A DNA stretch of 50,921 nucleotides, filler included, from Jimgerdemannia flammicorona (Eukaryota): NCBI GenBank assembly GCA_003990765.1. It is 2 parts of 2 records of this genome, joined end to end, with 100 filler letters (N's around TTAATTAATTAA, not from the genome) between each part and the next. Parts side by side here need not be neighbours in the genome. Positions count along the whole stretch, not along the records: positions 25,513 to 50,921 come from RBNJ01000837.1; 1 more part is not named here. One strand, 5' to 3'. The position numbers and the translations under genes were made by a program. The notes beneath the pieces were generated by a model. That model did not search any database, was not told the origin of the DNA, and was given only the letters and a program-made list of their open reading frames with translations. This document shows, piece by piece, positions 1 through 50,921 of the stretch (positions within the stretch are counted from its first letter, which is position 1; each line of letters starts with the position of its first letter).

Positions 1-900
1 AAAAGAGATTGGAGGAGATTGAGGTAGGCTTTGAGGAGACTGGAAGACATTGAAGGCTGGACTAGTAGTTGAGGAGATGGTGGTATCAATGAGAAATTTT
101 CTTAGATGAGATCTGAGGGTGGTTTAGCTCCTGGTAAAAGAGGAGCTCACAGTGACTACTATTGAAACAAGTAAGAGAGTTGAGGAGATCATAGTAGAGT
201 ATAATAATATTATAGATATCAGATTTCAGATTTAGAAGAGGACCTCTTTCCAAACTAGAAATGTGAATATCTGGATCAGACTTACTAGAAGAGAGATTAC
301 TAAGAAGCCTCAGAATCAATCTTTAGTAATAATGTAAAAAGTCTTTATCTATAAGATAGTGAGAGTAAAGAAGAGTAAGAAAGAGGGAAAGGATCCGTTA
401 GAGATCCTAGAGGAACTCAGTAGAGTAGTAGAGTATTAAGTAGTAGTATAGAGAGTATATGTAGATTTAATATACTTAGAGATAGTAGATGAGAAGTGTA
501 TTCATATAGATAAGATATAGTGGGAAAGGGCTTAGAGATGGAAGAGACAATAAGATCTGCTAATAGGTTTATAGAAGAAGACTAGTACTGAGAGGAGCTT
601 AGATAGAGTACAGATGAGTATTTGAGCTAATGTAGATATAGAGAGGAGAGTGGAGGATACTGTGGAGAGCATAGTGGTAAGGAATCAAGACTTTATAATA
701 ATAATATATTTGAGATCTTTGAGGATGAGAAGGATTACAAGATACAGATCACTGCTTTATTGTAAAATATTAGAAAGAATATAGAGATGAGGAGCACCCA
801 CAGTGTTTAGTTTTAGATACTAAAAATAGTAAAAAGAGAGTTGATGGTTGGGGTTGAGGAGGATGAGTTGGTCAATATTCTAGAGAAGAAGTGAGATGAG

Positions 901-2954
901 TGTAAGCACACAACCTCCAAGCTACCAAAATTACATGTCACCCTCCGAACAAGCCACTAAAATCACATGTGACCTCTGAACAAATCTGGAAATCACCTGC
1001 TTGATCATGAAGCTGAGTCAAACCGAAGTCACAGCACACAAAGCTGAGTCAATATGAAGTCACAGAACACAAGATCTACACAAATGGAATCTTACCAATC
1101 AGGATCAAATGCATATATACCAAGCACCAAAATGCATCAAATCAGAGAACCAAAACAAAACAACAACCACAACTTCCAAACACACAAACATGACCACCAA
1201 GATCTATACCCGCATCTGCACTGACATTTGGAATGCCATTGTCAACCGAGCCACACCCCCTCTGCCCCTCATAAATATCCATAGCCTAGCACCCCTCTAC
1301 TTCGTGGAAGCCCATTGGAATGCTCTGAACATGCTTAGCAAGGCCCACCGAATCGGACAAATATCAAGCTACTACCAGATTTGCTGCCTCCTGGAAGACA
1401 TGGTCAAACACCACCATGATACAGACATTACCAAGATGTCTCAATACCAGAAGCTCATTGCCCACAAACATCAAGAACTCTTCTATGAGTATAGTACCAT
1501 TATTCCCCACTTTCGAGTTACCACAAGTGAAATGATTGCTACCCTGTCCTATGGCCAAATCGATGACATGATACAAGAACTCAACCACAAGTACCTCAAG
1601 TATGTCGAAACCACAGACAGAACCTTCCCACACCCCAACGATCATATCCTGCAAATGCTCCAAGTTGGATATGCCATGAAGGACATCTACGATATAATCT
1701 ACTTCAATGAAGATAAAGCAGAAGACAATGATCCCTCTGACACCAACATGACCTCTAGCCAAGGATCTCTGCCAACCCTGATCACACTACCAACCTTGCC
1801 GATGAACTTACAACAATTCATAACAGCCTACGAGACTTATTGGAACAATGACCACTGGCACAAATACCAATCAGCATTTACCTCCAATTACTTCAACTAC
1901 AATGAAGAGACCAGAGAACACAACCTGTACCTCCAGACAACCCTAGAGACCGAACCAACCACTCCACCACCTGAGTACGAGTAACATAAACTACAGCTAC
2001 CAGCTTACTACAATTCTGCAACTCATAGTGCTGTAACGTACAGAAGGTATGCAGACAGTGAATCTGATGAAAGTGAAGATGATGCACCCCTCCTTTGCCC
2101 ACCAACACCTTATCCAGCATATGAGACAGACAATGCTATCTTGTGGGACAGAGATGAAGTTCCAATATATTATTACCTCAGCGAACAAGGAGAAGTAATC
2201 CGTGAACCACTCTTCCTAGATGACTACTTTATCAGAGATGATACAATCGATGGTGATGTTATCGAGGACTACCCAGACAGCACCTAAACCCATAAATAGT
2301 CTAGCAGTCATAGTATAGTTAGATTAGCTTTGTACAATGTGACTGTGAACTGACTCAGCAGTCTTGACATGTCAGATCACACTTATACTACATGACTGCA
2401 TTCTGACTCAGCAAAGCACTTAGTGCTACATCTATATTCAGCATAGCCCAGATAGCCCCTCACTAGTATAAATACCCACTCCCCCAGACCTCAGAATCTC
2501 AGACTCGAACACACAAGAACATTTCTGAATACTTCCCCACAATATCCCTTCACATAACTACTCCTAGTATAGCAATATCATAAATAGCAAATAAACCTAT
2601 TCAATAACCCACAAACCACTCTTAAGTAAATCTGCTCCCTGTTAGGTCCTACTCCTAACTCCCTCACGAAATTTCCTAATTGGGTATTGTCTGCAGCAAT
2701 ATACCAATTCAACTAAGCTGGTCTTAGTTTCTAGAACTTCCTGAAATAAGGAAAATCCTGAACATCCAGAACTAGTCCGAAAAAGGACTTTGGTTGAGAT
2801 ATCAACCTGATCTTGAAATCAATAAGCATAGAGGACGTACTCCATATGAAATTGATCTTGACCATAAAGAAAACAGTCTTCCAGAATATCCAGAACTTCC
2901 AGAAAACCCTTCCAGAACTATGTAACAGGTATCCTAAAAAGCAACCCTCTTACA
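901..2954 (+). mobile_element. 2054-bp solo LTR carrying an internal protein-coding gene
   Basis: Termini TGTAAG...CTTACA form a 6-bp inverted repeat. Perfect 5-bp TSD ATGAG at 896-900 and 2955-2959. TATAAA at 2467-2472 and AATAAA at 2590-2595. Short tandem repeats at 925-1075. No gag/pol. Confidence 0.88.
1190..2287 (+). pseudogene. LTR-encoded accessory protein of unknown function (365 codons, one internal TAA at 1982-1984)
   Basis: ATG at 1190 downstream of TATATA (1114-1119). Open for 264 codons, one TAA (probably from CAA), then 100 more open codons with an acidic tail to TAA at 2285-2287. The core motif matches ORFs at 45830-46746 and 23410-23880. Confidence 0.75.
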
Positions 2955-3476
2955 ATGAGGCAGTGAATACTAGTACTGATATTTCAATACTGTAGAAGAG
3001 AGGTCTATAACCTCTGTAGAAAAGAACATTAGTAATATATGCTTTATATATATAATGATGAGCTAAAGAGTTAGAGAGATAGACTTGAGGGCTACAGTAA
3101 TGAGTACTGAGAGAGAGTAATATAGAGAGATAGAATGATTGAAGCTCTGAAGGCTGAGATATTGACAGTATATCAAAAGGAGGAGTATTATAAGGTGGAT
3201 GCAATAAGAGAAGCAGAATTGGTAGTAGCTGCTAGAAACTGAGCTGTCTTTTAGTAGTAATAGTGATATAGACTATAGCTTTGACAGACAGTATTTGAGA
3301 TTATAAGAAGAAGATAGAGATAAAGAACAATGAGATACTGGCTAAAATACTAATCAGATTAGAGGCTAAGAGAGTTGTGAAAGAGAAAACTGCTGCAGAA
3401 CATAGACTAGACTTAGCTTGAGAGAAGATGAGTGTAAAACTATAAGGAAATTAGAGCTATTTAAATATTACTCAAT

Positions 3477-6400
3477 ATGAATAGTATAACTAATATTTTC
3501 TCATTAAATGTAAATAGTATTAGAGACTATGTAAGGTATCAAACTATTTTTTCTCAGCTGAAGAGCTTTGTGGCAGATCTCTTTCTTTTGTAGAATATAC
3601 ACTATGAGAATAATTTAGATAGATAGAAGTAAATGAGGGAATAGAGCAGTGCAATAGTCTAAAAGAGCAAAATAGAAACTCTGGTATAGAGTAGCTGAGA
3701 AAAACTTTGTTGGATCAGAGGTTGGAGAGAATACTTAATTTGGAGTAAGTAGTATAGGCTATGGTAGAAGTCAGTAGTAGTTGGCTCTTACTATTGTCCA
3801 GCAGTTAGAGGTGGCTCTATTGAGTAGATGGATGAGTTTTTAATTGTAGCACACTTGCTGAGACAGGGGTTTATTTGTACAGGAGTAACTTCAGTATAGT
3901 CTGTAATGTACTATTAGATAGAACTGATCAGAGTATAGATAGTAGAGACCATAGTGAAGGTCTTGATATTTGAGAGAAGATAGATAGAATTGACTTTTTA
4001 ATTGATATTAGCAGAGCAATATGAGTGACTACAGGGTCTATATCTATTGGATAAATAGACTTAAGATGAAAATTGATTCGACACTGATAGCTGACTACTG
4101 AGGGTTAGATATTTGAACAAATTTAAAGATAGAGTAGTACCCATAATCAGATTATCAGAGACTACTAGAGTGTAGTTGGTTTGGAGGATGTAGGGATAGG
4201 CCTGGACATTGTTATCTAAATTCCTCCTTACTAGCTGAGAAGAGGTTGTAGGATACTTGAGAAAAGGACATTAGGTAGAAGATTGCTACTAGAACTATGA
4301 CAGGTCTCTAGTGAACATCCACTGAGTGAGGCTGAAAGAGACTGCTAGGGTATATTGGAGAGAGGCTGGCAAGTTTGCTAGAGCATAGTAGTGAAGGAGA
4401 GTAAGGTGAACTTCTGATCAGTTTGTATAGTTGTAGATAAATTAGACTAATCTGTTGAGCCAGAGGGTGATGGAAGACTGGAGGTTGGAACAGGTTCAGT
4501 TGGAGGTAGTAGAGTTGAAAAGAGTATTAAGAGAAGAGAAAAAGACTCATATATAAGAGATAGTAGCTTAGTTGAGATGGAAGAGGCTAGAGGAGAGTGA
4601 GTGGTCTTCTAAATATCTATCAAGGCTTCTTCAGACAAGGAGGGTGAGAAAATAGTAAGATGGTATACTTGATGTAGAGGACATACTGATATATAGAGTA
4701 TAGTAGATCTTAGACTCTCTGAAGGAGAGATGGGAAGGTCTGTAAAGTGAGGAGGAAGAGGGTATAGATGAGGAGACTATAGAGTACTTTCTGGATAATT
4801 GACATTCTCTTTTGGTAGATAGTATTGGGAATCTGATTCTACTGATACTGGAGGAGAAAATTCTGTAAGTCTTAGCAGCCATAAAAGTAGATATGGCTCT
4901 AGGTAAGAATGGTCTATCTTAGGACTTTTGGAAAAAAATAATAAGAGTCTCAGAGGTATTGAGGTAAATATCAGTGCTTTATAACTTTGTCCTCCTGATA
5001 AGGGAGTAGGTTATAGAGCAAGATCTTGATCTGATGATACTACTGTATAAAGATAAAGACAGGAGAGAATATTGAAAGAATTGGTGACCAATTATACTTC
5101 TGGATATGAATAGAAAGCTGATCATATAAATGATTGTAATATGGCTACAAATAGTGGCCCAATGGATATTAGATGAGAAGCAAAGGGGCTTTGTTAGAGG
5201 CTATCTAATTAGAGATAGAACTTCTTGAGTGTATGACATAATTGAGAGGATAAGAGCTAGTGAACTGAATAGCAGATTGATCTTCCTGAACCAGGAGATG
5301 GTCTATGATTATATTTGGCAGGTCTGGTTAAGAAAAATATTAGATAGGATTAGTATTACTCATAATTCTGAGTCTCAATAATTCATCTATTGGAGAGTAG
5401 CAGAGTGGTACTTTTATATAATAGTTATTATATATAATAGTTATTATAATACTGAGTCAACATAGTGTCCCCATTACGTTGACCGGTTCGGAGATACTGC
5501 GGCCTGTCAATATAGCATCGACAGTTCTGGTTCATTCGAAAGATGCAGCAACCAGTAAGACTGATAATAAAAGGGATATGCAGGTAATTATGAACTCTGT
5601 CAATTTCCGATATTCATTATTTTGCTTGCCAAAATGGGTCTCATTCACTATATTTCCATTTGGGAGAGAGGTTTTGCAAGAAGACCCCATAGTCTCCTAT
5701 ATTATATACTCTATTATTTGAACTATTAATAGATAGAATTTGATGTAAGGTGACAGAGCTCTCAGTATTTGGAGTAGTCTGGAAGATTGGAGTCATTGTA
5801 GATAATATAGAGATAGATCTTAGGCTTAGTAGCCAATGTGAGTATACTGAAGGAGATGGTGGAATAGTATGAAGAGTACTCTGGAGCAAAGCTCAACTAA
5901 TATAAGTATAAAGACAATAGTGCTAAGAAATTATCTAGTGAGTGATGATATTATTGGAACAATTGTCTCTACAATAGAGACCATATAGTATCTGTATATT
6001 ATTTTGTTAGAATATAGTTCTGTCTTATCTAAGACTTGGTGAGAGAGAAAGATTGTTGTTTAAGAGGAGGCTATTTAGAGCTGAGGGAGGTATCATATCT
6101 CTCTTGTGGGTTAGGTGGCAATAGTTAATATTTATTAATTGCTAAAACTATAATATCTGATATATTACTTGAATTTCTTAGCCTAGATAGTGAAGAGATT
6201 ATTGAAGATATCTAAGAAATAGATCTGTATTAGGAAGTAGAGTCAGATAGGTTAAGATATCTCAGTGACATCAGTAGATAGAGAAGGCCTTGATTTGGTA
6301 GACTTTCTGAAGAGACTGTATTATCTACAGGTATAGTGGTTGAATAGGATTATTGGATTGTAGGGAGGTAAATGAGAACCAATGGTACAGAAGGTCTGAG

Positions 6401-7250
6401 AGATATGATTCTCTCCCAGAGGCTCTCCAGGTGATCTGCTGTCATTATTTGGACTTAGTGATAGTTGGTACTTATAGTATAAGGACTTCTGATAGGGAGT
6501 GATAGAGGATATCTATCATATTGGTCTATATTGATATATTCCTGAAAAGGATGTCTATTGGAGTCTGGTGATAAATGATATCTCAATGATTGACTTTGAC
6601 ATTAGTGCTATAGTAGAGTGCTAAAGAGAATTAGTATAGGATTTGTAGCCAGTTGGCTGGTAGATGATCAGAATTGACAAAGAGTAGAACTGGACTAATA
6701 TCTTGGCCTAGAGTGCTAAGGTGCAATGATAGCTTCCTTCAAAGTTTTGAGTAATATGGTAATATATACTAAGGGGAAATATTATATTGAACTTTTACTC
6801 AGAATATTTGGTTGATAGAGAGTCATTTAATTATAAAGAGTATTATGATATAAGATAGAAAAAAGATTTTATACAGATGTCTAAATATTAACTGAGTGAG
6901 TATATAGTACTTGAGAACTTCTGGATAGTAGTTGAATATCATCTAGGAGTATAGAGGCAGGAGGTTGGGGAGGGAGATCATTGGGATAACTTGAGAAAAA
7001 GACTGGTAGATTGTATAGATAATGAGTAGCTACTAGAGTGAGTTTTGGTAGTATGAGTAGAGTTGGCTAGTCATTAGCTATATATATTCAAGAAGAGAAG
7101 ATGAATAAGTTTGGAGAGAAGTTGGTGAGGTGAGAGGGGCTGATAGGAGACATTATGTCCAGCTAGTAGATATGTATAGTGGAGTCTCCAGAGCAGTTGT
7201 TATAGATGTCTAGTAGAGGGGATTTGTAAGCAGAGTAGTGGTAGAGTTGT
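3477..7250 (+). pseudogene. LINE ORF2 (AP endonuclease, reverse transcriptase), many stops; end approximate
   Basis: SLNVN endonuclease motif, QGDP-like motif near 5680, and DD motif near 5944-5949 (AGTGATGAT). Many TAG/TAA/TGA stops consistent with C>T/G>A decay. Confidence 0.75.
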
Positions 7251-7413
7251 AGTGATTAATGGTCTATTGATCTTTAATTACAAAGAAGTAAGAGGTAGAC
7301 CCCTCAGAGAGATTGGGTAGTGGGAGGGATTACTCTATATTTTATAGATATAGATTAATTTTAGTAATAAATAATAAAGTCTGAGTAACTATAAAAAAAA
7401 AAAAAAAAAAAAA

Positions 7414-7900
7414 AGACAAGGTTCTAGTATTAATAAAAAGTCTCTCTGAGGTATATAACATTATAGTAGTAGTTATAAATGAGAGCAGGAAACTGCATAC
7501 CATGCTTATATGATAACAAGCCTTATTAATGAAGAGTTACATCAAGGAAATTATAATGATGATAATAAAAAAGTATTCTATAAGTCTTATGAATAAAGCA
7601 AGAAATACCAATAAGATTAAAACTATAAATTTAAGTTAGAAACTGCTATTACTATGATACATATGGGTATATAGAATGACTACTATTATAGATATAAAGA
7701 GAATAATGAAAATAAGTATAGAAGCTAACATTGATAATATAGAAGTAAAAGAAAATATTATAGTAATAAAACTAACAATAACTGAGATAAAGATATATAT
7801 ATTCTACATATAAATAATATATAGTGAGTTTTTGGAGAAAACATCTATATTTATGACTAAGTTATATATTTTCAAGTATATATCAATATAGTTAATAATA
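7414..7900 (+). mobile_element. Highly degenerate repeat; related copy on the - strand at 32125-33200; class uncertain
   Basis: AAATAAGTATAGAAGCTAACATTGATAATATAGAAG (~7710-7745) and the preceding ~270 bp align by eye to the reverse complement of 32130-32500. Confidence 0.5.
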
Positions 7901-10900
7901 ATAATATATTACTTATAGATTTTAGTACTATATAATATATAATAGTCTACCAAGAATAATTCTCTATATGAGTCCTTCAAGTATCTGGTACCTATTAAGT
8001 TAGATGATAATAATATTATATATACTATATTGAGCTATAGAAAAATATACTATTCAAATTAGCGAGGTATTATAGTAAGTGCATTAGATAGTCATAAATA
8101 TAATAAGTAGTCAAAAACATCCTGGGTTATTTAGGACTATATTCTCATACCAATCTGTATAAATAATCTGATTTGATAAATTAGCAATTAATCTTATACA
8201 GAATCTATATACTATATAGAATTAGTATACTATATAGAACCTATATACTATATAGAATCTATATACTATACTAAACCAGAAAAACTTACTATAAATAGTA
8301 AACCTATAGTTAGCCACATAGTAATCAGATAGTAATTATAATGTATAAAATACTCTAGAGACAAGAGTGAATAAACCTTAGTGTGAAATTCCAAATATAT
8401 TTTCTGCTCTAGTCTACTTTCTAATATAAAGCCTGAGTTTACCACTAAGTTTAAGTAAAGAACTTCACTATCTTTTGAAGATAAATCTGCTGATTAAGGA
8501 AAAAGTCACCATTTTTGAGACATCTGCTATATTTTGGTCTGCTTGCCAGATAAGCCTAAAGAATTCAAGTAATCTGCTATAGAAATCTTACTATAATAGT
8601 CAGTCTATTAGAAGCAACTTTATAGTGAACTTGTTTATACAAATGAAGCCAGTCTTTGATATAACTTTATTCAAGAATCTATTATATTTTAAAGTCTACT
8701 TCTTATTACAAAGTCAGTCTATCTGATACAACTTGACAATAGAGCCAGTCTATTGATATAATCCAATATAAATAAAGTCAGTCTCTGATATAACATTGCT
8801 AAGAAGAGAATCTGAGATATTATTTATGAAGTCCACTGATTTATAAAGAATTTATATTATCTACCAAATCAATTTAGTTATCTAAACTAAGTTATCTATT
8901 ATCTGAGTTATCAAGTTATCTACTATCTGAGTTATTAAGTTATCTATTAATCTACTTATTAAAGAACTCAATCAAATTTACTATATTACACCAAGATCAT
9001 TATATAGAAATTTTATACTTTTAGAAATATGTATGATAATTATATAAAGATTATTATACTATATAGAAATCACATACTTTTGAAAATATGATTGTAATAT
9101 AGAGATCATTGTTCTATACAGAAATTATCTACCACTTAAAAAGAAAACTACTAAATTCTCAGACTTCCTGTATAAGGAAATTATTCACACTATATATATA
9201 TATAAATTACCACCTATACCTAAGAATCTGTCTCAATAAGGAAATCTGTCAGAATCAATTACAGTATTCAGATTCAATTATTATACTACTAAATATCAAT
9301 AAGAATAATAAGAATATTAAAACATTTTATTGCTTTTTAATAAAGTATCAAGAGGCTTAAGCTAAACTACATTAATCCTCAATCTTATAATTTGCTGGTA
9401 TATTATATTTGGAAACTCAATTGGGAAGATTTTAAAATCAATATAACTTTTCAGCTCACATAGAACATATAGTCAACGTGGATATAATATAATATCAATC
9501 TCTGCTACTATAGGAGAACTAGTCATTAGTAGTATTTGAACAAAAAGAGAAGTAATTACCTCAAGACTTATCAACTATTCAGCATTAGAAAAATTCCAAC
9601 CAGAAGCCAGTATAGAACAGAATTCTCAGTCAGTACCAATAGATTTACCACCAGACCAATCAGATCAATCAGATAATATAGATAGCTCTGTCAGAAACTT
9701 TGATGAGCTTACACAATAACTAAAAGACCTAATTATAAAAACCTGATTTCCTATAGAAGTCCCACCAATCTTACCTATTGAATCTCTACCAGTAGCTGCC
9801 ACAGAACCAGAGGAACTAGGAGTAACTACTTCAAGGATACTCAGATCTATTACATCTTACCCAAGATCTATAATACTATCTTCAGAATACCCAAGTATTC
9901 CAAAATTCAATAATAACTCAGAAACTAAACCAGAATCAGAATTAGAATCCAAATTAGAATCAGAAACAGAATTAGAAGATGGTGATGATAAAATTACCCC
10001 TCTAATGCTAACTTTTATAGAATATCCAGAAGAAGATCCATGGGAATTCCTTGATAGAATCAAAGGAATAGCAGATTTGAAGAACCTCTATACTGAAAGA
10101 AAAATCACAATTTACAAGATCCAATCTAGAGATCCAGCCAGAAGAATTTTCAATCAAGTAAGAAATGATACACATTAGACCTTGGAGTAGCCATTTATAT
10201 AGTAGTAACCTGGGTAGCAGAATATGAAGCTATGACCTACTAGCTTATTGAGAAGTATATAGGAAATGAGATCTGCAATAAGGATCAAGAATCTATTGTA
10301 AAGATGAAGATAAATCTTAAAGAATCACTTAGGACATTCTTTATAAGAATTCAAAAGAGAATATATACAACTAAGTTCAATACTACTAACTGAAACATTT
10401 TATGCCCAATGATCTTCATGAATGAGATTTCCCCAAACATTACTCAGTATGTCTATACTCTAGATATTAGAAGATCTGAGGAGTAAGTAGATATAGCCCA
10501 AGGATTTTACAATGTTAGATAAAGAACTATCTAGAGTGACTATGACAAAAAGAATAACAAGGAGGACCTCTTGATCAAAGCTCTATAAGGACTCCTCCAA
10601 TGATAAAAAAGACCTAAAGAGGAAGCCAGCTAAAGAATAGAAGAAAGAGAGAAATGAAATCCCAAATCCCAATTCCAGATTAGACTGATTGATTAAATAG
10701 ATTGAAAAACTCTCTATATATGAAAATTGAAGCTATCTACAAGATAAAAGAAGGTAAATATCATGAAGGAACCCAGATTATCTATTCAGAGATAATAGGA
10801 GCTTCTAGCCATTGGAAGAAAAGATATCCTGTCTGAGATAGAGCTTAAGTCCAATACTTCTACTATAGACAATTCAGACACTATACTATAGAATATAACA

Positions 10901-12835
10901 ATAGGAGAAGTGACTGAATGGACTCAGAACAATCAAATCAAAAGAGTGAAACCCAGTATAAGACTGAGATCTACCCTATTGAAGACTTTGAAGAAGAAAG
11001 TAACAATAAAGATTACAGTGATATAGACTTATATCTAGCCTAAATCATCACTAAGAAGACAGTCTATCTTGTAGAAAAAAGAAAGAGATCTGAAGGAAGA
11101 CCATTCAGAAACACCAGTAGAAGAATCATCCAAAAAGATGATGAAGAACATGTAGAAGGGCAGGTGGAAATATCTTTCCAGTCTCTCTAACCTTTTGTTT
11201 TCAAAATAAGTAAACTATACCTAGAAGATGAAAAAATAGAGCAAGAAGAACAAGATCCTATTGTATGAAAGCCCAAGAAGAAGTATACCCTAAAGACTAT
11301 ATCTAGAAATATCTACAATAAAGTCTGGCAAAAGATTCAAGAAGCTAAGATGGAAGTTTCTCTCCTGTAGTTTCTACAACTGACATCTGCTGGAGACTAA
11401 AATAAATTGTTGAGAACTATTAGATCTAGTACTGGCCAGGCCCCAATTCTATAACTAGAGCTAGCCCCAACTACCTTTCAGACTACAGAAAGATATATCA
11501 GTATATATCTATATAGAGATATTAAAGGACAAAAGGCAAAAATTCTCATTAATATAGAAGTAGCAATCTGTATAATAGCTAAATTATTTTTGAACACCCT
11601 CCAATAGTCCATTGATAGACTAATCAATCTTAGCATTATAGTAGCAGATGGAGTCTGAACTCAACCTCTTGGTGAAGTACAAAACATCACTATTTCTCTC
11701 AGACATATTTAGTTCTCATTTCCAAAAACTATTATTACTGAAGCTGTTACTTATTATATAATCCTTGGTATCAACTAAATGTAAGAAATGAATGCAGTTA
11801 TTAATATCAGCCAAGAAGTACTCAAATTCAACTACTGAGAAAAGAAGTATAGTATTAAGATAACTAGCTATGAACAATTGAAAAATAAGAAGAAGGTCAC
11901 TATTCAGAAAGAGTATATTAGTAGTGAAGAATCTACTCCTAAAGAAGGAGAAGAATCTGAAGATTAAAATGATCACAGACTAACTCCATAAATCAACCTG
12001 GTGGAAGACAGACCAGAAGATAATATATAAGTTATAAATACAATTCTCATTACAATTGGAGCCATTATAGGATAAATCAATAGAAGTCCCACCTATCTCA
12101 AAAGATACAAGTACTCTGAGCACTTCTCCAAGATTATTGAGACAAGAAATTTGCCCATTCTGAATATAGGAAAAAGAAGAAGAAATACAACTATGTCCTG
12201 AAATCACTTATAATTGAAGCTGTGAAGATATAAGCAATTTGGAGTCAAGAAGTATCTAAAGAAGAAACCTCTGAACAGAGGTTTTCAAGCAAGAAGAGCT
12301 CTCTGAACTTATTCTCTGAGATGATCTCTACTAGACATCACCAGAAGATAATAATCTCTGAAATACTGAAGAAGGACTAAATATAGTTACTGTTGTTCAA
12401 AAATAAGAAATATATCAGAAAAGAGCTTTTCAGTTAAGAAGATATTAATACCAAATGATCTTCTACTCTCCTCAAGACTACTGCTCTCAGTATCATCTAT
12501 TGGACCAATAGGACAGATAGAGACCATACAGACCTGAAGTCTCAGTCATGATTGCCCAGACAACTATCTTCTAAAAAACCACAATACTAAAAAGCTGAGC
12601 CAGAGAATAAGGCCTCTTCATCTAAACAGAAATACAGTCCTTAGCCATACTTCTTCCAACCTATAACTAGGATGGATACTTATTCCCAAAACAGCAAGAG
12701 ATTAATAATCGAGAATCATATTTTCAAGCAATAAGATATTGCAATCATGGAAGATACTCAGACTTCGAAGACTGCTGATATCAGAAGATTTATCTCAGCT
12801 AAGATGTTATAGTCTATATATATATTAAAGAGAGA

Positions 12836-13240
12836 TGTAATGGTTCTAGTTTCTAAATGAGGAAGTGACTAGTTCTAGTAGTTCTAAGTACCTTGAAGAG
12901 ATACTTAAGGGTTCAAGTGTTCTCGAAGGATTTCTGGAAGAAAATATTCTGAGACTTTTATTCATGAGAACAAAGGGGATATTTATACAAGATCTGAAAG
13001 AAAGATCTGAAAGGATCTGAGAAATCAAAGGAAAATGCCAAGAGGAAAGTTCTCGGCAAAGATGACAAATGATGATAAATAAAGTTCTACAAGTTTCCAG
13101 GAAAATCAGTGACTAGCTAAATAAGTACTAGAGGATGCTTGGCACCAAGAAAGGATTTCTAAGCATTCAGAAAGTACTGAAAGGTCATAGAATATTGAAG
13201 AAAGACAAAGAAAAGAAATAAACTCCACTAAAATGTTACA
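12836..13240 (-). repeat. 3' LTR of the chromovirus (405 bp)
   Basis: TGTAAT...GTTACA. Near-identical to 18454-18857. Adjacent to the PPT at 13241-13253. Confidence 0.95.
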
Positions 13241-13554
13241 TCTCCCCCTCCTTAAGAATCAACATCCTCATTGAATTCTCAAAGTTATACATAATAAACA
13301 ATAAGACTAAAAGAAACTTCAAATTAAATATACCAACTCATTGGCAAGGATTGGCTGTCCTTATATAAGGTGAGGGCCAAAGTATCATCTTGATCAGATG
13401 AGAATTGGTTCAAACCTCATTGGTTGTAGGATTTATAGGGTTCTCATATATCTCTTATTTCTGATGCTGTATCCCTTAGAGAGCCCCGATGTGTAATGTG
13501 TCTGATCAGCACAGTAGGTCATCTACTATCCAAGGGGAGAACCTCACAAGTAGT

Positions 13555-16500
13555 CAATGAGTTCCTTTTTGCTCAAACTCTTGGATGAGATCTTGGGAGT
13601 TCTTGAGGTTGGCAGCAGGTTCCCAGATAGTATCATATTCAGTGTAACCCATCCACTTGACTAGGTATTCTGTGTGATGGTATTGGACTCATTTGTCTAA
13701 GATTTTCTCATCTTCATACTCAATGTAGTCTTCAACTATGACTGGTGCTGATGGTGTCAGAATTCGGCCAGGGTATGGGGGTGACTGGTTCCAGGCCTTG
13801 AGTTGTGACATGTGGAATACTGGGTGTATATGCATGGTTGTTGGCAAATTGAGACAGTAAGACCAGATAGAGACTTGCTCAGTAATCTCGAAGAGTCCAA
13901 GGTACTTGGGCTGGAATTTGGCTGACTGGCAGTTGACTTGAGATTGAGCCTTGATGTTGTCAGCTTTAAGGAGAACCATATTACCAATATTGTATATGAC
14001 ATCTCACTGCTTCTTATCTGCATACTTAGCTTGATGTTGCTGAGCCTTTTGTAAGTTCATAGTGGCAATCTTGAGAAGGGAATCTATTTTGTCGATTAGG
14101 TTTTGAGCTGTGGGGACTTGAATGTGACTGGATTGCTGGAATTGGACTAGACTTGCAGGGGTCTTAGGGTTTTGACCATTAAGTAGCTGAAATGGAGAAA
14201 GGCCAGTTGATGATTGGTTGACATTATTGTAGGCAAACTTGGCATAGATCTGATAGTGGTCCCAATCATCTTGCTCATAAGATACATAGTTTCTGAGCAT
14301 TTGTTCAAGTGTTCTGTTCATTCACTCTGTCTGTCTATCAGTTTGAGGATGAAAGGCAGTGGACATAGCAATTTGGGTTCCAAGAGTCTTGAAGAGTACT
14401 TGCCAGAAGTGACTTGTGAACTTGGGGTTGCAGTCACTGATAATTACTCAGGGAAGTCCATAATGGTAGAAGACAGTCTTGAAGAAGATTCTTGTAATTT
14501 CTGGAGCAGTGGCATTGGTTGTGGTTGGCTCAGCAATTGTAATCTTAGTGAGATGGTCCACAAATACAACAATAGCATCATAGCCTGTTTTGGTTCGTGA
14601 GAGTTGCACAATGAAGTCCATTGTGACTTGTTCGAACTTCTTGCTCGGAATTGACAAGAGTTGTAGAAGACTGGCAGGTGCTTGGTTGCTTGACTTGTTT
14701 CTTTGGCAAAGATCACAGCTTTGGACATACTCCTTGATTTCCTTGAGCATGTTTGGCCAGTAGTAGTCTCATTGGATATTCTTGATGGTCTTCTCAGTTC
14801 TAAGGTGGCCAGCTAGTATGGAGTCATGATGTTCATGAAGAATCTTGTACCATAGTTCAGGGTTGGCAGGAATATATACTTTGTCTTGATTGTACACAAG
14901 GTTGTCCTTGATGGTGTACTTTTTCTTGAATTCCTTGGTGTTCCTTTGTAGAACCAGAGAGTCTTGTTCATATACCTTCTTGATCTGGTTGAGGAATTCA
15001 GATACCACAGTGACTTATAAAATTGCGGCAAGGTCAGGTCTTCTTGAAAGTGTATCTGGTACAACTAGAGTTTTGCCAGACTTGTAGATGATGTTTGGGG
15101 TAAAGGTCTGGAGTAGTTGACTCCACTTGGCTTGTTGGCAAGAAAGTGTTGGTTGAGTGTTGATGTACTAAAGAGATCTGTGATCAGTGATCACATCAAA
15201 CTCATCTCCTTCTAGATAGTATTGCCAGGTCTTGAGGGCATGCATGATTGCCAGGAGTAGTAGCCAGCTTTTGTTCTCCTGGGGACAATTTTCTTGACTC
15301 AAAGAAAATAGGTCAGTGTTCTTGACCATCATCTTGAGAAATAACTACACCAATGGCAAAGTTAGATGCATCTGTAGTGACCATGAACTTCAAGTTTGGG
15401 TCCATGTTTCTAAGGACAGGTGCATGGGTCAGACAGTTCTTGAGTTCTTGAAAAGCTTATTGACAGAAGACATCCCAGATATAGGGGACATAGAGGTCAG
15501 AGTTTGGTTCTTTTCGCATGAGGTTTGTCAAAGATTCTGCAATGCCAAAGAAGTTCTTGACAAATCAATGGTAGTATCTAGCCAGACCAAGGAAGAACCT
15601 GAGTTCAGTGAGGTTTGCTGGTACAGGCCACTGTTCAATAGCTTGTATTTTCCTTGGGTCTACTTGAATTCCTTTGGCTGATACAATGTGTCTAAGGTAT
15701 TCAACTTGATCCTTAAAAAATTCACATTTCTTGAGCTTTGTGTAGAGCTTGTTCTCACAGAGGATCTTGAGGACTTGTTCAATGTGCTTAAGGTGTTCTT
15801 CTTCAGTGCTACTGAAGATCAAGATATCATCAATGTATACAAGTATGAAGATATATAGCTGATCTTTGAAGACAGTTTGCATAATATCTTGAAAGATTGC
15901 TGGTGCATTGGTGAGACCAAAAGCCATGACTAGAAATTTGAAGATTCCAAAGGGTGTCATGAAGGTAGTCTTGGGTATATCTTCTGACTTGATTCGAATT
16001 TGGTGATATCCAGAGGTGAGATCAATCTTGGTGAAGTACTTTGCATTTTTGAGAGCATCAAAGATTTGATCTATGAGTGGTAGCAGATAATGGTTCTTAA
16101 CTGTAATCTTGTTGAGTGCTCAGTAGTCTATGCATATTCACAGAGTATCATCCTTTTTCTTGACAAATAAGACTGGGGAGCTGAAGGGTGACTTGCTTGG
16201 TTGAATGGCTCCTCGCTCAATGAGTTCATTGAGTTCCTTCTTGACTGCTTCAATTTCAAGTGGAGACATGCAGTACATTTTCTTCTTAGGTATAGCTGCA
16301 TCAGGTACCAACTTGATCTCATGGTCATGGTCTCTTGAAGGTGGTAGATCTGGTAGTTTGTCTGGGAAGACATCCTTGTACTTGTTCAGCAATAACTTGA
16401 TGCTTTCACTAATCAATAGCTTCTTGTCTTCTTTCTTTGGTCGGATCAGTGCCACAAAGGCACAGGTAGCTTTCTTGAGGGCCTTCTTGAACTGAATTGC

Positions 16501-18335
16501 TGAAAGGGTCGCAATTGGGGTTCTTGTCTGAGTGTTGTCTGGCTTGATGGTAATGTTGGCTCCATCCTGAATCAAGGTGACTTCATTCTTGGTCCAATTG
16601 ATCTGTGGGTTGTACTGTGTAAGCCAGGGTTTGCCTAGGATCAGGTCATGATCTCCTAGTTGTGCTACATTGAAATCTAAATGTTCCCAGTACTTCTGGA
16701 TCTTGAGGGGAAGTTTAGTAGCAATTGAGTCAATTGGTAAGGTGGTGCTATCTGCAGTGACAACTCCACTATTCTTGCCAGCTGGTTTGGTGAGAATCTT
16801 GAGCTTATCAATGAGGTTCTTGTTGATGAAGTTCCCAACAGCTCCACTGTCTATAAGAACATCCAGTTCTTGTCCCTTGACTAGACCTTTGAAAATGAGC
16901 ATTGAATTGGCTCGGTTCTCAGCTATGCTTGCAACTTTGTCAGTACTGCCAAAGCCTTTCTGATCTCACTTAGTTGGAGACAGCTTGGTGACTTCTTTGA
17001 TGACTGGTAGGGTGGCTCACTTCAGAATGAGCTGTGCAATTCTGTCACCTTTATTAAATGATATATGGTTGGTTCTTGTGGTTGACTAGCAGGACTTGTA
17101 TTTCATCTCAAAAGTCAGGGTCAATGACTCCAGCACTAACATCCAATGAGTGCTTGAAACTGAGGCCAGATCTTGATGCAATTCTTGCATAATGTTCCTT
17201 TGGGATTTCAACTGAAAGACCAGTTGGAATGAGCCTTCTCTCATATGCCAGAATAGTGACTTATTATACTGCTTGAAGGTCTAAACCAATGGCTCCTTCT
17301 GACTGTGCTTGAGGGATCTGGGCCTTAGGGTTGACTTGTATGAAATTGAGTACAACTTCTTGTTCAACTGGTTGACCTTGAGTGTCTTTGGACAGGACCA
17401 GGATCCTCTTTGGTTTGGCAGTTTTCTTGGGACATTTGGTTGCAATGTGACCAGGCTGATGGCAAAAGAAGCAGGCTCCAGCCTTCTTGAGGTGTTCCTT
17501 TTCCTCAGGTGTAAGCTTGCCTTTCTTGCTCTTATTGATGATGTCTAGGTCCATGGGGGCAGGTCCAACAGTTCTGACTTTGGGTTCCTCTCTTCTATAG
17601 TTGTTGTTGTTGTTGAAAGGTAGTCTCTTCTGTTCGAAGCAGTGACCATAGGTGATGACATCAAACCTATTAGTAATTTTCATTGCTGTATCTAGGTCCT
17701 TGGGTTCTTCTAGTTCAACATGAACTAGGGTTTGACCTTTCAGGTCTCAGATGTACTTGTCAACCTTCTCATCTTTGGTGACATGTGGTAATTCTAGCAG
17801 GATTGACAGGAATTATACATTGTATGCTTATATAGACTTGAGTTGTTTGACATTTGTCAGATGGTCTAATGTGGCCTTAGTGCTATTGACTGGTTTGAAT
17901 TGGCCTTGAATAGCATCAGAGAATTTGCCCCAGGTCTTGATTCAGTCAGAGAATCTGGTATTCTAGACAGGATTTCACCACCAGATTACAATATTCCCTT
18001 AGTGGAGTGTGGCAGCAAATTGGACTAGTGTTGCTTCTTCCAAATTGGTCAGTTCTCCATATTGCTCCAATTGGAAAAGCCAGGCATTGGTAGATAGTCC
18101 TTCTCTTTGACCATCAAAGGTGTCGGGCTTCTGAGGCTTGATAGTGACTGTTGTTGGATGTATTGATGTCAGTGGAGGTGTAGAGGTATAAGCAGAGGCC
18201 TTGCTTTCCTTTCTTTCTATGCATTCTTAAAGTTGAGCAAACTGAGCTAGTGCAGTCTGCAAAAGACTCTTGATGGCTCCATTTGACTGAGTAGGGTTTT
18301 GCTGTTTCTCTTCTTCTTGCTGATGGTAAGAGGTA
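13555..18335 (-). pseudogene. Gag-Pol polyprotein with stops and frameshifts; start approximate
   Basis: CFFCHQPGHIATKC knuckle; dUTPase AIGLDL/ASRSGL/AGVIDPD/RIAQLI/KGFGST at ~16940-17345; LIDSGA protease; LVYIDDILI RT; integrase HHCC, VTMDFI and NRTLEQMLR; chromodomain EYEDEKILDK...EYLVKWMGY...WEPAANL. Confidence 0.93.
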
Positions 18336-18440
18336 TTGTCTGGACCATAGATACTGTATGAAAGATTTCATCCATTGTCCTCCATAGTATTGTGACTGAT
18401 ATATTGAGAGGTATCTTGATAAGGCTAAGTGCAACTTAAC

Positions 18441-18451
18441 TACTGCTACCA
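18441..18451 (-). promoter_or_regulatory. Primer binding site, probably initiator tRNA-Met
   Basis: TGGTAGC two bases inside the 5' LTR is complementary to the GCUACCA 3' end of eukaryotic initiator tRNA-Met. Confidence 0.7.
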
Positions 18452-18453
18452 AG

Positions 18454-18857
18454 TATAATGGTTCTAGTTTCTAAATGAAGAAGCAACTAGTTCTAGTAGT
18501 TCTAAGTAGCTCAAAGAGATACTTAAGGGTTCAAGTGTTCTCGAAGGATTTCTGGGAGAAAATATTCTGAGACTTTATTCATGAGAACAAAGGGGATATT
18601 TATACAAGATCTGAATGAAGGATCTGGAACGATCTAAGAAATCAAAAGAAAATGCCATGAGGAAAGTTCTTGGCAAAGGTGACAAATGATGACAAATAAA
18701 GTTCTACAAGTTTCCAGGACAATCAGTGATTAGCTAAATAAGTACTAGAGGATGCTCAGCACCAAGAAAGGATTTCTAAGCATTCGGAAAGTACTGGAAG
18801 GTCATAGAATATTGAAGAAAGACAAAGAAAAGAAATAAACTACACTAAAATGGTACA
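18454..18857 (-). repeat. 5' LTR of the chromovirus (404 bp)
   Basis: Direct repeat of 12836-13240 with the terminal TG mutated to TA. Adjacent to the PBS. Confidence 0.95.
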
Positions 18858-19159
18858 AGAGAAGACAACAGAACTCAGATTTAAAAAATCCAGACAAAAA
18901 AATCAAAAAGAAAGACTCTTAAGATCTCTAATCTAAGAGAAGACATCCTAACTCTTATTAGATTATAACTTATCAAGAATGGATAAAGGATGCTACCAAC
19001 TTTATAGAAACCCTAGTTTCCATAGAAAAAAGAGAAATCAATTATCTTTAAGATCTCCCTACTGGAGCTAGATGATCACACCTTAACTTTAGAGTTTAGA
19101 AGCTTATTTTCAATAGGGTCTCAGCCCAAGGACAACCCAAACTCAGTAAGGATGTTGCC

Positions 19160-19565
19160 CAGTATGTCTTACTATATCCCAAGGCCAAACTCTTGACCAA
19201 AGCTCACCAGGAAGATATAGAGTATGATATCTAGAGTCTGGAGGATGAATCTATTAAGCCTGGAAGAATAGTGGTGTTTAGAATAGGACTAGCCATATAG
19301 CTGCCTAAAGGAACTTATATCTAGCTGACCTCAAAGTCTGGACTTGTCAGACAAGAAATAACTATAAAAGGAGGAACTATAGACCCAGAATATACAGGTA
19401 AAATCAAGGTCATCTTAAACAATAGTAGTATAGAATAGGACTGAATCTTTAAAGGGCAAAAGATTATATATGCAATCTATATAGAAGTAAAGACTCCTCA
19501 ATTATAAGAAGTCCCCAAACTGACTGAAGGAACAAGACAAACTGGAGAATTTAGAAGCTTGGATA
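19160..19565 (+). pseudogene. dUTPase domain between protease and RT of the old Ty3/Gypsy element
   Basis: Translates to LTSKSGL...KGGTIDPEYTGKIKVILNN...KGQKI...TRQTGEFRS, decayed versions of dUTPase motifs 2-5. Confidence 0.8.
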
Positions 19566-20519
19566 AGAAGGTAGTATATCTCCTCTAGGTCAACTGCTTC
19601 AAGAAGAATGCCCTCCAGCAAATATATTACCAACTAGTCAAACTATATAAGAATCTCATCCTAGGATGAGGAGAGCAACCCATCTTCGAAATCTTTACAT
19701 TATCTGACCCAAGAAATCCCTTCTTTAAACCCAATGAAGACTTCAAGAATCTGTTTATTAAGAGATATACATTCTCTGATAAAATGAATCCTGTGTACTC
19801 TTGGAGTAATCAACTAAAGCTGGGAAAGTATCATCTTACTGAAAGAAATCATTATAGATCACTTGGTGCCTTATCTCAACCAAATCTATAGAGAAGTTTA
19901 TGAACTAAATCTATTGAGAAATAGCAAAAGATCTCTGAAGAAAGGAAAGGCCCATTTGTCATTCAGGAGAAAGTGAAGGCTTCTACAAATATTACAAAAG
20001 AATTGATATCTCAGCAATAGTAATAACTAGTATAACCCTTTATAAATATCAAGATATCTTTATTAATAACTAAAATTTTTTTTTACCAATATAGGGCTAT
20101 CTACTCAGAAAGATAGTATCATCCTTATATAGAGGTCACACCAATCTCTCTATATTGTTCCAATTTTTTTATATCAGTATTCTCAAAGGACTTGACTCTT
20201 CATTACTGACTATATCAACCTACTATATAATCTATTATATCACTACAGTATAATTATAGAAAATGCAATACTCATTTGGTAGAAACCTTATAGAATACCC
20301 AATTATCTAAAGATATTTGAAAAGAAATACTTTAAGAACTCTTTGACAATAGAGTCATCTGACCCTCTACTAGTCCCTAAGTCAGTCCTATGCTTATTAT
20401 ACCCAAGAAAGGAGGATAGAGACTCTACATAGACTATAGAAAGCTCAATTCAGTCACAGAAAAAGATATCTATCTCTTGCTCAGAATTGATAATCTCTTA
20501 GATACCTAAGTTGGTTCTG

Positions 20520-21900
20520 GGGTCTGATCTTCTTAATCTATAGGTCCTTTGTAAATTCTGAGGTCTACTATTCCTTATTGACTAACATCAGATTGATATT
20601 CTGCTGGGTCTTTATCTGACTTCCTTTTCTGATGAAATAGTGTGTCCTCATACTGACTAGGTCCTTCAAAAAGGATATCTGACTCTGGCTAAGTAAATGG
20701 ATCTACTCCTTGATCAGAGATTAGAGTCAGGTGATCAGTCTATTCATTCTTATATTTTGATATAGTGTTGACATAGTATATAATTAATCAATAGTAGAGA
20801 GAGGTTTAGATAAGAGTGTGGTAGTATCTGTCAGATGTAATCCACTCAGCAGCTACTGCTCTTACTATAGAGGAGACTGATGAGAGATGGTCTAGAATTT
20901 CCTAGATAGTAGTAGTAGTAGATTTTTGAGTCTTAGTAATCCCAACATAACTATAGATAAGGATATAGAACCTGTGGTGACTGCTTGTATTCTTATAGAC
21001 TGGGTGGTAGTTTTTAAAGGCCTTGTATAGATCTCTGTATATCTCATTGATCAGTAGCTGGTATAGTCTTAGATCTGTATTTTCTGGGTACCATCTAGTC
21101 CAAGTGGCTATTGCTAGATAGGCTCTGGTTTGTGGGTTTGTTTCTTGAGAATCTACAGTTAGTTCTGAAGTTACTCTTATCCAAGGTCATTCTTGTTTCA
21201 ACTTCTCAAGAGTGTGTTCTTGACATTAACTTGGCTCAGTAATTCTACTACTACTAAGTTGTAATAACTCTTTTTTAACCTATCTCTTATCCTTGGATAA
21301 TTAGGATATTGTGAGAAAATTACCTAGAGACTTAGTATATAAGTATATCAAGAAGCCTTCAGTATGAGGAAGTACTTACTTAAAAGTAGCTATAGTGGCA
21401 ATACTCTTCTTTATAACCACAGTTATAAGAGACTTATTCTTTACTATATACAGACTGAATTCACCTTAAAATTTAAATTCAATAAAGAGTTTTCCTTAAG
21501 TCTTTGTAATTTATACATATACTAGTCTCAGTTCTGACAGAAGTTAGATGGGCTTCTAGAGTTTAGTTAGAAATACTGGAGTCACTTAAGTATTATTACT
21601 AAAACTTAGAAGAATATGTATATGTAGAGGGAGAACTTGATTCTTATATTAAGGACTAAACTAAAACTGCTTTATTTCAGATAAAATATTTGAGGTATTT
21701 ATTCAAGTTGGTTCACAATTTCTGACTAAGTATGAGTGATTAATTTGGTAACTATAGATGAGTTTTGTAATTATAACCTTTGTAATTAGGACCTTTGTAA
21801 TCAGAACCTTTATATTATAGATTTTTAGATAATGATTCAGTTTTGTGATAATTACTACAATACTGGTTTTTGGAGATAAGCTAGATGTTATTTATCTACA
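20520..21900 (-). mobile_element. Degenerate LTR-retrotransposon fragment (LTR, PBS, 5' internal region); boundaries approximate
   Basis: On the - strand TTATTACA is followed by a decayed PBS-like TAGTAGTAGTAGAATT near 21240-21268. Short tandem repeats at 21760-21820. It replaces the rest of the RT of the flanking element. Confidence 0.4.
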
Positions 21901-22029
21901 TTATTTCATCATATATACTTAATTGTGATATTATCACTAGTCATATAATTACTTGTCATATCTTATTCATTATTCTATTATAAAAGAGAATATGAATTCT
22001 ATAAGCTGCGGTATCCTGCATCATCTGGG

Positions 22030-24374
22030 CTATAGAAAGATTCTACTACTATCTCGATGAAACATACTTCAATATCTTAACCACTAGTCAATTAAAAGAA
22101 ATATTTTCCAGATGAATTACAAAACTGCAAACCTATAATGTAATTATCATATACTATCCAGGAAGAAGTTATGCTAATAGAGCTACACTCTCACAGATAT
22201 CCTAAAGAACTCACAATCAGCAAAACCAAAATGAATAAAGAACTCTACCATAAAATTATTACCTATCTGAGACAGTAAAAGATGTTCCAATATCTGAAAG
22301 AATAGATATAAACAATTATTACAAATAGCTGGAAATAATACAAAACTGATAGAGAAATGCCAAAAAAAAGAAAATCTACTAGTTATCCCAAAGTATAAGA
22401 AGGATTAAGCAATAAAATCAGTATATAAACTTAGTTACTTAGAAAGAATTAATATCTATGATAAAGTGAGAAGAATATTATAGTGGTTGAAAATAGAGGA
22501 AGATATCAGACAATTTGTTAAGACTTATAACAAATATCGGAAACAGGAGTAAGATTAGCAAAACTAGACACCAGAATTAGCAGATATAGAATTAGTATCA
22601 TTTGCTTATATATAATTGGCCCACTACTCTTGATATTAACTGATAATCAATATATAATTATCATCATAGACCTCATTCAAAATGGATAGAAGTAAGACCC
22701 CTCAAAGAAGCCAATATATAGTTAATTGCTAATTTCTTTTATAGAGAATTGTATTCTGATTTAAGACTCCAAAACAAGTAATAACAGATAAAGGAATAGA
22801 ATTTGTGAACCAGCTCTTTGAGATTATATATAAGAAGCATAAAATCAGTATATTTGAACCATAGCTTATCATATATAGCTAAATAGATAGACTGAAAGAA
22901 CCAACAAAATACTCAAGAATATTATTACTAAGATCTGTGATAACTATAAATATTGAGACCACTATCTGCTAATAGTATTATCTGCTCTCTGAGATATATA
23001 ATCACAAAGTACCTATTTCACTTCTTAAGAATTACTATTCAGAAAAGAAAGAGCTAAAGAAATCCTATTATCCAATAGAAATACATTATAGTAATATATA
23101 GATGCTGAGATATGGAGATTATATCAAATAAGAAAGAAAGCTAAAAATTACATAATTGAGATACAGACATTGTAACAGAATAATACAGAGAAGATCTATA
23201 AGCCCCTGGAGATTATCAAGATAGAAGATAAAGTTCTAGTATATCAGAATATAGTAGAAGCTTTATAGTTACAAAAACTGAAGCCTAAGTGAGAAGAATC
23301 TTATATTGTATAAAATATAAAAGAAACTACCTTTTGGCTACAAAAATTATCAAATATAATCATCTCCATGACAATCTAGTAAAACTAACTCAAGAAGTAT
23401 AATAGCTAATTAATAAAGTACTGCTCTGGCCCTCAAGATCACAAGTGCTGCCCTGTAAGCTATAAAAAGACAATGATATTCCACCAAGCTACCAGCTATA
23501 GAGAAAATCTTTAACAATATTTATAGTATTATACAGACTCACCTATTACAAATTTCATACTTTAGAGCTTGCTAAGTTTCAAGAGTACTTCAAGTTAAGA
23601 AAATTGTTAAATAAGAAGGACATAACTAAAGAAGAATAGATTGTGAAGTATCAGATATCATATACCCAGATCACTATAGCCAAGTGGGTCTATAATCTAT
23701 TTAAGAATAATAAGTAAGCCCTAGTCTATTTCTGAGAAGTAGTTTCAGAAGATTTCTGGTAGATAAAAAGACATTATTGGGAGAATATATTTAAGCAGAT
23801 TATATAGTATAAGAATATATTATTAATCAAAGTATAGGAGTTTAAATAAGATGATTTAGGAGTAAAATTACTTATTCCAAAGAAAGTTATAATATTTGAT
23901 CTAAATTAGAAATAACAATTAGAGAATAAATATTTGATCATAATAACTGAATCTGATATCTAATATAGTATTATAATATAGTTTAGCAGTCACTCAATCT
24001 CTCAGTTATATAATTTTTATAATTATATAAAAGCATAGCTATATAAATCTCTCAGATATAATGATCTCTCATCTGTATAGATTTTATAGATATACTGATC
24101 TCTCAACTGTACAAAATGACTCACAGAAAAAGAAGTCTTATCTTAGCTATTATATAGCTAGCAAACTTATATAAATATCCCTAGTATCTAGAGTAAATAA
24201 ATCTCAGATTGAAATAGTTTAAGCAAAGATATAAGGCACTAGTAAGCCTGTAGACAGATATACTTTGAACTCACTGACCCTTGTATCTGAGAACTCTGAG
24301 GAGTCAAAGAAGATCAAGTATTTAAGATAAAGAAATCTGTCACACTTCTGCTAGTATATATCTGCTATATTACA
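22030..24374 (+). mobile_element. Degenerate Ty3/Gypsy 3' half (RNase H end, integrase, extra ORF, PPT, LTR 23888-24374)
   Basis: Integrase motifs QVITDKGIEFVN (~22775-22810) and AYHI.LNR.TERTNKILKN (~22865-22920). GPY/F-like KLKPK.EESYIV near 23275. LTR ends ...GCTATATTACA and matches 34038-34488 and 47140-47540. Confidence 0.8.
23410..23880 (+). pseudogene. Accessory ORF after integrase, same family as the LTR-encoded protein
   Basis: Translates in part to FQEYFKLRKLL...KYQISYTQITIAKWVYNLFKNNK.ALVYF.EVVSEDFW.IKRHYWENI. Second copy at 33550-34030. Confidence 0.6.
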
Positions 24375-24899
24375 ATATTAATAAATTATATCTTATAATT
24401 TAATAAGATTAGAGCTTATATGTAATATATATTTATTAATATTATTTAAGAGTAACAGAATAGTAGTTTAATTGATAATATTTTACCTAAGCTACATAAT
24501 GATATATAAAGTATATTGAGTTGGAAATTCTACCATAATAGTCCAGAAGAATAGCAAGAAAATCAAGAAAGTTGTTGAGAAGTTAAGAGGACAAAGATAA
24601 TCTCTAAAGAGACCACATTCTGTAAAAATACCTAGAGATGGGACATCATTCACCAGAGTCTGCATTAAAAGGCCACTGAAGAGAGAGTGCACTAAGACAT
24701 CACACCATGGGGGACTGCCATAGTCACGAAGAAAATGTAATAGAGACTCTACATATTACTTAGCAACATTTGGAGATATGAACTGGTGGGAAGGATTCTC
24801 AGAGATAATATGATCCAGAGGGAGTTATTTTGAAACTAAAATAAACTATTATAATTAATTTCAATAATATATTTTTATTATATTATGTAATTCTTCTCC

Positions 24900-25170
24900 A
24901 GCCGAGGAGTGCATTTATACAAGTTGGAACCTGTGCGATTGATTGCTGATCGGAATCCGGTTGAACATGAAGAGTATTCGTAAGAAGTTCAGAGAAGTTG
25001 GAGAGGGGGCACGGATTTAGGATGAGGGACATAAGGAACACCGAATTCGGACGGCGGATATGTTGAAGGAAATTCGCTAGGGAGGTTAAAAGCGGGCGAC
25101 TTGAAGAAATATCTTAAGCTGGGACGGGACACATTAAGTTGGGACAGAAATCGTGATGGGGACGCTGGAT
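24900..25170 (+). pseudogene. Possible protein-kinase gene fragment
   Basis: CpG-rich stretch encoding KAGDLKKYLKLGRDTLSWD (~25089-25146), similar to the GDL..YL.....LSW segment of TKL-type kinases. EVGEGA upstream. No long ORF. Confidence 0.3.
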
Positions 25171-25412
25171 AGGAATACGTTGAACTGGAACTCAAAATAG
25201 GACGTGAAAAAAATAGGTAAAACAGGACCCAGGATTAAATGAACATAGTGAGAGAAAAAGCGGCTGGTGACCATGCAAAGATACTATGAGGGGGCTCGCT
25301 CGAGACCACAGGTCAATGAATGCAGGAAGGTCTTGGGCGTATAGCGCCCAAAATGTTTCAACGCCGTTGTTTGTCTAAGGCGTGTCTAAATCAGGCGTAG
25401 TCTTTCCTTTTT

Positions 25413-25512
25413 NNNNNNNNNNNNNNNNNNNNNNNNNNNNNNNNNNNNNNNNNNNNTTAATTAATTAANNNNNNNNNNNNNNNNNNNNNNNNNNNNNNNN
25501 NNNNNNNNNNNN
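25413..25512. other. Artificial contig-joining linker
   Basis: 44 N + TTAATTAATTAA (stops in all six frames) + 44 N = exactly 100 bp. Confidence 0.97.
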
Positions 25513-25835
25513 TGCCGTCTTACCCGTATTGCCCATCTTGCCCATTTTGCCAGTCTTGCCCATGTCATTTTGCCCGTTTTGCCCGTCTTGCCCATGTCGC
25601 CCATCTTGTCCATGTCGCCCATCTTGCCCATGTCGCCCGTCTTGCTGTCTTACCCGTGTTGCCCATCTTGCCCGTTTTGCCCATTTTGCCCGTCTTGCCC
25701 GTCTTGCCCATCTTGCCTGTCTTGCCCGTCTTGCCTGTGTCGTTTTGCCGGTTTTGCCCGTCTTGCCCATGTTGCCCGTCTTGCCGTCTTGCCCGTCTTG
25801 CCCGTCTTGCCCGTGTTGCCTGTGTTACCCGTGCC
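25513..25835. repeat. 9-bp tandem repeat, consensus TTGCCCGTC (variants TTGCCCATC, TTGCCCATG)
   Basis: Visible 9-bp periodicity over ~320 bp that runs into the gap. Confidence 0.93.
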
Positions 25836-25839
25836 ACAT

Positions 25840-26327
25840 TACCAGCCCCTCACTCCTGCTCTCAGCACCCCATCCTCCATCAGTTCTATCCAGCCATACA
25901 TCCCGAACCATATTGAAATCTCCTCCAAGTATATCCAACCCAGCTTCAGCAAGGATCCCACTCTCCAGGAGCCCTTTCACCCAACCCACACACTCCCCCT
26001 GCACAGCAGGGCAGTAATAGGAGCCAACTGTAACTGGCTCCCAATCTGCACGAATCCACTCACCCCAGACCAGTCTCTCTCCCCAGCTCCTCACATCCTG
26101 TATCTTCCCTCTGCCTTTCTGAACCAGAATCCCAACCTTGCTGTTCCAAATCGCCATGCCACCCCATTCCTTAGTCCATTCCATCCTATCAGAATCATCC
26201 TCGCACCTGACATCCTGTAAGAGGAAGAGATTGGCCTCCAATCCCTTCAATCAAATAAAAATGTTCCTGCATCTAACTGCGCCCCTTAGCCCATTCACAT
26301 TCAAAGAAAAAATGTTAGTTGTACTAT
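25840..26327 (-). pseudogene. LINE ORF2 AP-endonuclease fragment
   Basis: (ATA for ATG)VQLTFFSLNVNGLRG...LFLLQDVR...GSYYCP...ILGGDFN. Confidence 0.88.
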
Positions 26328-26361
26328 TTATAATGAAATATGTTTTGTTTGCAATCAATTC

Positions 26362-28392
26362 CTACTGCTCCATGCCCATCTCCTCCTGTGCCATGTCCAG
26401 ATTATGTTCAGCCATCACCTCCTCCTCTTCAGCCCTCTGAGCCTCCAGTCCAGCCAACAGCTCATTCATCTCCTCATCAGCCTTCTCCTCAAACTCCTCT
26501 CTATACTCGATGCAAGCCTCCTGCCAAAGCTGCAACCTATGACACCTGTTCCAACAGTACTCAGCCTTCTCCCCAGCAACAACCGCCAACTCTGCCTCCC
26601 TCTCCTTATCCACCTCATACCCTTCCTCCTCCAGATACACTGCGAGAATTTCTGCCTTCAGTGCTATCGCCACTCCTTCCCCCTGCAAAATTCTTGCCCA
26701 GTGCTCGTCACCCATCCCATGCAAGTCCACCTCCCCCAGCTCTTCTGCTGCCAGGTTGTTCATCATCTGGTACATCCAAAGTAGGTTCCCCACCTCCTTC
26801 CCACCAGGAGTCACTGGCCTCCCTCCATCCAGCATCATGGTGTCAGCTCCAGCACTCGCATCCTCATCCCACACCTCCGGGATATCCACCAGTTCCTCCT
26901 CCCTGGCCACCACTACCTGGTCCCCATCCATTACCTCCGGAACACTGAATTTCACCTGCTGGGTCCCCACCATTGTCACGTCCTCCCCAGATTTGTTCCT
27001 GAAAGCCGGGCCATGCCTGATAAGAGGGGAAGGGGTGGGGGAGTTCTCCCAGACTTCCTCCCAAACCTCCAAGGTGCCATCTGCATATGGGTCACTAATC
27101 ATCCCCTCCTTTGTCTTCCCTGTCTTTGCCCCATCATTCCCACTCCTCTCACCAGCCCAGACACTTGCTCTGGCCCCTTCAGCTCCCATCTTCATGCTTG
27201 CATCCTTCTGTGGTCCACCCCCCAGTTTAGCCAGCAGATCCTTCTGCCTCTTCCACCCCTGAGCTCTTTCCCACTGCACCTTGTCCACTCGAATCCTCTT
27301 TCCATCCACTACCTCCAGGTGCGTCGACTCCTCAAAAGTCTTCCAGGCCTTGGCATGCCATTCCACAGCTCCATCCAGCTCCTCCAGCACTTCCAATAAA
27401 TCCTCCTCCTCTTCCTCACTTCCTTTCACCCACATCACCTTGCACAGGAATACACCCCAAACCATTTCCAAAGGCCAGTCCCTCATCTTCCCAGTAGCCT
27501 CCTTTCCAGTCAGCTGAATTCTCACATCCACATCCCCAGTCCTGAGCATGGTCTCTTCCCAGACCCTGAATCTGATATCCACCACCTCGCCATACTCTGC
27601 TATAACATCCTCCACTCTCTTCCTTGTCTCCATTGCCATCACCGTGGAGACTCCTTTCACCAGCAGTTGGACCACCCTCGGATCCCATTTCAAACACCTC
27701 GCCATCGGAACACACACCTCCCCAACCACCAACCCAACCCTCAGTGCCTCCTCCAGCAGTTCGGCCTCCTCAAAACCCACCTCCACCCCCTCCAGTCCCT
27801 TCAGGAACTTCACTGAAGCCACTCCAGCCACCTGCTTAGTGATAAGCCCCAACACCATTTTTGCCATCACTGCTAAGCCCCGGAAACACAGTATGACTGC
27901 AAATGCCGAGATCGACTTCTTGAGTAACGGAGCCACCGCCAGTCCCGTTACACCATCTGCCAGGTCCCCGGGCCTTGTGCCCTTCCCACCACTCGGCTCA
28001 CCATCAGCAGTCCCATCTAGATTTTTTTCCAGATCACCCATTACACCCCCATCAGCAGTCTCCGCCCCAGCTGCTACCCCCCCAGCTCCACCCTTATGGC
28101 CCTCCAGAGAGGTACCCCCAAGAGGTTGCTGCCTGGTAGCCTTCACCAGTACCTTCCCCTCTCATAGCCAGCTCTCCAGTCCAGCCCCTTGCCAACCCTC
28201 CTTCACCTTCTCCGCAAAGCTCACTCTGCCAGACCCTTGACCTCCAGCTCCACCCCCTCCTCCACTGCAGCCTCCTGCCAGCAGGCCCCTCATACTTCCC
28301 CCCAAGCTGGGGCCTCTCCCCACTTGCTGCCATTCAAATGCTCCAGGGCCACCCTGCTCAGTATGCACCTCCGGATGCTCATTGGTCGCCAT
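26362..28392 (-). pseudogene. LINE ORF1 protein (RRM-like core, acidic coiled-coil tail) with one in-frame TGA at 28162-28164
   Basis: ORFs 28162-28392 and 26362-28146 are in the same frame. VIAEYGEVVDIRFRVWEETMLRTGDVDVRIQL resembles the L1/Tx1 ORF1 RRM region. Lies directly upstream of the APE domain. Confidence 0.8.
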
Positions 28393-28490
28393 AATACTAG
28401 TAGCTTTTCTCCAGAAACTGTATTGAAAGTGTTGCCAAAGATTGTGTAACCTGAATGTTACCAGAGAAAGGTTGCCTTCCGCCTGAGACC

Positions 28491-31400
28491 TCTTCTATCA
28501 ATATGTCTTTTAAGAACTAAAGAACTACCTGATCTATGCCTCAGTCCTATATAATGTAGATCAAAGTCTAAAATTCACAACCACTACTAATGTATTGAAT
28601 TTTGCCATTAGAGCAGTCCTGTTATAAGATAATGGTAAAGAACATTATCTTATTGCTTTTGAGTCCCATAAGTTGGCCTCAGCTAAACAAAAGCTAGCCA
28701 CCTATGAGAAAGAACTACTGTCAATAATATATATACTAGATCACTAGTGATATTATTTAGAAGATATTGAGTTTGATATCATTACTGACTATCAATCTCT
28801 CAACTACTCTATTATACTTATAAGCCAAGTGGAGCCTTAAGCTTCAAACCTTTATCTGACAATTATCTATAATCCTGGTAAGATACTTGTAGTACCAGAT
28901 ACCTTATCAAGATACCTGACCTCACCACAATCATATAAGTCACCTTGGTATCAGAATTTCTAGATCAAATTAGATAAGCTTACAAAGAAGATATAGCTAC
29001 CACTAGAGTTTTCTCAAACAAGCTCAAGGATACATATACTGTTGAGAACAATCTGATCTATTATCAAGACCAAGTCTATCTACCTGAAAACATAAATCTA
29101 TATTATAAGGTTTTATAAGAACACCATGACTCTTCTCTTGCTAATTACCTTAGAATCAAGAAAACTGTCAAAAATATCTAATACTGCTATTATTGGTCAA
29201 ACATGATCAAGGAAATCAAGAACTATATTACTAGCTATAATCTATATTAGTGTAATAAGTCTACCAACTAAGTATCAACTGGTTTGCTATAACCACTACC
29301 AATTCCCACTAAAAAATTCGAGCAAGTTACAATAGACTTTGTAACTTAACTATCACAAACTCAATCTGATACTAACACTATTATCATATTTATTGACCAT
29401 CTGATCAAGACTACGATTGCTGAACCAATCACTATCAATGTTACTATATCTGAGATTGCAAGAATCTTCTTTAAGTCTATCTTCCATCACTATGGCCTAC
29501 TATGAGTAATTGTCAGTAATCATAATCTCAAGTTCACCAGTTATTTCTGACAAACTCTCTTCAAGACCCTGGGAACTCAATTGGCTATATTTACTGCCTT
29601 CTATCTACAAACTAATAGATAAACCAAGTACATGAACAGAACTCTAGAACAAATGCTTAGAAACTATATTTCTTATAAATAAGATAATTGGGACTACTAC
29701 CTGACCTATATAGAGTTTGCATACAACAATGCTGTCTAATCATCTACTGGTCTTTTCTCTTTTTAGTTACTCTATGATTAAGATCTCAAGATCTCTACAA
29801 GTTTAGTCTCTTTTAAGAAAAGCAGTCAAATATAAGTCCCTATCACTAAGAGTCTTATAGATAAAATAAATGAACTACTCAAGATTACCACCATAAATCT
29901 TTAGAAGGCTCAATAGTATTAAGCTAAGTATGCTAATAAGAAATACCATAATATCACTTATACTATTAAAGATCAAGTCCTACTGTCTACCAAGAACCTC
30001 AAGATATAATCTCAAGTCAACCACCTATTGAACAAGTTCCAATCTAAGTATATTAGACCTTTTGAAATTATCTTTTTTTTTTTTTTTTTTTTTTTAATGG
30101 ACTCATGTCCTGTGGATTTTTATTAGAAGAGAACCTAGACTATATAGGCCAAAACCCTCCCCCATCACCCACCAAGCACTGCCCCCCCATTAACCTAGGC
30201 TAGCTATTATCTAGCAGCTCAACCATACCAGGCGCAGTAGGGCCAATTAGGCCCACACCTCATTCTGTGCACCATACTCTCCCTACCACTAGAGAAAACC
30301 CAACCATATGCCAACAACCTAAAGTGCATGCCTGAGAACTCAATGTATATACAAGGCCATGCCCAAGCCGAATAGAATAGCCCCTGCCACCCCAAAGAGA
30401 ATGACAGGCAAAGAAAAAAACCCTCATCAAAGTACAACATGGTGGGTAGGGCCTGGTTCTCCCAGTTGAGGGGAGTAAAGGACTTACATATGAGGTGGGA
30501 GGAAACCCCCAATACCCCACTACTCAAGCTTGCAGGCCTCGATCACGTTGCCATGTCAGCTCCCAATTCCAGTTGAGTGCAGCCAAGATACCTGAAATGG
30601 GTAGCCTCGGGCCTCCTGACCCCCCCTGATGACTGGGGCCCAATCCTGCTGACCATCAAAAGAAGCTGATAGTGACACCTACCACCTAACCATGCCACAC
30701 CAATCAAAAGGCCCCACCGAAGCAGCATCTGCCCCAGCCCTGATGACTGCCCCCAGCCTAGCACCCTACTGGTTCACCATTATCACCCTTCCTCCTATCT
30801 GTGATGGCCATCTCCTCTCCCATCCTGACAATACCTGAAAAGCAGTCACTATGCAAGAACTGCACTTGCTGGGAAGCTTGCCAAAGCCAGAGGGCCCCAC
30901 CACAGACACTGAGGACCTGCAGATAACCTACACTGAGCACTTGATGCCCAAGGTCGGCTGACTCCCTACGTAGCCCGAGATACACCAAGACAATACCTTG
31001 TTGGTGATAGCAAAAGGAAGAAGGTGCTGCACCAAAATAAGTATACCCCAGATGCAGCCGAAGGTACCAGAATTCGCAAAAAAGTGGAGGAAGCACCGAT
31101 CCGACACCGATAAAGGGGCAACTAATCACCATTGCCCTCCTCCACCATGCCCCTGTGCACAGCAAACCAACCTGAGGTAGAGGGGGTAATAATAGGGGAA
31201 AGGGGACTCGGAAGGTCATCTACCAAACCTTGTGATCAGTAAGGTAGCAGAGAAAGGAGCTGTCTTTTGAAATTACCAAATAAGTCTCCACATCCTTCTA
31301 CTACCTCAAGCTACCTGAAACTATGAGAGTATGTCCAGTCTTTTATGTATTATATCTCAAGATCTAGTTCAAGACTTTAAGGCAAAATATATTGCCTAAT

Positions 31401-32124
31401 CTCTATAGTGACTTTCTTAGATTATCAACAACCTATAACAATAACCAGTACCTTATATATCAGAAGTTTACTTTGGGACCCCAGAACTAGTAGAATATTT
31501 AATAAACAAGAAGTCTACTGAAATAAAGCTACTAGCTAGATTCAAATCCCTTCTAGTTAATTAGTCTAATAATAGGCTCTCTGCTCTATATGAGGATAGC
31601 CAATCTCCACCAATATACTAATATAAGTTTGAGAAATTTTGGTTCTTAAGGAGAGAGGGATGTAATAATTTTACAGTCATATTTAGTCTTAATATATTTT
31701 CATGTCTTTTAGTTAGTCTTTTTTTATTATTTCTTAAACATTCTACTATATTCTGTCATCTTCTACTTGTTTAGAAATCTCCTCTTAGTACTTAGACATT
31801 ACTAGAACATTCTTGTCTTTCCTTGGCACTAAGTATCTTATCTTAGCTAGTTATAAAACCTTTTGGAACATTGTAGAATCATATTAGTCAGCTTTACTAA
31901 GAATCTATTTCTTGGCATTTCTCTTTTTTTCCAAGATCCTTCTGGATCTTTTTTTCAGATTATATATAAATATTTTTATTCTCTATCTAAATAAAGTCCA
32001 GAATATTTTCTCTCAGAAATCCTTCAAAAATACTTAAACCTTTAAGTATCTCTTTAAGCTACTTTAGATCAACTAGAACTTCCAGATTTAGCTACTTCCT
32101 CTTAAGAAAACTAGAACTATTATA
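28491..32124 (+). mobile_element. Degenerate chromovirus 3' half (RNase H, integrase, PPT, LTR 31661-32124), same family as 12836-18857
   Basis: TYEKELL RNase H motif near 28700; KKFEQVTIDF near 29310; MNRTLEQMLRNY near 29632. PPT AAGGAGAGAGGGA before TGTAAT at 31661. The LTR resembles the reverse complement of 12836-13240. Confidence 0.88.
30073..31263 (-). mobile_element. 1.19-kb retroposed insert (5'-truncated LINE tail or non-autonomous retroposon)
   Basis: T23 at 30073-30095, with AATAAA upstream on the - strand. 14-bp TSD CTTTTGAAATTA(T/C)C at 30059-30072 and 31264-31277. Interrupts the integrase GPF motif. Confidence 0.88.
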
Positions 32125-33200
32125 TACCACCTCTATATTACCAATACTGACTTCTATATTTACTTTCACTACTTTCTTTGTTATTTTTCCAGTAATATCA
32201 ATTATACTTCCTATGTCTATATTTGCTATAGTATTCATAGTAATCATTATACTTAATTAATTAGCTGAACTAGTTATTATTATATTAATTTTAAGTTTAA
32301 GTTCATTAGCTTTATTATCTGTACTTTTGACCTTATTTGGTACTGTATCTGCAAGATCTATAAAAGGTATTTTTCATCTTCATTACTATTATTTTCATGG
32401 TGCATTTCTTTATTTATTAGACTCATTATTATATAGGTATAGTTCATAAGTCTGTTACTCTTGTATATAGCTACAATTATAATATTATATATATCTAGAA
32501 GTTCTCTTGTAAGTACTATAATTCTTTTTTTATTACCAATGCAATTTACAGATATACTGAGAAAATTTACTTAATTTATCAGATTATCAATATAACTAGT
32601 ATATTTATAGATACTTTCCTTAGACTTTATTCATAGATTTAATAGCTGAGATTTTAGATAAAATTCATTCAATATAGATACTTACAGATAATAATTGCAT
32701 AGAGTTTTATATCTCATGAGCTATTATAGTATACATTATAAGCTTTGTTTGTAAATTTGACAATATGAATACAATCTTATATTATGCTCAGTAATTATTT
32801 ATAATATCATAATCTTGAATCAGTGTTTGTAGTTTTATATACTCTGTTAAGCCACATTTATCAAGAAGATTCATTATATAGAATGTCCAGATCATATAAT
32901 CTTTTCTCTCAAAGATTGAGATGAATCCTTTAACTATATTTATACTTATAACTGAGACTGTGTTTCTTATATGTACCTATTGAGATTATACATGTAGAAA
33001 TACTTATAATTGGTATATCCATATTACTGTCTATATTACTAGACTGATCATCTGATATTTCTAGTATAATATATATTAAAGATGTGTATTTTGCTATAGC
33101 TACTTAATACTAGCAAAATTTATAATCTTTATTATAAAGAAAGGTAATTATATAGATTGCATGTTTTATATATTACTGATAAATAACATAAAACTGATAA
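32125..33200 (-). mobile_element. Highly degenerate AT-rich repeat related to 7414-7900; possibly a DNA-transposon remnant
   Basis: Reverse-complement similarity to 7440-7750. Decayed coding-like sequence with no reliable motif. Confidence 0.4.
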
Positions 33201-33229
33201 AATAGTATAAGTTATATACTGATATATTA

Positions 33230-34488
33230 AGTTGCTATCTCAATAGAAACTATACCAAATTAGAAAGAAGGTCAAGGATTATATAACTAAGGTATAGGCT
33301 CTATAATTAAATAATATAGAAAAGATTTACAAGCTCTTAGAGATTATCAAGATAGGAAAGAAAGTTCTAATATATTGGAACATAGTAGAAGCTTTATAGT
33401 ATGAAAACTAGAGCCTAAGTAGAAAGGATCTTACTTTGTATAGAATATAAAAGAGACTATCTTTTAGATATAAAAACTCTCAGACATAATTATCTCTATA
33501 ACAATTTATCAAAACTAGCTCAAGAAGTATTATAACTAGCTAATAAAATAATACTGCAGTCCTTAAGATCACTAGTACTATATAATGAGTTATAGAAAGA
33601 CAGTAGTATTCTACTAAGTTACTAATTATAGAGAGATTCTTTAATAGTTTTCAGAGTATAGTATAGATATACTTATTATAAATTTTATATTTTAAGATCT
33701 ATCAGAACTGGACTGAGTTTTAGAAATACTTCAAGTTGAAATAGCTACTAAACTTAAAGTTAGAAATAGAAAAATAAAATTGGATTAGAAAGTGTCAGCT
33801 CTCTTATACTCAAATCACTATTACTAAAAAATATATATATAAGTTATTTAAGATGAATGAGTCAGCTCTAGCTTATTTCTAAAGAGTAGTCTCAGGAGAC
33901 TTCAAATATATCAGAAGATAATATTGAGAGAATATAATAATACAAATTATATAATATAAGGAAATTCAACTAATCAAGGCTTGGGAGTTTGAGTAAATAG
34001 AATATTTTAGAGATAAATTACCTATTCAGAAAGAGGTTGTGACAGTTGATCTAAATTAGTAATATAAATTAGAGGAATAGATATTTAATTATAATATCTG
34101 AATCCAATTTTCAAATATAGTATAACCTTATAAATAGTAGTTATTTTGCAAATATAGAAACTTTAACAATTACTAAAGATTCTATAGATATTGAAATTCT
34201 TACAACTATTAAAATCTCAGTAAATATCAAAAGATGCAATACTTATAAAAAGTAACTTATAGAAAATATAGTCATAACTTAGCCATCTTATAGCTAGTAA
34301 ACTTATATAAATATTTCTAGTATCTAAAGTAAATAAATCTCAGAATGAAATAGTTCAAAGCAAAGAGAAAGTAAGAGAACTAGTAAGCCTACAGATAGAT
34401 ATATTTTAGAGAACTCTGTAGAGTTAAAGAAGATTAAATTTTTAAGATACAGGAATTTGATATACAGTTATATATCTGCTATATTATA
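33230..34488 (+). mobile_element. Ty3/Gypsy 3' fragment (integrase tail, accessory ORF, PPT, LTR 34038-34488), same family as 22030-24374
   Basis: Colinear with 23110-24374. Accessory ORF ...KYFKLK.LLN...LSYTQITIT...IYKLFKMNESALAYF.RVVSGDF. PPT AGAAAGAGG before TGTGACAG. Confidence 0.8.
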
Positions 34489-34857
34489 ATATATAAATAT
34501 ATAACTTTATATTATACTCTCTTTTAGATTAATTTATATTACTCATCAGTAAGTGAGAAATATATAACTTATATAACTTTAATAAAATTATCTTTTGTAC
34601 TAAAAAAAAAAAACTATAAAAATTTATATAATTATAATATATTAATTAGTACTTTTAAACAATTTAAATTAATTTAATATCAAATTTAATTTGAAATTAA
34701 GAGTTAAACTTTAAAATATAATATAGCTTAATTAAAATATATCTATATTTAATAATTTTTATTATACTGAATCTATCTAGATATGATAAATCTAATAAGC
34801 TAAAAATTATTAAATTTAAATATATTTTTATTAAATTATTAAATTTTAAAAATCTAT

Positions 34858-36960
34858 TGTATCATGCGGTTGATATCTCTAGTTGCTTCAAGTACAGCTC
34901 AATGTGCCACTTGGTGGAGTGCACGGTATATGACTGAGTGCATTTGTGATGATTGCAGGTTGATGGTCATATGATCGGTTCGTCCGATTCATATGGTGGA
35001 GGCTTGGTTATTTAGTGGTTGATGAATTTTCCTAGTGGCAAATTACTTCTTGAATGTATATGGTTTGTGGCACAGCGGGTAAAAGGGGAACTCATCCATC
35101 TGACTTGTTAGGTGAATAACAACAATGCTGGCTTTTCTAAGCTAAGTATCCTTGGGTTCCTTGGCTGGGGTCTTAACACTTGAATGGTGGGTCTCGAATG
35201 TGCAGTCTTGAACCTCGAATGGCAGTTGGTTCTGAATGCACAGTGGTCAGGTCGAATGCACGATAGTTGGGCTGGCAGGATCTCAGCGGCAGTTGGCAGT
35301 TTTTATGTGGCTTTTCCTTTAGCAGTGGATCTTTAAACTGAACTAAATGGCTTTTCATGTGGCTTTCCTTAGCAGCGAATCTTGAATGTTTTCCATGGTA
35401 AGAGAAAATTCTTTAACTCAAACCTCGAGTGATCATTGCTCTAGTTATCTTGTTCTCAGAATTTATCTGGTCTCTTGGAGGCAGTGAGGTTTCTTTGTAA
35501 TCCTTTTTACTTTTAAACACAAACTGACTGAGGTTTATTCACTCTAAGATATAGGGTTATTTATACAAATTTGCTAGCTATAGGGGTGGGCTAAGGTATA
35601 CTATGTTGTGGTGGTTTAATTGCTGAATATGGGTGTAACAATTGTTTGCACCGAATTGGGATAAGATGAGTGCTAGTGCTGGATATGGATGTTGCAATTG
35701 TTTGCGCTGAATTGAAATAAGATGAGTGCTAGTACTGGATATGAATATTGTGGATGGTATCACTGAAAATGGATGTTGCTGACTTGTTGACAAACGTTGG
35801 CTGACCGGACTGAGGAAACAGACATTGAATCACTGAATGGTAAAGTACCCTTCATCAGTGATCCAATCATCTTGCTGGGTTGTGACTTCTTCATCCTATT
35901 CTTCAAAGGGTGGGAGCGCTGGCCAGGAGGTGAGGGGGTAGAATTGTGGCCAATCATCTTTGATGACATTCTCCAACCCTTAGACTGCTTGAAGGCAGAC
36001 AGAGGATTGATAGATTCTTTGTTCCTCCTCTTCTTCTTCCTCAGATCCTTCAGTTTCTGTATTGGTAGGAACTTCTGGGACTTCTTGATTTGGTTCCCAA
36101 ATGATGAGGTGCGAATTGTAGCTGACAGGGAGGTGAGTAGTTGGGGTTGCTCCAACAGGTGTTGTAATGGTAATGGGTGGTCCTTCGAAGATTTCCATGA
36201 GACTCATTAGGTGACCTTGATGGTTGTCTCAGAGTGGAGTGGTGTGAAAGCCTGGTTGAGTGGGCTCAGTTTGTTGGCTTTCTACAGCAACCTGGTTACT
36301 ACCAATAGAGTCGGCTACTTCTGATTCTATCCAGTCTGCATCTTCAGTTGAGAGATGGGCAAGACTTACAGCAGTCACTCCTTGTAAGTATGCTATAGCC
36401 CAGGGAATATGGCAGAAGATTTGGTAGACACAGAGAGCTCTCTTGATTAGCCAGCTGGTGGTTAACATTTTGGCAATGAGGTCTTTCTGGTCACCTTCTT
36501 GGGTTTCATTATGAAGGCGGTGTCCAATTTCGTAATCATACCAGAGGGTCATTCATTCAGTGGTATCTTTGAGCTGTTGGGTCATTATGTACCGGTAATT
36601 GATGAAGTGTCCAAGATTCTCGGTGTAGAAGTTCAGATGTTCAGAGGTGTTTGGGTGCCAAATAGCCTTTTTGATAGCTTCAAGGATTAGAGTCTTTGGG
36701 CCAGGCAAGGGGGAAGAGTGGCGGGAGGTCTGGTTGGGGCAGCAGATGAGGTATTGTGTAGTGAGTACTTGTTCTTTGGTACTGATTCCTGAGGTGGAGT
36801 ATGGTTTTTTAAATAACATAGTCTTCCTTTTGGCTCGGATTATCATTGCTCCTTTTGGGGTGATCACCTAATGGGTCAGGCTGTCTATTCGATTGTCATG
36901 CCATTATGTCATCTGATCTTAGCAGTCACCAGTACTCCATTGTTAATTACATACATCACA
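34858..36960 (-). repeat. 3' LTR (2103 bp)
   Basis: TGT...ACA termini; direct repeat of 44821-46952. Confidence 0.95.
35840..36754 (-). pseudogene. LTR-encoded accessory protein, 3' LTR copy
   Basis: ORFs 36553-36867, 36229-36552 and 35980-36207 are in one frame. The start codon appears mutated to ATA at 36752-36754. Confidence 0.72.
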
Positions 36961-36999
36961 TCTGCCTCTTGCAAAATTAGAGCCGTCCTCAGTGGTGAG

Positions 37000-39900
37000 G
37001 GTTACACAGAGTTGGGTGGTCTTAACTCCAGGGATGAGCAGAATGTCAGCACATTTGTGAGGACTGGCCATTCTTGTCTAGGGCGAGGGCTCTCATAGTT
37101 ATAGCTGGGGGTTCGAACCCATCGGAAATAGTATTTCTTGTAATCTGAGGCAATTTCTTAGTAATAATGTCTGTCACATGGATGGGCTTGAATCTGGTTC
37201 CAACATTGTTGGCTTTCTTGAGTTCTGAGTGAAATGTCTATCATATCTCCAGTAGAGATGACACAGACAGAGTGAACAGGATTGTTCAAATGTATTTTAC
37301 TTCTCTTGAGTAGTAGAGTCTTATGTGGTTGTAGTGTATCTTGGTCTTGAGTATAACTCCATCCAAGGTCTTGAGTTGATAAGTGTAGTTCGAGAATACT
37401 TAGTGTATGAGATAGGGGCCTTCCCATTTTGGTTCAAGCTTGGCACTCCAATTTCCTTCTATGATGGTACGGTATACCAGAACCTTTTGTCCAATGAGCA
37501 GGGGTTCGAGGTTGGCTTTGCAGTCGTAGTACCTCTTTTGTTGTTCTTGTGCCTTGGCGATAAATTCTCGTGCTTGCTGGCATATGTCATGTAACCGAGT
37601 GATCTCTTCTGTAACTCATTTTGACAGATCTAGCTGGACTGTTTCAGTAGGATCTTGTGCTTCTCAGCCATACACCAAATAGAAGGGGGTCTGTTGGGTA
37701 GTGGTTGCCTTAGAGGTACGGATGCTGAACAGAATTGCCGGTAGATAGATATCCCAGTTTAGTTGATCTCTGGTTCTACTGAGACCTCGCTTGATGGTCT
37801 GGTTCATTCATTCAGTAAGTCCATTTGCCTGTGGGTAGTAGGCTGTTGTTGGTTGTAGCTTGATCTTGAAGTTGCTCGCAAAGGTCTTCATGGCTTGGTT
37901 GATGAATTCTCGGCCTTGGTCTGTAATGATTTCCTTGGGCACACCATGGTGGCTGAAAATTTCATCATACAGGATCTCAATAATTGTCTGGGCATTTGTA
38001 GTCTCAATGGTGAAGGCTTCAGGCCATTTTGTCAAGTGGTCTTTGATAGTGAGGATGTAGCATCTTCCTCAGCTAGTTGCTGGTAAGGGTCCAATAATAT
38101 CTATTCCCAGTCTTTGAAAGGCTCCAGCTAGTACTACAATCAGTATTAATGGTGCTCTATCAGTAGGTTTTTGTCAGTATCTTTGGCAGATATCACATTA
38201 TTGAATGTGTGTTGAAATTTGTTTTCTCATCTTAGGCCACCAGTATCGCTTCTTGATTCTTGCAATTGTGGTGCCAATTCCTCGGTGTGCATTTTGGTCA
38301 TAATTTGTTGTCAGGATCTTCAATATTTCTTCCTCTCTTGGAACTCGGGTGTACTGCTCTCCTTCTACTCTCCAAAGTTTGCCATTGCCTTCTTGGAATT
38401 TCTTGAAATTTCTTTGGATAAACAACTTGTAGGCTGGTTGGATTCCTTTCTTGAAGCTTCTATGGTGTAGACTCCAGGTGAGGGTGAGGTGCAATTCTTG
38501 GTTCATTTGGGTGAGCGGGAAGCAGCCTTCTCTTGTGGGGACTCCTTCCCTTCTTGTTGGTTTTACGGGATTCTTGACAGGGTATTGACATTGGAATTTT
38601 TAGCACCTTTCTTGTAGACAATAGTGAACTAATTCTTGCAGAGATATGATCCATCTAGCGAAGATTCCTGAGGGCTCTGGCTTATTGAACAACTATTGTA
38701 GAGCTTGATGGTCAGTGATGAGGGCAAATCTCTTTCCCAAGAGATAGTGTCGGAAGTGGTCCACACCCCAAACTACTGCTAGGTATTCCAACTTAGTGGC
38801 TCCATAGTTTGCTTGTGTTTCATTTGTGGTCTTGCTAGCATATTCAATAACATGCTCCCTCTTCTGGTCATCTTGCTGAGACAGAATTGATCCAAGTCCT
38901 AAGGCTGAGGCATCAGTTGCCAGGATGAATGGTTTGCCAAAGTCTGGTCACACCAGGACAGGGGCTTCGGTAAGGGCCTTCTTGAGACTTTTGTTGTTCT
39001 TCTTTCCAGTAGAATGGTTGGTCCTTCTTGGAGATATCTTGGAGAGATACTGCCTTATCTGAAAACCTTGGGATGAATCGTTGATAGTAGGATACCAGCA
39101 TAAGAAAAGATAGGGTCTCCTTTACTGAGGTTGGGGTTGGGTAGTTCTTGACTTTCTCCACTTTGCGGGAGTCAGTATGTGTTCCTTGAGCTGAGACAAC
39201 ATATCTCAGATATTTGACTTGATGTTTTCCAAAGAAGTACTTCTTGGCATTGAGTCTGAGTCCTGAATTTCGAATAGTATTGAATACTGCGGAGGTCTTG
39301 CAAATGCTGCTTGAATGTCTCAGAGTAGATGATTACATCATCTATGTACACTAGTACATTTCTTCCAATGAGGTCCCGGTAGACATAGTTCATCATTCGT
39401 TGGAATGAGGTGGGTGCATTGCAGAGTCCAAAGGGCATTCATAGGTATTCATACTGTCCTCTTCTGGTGATGAAGGCCATCTTGCAGATATCTTCTTTGG
39501 CAATAGGTATTACTTGGAATCCTTGGAACTAGTTGGTAGTGGTCATGTATTTGGCTTTTCTGAGGGCATTGATGAGGTCATCAATTCTAAGCAGTGGGTA
39601 GGTATCTTCTGTAGTGACTTTGTTGAGTTTTCTGAAATCCACAACTAATCTCCATCCTCCTTTCTTTGGTACTATGATTGCTGGTGAAGCCCAGGGGCTT
39701 GATGATGGTCTGATGACTCCATTTCATAGCATTTCATCTATGTGTTGTTGTTCGAATTCAATCAGATGATGTGGTGTTTGGTAGAGTCATTGTCGGATTA
39801 GTCTTGCATCTCCAGTATGTATAGGGTGTTCTCCATATTGATATGGTGGGAAGTTATCATATGTGGTGGTAAATATATCTTTGTACTCCTCTATCAACTC

Positions 39901-42900
39901 CTGTATCTGTTGTTGCTGGTCCTTAGTTAGAGTTGTCTCGATGTCGATGGCTTTGATTGCTGAATTTGCTGAGTCTTCCTCCCTAGTACCATCAGTCTCA
40001 CCAGAGAGGACTTGCCATTTCCCAAGAATTTGAAGACTTCTTCCTTATAGGTGTCTATCAGTGGTTTGAAATATCCTAGTGTTGTTCCCTTGGGAATAGT
40101 TATCACTTTCAAGCCCAAGTTTCTGATAGGGATGTGGATCAGTGACATCTGGTCATAAATTTGTTCTTCAGCCAGGAGGATGTGGTATTTCTTTTGAAGC
40201 TCCAGTGATAGTGCAAATATCAAGTTGTTTGCTTCTACTGGTAGATGCACATCTAGGCCTTTTTGCTGGTAGGGCTGCAGGAGGATGTCTTTTCTTGCTC
40301 AGATTGGGCAGCAGATGTGGGGTCTCATTTGTCGGAATTGAGCAACTGTTGCTAAATGAATCTCGATAGATAGTGTTCATGGATTTCTATTGGTGCTTCC
40401 AAAGCCTCCTTGTCCTCTATTGGTATCTTCTAGTTGGTCTACCTCTTGGATGGTCGGCTGTAATGTCTTGATAAATAGGATTTGGCAGATGGCTTCCATA
40501 GGACTGAAGAATCAGCTGGTTCTACTAGAATTGTGAATAATGGCCTTCAAGGGACCTCGGTAGTCCTGATCGATGACTCCTCCTTCTACTGTGACTCCTT
40601 TGGTTGCTAATGAGGATCTTGAGGCCAATTGTCCATAATACCCAGGTAGTATAGCGAGTGCAATCTGTAGGTCAAAAATCCTGGTACTTCTGGGTTGGAT
40701 TCTTGCTTGGTAGGAGAGGCAGAGGTCATAACCAACTGATCCTTCTGTTTGTGCAAGAGGTGGCTGTGCCTAGGGTGAAAGCAGCTTGACCTGGATAATT
40801 GGTTGAGCTTTGAGAAATAGCACTTCAGCTGTTGCCATTGTAGGTGAGAAGTCCATATGCTCCAGTTTGAAGAAAGGTCAGTGAGCTCCTGTCTTTGAGT
40901 TTCTTGTATAATTGAATCCAGTCTTTTCTAGAGGGTCCAGAGCTTCTATAAGGATGAAGGCAAGATTGATACCTTCTTTTTCTTGATGAGGGTGCAGTAC
41001 CAGCGAATGATGGCAAGAACTTCCAATGGTAGGTCCCAGATAGAGGTCTTGCTCTTGAACTTGCAATCTCCTTCATTGTTGATTTCTTTGCACTTCCGAC
41101 AGGTCCAGAAAATTCAAAGTTCTTGCAGGGTAGGATCCTTTCTCTTGACTTGGCTCTTGTAGACATCTTCGCTGAGGTGAACATCTCGATGTTCACACCA
41201 GTGGCAGGTAAAGGTCTTTCCACAATCACAATGTCCCTTCTTGACAAAGTCTTCATTTCACTATTTGACTTCCCTACTGGTAGGGAATCTCTTCCGATAC
41301 TTATCATAGGTGGGCTGTGTGATCTGGAGGGCCCGGGTGATAGTATAAGAGCTGCTGCTTTCTCCTTCGATGGTAAGGGACTCGTATGTTTGGCAGGCGA
41401 GGATCTTCTGTCCTCCCTTATAGGTCTTCTTGAAGGTCTTCAGGGTTGGAGGTTGTATTCGACTGTGGGATGGTGCTTACTTCAATTCATCCTTATCATC
41501 AATTTCTGGCATTGGAACCTTCTTGAGATCCAGGATTCAGCAATTGCTGCAATCATCTCTTAGTGAGTGGAAGCTGATGAAATGTTTACATATGCCTTGA
41601 CAAAAGGCTCGCATGATCCGATTTTCTACCAGTGGTGGTGGTGGTTGAGCAGATGGTCCTGCAAACTCAAGTGCTGCCCTTGTATTAATGGCTCTATCAA
41701 TGCTTTCTTCCAGACCTTCAACACCAATAACTCTAATGAAAGAGTCTTCTTGTTTGCTTTCTTGGTCCCTTGGGGCATCAAAATCACTTCCTAATTCTTA
41801 TAGGAAATTGGCCTCACTTTCATCCTCAGTAGTAGTGGGGGTGTTGCCATGTCCTTGCCATTCTGTTTCTGAGGCTTGATTCGTCCTTTTGGATAATCCT
41901 TTCGAGTCAATGGGCACCTTGTGCTTCTGTCCATGAATGGAGAAGACCAGGAGTTGTTTCTTGATATCTACATTGGCTCCAACTCGGCTTAACCAGTCAG
42001 TTCCCAGGATCAGGTCATAGGAGGTTGCAGGGGTCATGACAGCTTTGGGTACATTGAGGCAGGCCTTTCCGACTTGAATGGGGATGTCTCTGACAAGTCC
42101 AAGGGGTGTGGAAGCTGATCCGTTGGCCATAATAACTCTTGCTTTGGTTCCTTCATCTATTCCCCATCCAATTCACTCCAACATCCTTTGGGTGATGATG
42201 CATACTGCTGCTCCAGTATCAACGAGAATTCTGGCATTTTCACCATGTACTTTTCCATTGGCGAGTCTTGTAGATTGATGTTCATATCACTGGCTCTCAT
42301 GGGCTGTGTGGATAGTGCTAGGTTATTGAGTGTGTGGTCCTTGGACTGGAAGTCTCTTGGTATCTTCCTTGGCTTCTTTCAGGAATTTTCGCCTGACCTC
42401 TAGTGCATTCTTGAGGACTTGCTCAACTGTAAGACCAGCATTCTGTAGGCGGATATGTTCCCAAAGTGAGGCTGCTGCATGGGGCTTGCTGCTTCTTCAG
42501 TGTCTTGGTCCCTTGGGGTATAGTCTCTCATTCCTGATGGGCATTTCATCAGCTGAAGATTCTATGCTCATATGCTCATCTTCTTCAAGGTCTGGCAGGG
42601 TAGAGCTGGGGGTTGTCCTAGATGGTCCGGCTTCTAGTTCAGGAGTATCTCTTCTAACTCACTTCTCCTGTTCTTGTGGAGTATCTGAAGAAGAATGGCC
42701 ATATCGCAGATGCTTGCCTGTGGATATTGTTACTGGCAGTTGAGGTGGGGGTTTCTTTGTGATCTTCCTCATCCTCTGGTCTCTGTGGGGGCAGCTTCCT
42801 ATGTCACCTTGGATGGGAAAGCCTCGAAGTATAGGTAGATGTCATCTTCTTGACCATGGAGCCAGGCTGCTTCTTCTTCCATCTCCTGAGTCTCTTCATC

Positions 42901-44751
42901 TACCTGAAAGAGGTTGACATTTCTGTCATTGGACTGGGTGGATTGGTTTCTTGGACAATTCCTCTGGATGTGGCCTTGATTTCCGCAGTTGAAGCAGGTG
43001 GGACCATAGGAACCAGTCACTGATGAGACTGTAGTTGCAGCTGGTAGTGTGGGGGCAGGACCTCTGTTGTCTTGTTGCTGGTAGTCTGGTCTGTTATCAT
43101 GACAGTAGTCTTGTTGTCTTCTACCTTGGTTTTTCAGCTGGGCAACTGCGATGGCCAGGTCCTTCATTTGCTTGGTGAGTATTGTCATGGGGTCTTCTTG
43201 AACTCTTGATGGTGGCTGCTGCTGTGGTTGCCTAAATGGAGTCAGATTTGTGGGTGCTAGTCTGTTCTTATAGTTGGCTATCTGGGCTCTGAGGAAGGCA
43301 TTCTCTTGCTCCATGGTTGTTCCTCGGGTCCTTGGGGTTTCAGCTCAGATTGGCTCATGATAGTCTTGTACTTGTTGTACTGGTCTATAATCTGCTTTCC
43401 AACATCCTTGTGCTCCAGCAACTTGCTGTTCAATGTTTCAATATCCCATCCTGATAACTTGCCTTCGGAGTTCTGAGTATAAGCCATTGAGGAAGGTAGT
43501 TGAGGCTAGAGCCAGTTGGACTGCTGGTTGAAGATTTGTCTTGATCATTTGAGCTTGAATCCAATGGTAGAAACTCTTGGGAGTTTCATTGGCAGCTTGG
43601 CTCATATAGGTCAAAGCCTCCTATGCTTCTTGTTGGCACTCGAATCCATTGAACTGGGCATGGAGCCAGGCTTTGTGAATCATGTACCTTGCTACATGGT
43701 TTCTATCAGATTGAAGGCCATCATTCAGTTCCTCTGCATGGATTCCTCCTCCGGCTTGCTTGGCTTGATTATACCTCTGTAGGGCTGGTCCTCTCAGGAG
43801 TGACTCCACAATTCTGAGTTTTCTTGCAGCATCCCATTGTTTGGCAGCTGCTTGAACTTCAATTTCTCCAAAGAATTTCTTGATGTCTTCATTGTCTGCA
43901 CCATGGAACTTCTGAAGGTAGCTCATGTCTGGCTTGTCTTCACTATCTGAGTATTGTTCAGGGGTAGGGGATCTGGCAGATCCTTGAGGTGATGGGGAAG
44001 GTGGTGGTGCTAGTACTTGATGAACTAGTGATGCTGGCAGAGGGTGGTATCTTGGTGAGGGTGAGGGTAATCTGGCTCTTCTAATTAATGCTGGGGTTGA
44101 AGTTCTGGGTAGTGGTGGAGATCTTCTGATTGACTAGTGATAGTGGCAAGGTGTGAGTGACCAGGGTACTGAAGTTCGAGCAACTGATGGTGGGAGTGGA
44201 CTGATATAACTGATAGTGAGTTCGTCTGCCCCTTGCTGTTGTGAAGTAGTGAGGTCTTGTTTGCCTTGTTGTGAGTTTGTGTTACTGTCTGGATAATAGT
44301 GTAGGTTGAATTCGTCTCTTTGATGGTCTGATCCCCAATCGTCGTCTTGCTCTGGTTGATATGGATGGTAGTCCTCTTCTCCTTCTGATGTTTCAAAGTA
44401 TACCCGGTCCAGTAGAGTGACTCAAGTAATGACAGTAGTTATGTAGTCACTTCTGTCTGAGTTCATCCTATGGATAAGAGTCTGATACTTCTCGGGAATA
44501 TTCTCTTCTTCTTCTTGGTCTAAGTCTTGGATCTGAAGGAGTGGTTCTGGTTGTCCTCTGAGTTGTCTCCTTTCTCTTGAAGTCAAACCGTAATCTGGGT
44601 CACTTCTTTCTTCTGATTCAATTTTCTGGCTACAGGTGTTAAATAGGGTCCTGGCTACTGTTCTGACAAGGGTGTGGGCTTTCTTTTCTACTGAGGAGGG
44701 CTGTTGCTGACCCTGGTTTGGTTGCTGACTTGGTCCTGCTAAGTTCTCCAC
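37000..44751 (-). pseudogene. Gag-Pol with many CGA>TGA/CAA>TAA-type stops; ends approximate
   Basis: KFHGADNEDIKKF gag; CFNCGNQGHIQRNC knuckle; ILVDTGAAV protease (~42205-42232); dUTPase SVGYDL/ASRSSL/GGVIDQDY/GGFGST (~40390-40800); MPFGLCNAP and VYIDD RT; integrase IITDQGREF and QANGLTE. Confidence 0.93.
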
Positions 44752-44800
44752 TGTAGATAGCTGGGTTCTTGAGCCAAATGGTCAAGTCTTTTGAAAACTT

Positions 44801-44817
44801 TCTCAGTTGAGCCCCCA
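44801..44817 (-). promoter_or_regulatory. Primer binding site, probably tRNA-Pro
   Basis: TGGGGGCTCAACTGAGA next to the 5' LTR resembles the tRNA-Pro PBS (TGGGGGCTCGTCCGGGAT in MLV) after CpG decay. Confidence 0.7.
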
Positions 44818-44820
44818 AAA

Positions 44821-46952
44821 TGTAGCATGCAGTTTGTATCTCTAGTTGCTTCAAGCACGGCTCAATGTGCTACTTGGTGGAGCATGCAGTATATAACTGA
44901 GTGCATTTGCGATGGTTGCAGGTTGATGGTCATGTGATCGGTTCGTCCAATTTATATGGTGGAGGCTCAGTTGTTTAGTAGTTGATGAATTTTCCTAGTG
45001 GCAAATTACTTCTTGAACATATATAGTTCATGGCGCAGTGGGTAAAAGGGAAACTCGTCTATCTGACTTGTTAGGTGAATGACGATGGTGCTGGCTTTCC
45101 TAAGCTAAGTATCCTTGGGTTCCTTGGCTGGGGTCTTAACACTTGAATGGCAGGTCTCGAATATGCGGTCTTGAACCTCAAATGGTGGTTGGTTCTGAAT
45201 GCACGGTGGTCGGGTCGAATGTACAATGGTTGGGCTGGCGGGATCTCAGTGGCAGTTGGCAGTTTTTATGTGGCTTTTCCTTTAGTGGTGGATCTTTAAA
45301 CTGAACTGAATGGCTTTTCATATGGCTTTCCTTAGTGGTGAATCTTGAATGTTTTCCATGGCAAGAGAAAATTCTTTAACTCAAACCTCGAGCAATTGTT
45401 GCTCTAGTTATCTTGTTCTCAGAATTTATCTGGTCTCTTGGAGGCAGTGAGGTTTCTTTGTAATCCTTTTTACTTTTAAACACAAACTGACTGAGGTTTA
45501 TTCACTCTAAGATATAGGGTTATTTATACAAATTTGCTAGCTATAGGGGGGACTAAGGTATACTACATTGTGGTGGTTTAATTGCTGAATATGGGTGTGA
45601 CAATTGTTTGCACCGAATTGAGATAAGATGAGTGCTAGTGCTGGATATGGATGTTGTGGGTGGTATCGCTGAAAACAGATGTTGCAATTGTTTGCACTGA
45701 ATTGGAATAAGATGAGTGCTAGTGCTGGATATGGATGTTGTGGATGGTATCGCTGAAAACGGATATTACTGACTTGCTGACAAATGTTGGCTGACTGGAC
45801 TGAGAAAACAGACATTGGATCACTGAATGGTAAAGTACCCTTCATCAGTGATCCAATCATCTTGCTGGGTTATGACTTCTTCATCCTATTCTTCAAAGAG
45901 TGGGAGCACCAGCCAGGAGGTGAGGGGGTAGAATTGTGGCCAATCATCTTCGATGACATTCTCCAACCCTTAGACTGCTTGAAGGTGGACAGAGGATTGG
46001 TAGATTCTTTGTTCCTCCTCTTCTTCTTCCTCAGATCCTTCAGTTTTTGTATTGGTAGGGACTTCTAGGACTTCTTGATTTGGTTCCCAAACAATGAGGT
46101 GCGAATTATAGCTGACAGGGTGGTAAGTAGTTGGGTTTACTCCAACAGGTGTTGTAATGGTAATGGGTGGTCCTTCAAAGATTTCCATGAGACTCATTAG
46201 GTGACCTTGATAGTTGTCTCAGAGTGGAGTGGTGTGAAAGCCTGGTTGAGTGGGCTTGGTTTGTTGGCTTCCTACAGTGACCCGGTTACTACCAATAGAG
46301 TCAGCTACTTCTGATTCTATCCAGTCTGCATCTTCAGTTGAGAGATGGGCAAGACTTCCAGCAGTCACTCCTTGTAAGTATACTATAGCCCAGGGAATAG
46401 GGCAGAAGATTTGGTAGACATAGAGGGCTCTCTTGATTAGCCAGCTGGTGGTTAACATTTCGGCAATGAGGTCTTTCTGATCACCTTCTTGGGTTTCATT
46501 ACAAAGGCAGTATCCAATTTCATAATCATGCCAGAGGGTCATTTGTTTAGTGGTATCTTTAAGCTATTGGGTCATTATATACCGGTAATTGATGAAGTGT
46601 CCAAGATCCTCAGTGTAGAAGTTCAGATGTTCAGAGATGTCTGGGCACCAAATAGCCTTTTTGATAGCTTCAAGGATTAGAGTCTTTGGGCCAGGCAAGG
46701 GGGAAGAGTGGCGGGAGGTCTGGTTGGGGCAGCGGATAGGAGGCATTGTGTGGTGGGTACTTGTTCTTTGGTGCTGATTCCTGAGGCAGAGTATGGTTCT
46801 TTAAATAACATAGTCTTCCTTTTGGCTCAGATTATCATTGCTCCTTTTGGGGTAATCACCTAATGGGTCAGGCTGTCTATTCGATTGTCATGCTATTATG
46901 TCGTCTGATCTTAGCAGTCACCGGTACTCTATTGTCAATTGCATATATCATA
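44821..46952 (-). repeat. 5' LTR (2132 bp)
   Basis: Direct repeat of 34858-36960 with the terminal CA mutated to TA. TATAAATA at 45521-45528 and AATAAA at 45497-45502 on the - strand. Confidence 0.95.
45830..46746 (-). pseudogene. LTR-encoded accessory protein, 5' LTR copy; 3' end approximate
   Basis: ATG at 46746 with TATTTAAA at 46800-46807. ORFs 46564-46746, 46219-46542 and 45970-46197 are one frame broken only by TAG/TGA/TAA stops that each need a single C>T change. Confidence 0.72.
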
Positions 46953-47139
46953 CTATATTTAATTTAAAACTCAAATTAAATTAAATTTTTATTTAATTTA
47001 AATATTTTAAATTAAATCAAATTAGGATTAATTTAATTTGGTTTAATTTGATCTAAATACTAATATTAGTATAATTAGAATATAGTTTTTAGAATTTAAA
47101 TTTCAAAATAACATTATAATTTTAAATTAATTTTTATAG

Positions 47140-47540
47140 TATAATATAGCAGATATATACTAGCAGAAGTATAGAAGTTCTCAGATACAGAAGTAAGTAA
47201 GTTCAAAGTATATCTGTCTGCAGACTTACTAGTTTCTTATCTTTTTGCTTGAACTATTTCAATCTGAGATTTATTCACTCTTAAATATTAGAGATATTTA
47301 TACAATTTTACTAGCTATATAGTAATTAAGTTAGAACTGCTTTTCCTATGAGTCATTTTATATAATTGAGAGATCTGTATATTTGTATAATCTGTATAAT
47401 TGTCAGTTTTGTATAGCTAAGAGAATTGTACAACTGAGAGATCAAGTGACTGCTAACTATATACTATACTATATCAGGAATCAGATTTAGATATCATGAT
47501 CCCTCTGATTGTTATTCCTAATTCAGATCAACTATCAATA
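47140..47540 (-). repeat. Solo LTR of the 23888-24374 / 34038-34488 family
   Basis: The reverse complement matches GAGTGAATAAATCTCAGATTGAAATAGTTCAAGC and the terminal CTGCTATATTA(C/T)A. Confidence 0.8.
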
Positions 47541-47704
47541 GTTATTAATTATATAATATTTTCAATATAACTATTTGTAAATATAAAATGCAACAATACA
47601 ACTATTTGAAGCATGAGCTAAAATGATAACTATTGTAATATGACGTATGAATTGATGCTAAAAAAAAAAAAAACACTATTCAAATTGCAATCAAAACTAT
47701 TCAT

Positions 47705-49208
47705 TCAATCCTCGCGATCTTTCAAGCGATACTTGCTTCCGATAAATAATGACACGGCAGGGTACACATTCTTCGGGAGATTTGTCCAGGCTGTCCCGTA
47801 ATTGGTTGCATTAATGGAAAGAGAACCGGTACGATCATTACGGTTGAAATGCAATGTAATGACATCTCCATTTTCAACACGTCTGCCGTAGTCCTGAGGA
47901 TTTGATAGATTCCATGTTCGTTGAGACCCGCCGCCAGAGTTGAAAGCCCATGCATATGGCCGGTTTGCCATGTTACAATTAAACATGAGGAACCCCTCAC
48001 TAACGAATCCAATCTGGCAGTTGCCTTTTGGTCCCATGTCTTCAACGATAATGTCCCATTCACATAAATCATTGTCAGATGTTGTCCCAGAGATGGAAAC
48101 CCGCGCTGTCTCCATCGAATGCGCCGTTGGAAGCTCCACGGCCTGACCGTCTTCCGAAATGACCACGTGAGGACCAACTTTCGATCGATCCCACTGAAGA
48201 CTGGGATTAGGACGCCGCTTTCCACGATATGCGGATGGATGTCCCGTACGGCAAATGGTATTCCTGAAAGCGCGGTCGAAGAGGGGAGACATTTCGGCTA
48301 AGGAATCGACTGCCTCAGTAAGGCTCTTGAGTCGATGCGGACAGACGAGTGTGAAGTCCAAGTGGCTCATCAATTTGAGCAGAAAGGTGCGTGATGCGCC
48401 ATCTCCCAGTTGGACTGTGGTGCCGCACCCTTCCACCATATCATTGATGTCATGTAGAATGGCATGGCGCACCGAAGTTGATGGTGCATTCTCATTGCGT
48501 GCCCAGACCCAGTCAATAATACACAGCATCAGGTCATGCTCGGGTGTAGAAATGGTCGCCGCCTCAGTGAGGAGCAACTCTAGGGCCTCTTGGGAGAGAT
48601 CGGTCAGCTCGCGGATGGCAAATCTTATGAGAGCGGAAGGGGTTTAGGAGCACATCGTAAAGGTCCTTGCTGGCTTCATTCCTTGGGATGTCCGTTACAG
48701 CTTCATTGAGCAGCGATGACGCAACACCAAAATCTGCGAGGTCGTGGGCACTCTCCAACACCATTTCCACGAGTTTCGGGAGAAGGAGATAGCCTGCTGC
48801 GCGGTATATTCGTACCACAATAGATATGTCGATAGTGTTGTCGATGGTTTCAGTGTAAATGAAGCCGAGGATGATGTTTAGCACTGTGGAGGTGATGTCG
48901 TTGAGGACGACGCGTGGAGAGGAACCTTCTCGCATATTTCCGTACAGCATCGCCTTGAAGACTAGGCACCTTTGAGAATATCATTCAAAGTCAGGTTTGA
49001 GGAAAGCTATATATGAAAATGACTGAAACATTATGCTGGACAAGAATCAAAATCGGACAAACCTTGCAGCCAGCACAGCACGACATGCACCTAGCTCGAC
49101 ACCATCAGCACAGACAATGGTCACATCGTGATAGGTTGAGTCTTTCCAGATAGAGGCGATGTCCTCTTTGAGACTAATACCACTGTCGGATTGCGCGATC
49201 TTGTTCAT
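47705..49208 (-). pseudogene. BTB/POZ-BACK-SPRY(B30.2-like) protein gene; exons 49208-49063 and 48969-47705; frameshift near 48625
   Basis: Exon 1 YHDVTIVCADGVELGACRAVLAAR splices through a GT..AG intron (49062-48970) to CLVFKAMLYGNMRE...ILGFIYT (BTB). C-terminal EWDIIVE...IGFV...GDVITLHFN...VYPAVSL is SPRY-like. Confidence 0.85.
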
Positions 49209-50456
49209 AGCGGCAAATTGTGAAAAACAGTGGCGCAGTGCGTGACGGTCAAAAATTCCTCTTCTTTTCCAGTAATAGCATTATATCTTTCTTGAACTGT
49301 GGAAGGTGTGCCTTTTGTAGTCCGCTCTTATGGTGGCTTAGTCGTCATACATGCATGCTGACTTCCACACATCCGTTTGAAAGACGTATTGGGAAATTCC
49401 ATTACATATAAGATTGGAGAGTAAGAGACATGTTCACCAGGGGACTTGAACATTATGTTCTCATGAGTAAACTAAAACAGAAGGAGCGATATAGCGAATA
49501 AGAGTATTGTAAGTTTATTAATTTATTATTTCTATCACACAATGAGGACTACAACCTTGTTTCGACTCGGAAGCGAAAAAAAATTACGAAATTGATATTC
49601 CCGTGCTGACACTTGAAAAAGCACGACGAAGAGATCAACCCGAATAGCGCTGCCCAATTTCATGGCTCAATGGTTTTGGCGTGTGAGAGTTTAAATTTAG
49701 GATTTCGCGCAGGTGAGGTCAAGATGCCTGATGGGCCCCTAAGGTGACTTCATCAGTCACACCGATGTCGCTAGATAATTAGATATTTGTTCATCATAAA
49801 TATTTATTCTCTCATGCTGTGTACACGCACGCCGCTACCGCGCACGTAATTGCCTTGAATCTGAGGACTGTTTTCATCCGCCCATGTTACCTCGCCCTTG
49901 GTGATCACACCGAGGAATCCAGGATTGACGAGGCGGCAAAGGCGCTGAAGTCTGTCCCAGACTTATCGACGTATTGGTATTTGCCGCTTTTAGGCTTGGC
50001 TCGCTTTATTTGTGTAACAATGAAAAAGAAAAACGCGTGTCCATTGCTAGTAACATTTTATAATGTCAAGGAAGATTGGAGGGCCTGCGAGCGGAGTCGT
50101 TGTATTACTATATTTTGGGCGGGGAGTATGGGAATGGAACAAAGAATGTGTGGATGGCTTGAATGGTTAGTATGTCGTGTGTGATGCACCAACCGTGGAT
50201 CACGTTACCTGCTAGGCCAAACACGTCGCGCCAAAATCCCCGATCGTCGTCCTCTTAAAAAATAAAATAAAATAGAAAATAAAAAATAAATAAATAAATA
50301 AAAGAAAAGGAAAGGAAAGGAAAATGCGAGCACGGTCGCATCGTTCTTCCCTTCAAATATTACACCTCAAGCACAGACAATGGAGGGGCGCATATTCATA
50401 GCTTGTGGCTTATGGACATGATGTCATCATTATTGTTAAGAGAAAAGGTAAAGCAA

Positions 50457-50488
50457 CCGACCGACCGACCGACCGACCGACCGACCGA
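50457..50488. repeat. (CCGA)8 microsatellite just upstream of the putative ATG
   Basis: Read directly from the sequence. Confidence 0.95.
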
Positions 50489-50494
50489 GGCACA

Positions 50495-50797
50495 ATGTCA
50501 ACGGAAACAGCGCAACACACAATCCTCCCCAAAGACTTTAAACACACACATCCGTCCAGTCCCGACAGAGATTCCGCTCCACACAAACCGACCATTCCAC
50601 AAACTCACTGCAACGCAACGGCCGCACGGGCCGCTAACTGCTGGGACGACCTCCGCGACTCCGAGACCGTCCACAAGGTGGCCTGCGCCTTCAACGACGC
50701 CCATTTCGTACCTGTCGACGGACTTGAAGAATGGTACTTCCACAAATACCGCCGGGCGTTGGGAGAGTTCGGGGGTGAGGATTATGAGAATGGGTTG
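50495..50797 (+). CDS. Probable first exon of a host gene, product unknown
   Basis: ATG in ACAATG context and 101 codons with GC3-rich usage. Candidate donor GTAGGT at 50798 followed by AT/pyrimidine-rich intron-like sequence; if unspliced, the frame stops at 50857. Confidence 0.5.
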
Positions 50798-50921
50798 GTA
50801 GGTGTCGACGAATATTGGCATTGGATGGGATGGATATATTTAATATCAAAGTTTTGACTTACCCCCTCATTTCAACCCCCTCTACGTCTCATTGTTATAT
50901 TATTATTCTTCCCCCCCCCCC

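Follow-up and report, generated by a model that had tools for sequence, protein, structure and literature searches.

A solo LTR of Jimgerdemannia flammicorona probably carries a decaying accessory gene of its retrotransposon within U3

General Features of the Locus

The window, that is, the whole stretch of DNA analysed here, comprises 50,921 nucleotides of Jimgerdemannia flammicorona (assembly GCA_003990765.1). It contains a solo LTR with a long reading frame inside it and the complete Ty3/Gypsy elements A and B, the second of which has a comparable frame in its LTRs. The features are listed in Table 1. Part of the stretch was present in 12 of 13 public sequencing runs, none of them recorded as RNA. 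The neighbouring BTB/SPRY gene had its nearest Atlas cluster in Mucoromycota (score 0.89).

Table 1. Positions of the solo LTR, its internal features and the LTRs of element B along the window.
Feature	Position	Strand	Basis
Left target-site duplication, ATGAG	896–900		Identical to 2955–2959
Solo LTR, 2054 bp, termini TGTAAG (901–906) and CTTACA (2949–2954)	901–2954	+	Sequence
Two tandem duplications at the 5′-end of U3: 32-bp unit (918–983) and 31-bp unit (1010–1072)	918–1072	+	
TATA-like box TATATA, 71 bases 5′ of the ORF ATG; candidate promoter	1114–1119	+	Sequence
LTR-borne ORF, 365 codons plus stop; pseudogene in this copy (TAA at 1982–1984, codon 265)	1190–2287	+	Frame, relatives, synonymous excess
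TGACTCA pair (2351 and 2404) 5′ of the main TATA	2351–2410	+	Site scan
TATAAATA, presumed main LTR promoter; U3/R border probably near 2500	2467–2474	+	Sequence
AATAAA, LTR poly-A signal	2590–2595	+	Sequence
Right target-site duplication, ATGAG	2955–2959		Identical to 896–900
Element B 3′ LTR, 91.4% identical to the 5′ LTR; ORF remnant ends at 35830	34858–36958	−	
Element B 5′ LTR (complete Ty3/Gypsy element); ORF from 46746 down to 45820, 4 internal stops	44821–46950	−	

Borders and Repeat Family of the Solo LTR

The preliminary description had called this unit a solo LTR, and its ends, its flanks and its other copies all agreed with that. The TG...CA termini form a short inverted repeat, and a five-base match such as the ATGAG duplication is expected by chance once in 1024. 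The unit is a high-copy repeat, and its copies stopped at these borders in four of four public runs. Depth was 0–0.15 outside the LTR (bins 783–864 and 2997–3078) and 8 to 3300 inside it in all four runs. The pieces placed on the LTR numbered 3372, 424, 322 and 459 in the four runs, with zero depth beyond 901 and 2954.

The flanks of other copies could be read from 30-base loose ends. A purine tract reading ..AAAAAGAGGAGAGT stood 5′ of position 901 in at least three contigs of run X3, and AGAAGGGGAGAGT followed by TGTAAGC was found at the left border in at least one contig of run X7. The loose ends 3′ of 2952–2955 read ..TTGGTAGCAGCAG in other copies; the 3′ loose ends included ..ACTTGGTAGCAGCAG (at least one contig of X3) and CTTGGTAG (at least one contig of X7). 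Among the loose ends listed, other copies thus had a polypurine tract directly before the LTR and a primer-binding site directly after it. The presence of these two sites next to other copies led us to reject a DNA transposon and a small non-autonomous element as alternatives.

The motif CTTGGTAGCAGTAG of the solo-LTR loose ends is found at the primer-binding position of element A, and TTGGTAGCAG is common to the loose ends of the solo-LTR family and the primer-binding site of element A. The 3′ LTR of element A is preceded by AAGGAGGGGGAGA. The shared primer-binding motif and the similar TGTAA.. termini are hints that the solo-LTR family belongs to Ty3/Gypsy. The window contains no tRNA gene with which the primer-binding site could be compared, and neither further DNA copies nor a full-length element were found in the metagenome, viral and prokaryote genome contigs scanned.

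The Reading Frame inside the LTR

The claim of a 365-codon frame with one stop was confirmed from the sequence. The frame is open from 1058 to 1984, with an ATG at 1190, and again from 1985 to 2287, so that the TAA is its sole internal stop. An in-frame TGA at 1055–1057 closes it upstream. The ORF lies wholly within the LTR, with 289 bases of LTR before it and 667 after it, in the sense strand and 5′ of the LTR TATA and AATAAA. The open length was 308 codons, or 409 with one stop allowed; when the LTR was shuffled 1000 times with dinucleotides preserved, these lengths reached at most 207 and 235. A chance ORF arising from the A/C-rich composition was rejected, since no shuffle gave one as long. 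The remaining five frames of 1190–2287 contained 9 to 29 stops.

Database searches recovered few relatives. One of 54 candidates matched in the near search and one of 30 in the search of shorter sequences, and the search of representatives gave four matches with E of 0.001 or less. P0004 and P0005, two of the four, are repeat or low-complexity proteins and were regarded as chance matches. The convincing relatives among 1.84 billion representatives were therefore two, P0001 and P0003, both fragments. LTR genes are masked together with repeats, which may explain why mere fragments are present in protein databases. P0001 (247 aa) had 64% identity to residues 115–364, with two in-frame gaps of two residues each. 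It has Q at the site of the stop in the window copy and a C-terminal end at the same residue. P0003 begins at the same Met and had 83% identity over residues 1–128. Judged from frame and relatives, the ORF is a real gene inside the LTR that is broken in the window copy. In an active copy of the family it would be expected in both LTRs.

The protein belongs to no described family that we could find, as the preliminary description had supposed. With E values up to 1 admitted, GrpE was the one Pfam family matched (E 0.15–0.25), below the GrpE cut-off, and the PDB profile search gave no match (best E 0.35). Neither search detected homology to MMTV Sag or Nef. The best ESM Atlas score was 0.79, within noise. 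The N-terminal part (residues 1–141) is near-neutral and probably helical, and the C-terminal part is strongly acidic, proline/aromatic-rich and probably disordered.

Selection on the Reading Frame

The 88 mismatches between the window ORF and P0001 had a mean BLOSUM62 score of +0.19, compared with −0.46 to −0.59 under simulated unconstrained drift (400 runs per setting, sd 0.16–0.18, maximum 0.08). In both LTR-ORF families, that of the solo LTR and that of element B, the replacements were conservative and lay about 4 sd away from neutral drift. One stop was found on the whole path between the window ORF and P0001, where drift gave 4–5 (4.6 expected, P about 0.06); an ascertainment bias applies here, since proteins enter the database when a gene caller has read them as open.

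The differences among copies pointed the same way. Among the rows listed, 15 of 28 ORF differences were synonymous, compared with 8.6 expected from the mutation types (P 0.008); these 28 come from 40 of 549 rows, with selection bias possible. The positions that vary among copies and those private to the window copy behaved differently. Among the differences listed, 9 of 11 of the former were synonymous (4.0 expected, P 0.002), a synonymous excess of the kind that the comparison of copies proposed earlier was to look for. The latter comprised 6 synonymous and 11 replacement changes out of 17 (4.6 synonymous expected, P 0.30, among the differences listed). The test combines differences among copies with the protein-only relatives P0001 and P0003 and is not a formal dN/dS. 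As a neutral yardstick, the 5′ and 3′ LTRs of element B differed at 56 positions of the frame, 17 of them synonymous, with 20/20/16 at the three codon positions.

The synonymous excess among copies together with the neutral-looking private changes suggests that selection acted on the gene in active elements and that the copy described here is a pseudogene. On sequence grounds, the ORF looks selected in active copies. The idea that a working gene is retained in the solo copy was not borne out, given the TAA stop and the neutral-looking private changes.

Promoter Elements and Transcription

The TATA-like box at 1114 and the usual LTR TATA and poly-A signals at 2467 and 2590 were present in the sequence, as described before. 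Each copy of the 31-bp unit carries TGAGTCA (at 1014 and 1045). Contigs of run X9 skipped 31 and 69 bases within 918–1072, indicating copy-number variation of the tandem duplications. The window contains 11 TGASTCA sites, of which four lie within this 2-kb LTR. They form two pairs, one 69 and 100 bases 5′ of the TATA at 1114 and the other 63 and 116 bases 5′ of the TATA at 2467; this pairing is a post hoc observation. A TGA(G/C)TCA pair 5′ of each TATA favours a separate promoter for the ORF, and such a promoter, which the preliminary description had proposed, is anatomically plausible with the TATA at 1114 and the TGAGTCA tandem repeats upstream.

Run X9 was only guessed to be RNA, and its contig depth does not measure expression. 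With that limit, its summed depth was 541–1564 in bins 2505–2750, fell to 3–21 across most of the ORF and reached 0 in bins 2013–2258. Such a profile would agree with transcription beginning shortly 3′ of the TATA at 2467 and with little RNA from the ORF, but we base no conclusion on it.

A Second LTR-Borne Frame in Element B

Element B has 2.1-kb LTRs with a frame of about 310–330 codons at a position equivalent to that of the solo-LTR ORF. In its 5′ LTR the ORF is followed by TATAAATA and AATAAA, the same layout as in the solo LTR. In the 3′ LTR the start codon is ATA, with a 2-base deletion just after it, and three of the four stops are common to the 5′ LTR. Because both LTRs share them, three stops must have been present in the LTR ORF when element B transposed, which means that such a gene is dispensable in cis. 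Relatives of this ORF were found on separate contigs: P0012 (331 aa), P0006 (325 aa), P0008 (324 aa) and another of 290 aa. They have R, Q or W at the stop sites of element B, and the copies of 324–331 aa are intact. Replacements in this family were conservative (mean +0.17, compared with about −0.5 under drift). The 4 stops on the whole path between element B and P0006 equal the neutral expectation (4.9).

Both LTR-ORF proteins are orphans. AlphaFold models of the two were unusable (pLDDT 32.7 and 37.5). Their charge layout is alike, with pI 6.8 and 8.1 for the N parts and 4.1 and 4.2 for the C parts.

By eye, the preliminary description had aligned the core of the solo-LTR ORF to ORFs from two further element families of the window. 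BLAST, HMM and hhalign were all negative for this line-up. Descent of the LTR ORFs of several window families from a single ancient accessory-gene family with one helical domain is accordingly very unlikely. In its favour, the two LTR-ORF families are alike in position, size, strand and charge layout. Their best local match, in both Smith–Waterman and hhalign, falls at an equivalent place (294–311 of 365 and 287–304 of 331) and reads P-x-T-x-[YW]-P-A-[YL] after the acidic run. Against it, the Smith–Waterman score with the element B LTR ORF was 38, at the shuffle mean of 38.9 (269 of 500 shuffles were as good), hhalign gave probabilities of 0.3% and 0.5% (E 0.12–0.22), and the shared motif was defined post hoc. 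Nothing else in the window resembled the solo-LTR ORF. The best tblastn hit in the rest of the window had E 0.31, and the family HMM found only itself among 858 window ORFs of at least 30 aa (next best E 0.18). Residues 60–115, where the preliminary description had placed its motif, had no match in the cross-family comparison. A second, unrelated-looking gene at the equivalent place suggests that LTR-borne genes are recurrent in this genome.

Interpretation

We consider it probable that the unit is the solo LTR of a high-copy retrotransposon, with an accessory gene in U3 that was selected while the family transposed and is decaying in the window copy. Recombination between two LTRs would have left 901–2954 behind. 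U3 would hold a complete element-borne gene of 365 codons, which purifying selection would have maintained during transposition and which would have begun to decay in the solo copy through the one TAA and the neutral-looking private changes. The gene may have a promoter of its own in the 5′ portion of U3, where the two TGAGTCA tandem repeats are followed by TATATA. Its mRNA, of about 1.45 kb, would be polyadenylated at the LTR AATAAA; it would be confined to one LTR and would pass through the main promoter. On the genomic RNA, the ORF would be present only at the far 3′-end, beyond the reach of scanning ribosomes, and a separate or spliced mRNA would then be needed.

A different reading is that a coding sequence was picked up by, or born in, the LTR, has no present role and persists through faithful copying in a young family. 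We regard this as rather unlikely. It would fit the broken window copy, the movement of element B with three stops in its LTR ORF, the neutral stop count between element B and P0006, the small number of relatives of the solo-LTR ORF (two fragments) and the failure of either protein to give a fold. It does not account well for the excess of synonymous changes among copies (9 of 11 of the differences listed), for the conservative replacements of the two families, some 4 sd away from neutral drift, for the start, end and frame kept at 64% identity with two in-frame gaps of two residues, or for the several intact copies of 324–331 aa in the element B family.

The solution by splicing has also to be weighed. 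The ORF could be the last exon or tail of an internal-region gene, expressed by splicing from the 3′ LTR, and the TATA at 1114 would then be irrelevant. Splicing is the usual retroviral solution (nef, sag and tas) for a U3 that stands at the 3′-end alone of genomic RNA, and the promoter at 1114 is putative. The in-frame TGA at 1055–1057 nevertheless shuts the frame upstream, P0003 and the window ORF begin at the same Met, the TGAGTCA tandem repeats and TATA box stand just 5′ of the ORF, and the ORF starts 289 bases into the LTR. Expression as the tail of an internal gene is thus highly improbable.

Returning to the reading of a selected U3 accessory gene, we speculate with low confidence, from composition, that the protein is a trans-acting factor, either an activator of the LTR promoter with an acidic tail or an anti-silencing adaptor. 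Because the structure models were useless, this guess is without structural support. A wider proposal is that in this lineage of fungi the LTRs of several families are self-contained carriers of a promoter and a gene, that their bipartite proteins, with a helical N part, an acidic tail and the P-x-T-x-[YW]-P-A-[YL] motif, act in trans as LTR activators or silencing antagonists, and that this arrangement evolved independently at least twice. We hold this to be speculative and rather doubtful. If true, every LTR, with solo LTRs in their thousands among them, could serve as an expression unit, and retrotransposons would possess an equivalent of the regulatory genes found in complex retroviruses.

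Comparison with Known Systems

LTR retrotransposons are usually viewed as gag–pol machines whose LTRs are purely regulatory. To our knowledge, the arrangement of a gene in an LTR is otherwise known mainly from a few retroviruses. A U3-borne gene with signs of its own promoter would be doubled at each insertion, could be expressed apart from the genomic RNA and would be retained in a solo LTR. Two sequence-unrelated genes at an equivalent place in two families of one genome suggest a repeatable evolutionary solution over an accident. Should the proteins control element expression or host silencing, they would offer simple and testable parallels to the accessory genes of retroviruses, and this among soil fungi about whose transposons little is known.

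Additional genes of LTR retrotransposons usually have another location. The aORFs known from Ty3/Gypsy and Ty1/Copia elements of plants and the ORF3s of bdelloid rotifers are, as far as is known, placed in the internal region, either between the 5′ LTR and gag or downstream of pol and before the 3′ LTR, and the additional ORFs of Retand are reportedly also internal (PMC11963269). The solo-LTR ORF resembles aORFs and ORF3s as an extra gene besides gag and pol, mostly orphan in these elements, and differs from internal-region aORFs in lying wholly inside the LTR. For bdelloid rotifers, the part of PMC5408684 available to us describes ORF3s as additional genes of LTR elements. The phrases "in the LTR" and "within the LTR" are absent from the accessible text of a review of plant aORFs (PMC7264820). 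The accessible parts of PMC8365987, PMC7264820, PMC10787394, PMC11302176 and PMC4031123, and a wider literature search with most subscription journals outside its scope, made no mention of any gene located within an LTR of a retrotransposon of this kind. In Botrytis cinerea, the element Boty/BcGypsy1 has an additional antisense gene, brtn (Zhao et al. 2011, as cited in the accessible part of PMC8365987). The solo-LTR ORF is, like brtn of that Ty3/Gypsy element, an extra orphan gene of a fungal element; unlike the antisense brtn, it reads in the sense direction and is contained in the LTR.

Among retroviruses, the superantigen gene sag of MMTV is a complete frame in U3 of the LTR, and its product is a membrane glycoprotein. 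The solo-LTR ORF is likewise a sense frame inside U3, and so is duplicated with the LTR and placed at the 3′-end of genomic RNA. It differs in having no sequence similarity to sag, a probable fungal host and a retrotransposon in place of an infectious retrovirus, and its protein is acidic and probably disordered. The foamy-virus gene tas/bel1, which has an internal promoter, and lentiviral nef are 3′ accessory genes that overlap U3. Tas is an activator with an acidic domain, driven by a second promoter distinct from the LTR promoter. No homology of the solo-LTR ORF to tas or nef was found. Unlike tas and nef, which start in the internal region and overlap U3, the gene of the solo LTR and its putative promoter lie wholly within the LTR. 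It would resemble them as a 3′ accessory gene, and the second promoter and activator of the Tas type may serve as a working model for the ORF described here.

Structure of the solo LTR

Re-reading of the sequence showed that every coordinate reported for the solo LTR in the preliminary description was correct. Thirteen public runs were found, mostly soil metagenomes, together with two organisms. Contigs from four runs were aligned to 701–3154 at 80% likeness, giving 3372, 424, 322, and 459 pieces. In run X1, 386 pieces had an identity of 99% or more, 983 of 95–99%, 1407 of 90–95%, and 596 of under 90%. The contig depth of the four runs was 0–0.15 in bins 783–864 and 2997–3078 and tens to thousands between them. 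Since the depth falls to about zero outside 901–2954, the unit is a repeat of high copy number, and its borders are exactly these.

Features of the window and their positions
Feature	Position	Strand	Remark
Solo LTR, start TGTAAG	901	+	read in sequence
Solo LTR, end CTTACA	ends 2954	+	read in sequence
ATGAG, both sides	896–900 and 2955–2959		adjoins the unit directly; read in sequence
TATA-like box TATATA	1114–1119		read in sequence
Main TATA TATAAATA	2467–2474		read in sequence
AATAAA	2590–2595		read in sequence
Long frame of the solo LTR	open 1058–1984, resumes 1985–2287	+	
Element A	12838–18857	-	complete Ty3/Gypsy
pol fragment	28483–29942	+	67.6% identical to element A
Element B	34858–46950	-	complete but decayed Ty3/Gypsy; within AT-rich repeat; ATAG at both flanks if the 5′ LTR start is read as TATG
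dUTPase of element B	40515–40769		Pfam E 2e-19; between protease and RT
AT-rich repeat family	23112–24394; 33243–34540 and 47093–47535		21–30% GC; copies 70–80% identical; one copy split by element B
GC-rich island	25413–28240		47–55% GC; opens with two 44-base N runs
Tandem LP[VI]LP-type repeats	25515–25833		in the GC-rich island
599-codon frame	26365–28161	-	in the GC-rich island; no Pfam match
Probable host gene, BTB (E 2e-8) and SPRY (E 7e-6)	47708–48980	-	two overlapping frames

The following applies to the few loose contig ends that were listed, beside 213 further ones. Before 901, three contigs of run X3 gave the consensus ..AAAAAGAGGAGAGT, and one contig of run X7 gave AGAAGGGGAGAGT followed by TGTAAGC. 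Behind 2952–2955, one X3 contig continued with ..AACTTGGTAGCAGCAGTTT and one X7 contig with CTTGGTAG. These sequences flanking other copies are a polypurine tract and a primer-binding site of the TGG type, each at its canonical position. Element A has its primer-binding site, CTTGGTAGCAGTAG, immediately after the 5′ LTR and AAGGAGGGGGAGA immediately before the 3′ LTR. Thus, a bona fide element close by uses the primer motif of the solo-LTR family, which supports the reading of 901–2954 as an LTR. The LTRs of element A are 403 bp long and 93.5% identical, start with TGTAAC, contain no ORF, and have a TCTCT target duplication. Together, the termini, the ATGAG duplication, the repeat borders, and the tract and primer site beside other copies confirmed that the unit is a solo LTR, as first described, and the window copy is a dead one.

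The DNA around the solo LTR (1–900 and 2955–8000) has a strong GC skew (+0.27 to +0.43), the reverse of the skew in the LTR, and looks like another A/C-rich repeat on the minus strand. In run X9, loose ends at 2367 and 2826 resemble the ends of an A-type LTR, which suggests that A-type elements are nested within other copies of this LTR elsewhere.

The reading frame in the LTR

The first ATG past the TATA-like box is at 1190 and opens the window ORF (1190–2287, 365 codons). Its sole internal stop is a TAA at 1982–1984, and the frame is closed upstream by an in-frame TGA at 1055–1057. The LTR strand is rich in A and C and poor in G. Because such a composition lowers the stop frequency, the frame was tested against shuffles. 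It stays open for 308 codons, or for 409 if one stop is allowed, while 1000 dinucleotide-preserving shuffles of the LTR reached maxima of 207 and 235, and shuffles of the ORF region alone 155 and 208. The other five frames across 1190–2287 contain 9 to 29 stops each.

Relatives and selection

HMMER searches of 1.84 billion representatives with the window ORF returned four proteins at E up to 0.001. P0001 (247 aa, E 5e-98, 64% identity) matches residues 115–364, and P0003 (128 aa, E 3e-63, 83% identity) matches residues 1–128. Word-index searches recovered the same two (1 of 54 and 1 of 30 candidates). P0004 and P0005 are repeat or low-complexity proteins and were treated as chance matches. P0003 shares the start Met; P0001 has Q at the TAA site, terminates at the same residue, and differs in length by only two gaps of 2 residues each.

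Both relatives are known as proteins only, so the comparison was made at the protein level. The 88 mismatches between the window ORF and P0001 had a mean BLOSUM62 score of +0.19. Unconstrained drift of the window DNA to equal identity gave means of −0.46 to −0.59 (sd 0.16–0.18, maximum 0.08, 400 runs for each of three transition/transversion ratios). Such drift yields 4.0–5.2 stops in the P0001-aligned stretch, with zero stops in 0.4–1.9% of 1000 runs. The whole path has one stop (P about 0.06). Proteins in databases are by their nature open frames.

Differences among copies were counted at the 40 of 549 differing places that were listed, 28 of them in the ORF, and expected synonymous counts came from each difference's own mutation type. 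All 28 included 15 synonymous differences (8.6 expected, P 0.008). The 11 varying among copies (X1 share 0.08–0.75) included 9 (4.0 expected, P 0.002), and the 17 private to the window copy (X1 share 0.9 or more) included 6 (4.6 expected, P 0.30). By codon position 1/2/3 the 28 were distributed 10, 2, and 16, and in the two wrong frames only 8 and 3 were synonymous. The LTR pair of element B, which has diverged since insertion and carries the genome's own mutation spectrum, served as a neutral yardstick: its ORF frames show 56 differences, 17 synonymous (30%), at codon positions 20/20/16. The listed differences show a synonymous excess among varying copies (9 of 11) and near-expected counts for the private changes. 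Such a pattern is expected of a gene that was under selection in the transposing lineage and is decaying in a dead solo copy.

Ten listed sites have A in the window ORF and G in the family, five of them after C (1199, 1406, 1706, 1862, and 2132), and 2131–2132 is CA in the window ORF and TG in the family. Changes of this kind are the mark left when methylated CpG is deaminated in the organism's repeats.

The LTR gene of element B

The LTRs of element B (2.1 kb, 91.4% identical) have the layout of the solo LTR: their 5′ two-thirds contain a long sense frame, which is followed by TATAAATA and AATAAA. The internal region encodes CCHC gag, protease, dUTPase, RT, RNase H, and integrase. The LTR ORF is decayed, with 4 internal stops per copy, and in the 3′ LTR its start codon reads ATA and is closely followed by a 2-base deletion. 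Three stops are common to both LTRs and were therefore already present at insertion. Among public proteins, intact relatives lie on separate contigs: P0012 (331 aa), P0006 (325 aa), P0008 (324 aa), and P0010 (290 aa, on a 19.4-kb contig), along with three shorter pieces. These relatives have R, Q, or W at the stop sites, and the end of P0012 matches that of the frame. Replacements between B and P0006 were conservative (BLOSUM62 +0.17 vs about −0.5 under drift), and the 4 stops on this path were neutral (4.9 expected). Since three of the stops predate insertion and the stop count on this path is neutral, B transposed while carrying a dead copy, which means that the gene is not required in cis.

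The preliminary description also proposed a protein motif common to three element families. With the solo-LTR ORF as query, the best tblastn hit in the masked window had an E of 0.31 and fell in the BTB/SPRY gene, and HMMs of both LTR-ORF families found only their own pieces among all 858 window ORFs of 30 aa or more. The Smith–Waterman score of the two ORFs was 38 (equalled or exceeded in 269 of 500 shuffles), the semi-global z was 1.3, and hhalign gave probabilities of 0.3% and 0.5%. The motif is therefore unsupported, and the two ORFs are not detectably related to each other or to any other ORF of the window. Both proteins have a helical N part (pI 6.8 or 8.1) and an acidic, proline-rich C part (pI 4.1 or 4.2). 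A short block, P-x-T-x-[YW]-P-A-[YL], follows the acidic run at an equal relative position. It was the top local match in Smith–Waterman and hhalign and the sole such pattern, with 2 matches in the six-frame translation, but it was defined post hoc and is not significant.

No Pfam family matched the solo-LTR protein, no PDB sequence relatives were found (best E 0.35 and 0.94), and the ESM Atlas gave no identity (best score 0.79). AlphaFold models of the two LTR proteins had pLDDT of 32.7 and 37.5, too low to justify a fold search.

The two overlapping frames of the BTB/SPRY gene indicate an intron or frameshift. In the ESM Atlas, the cluster closest to it is a BTB/SPRY family from Mucoromycota (score 0.89), which gives no more than a lead to the organism.

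Proposed expression

If transcription begins after the main TATA, the gene must be in U3. Genomic RNA of LTR elements begins at R in the 5′ LTR and ends at R in the 3′ LTR. The ORF would therefore be carried once, behind pol and beyond scanning ribosomes, and a separate or spliced mRNA is needed. Two tandem duplications, one with a 32-bp unit and one with a 31-bp unit, lie at the 5′ end of U3. The second contains TGAGTCA twice (1014 and 1045), 100 and 69 bases upstream of TATATA, and TGACTCA at 2351 and 2404 mirrors this arrangement upstream of the main TATA. TGA(G/C)TCA is the AP-1/Gcn4-type site. The window has 11 such sites (10.1 expected), 4 of them in the 2 kb of the solo LTR (about 0.44 expected; Poisson P about 0.001, post hoc). 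The repeats, site pairs, and TATA anatomy favour a separate ORF promoter. A candidate mRNA would run from about 1140 to a poly-A site after 2590, inside one LTR and across the main promoter. We speculate, with low confidence and from composition only, that the protein may be a trans-acting factor, either an acidic-tail activator or an anti-silencing adaptor.

Comparison with known accessory genes

The extra ORFs that LTR elements of plants and rotifers carry are known from the internal region. In its title, Zhao et al. 2011 describes the brtn gene of the fungal element Boty as antisense. A term search of a plant aORF review (PMC7264820) gave neither 'in the LTR' nor 'within the LTR'. In a literature search with most subscription journals outside its coverage, no LTR retrotransposon was described as having a gene within its LTR. 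Apart from the cross-family motif, the original observation is real. It concerns an apparent LTR-retrotransposon accessory gene wholly inside the LTR, in two families of one genome. To our knowledge, the closest analogues are MMTV sag, foamy-virus tas, and nef, all retroviral and none homologous to the LTR ORFs here. Foamy-virus tas is driven from an internal promoter, and MMTV sag is located in U3, as the solo-LTR ORF would be.

Follow-up and report, generated by a model that had tools for sequence, protein, structure and literature searches.

In a Ty3/Gypsy lineage, the long terminal repeat (LTR) contains an entire protein-coding gene in the sense orientation, about 290–340 codons long in its intact relatives. 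The gene lies in both LTRs of an old element in a stretch of 50,921 nucleotides of Jimgerdemannia flammicorona DNA (assembly GCA_003990765.1; the whole of it is hereafter referred to as the window). Our main reading, to which we give a probability of roughly 60%, is that the gene-carrying LTR would form a transcription unit complete in itself, in which transcription has two starts, the gene being copied to both ends of the element.

A repeat scan and pairwise alignment delimited, on the minus strand, a Ty3/Gypsy element bounded by two direct repeats of 2132 and 2103 nt and having a 4-bp target-site duplication, ATAG, on either side. It is composed as follows.

44821-46952, minus strand: 5′ LTR, 2132 nt; ATAG target duplication at 46956-46953
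44805-44820, minus strand: primer-binding-site-like stretch, with TGG starting 3 nt past the 5′ LTR; read by eye
36961-44820, minus strand: decayed interior, 7.9 kb between the LTRs
43344-42799, minus strand: gag zinc knuckle, Pfam match
42172-41798, minus strand: protease (aspartic), Pfam match
40769-40512, minus strand: dUTPase, Pfam match, E 1.7e-19
39723-39529, minus strand: extra piece read as RT, without Pfam match
39438-39172, minus strand: RT, Pfam match
38947-38693, minus strand: RNase H, Pfam match
38599-37808, minus strand: integrase, Pfam match
36972-36961, minus strand: purine-rich tract immediately upstream of the 3′ LTR; read by eye
34858-36960, minus strand: 3′ LTR, 2103 nt; ATAG at 34857-34854

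In the minus-strand reading, the 3′ LTR starts with TG and the 5′ LTR with TA, a transition, and both finish with CA. The Pfam matches on this strand follow the order gag(CCHC)-PR-dUTPase-RT-RNase H-IN, with integrase after RT, which is the Ty3/Gypsy order. By its LTR ends, target duplication and domain order, the element is a Ty3/Gypsy (Metaviridae) LTR retrotransposon. Its dUTPase is placed between protease and RT, as it is in the fungal Ty3/Gypsy elements PosPlaTy3-5 and Tmt1; the LTR-borne gene, in contrast, is present here and is mentioned for neither of those elements in the available portions of the sources (PMC2864245, PMC6431247). The initial annotation called the element a complete provirus. 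Structurally it is complete, but the interior is broken: gag-pol is shattered, with 204 codons as its longest stop-free sense stretch and with the domain matches spread over all three frames. The window contains no tRNA genes that could be matched to the primer-binding-site-like stretch. A neighbouring gene, BTB plus SPRY, occupies 47708-48980 on the minus strand; the protein-atlas cluster closest to it occurs most often in Mucoromycota (score 0.89), a lead at most to the affinity of the host.

The gene has both its start and its stop within each LTR and is in the sense orientation of the element. Its two copies and their in-frame stops are given below.

45820-46746, minus strand: LTR-borne gene, 5′ copy; ATG at 46746, 308 codons, terminal TGA at 45822-45820
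35830-36754, minus strand: LTR-borne gene, 3′ copy; ATA replaces ATG (36754-36752), with a 2-nt deletion directly behind
46566-46564, minus strand: TAG, private stop of the 5′ copy
36555-36553, minus strand: TGA, private stop of the 3′ copy
46221-46219 and 36231-36229, minus strand: TGA, first common stop
45972-45970 and 35982-35980, minus strand: TAA, second common stop
45888-45886 and 35898-35896, minus strand: TAG, third common stop

One reading frame of roughly 300 codons had been noted in each LTR. The same sense frame of about 308 codons is indeed found in both, and in both it encodes the peptides LILEAIKKAIW and WYDYEIGHRL and the acidic run that had been read from it; each copy, however, is interrupted by four in-frame stops, the first of them private and the remaining three common to the two LTRs. 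An ATG start is found in the 5′ copy but not in the 3′ copy, where ATA and the deletion behind it take its place. As had also been observed, the first stop differs between the copies (TAG in the 5′ copy, TGA in the 3′ copy). The proposal that an ancestral frame can be rebuilt in part from this difference applies to the N-terminal portion: since three stops are common, the copy-to-copy comparison opens at most the first 175 codons. When the window was searched for further gene copies, none was found beyond the two LTRs and a solo LTR at 901-2954 (see below).

To evaluate the frame, we used dinucleotide shuffles (1000 per sequence), in which the lengths of the open stretches were compared. The open stretches of the window were within chance, their lengths being reached in 148 of 1000 shuffles of the 5′ LTR and in 40 of 1000 of the 3′ LTR. 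These numbers suit the explanation that there is no gene at all but a chance open stretch in stop-poor, A/C-rich DNA. Its relatives speak against this explanation. A word-index search, with the window frame read through and X put at each stop as the query, returned three proteins, the best of which (P0004; 325 aa) is uninterrupted and 64% identical at 98% query coverage (E 2.5e-127); the window frame aligns to it without a frameshift over 98% of its length, across three indels, and its cluster contains another two of full length (324 and 331 aa). When 1.84 billion representatives, of any length, were searched with a profile, eight proteins of 40–342 aa were obtained at E<=1e-3, and an additional profile search gave seven. 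A second metagenome scan added two loci, L001 and L002, whose uninterrupted ORFs (291 and 323 aa, respectively) are 30–32% identical to the window frame, while the first metagenome scan, the viral_contigs scan and the genome_contigs scan contained no relative of the LTR protein. Taken together, the uninterrupted family members measure 291–342 aa, and their tblastn E-values range from 1e-17 to 1e-131 at identities down to ~30%. The ORF lengths of L001, L002 and the solo LTR, moreover, were each reached by 0 of 1000 shuffles. Thus, the frame is raised above chance because uninterrupted homologues exist, and not because of its own open length; that no gene underlies it is extremely improbable.

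The relatives also bear on the stops. At the stop positions of the window, every relative that extends so far has an amino acid: R, Q or W in place of the first common stop (TGA), which is also the site where P0005 terminates, and Q and R/Q in place of the other two. A conserved helical domain of ~225 aa, with ~30% identity among relatives, is followed by a variable acidic tail. The distant members, 24–32% identical to P0004, have common motifs around W-H/Q-D/E-Y-E-I-G, HQ-I/V-F-R-H-x-P, and DNPDQ followed by F-E/Q-G-P. Two AlphaFold runs gave poor models (mean pLDDT 39.2 and 39.5), which agree only on helical residues 20–190 and a disordered acidic tail. Pfam assigned no family at E<=1 to the two read-through frames of the window and, among the 15 family members scanned, matched a single one, to NpmA, at a stray E of 0.026; a PDB sequence search found no chain at E<=1, and a protein atlas search produced no usable match for the LTR protein. 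Comparison with the element's own gag gave an hhalign probability of 0.12%. By these searches, the protein appears to fit no known family. The family is small, and nearly all of its contigs are shorter than 1.7 kb, though P0009 is encoded on one of 19.4 kb.

An alignment of the two LTRs over 2102 positions shows 92.7% identity; of the 154 mismatched positions, 148 are transitions. CpG occurs at 0.30 times the expected level. Contigs from one soil-metagenome run, of one study, cover 30 of 30 bins of the element at >=80% likeness. In this comparison, the window more commonly has A or T opposite G or C of the contigs: the changes from the window to the contigs comprise 136 A>G and 87 T>C, against 60 G>A and 50 C>T. 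The comparison yielded 365 differences, and none of the 40 listed falls within the LTR gene. The transition excess with low CpG between the LTRs and the A/T skew against the soil run are both consistent with an old copy, probably methylated, that has undergone cytosine deamination. In the mycorrhizal fungus Rhizophagus, CpG methylation of transposons has been reported (PMC8647823, available in part). The mismatches between the LTRs that fall inside the ORF are spread evenly over codon positions 1, 2 and 3 (20, 19 and 16, respectively), showing that the decay of the LTR gene after insertion is neutral. The insertion in the window is old and dead, with both gene copies and gag-pol broken.

Some of this damage may predate the insertion. 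For the second and third common stops, inheritance would be the simpler reading, while two parallel hits are possible at the first, TGA, given the R, Q or W of the relatives and the end of P0005 at that site. Probably, then, the element inserted with at least two stops already present, in which case the gene was not needed in cis. That the element apparently moved with a broken gene allows the gene to be read as dispensable.

Signals of transcription flank the gene in both LTRs, and a comparable set is present in the solo LTR, which lies on the opposite strand of the window.

46807-46800, minus strand: upstream TATA-like box TATTTAAA of the 5′ LTR, ending 54 nt before the ATG
36815-36808, minus strand: its 3′ LTR twin, TATTTAAA, ending 54 nt before the ATG position
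45601-45764, minus strand: tandem repeats of the 5′ LTR, 84-nt unit x 2.0, between gene and core block
35621-35767, minus strand: tandem repeats of the 3′ LTR, 56-nt unit x 2.3
45480-45530, minus strand: core block; TATAAATA at 45528-45521, AATAAA at 45502-45497, then CCTCAGTCA and a GT-rich run
from 35565, minus strand: core block twin of the 3′ LTR; TATAAATA from 35565, AATAAA at 35539-35534
901-2954, plus strand: solo LTR with TG..CA ends; ATGAG duplication (5 bp) at 896-900 and 2955-2959
1114-1119, plus strand: upstream box of the solo LTR, TATATA
1190-2287, plus strand: ORF of the solo LTR, with one TAA at 1982-1984
2467-2472, plus strand: second box of the solo LTR, TATAAA
2590-2595, plus strand: AATAAA of the solo LTR

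The TATA box that had been placed about 55 bp upstream of the ATG was recovered in both LTRs, 54 nt before the ATG position. Exactly two sense-strand TATA-like boxes and one AATAAA occur in each of the 3′ LTR, the solo LTR and L002. The first box lies 61–76 nt before the ATG position in these three (61 nt in the 3′ LTR), and the second lies 26 nt before AATAAA in the 3′ LTR and L002 and 123 nt before it in the solo LTR. The 5′ LTR has six TATA-like boxes, four of them without a counterpart in the 3′ LTR, and a 28-nt indel separates the two LTRs in the tandem-repeat region. The core block shows 0 mismatches in 77 aligned columns between the LTRs; as the block is without CpG, this alone is no evidence of constraint.

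L001 and L002 are contigs of 1.3–1.5 kb, with LTR ends and interiors outside them. In L002, TATAAAA occupies 4-10 and the ORF 69-1040, and TATAAATA with AATAAA follows at about 1218-1249 (second box at 1218, AATAAA at 1244). Its block is near-identical to that of the window, with 17 of 17 bases around AATAAA the same, though the proteins are only ~30% identical. From this common core block we infer that L002 is an LTR as well, and the layout of TATA, ORF and TATA/AATAAA appears to be conserved between it and the window. L001 has a single box, 80 nt before the ATG, and its contig stops before a second box could appear.

These comparisons also bear on the explanation that a host gene was acquired by chance and is hitch-hiking as cargo in a long LTR, with no role in the life of the element. 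Such an origin would agree with a protein that has no known family or link to retroelement functions, and with an element that moved with a broken copy. The association is nevertheless an old one, as proteins ~30% identical precede the same core block; the sense strand of the ORF shows the C>G and A>T bias of the remaining element; and fused forms are absent, the longest of the eight relatives among the 1.84 billion representatives being 342 aa. We regard cargo as improbable.

We propose instead that each LTR would contain two transcription starts, a reading that fits the motifs and is drawn from their positions. From the upstream TATA box, an mRNA of ~1.3 kb containing the ORF would be made, ending at the only AATAAA of the LTR. 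From the second TATA box, 26 nt before AATAAA, the genomic RNA would be made, starting a little beyond the signal, at the Inr-like CCTCAGTCA; its 5′ end would thereby lack the poly(A) signal, which would be used at its 3′ end. The LTR would accordingly be divided into a U3 of ~1.46 kb, an R of a few tens of nt and a U5 of ~650 nt, and the positions of TATA and AATAAA would put the ORF within U3. As transcripts begun at the first box would terminate inside that LTR, every LTR would be a gene complete in itself, solo LTRs included. Because U3 is copied to both ends in reverse transcription, every insertion would acquire the gene twice, and every solo LTR would retain it once. Most likely, the protein would act in trans for the element, and our guess is a regulator or an antagonist of host silencing.

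Where the genomic RNA starts is the point on which the alternatives differ. Since the genomic RNA must traverse the 3′ LTR, the first efficient poly(A) site there would set the end of R, which places the start upstream of about LTR column 1475, at the second or the first box. A downstream promoter at column 1997 of the 5′ LTR, where a TATA-like box lies near the LTR end, was considered and rejected: the box is absent from the 3′ LTR, and a genomic RNA would run into the strong poly(A) block ahead of such an R. Between the remaining two, we favour the second box, because an Inr-like TCAGTC lies ~36 nt behind it, just past AATAAA; this motif is kept in L002.

The second box need not be a promoter, however, and may be only part of the poly(A) signal. 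TATAAATA, the nearby TATATC and AATAAA resemble what we take to be a fungal poly(A) signal, with its efficiency and positioning elements. If so, the gene could lie in R rather than in U3: the upstream TATA would be the sole promoter, the genomic RNA would start there with the ORF as first cistron, R would extend over ~1.3 kb, and the block at 45528-45497 would serve only as a poly(A) signal. By the signal grammar that we assume, TATAAATA, TATATC, AATAAA and the GT-rich block do read as a complete poly(A) signal, and the upstream box is found at a similar distance in all units examined. The consequences are awkward, in that gag would start >2 kb behind a 300-codon ORF and a poly(A) signal passed over in the 5′ LTR, at 1.3 kb from the cap, would nevertheless need to work in the 3′ LTR. 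The Inr-like TCAGTC and its retention in L002, moreover, suit a start behind the second box. We therefore think it distinctly unlikely that the gene lies in R.

The gene might also be expressed from a spliced subgenomic RNA, as is sag of mouse mammary tumor virus (MMTV), with a donor near the 5′ leader joined to an acceptor in the 3′ LTR and with the upstream TATA incidental. In both LTRs, the interval from the box to the ATG contains a pyrimidine-rich stretch ending in CCTCAG|G that could serve as the acceptor, and the spliced RNAs that give rise to sag come from both the LTR promoter and an internal one, according to the available part of PMC6692512. L001 and L002, in contrast, keep the TATA box without a comparable acceptor in that interval, and the solo LTR, of another family, keeps the layout of box, leader and ATG without any donor. 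Splicing is thus an unlikely explanation, and a dedicated start at the upstream box remains our preferred one.

The initial annotation had noted that the solo LTR parallels the layout of the provirus LTRs while differing in the length of its target duplication, and both observations stand: the parts follow the same order, and the duplications are ATGAG (5 bp) and ATAG (4 bp). It had further expected the LTR peptide to align with the 1190-2287 product, which it does not (BLASTP E 2.1; hhalign probabilities 0.25% and 0.37%). These values rule out a common family for the two LTR proteins. The solo-LTR protein has one relative, P0012, which reads Q at the position of the TAA. Of the idea that a gene-carrying, two-promoter architecture is shared across lineages, what holds is the likeness of the layout; the proteins carried are unrelated, with profile-profile probabilities below 1%. 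As far as sequence can tell, the layout is paralleled, not inherited. That a second family, unrelated to the first, has this layout within the same 50 kb suggests that the design recurs and is no accident.

The nearest precedent is by analogy sag, the superantigen gene located in U3 of the MMTV LTR. There, as here, a complete sense accessory ORF of ~300 codons lies inside the LTR and hence at both ends of the provirus. The two differ in host and element, as the one described here belongs to a fungus and to a Ty3/Gypsy retrotransposon without env; they have no sequence relation, in that the window frames match no Pfam family at E<=1; and no membrane anchor is evident in the LTR protein here. 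Accessory coding sequences also run into the 3′ LTR in HIV/SIV (nef) and in foamy viruses (bel/bet). Those merely overlap the edge of the LTR, whereas here the whole gene, with start and stop, is inside it and survives in a solo LTR. Another independent transcription unit duplicated with the LTR is the 5S rRNA-like unit in the LTRs of the Cassandra TRIM; that unit is a pol III RNA gene of plant hosts, while the gene here encodes a protein. Expression of sag is reported to be separate from that of gag-pol and to use more than one promoter (PMC6692512, available in part). For the LTR gene we propose a dedicated TATA directly before the ORF, in place of the splicing seen with sag.

Extra genes of unknown function, carried by Ty3/Gypsy elements as here, have been described on LTR retrotransposons of plants (PMC7264820) and bdelloid rotifers (PMC5408684) and in a review (PMC6431247), each source being available in part. 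In the available text of two of them, the additional ORFs are placed internally, before gag or behind pol (PMC7264820, PMC6431247), and that of PMC7264820 contains no instance of the phrase 'in the LTR'. The gene described here differs from these in lying wholly inside the LTRs and not between them. Searches of open-access main texts yielded no earlier description of a protein gene located within the LTR of a retrotransposon. By these texts, such a location in a retrotransposon would be new; an LTR gene in the form of MMTV sag, internal extra ORFs and the position of the dUTPase were already known.

LTRs usually count as control regions without coding content and are masked by annotation pipelines. 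Should a conserved protein gene lie entirely within an LTR, each insertion would double the accessory gene; solo LTRs, which are usually counted as dead remnants, could remain expressed genes; and a class of retroelement accessory proteins may hide in the masked portions of large, repeat-rich fungal genomes. The well-studied precedent, sag, is a single one, and it is a host-manipulating factor. We put forward tentatively, as a possible though doubtful extension, that the LTR of this fungal lineage is a general 'gene slot', which on at least two occasions would have received unrelated genes, each placed after a TATA of its own and before the poly(A) site, and that its thousands of dispersed LTRs would amount to a multi-copy gene family serving the elements in trans. 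Were this true, two such families would be present in one window, with the full element holding two autonomous copies and the solo LTR one. The acidic tails with their repeated hydrophobic-acidic motifs might, for example, blunt methylation- or small-RNA-based silencing, even after gag-pol has decayed.

In the main Ty3/Gypsy element, the LTR gene, an accessory protein frame present in both LTRs, is separated from the core block (the TATA/AATAAA stretch) by a tandem repeat that differs by a 28-nt indel between the two LTRs:

45601-45764, tandem repeat of the 5′ LTR, 84-nt unit
35621-35767, tandem repeat of the 3′ LTR, 56-nt unit

About 650 nt of the LTR lie 3′ of AATAAA (44821-45480 and 34858-35490, minus strand), a stretch that would be unusually long if it represents U5. 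It is the most diverged portion of the LTR pair (89.9% identical) and contains short direct repeats, spotted by eye.

In the alignment of the LTR-gene family (A7; protein relatives P0015, P0016 and P0020-P0024), the acidic tails in the C-terminal halves are variable, with short hydrophobic-acidic motifs repeated in them, namely DLISF, DLITF and DLIIF. An LNF motif stands at or near the C-terminus in most distant family members; the window's own subfamily has no such LNF end.

The main element also has a dUTPase domain, positioned between the protease and RT (Pfam), an arrangement already described in some fungal Gypsy elements (in accounts within PMC2864245 and PMC6431247):

40512-40769, minus strand, dUTPase domain (Pfam E 1.7e-19)

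Stretches of the AT-rich DNA on one side of this element have inverted relatives on the other side, at 74-80% identity, and the element is inserted inside or next to another repeat family. A probable host gene lies nearby:

34243-34407 against 47205-47365, inverted related stretches
23892-24295 against 47176-47535, inverted related stretches
47708-48980, minus strand, BTB + SPRY gene (BTB E 1.9e-08, SPRY E 6.9e-06)

The BTB and SPRY domains are on two overlapping frames, which points to a frameshift or an intron in this gene. The atlas cluster closest to it occurs most often in Mucoromycota (score 0.89), which serves only as a lead.

Diverged 1.3-kb direct repeats (23112-24394 and 33243-34507, 70% identical) bracket a GC-rich island, which starts with a run of N and simple repeats and includes a long frame without a match in Pfam:

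25461-28300, GC-rich island (47-55% GC, strong skew)
26362-28161, minus strand, 599-codon open frame

The window contains another Ty3/Gypsy element, with longer open frames (protease, 275 codons; RT, 184 codons):

12838-18857, second Ty3/Gypsy element

Its interior (14011-15478) has an inverted, 68%-identical relative at 28483-29942, inside the 24-33 kb region, which shows that the window comprises several decayed, nested retroelements. The LTRs of the second element are short (403 nt, 93.5% identical), too short to house a gene. Thus, the LTR gene is not general among the Gypsy elements of this genome.
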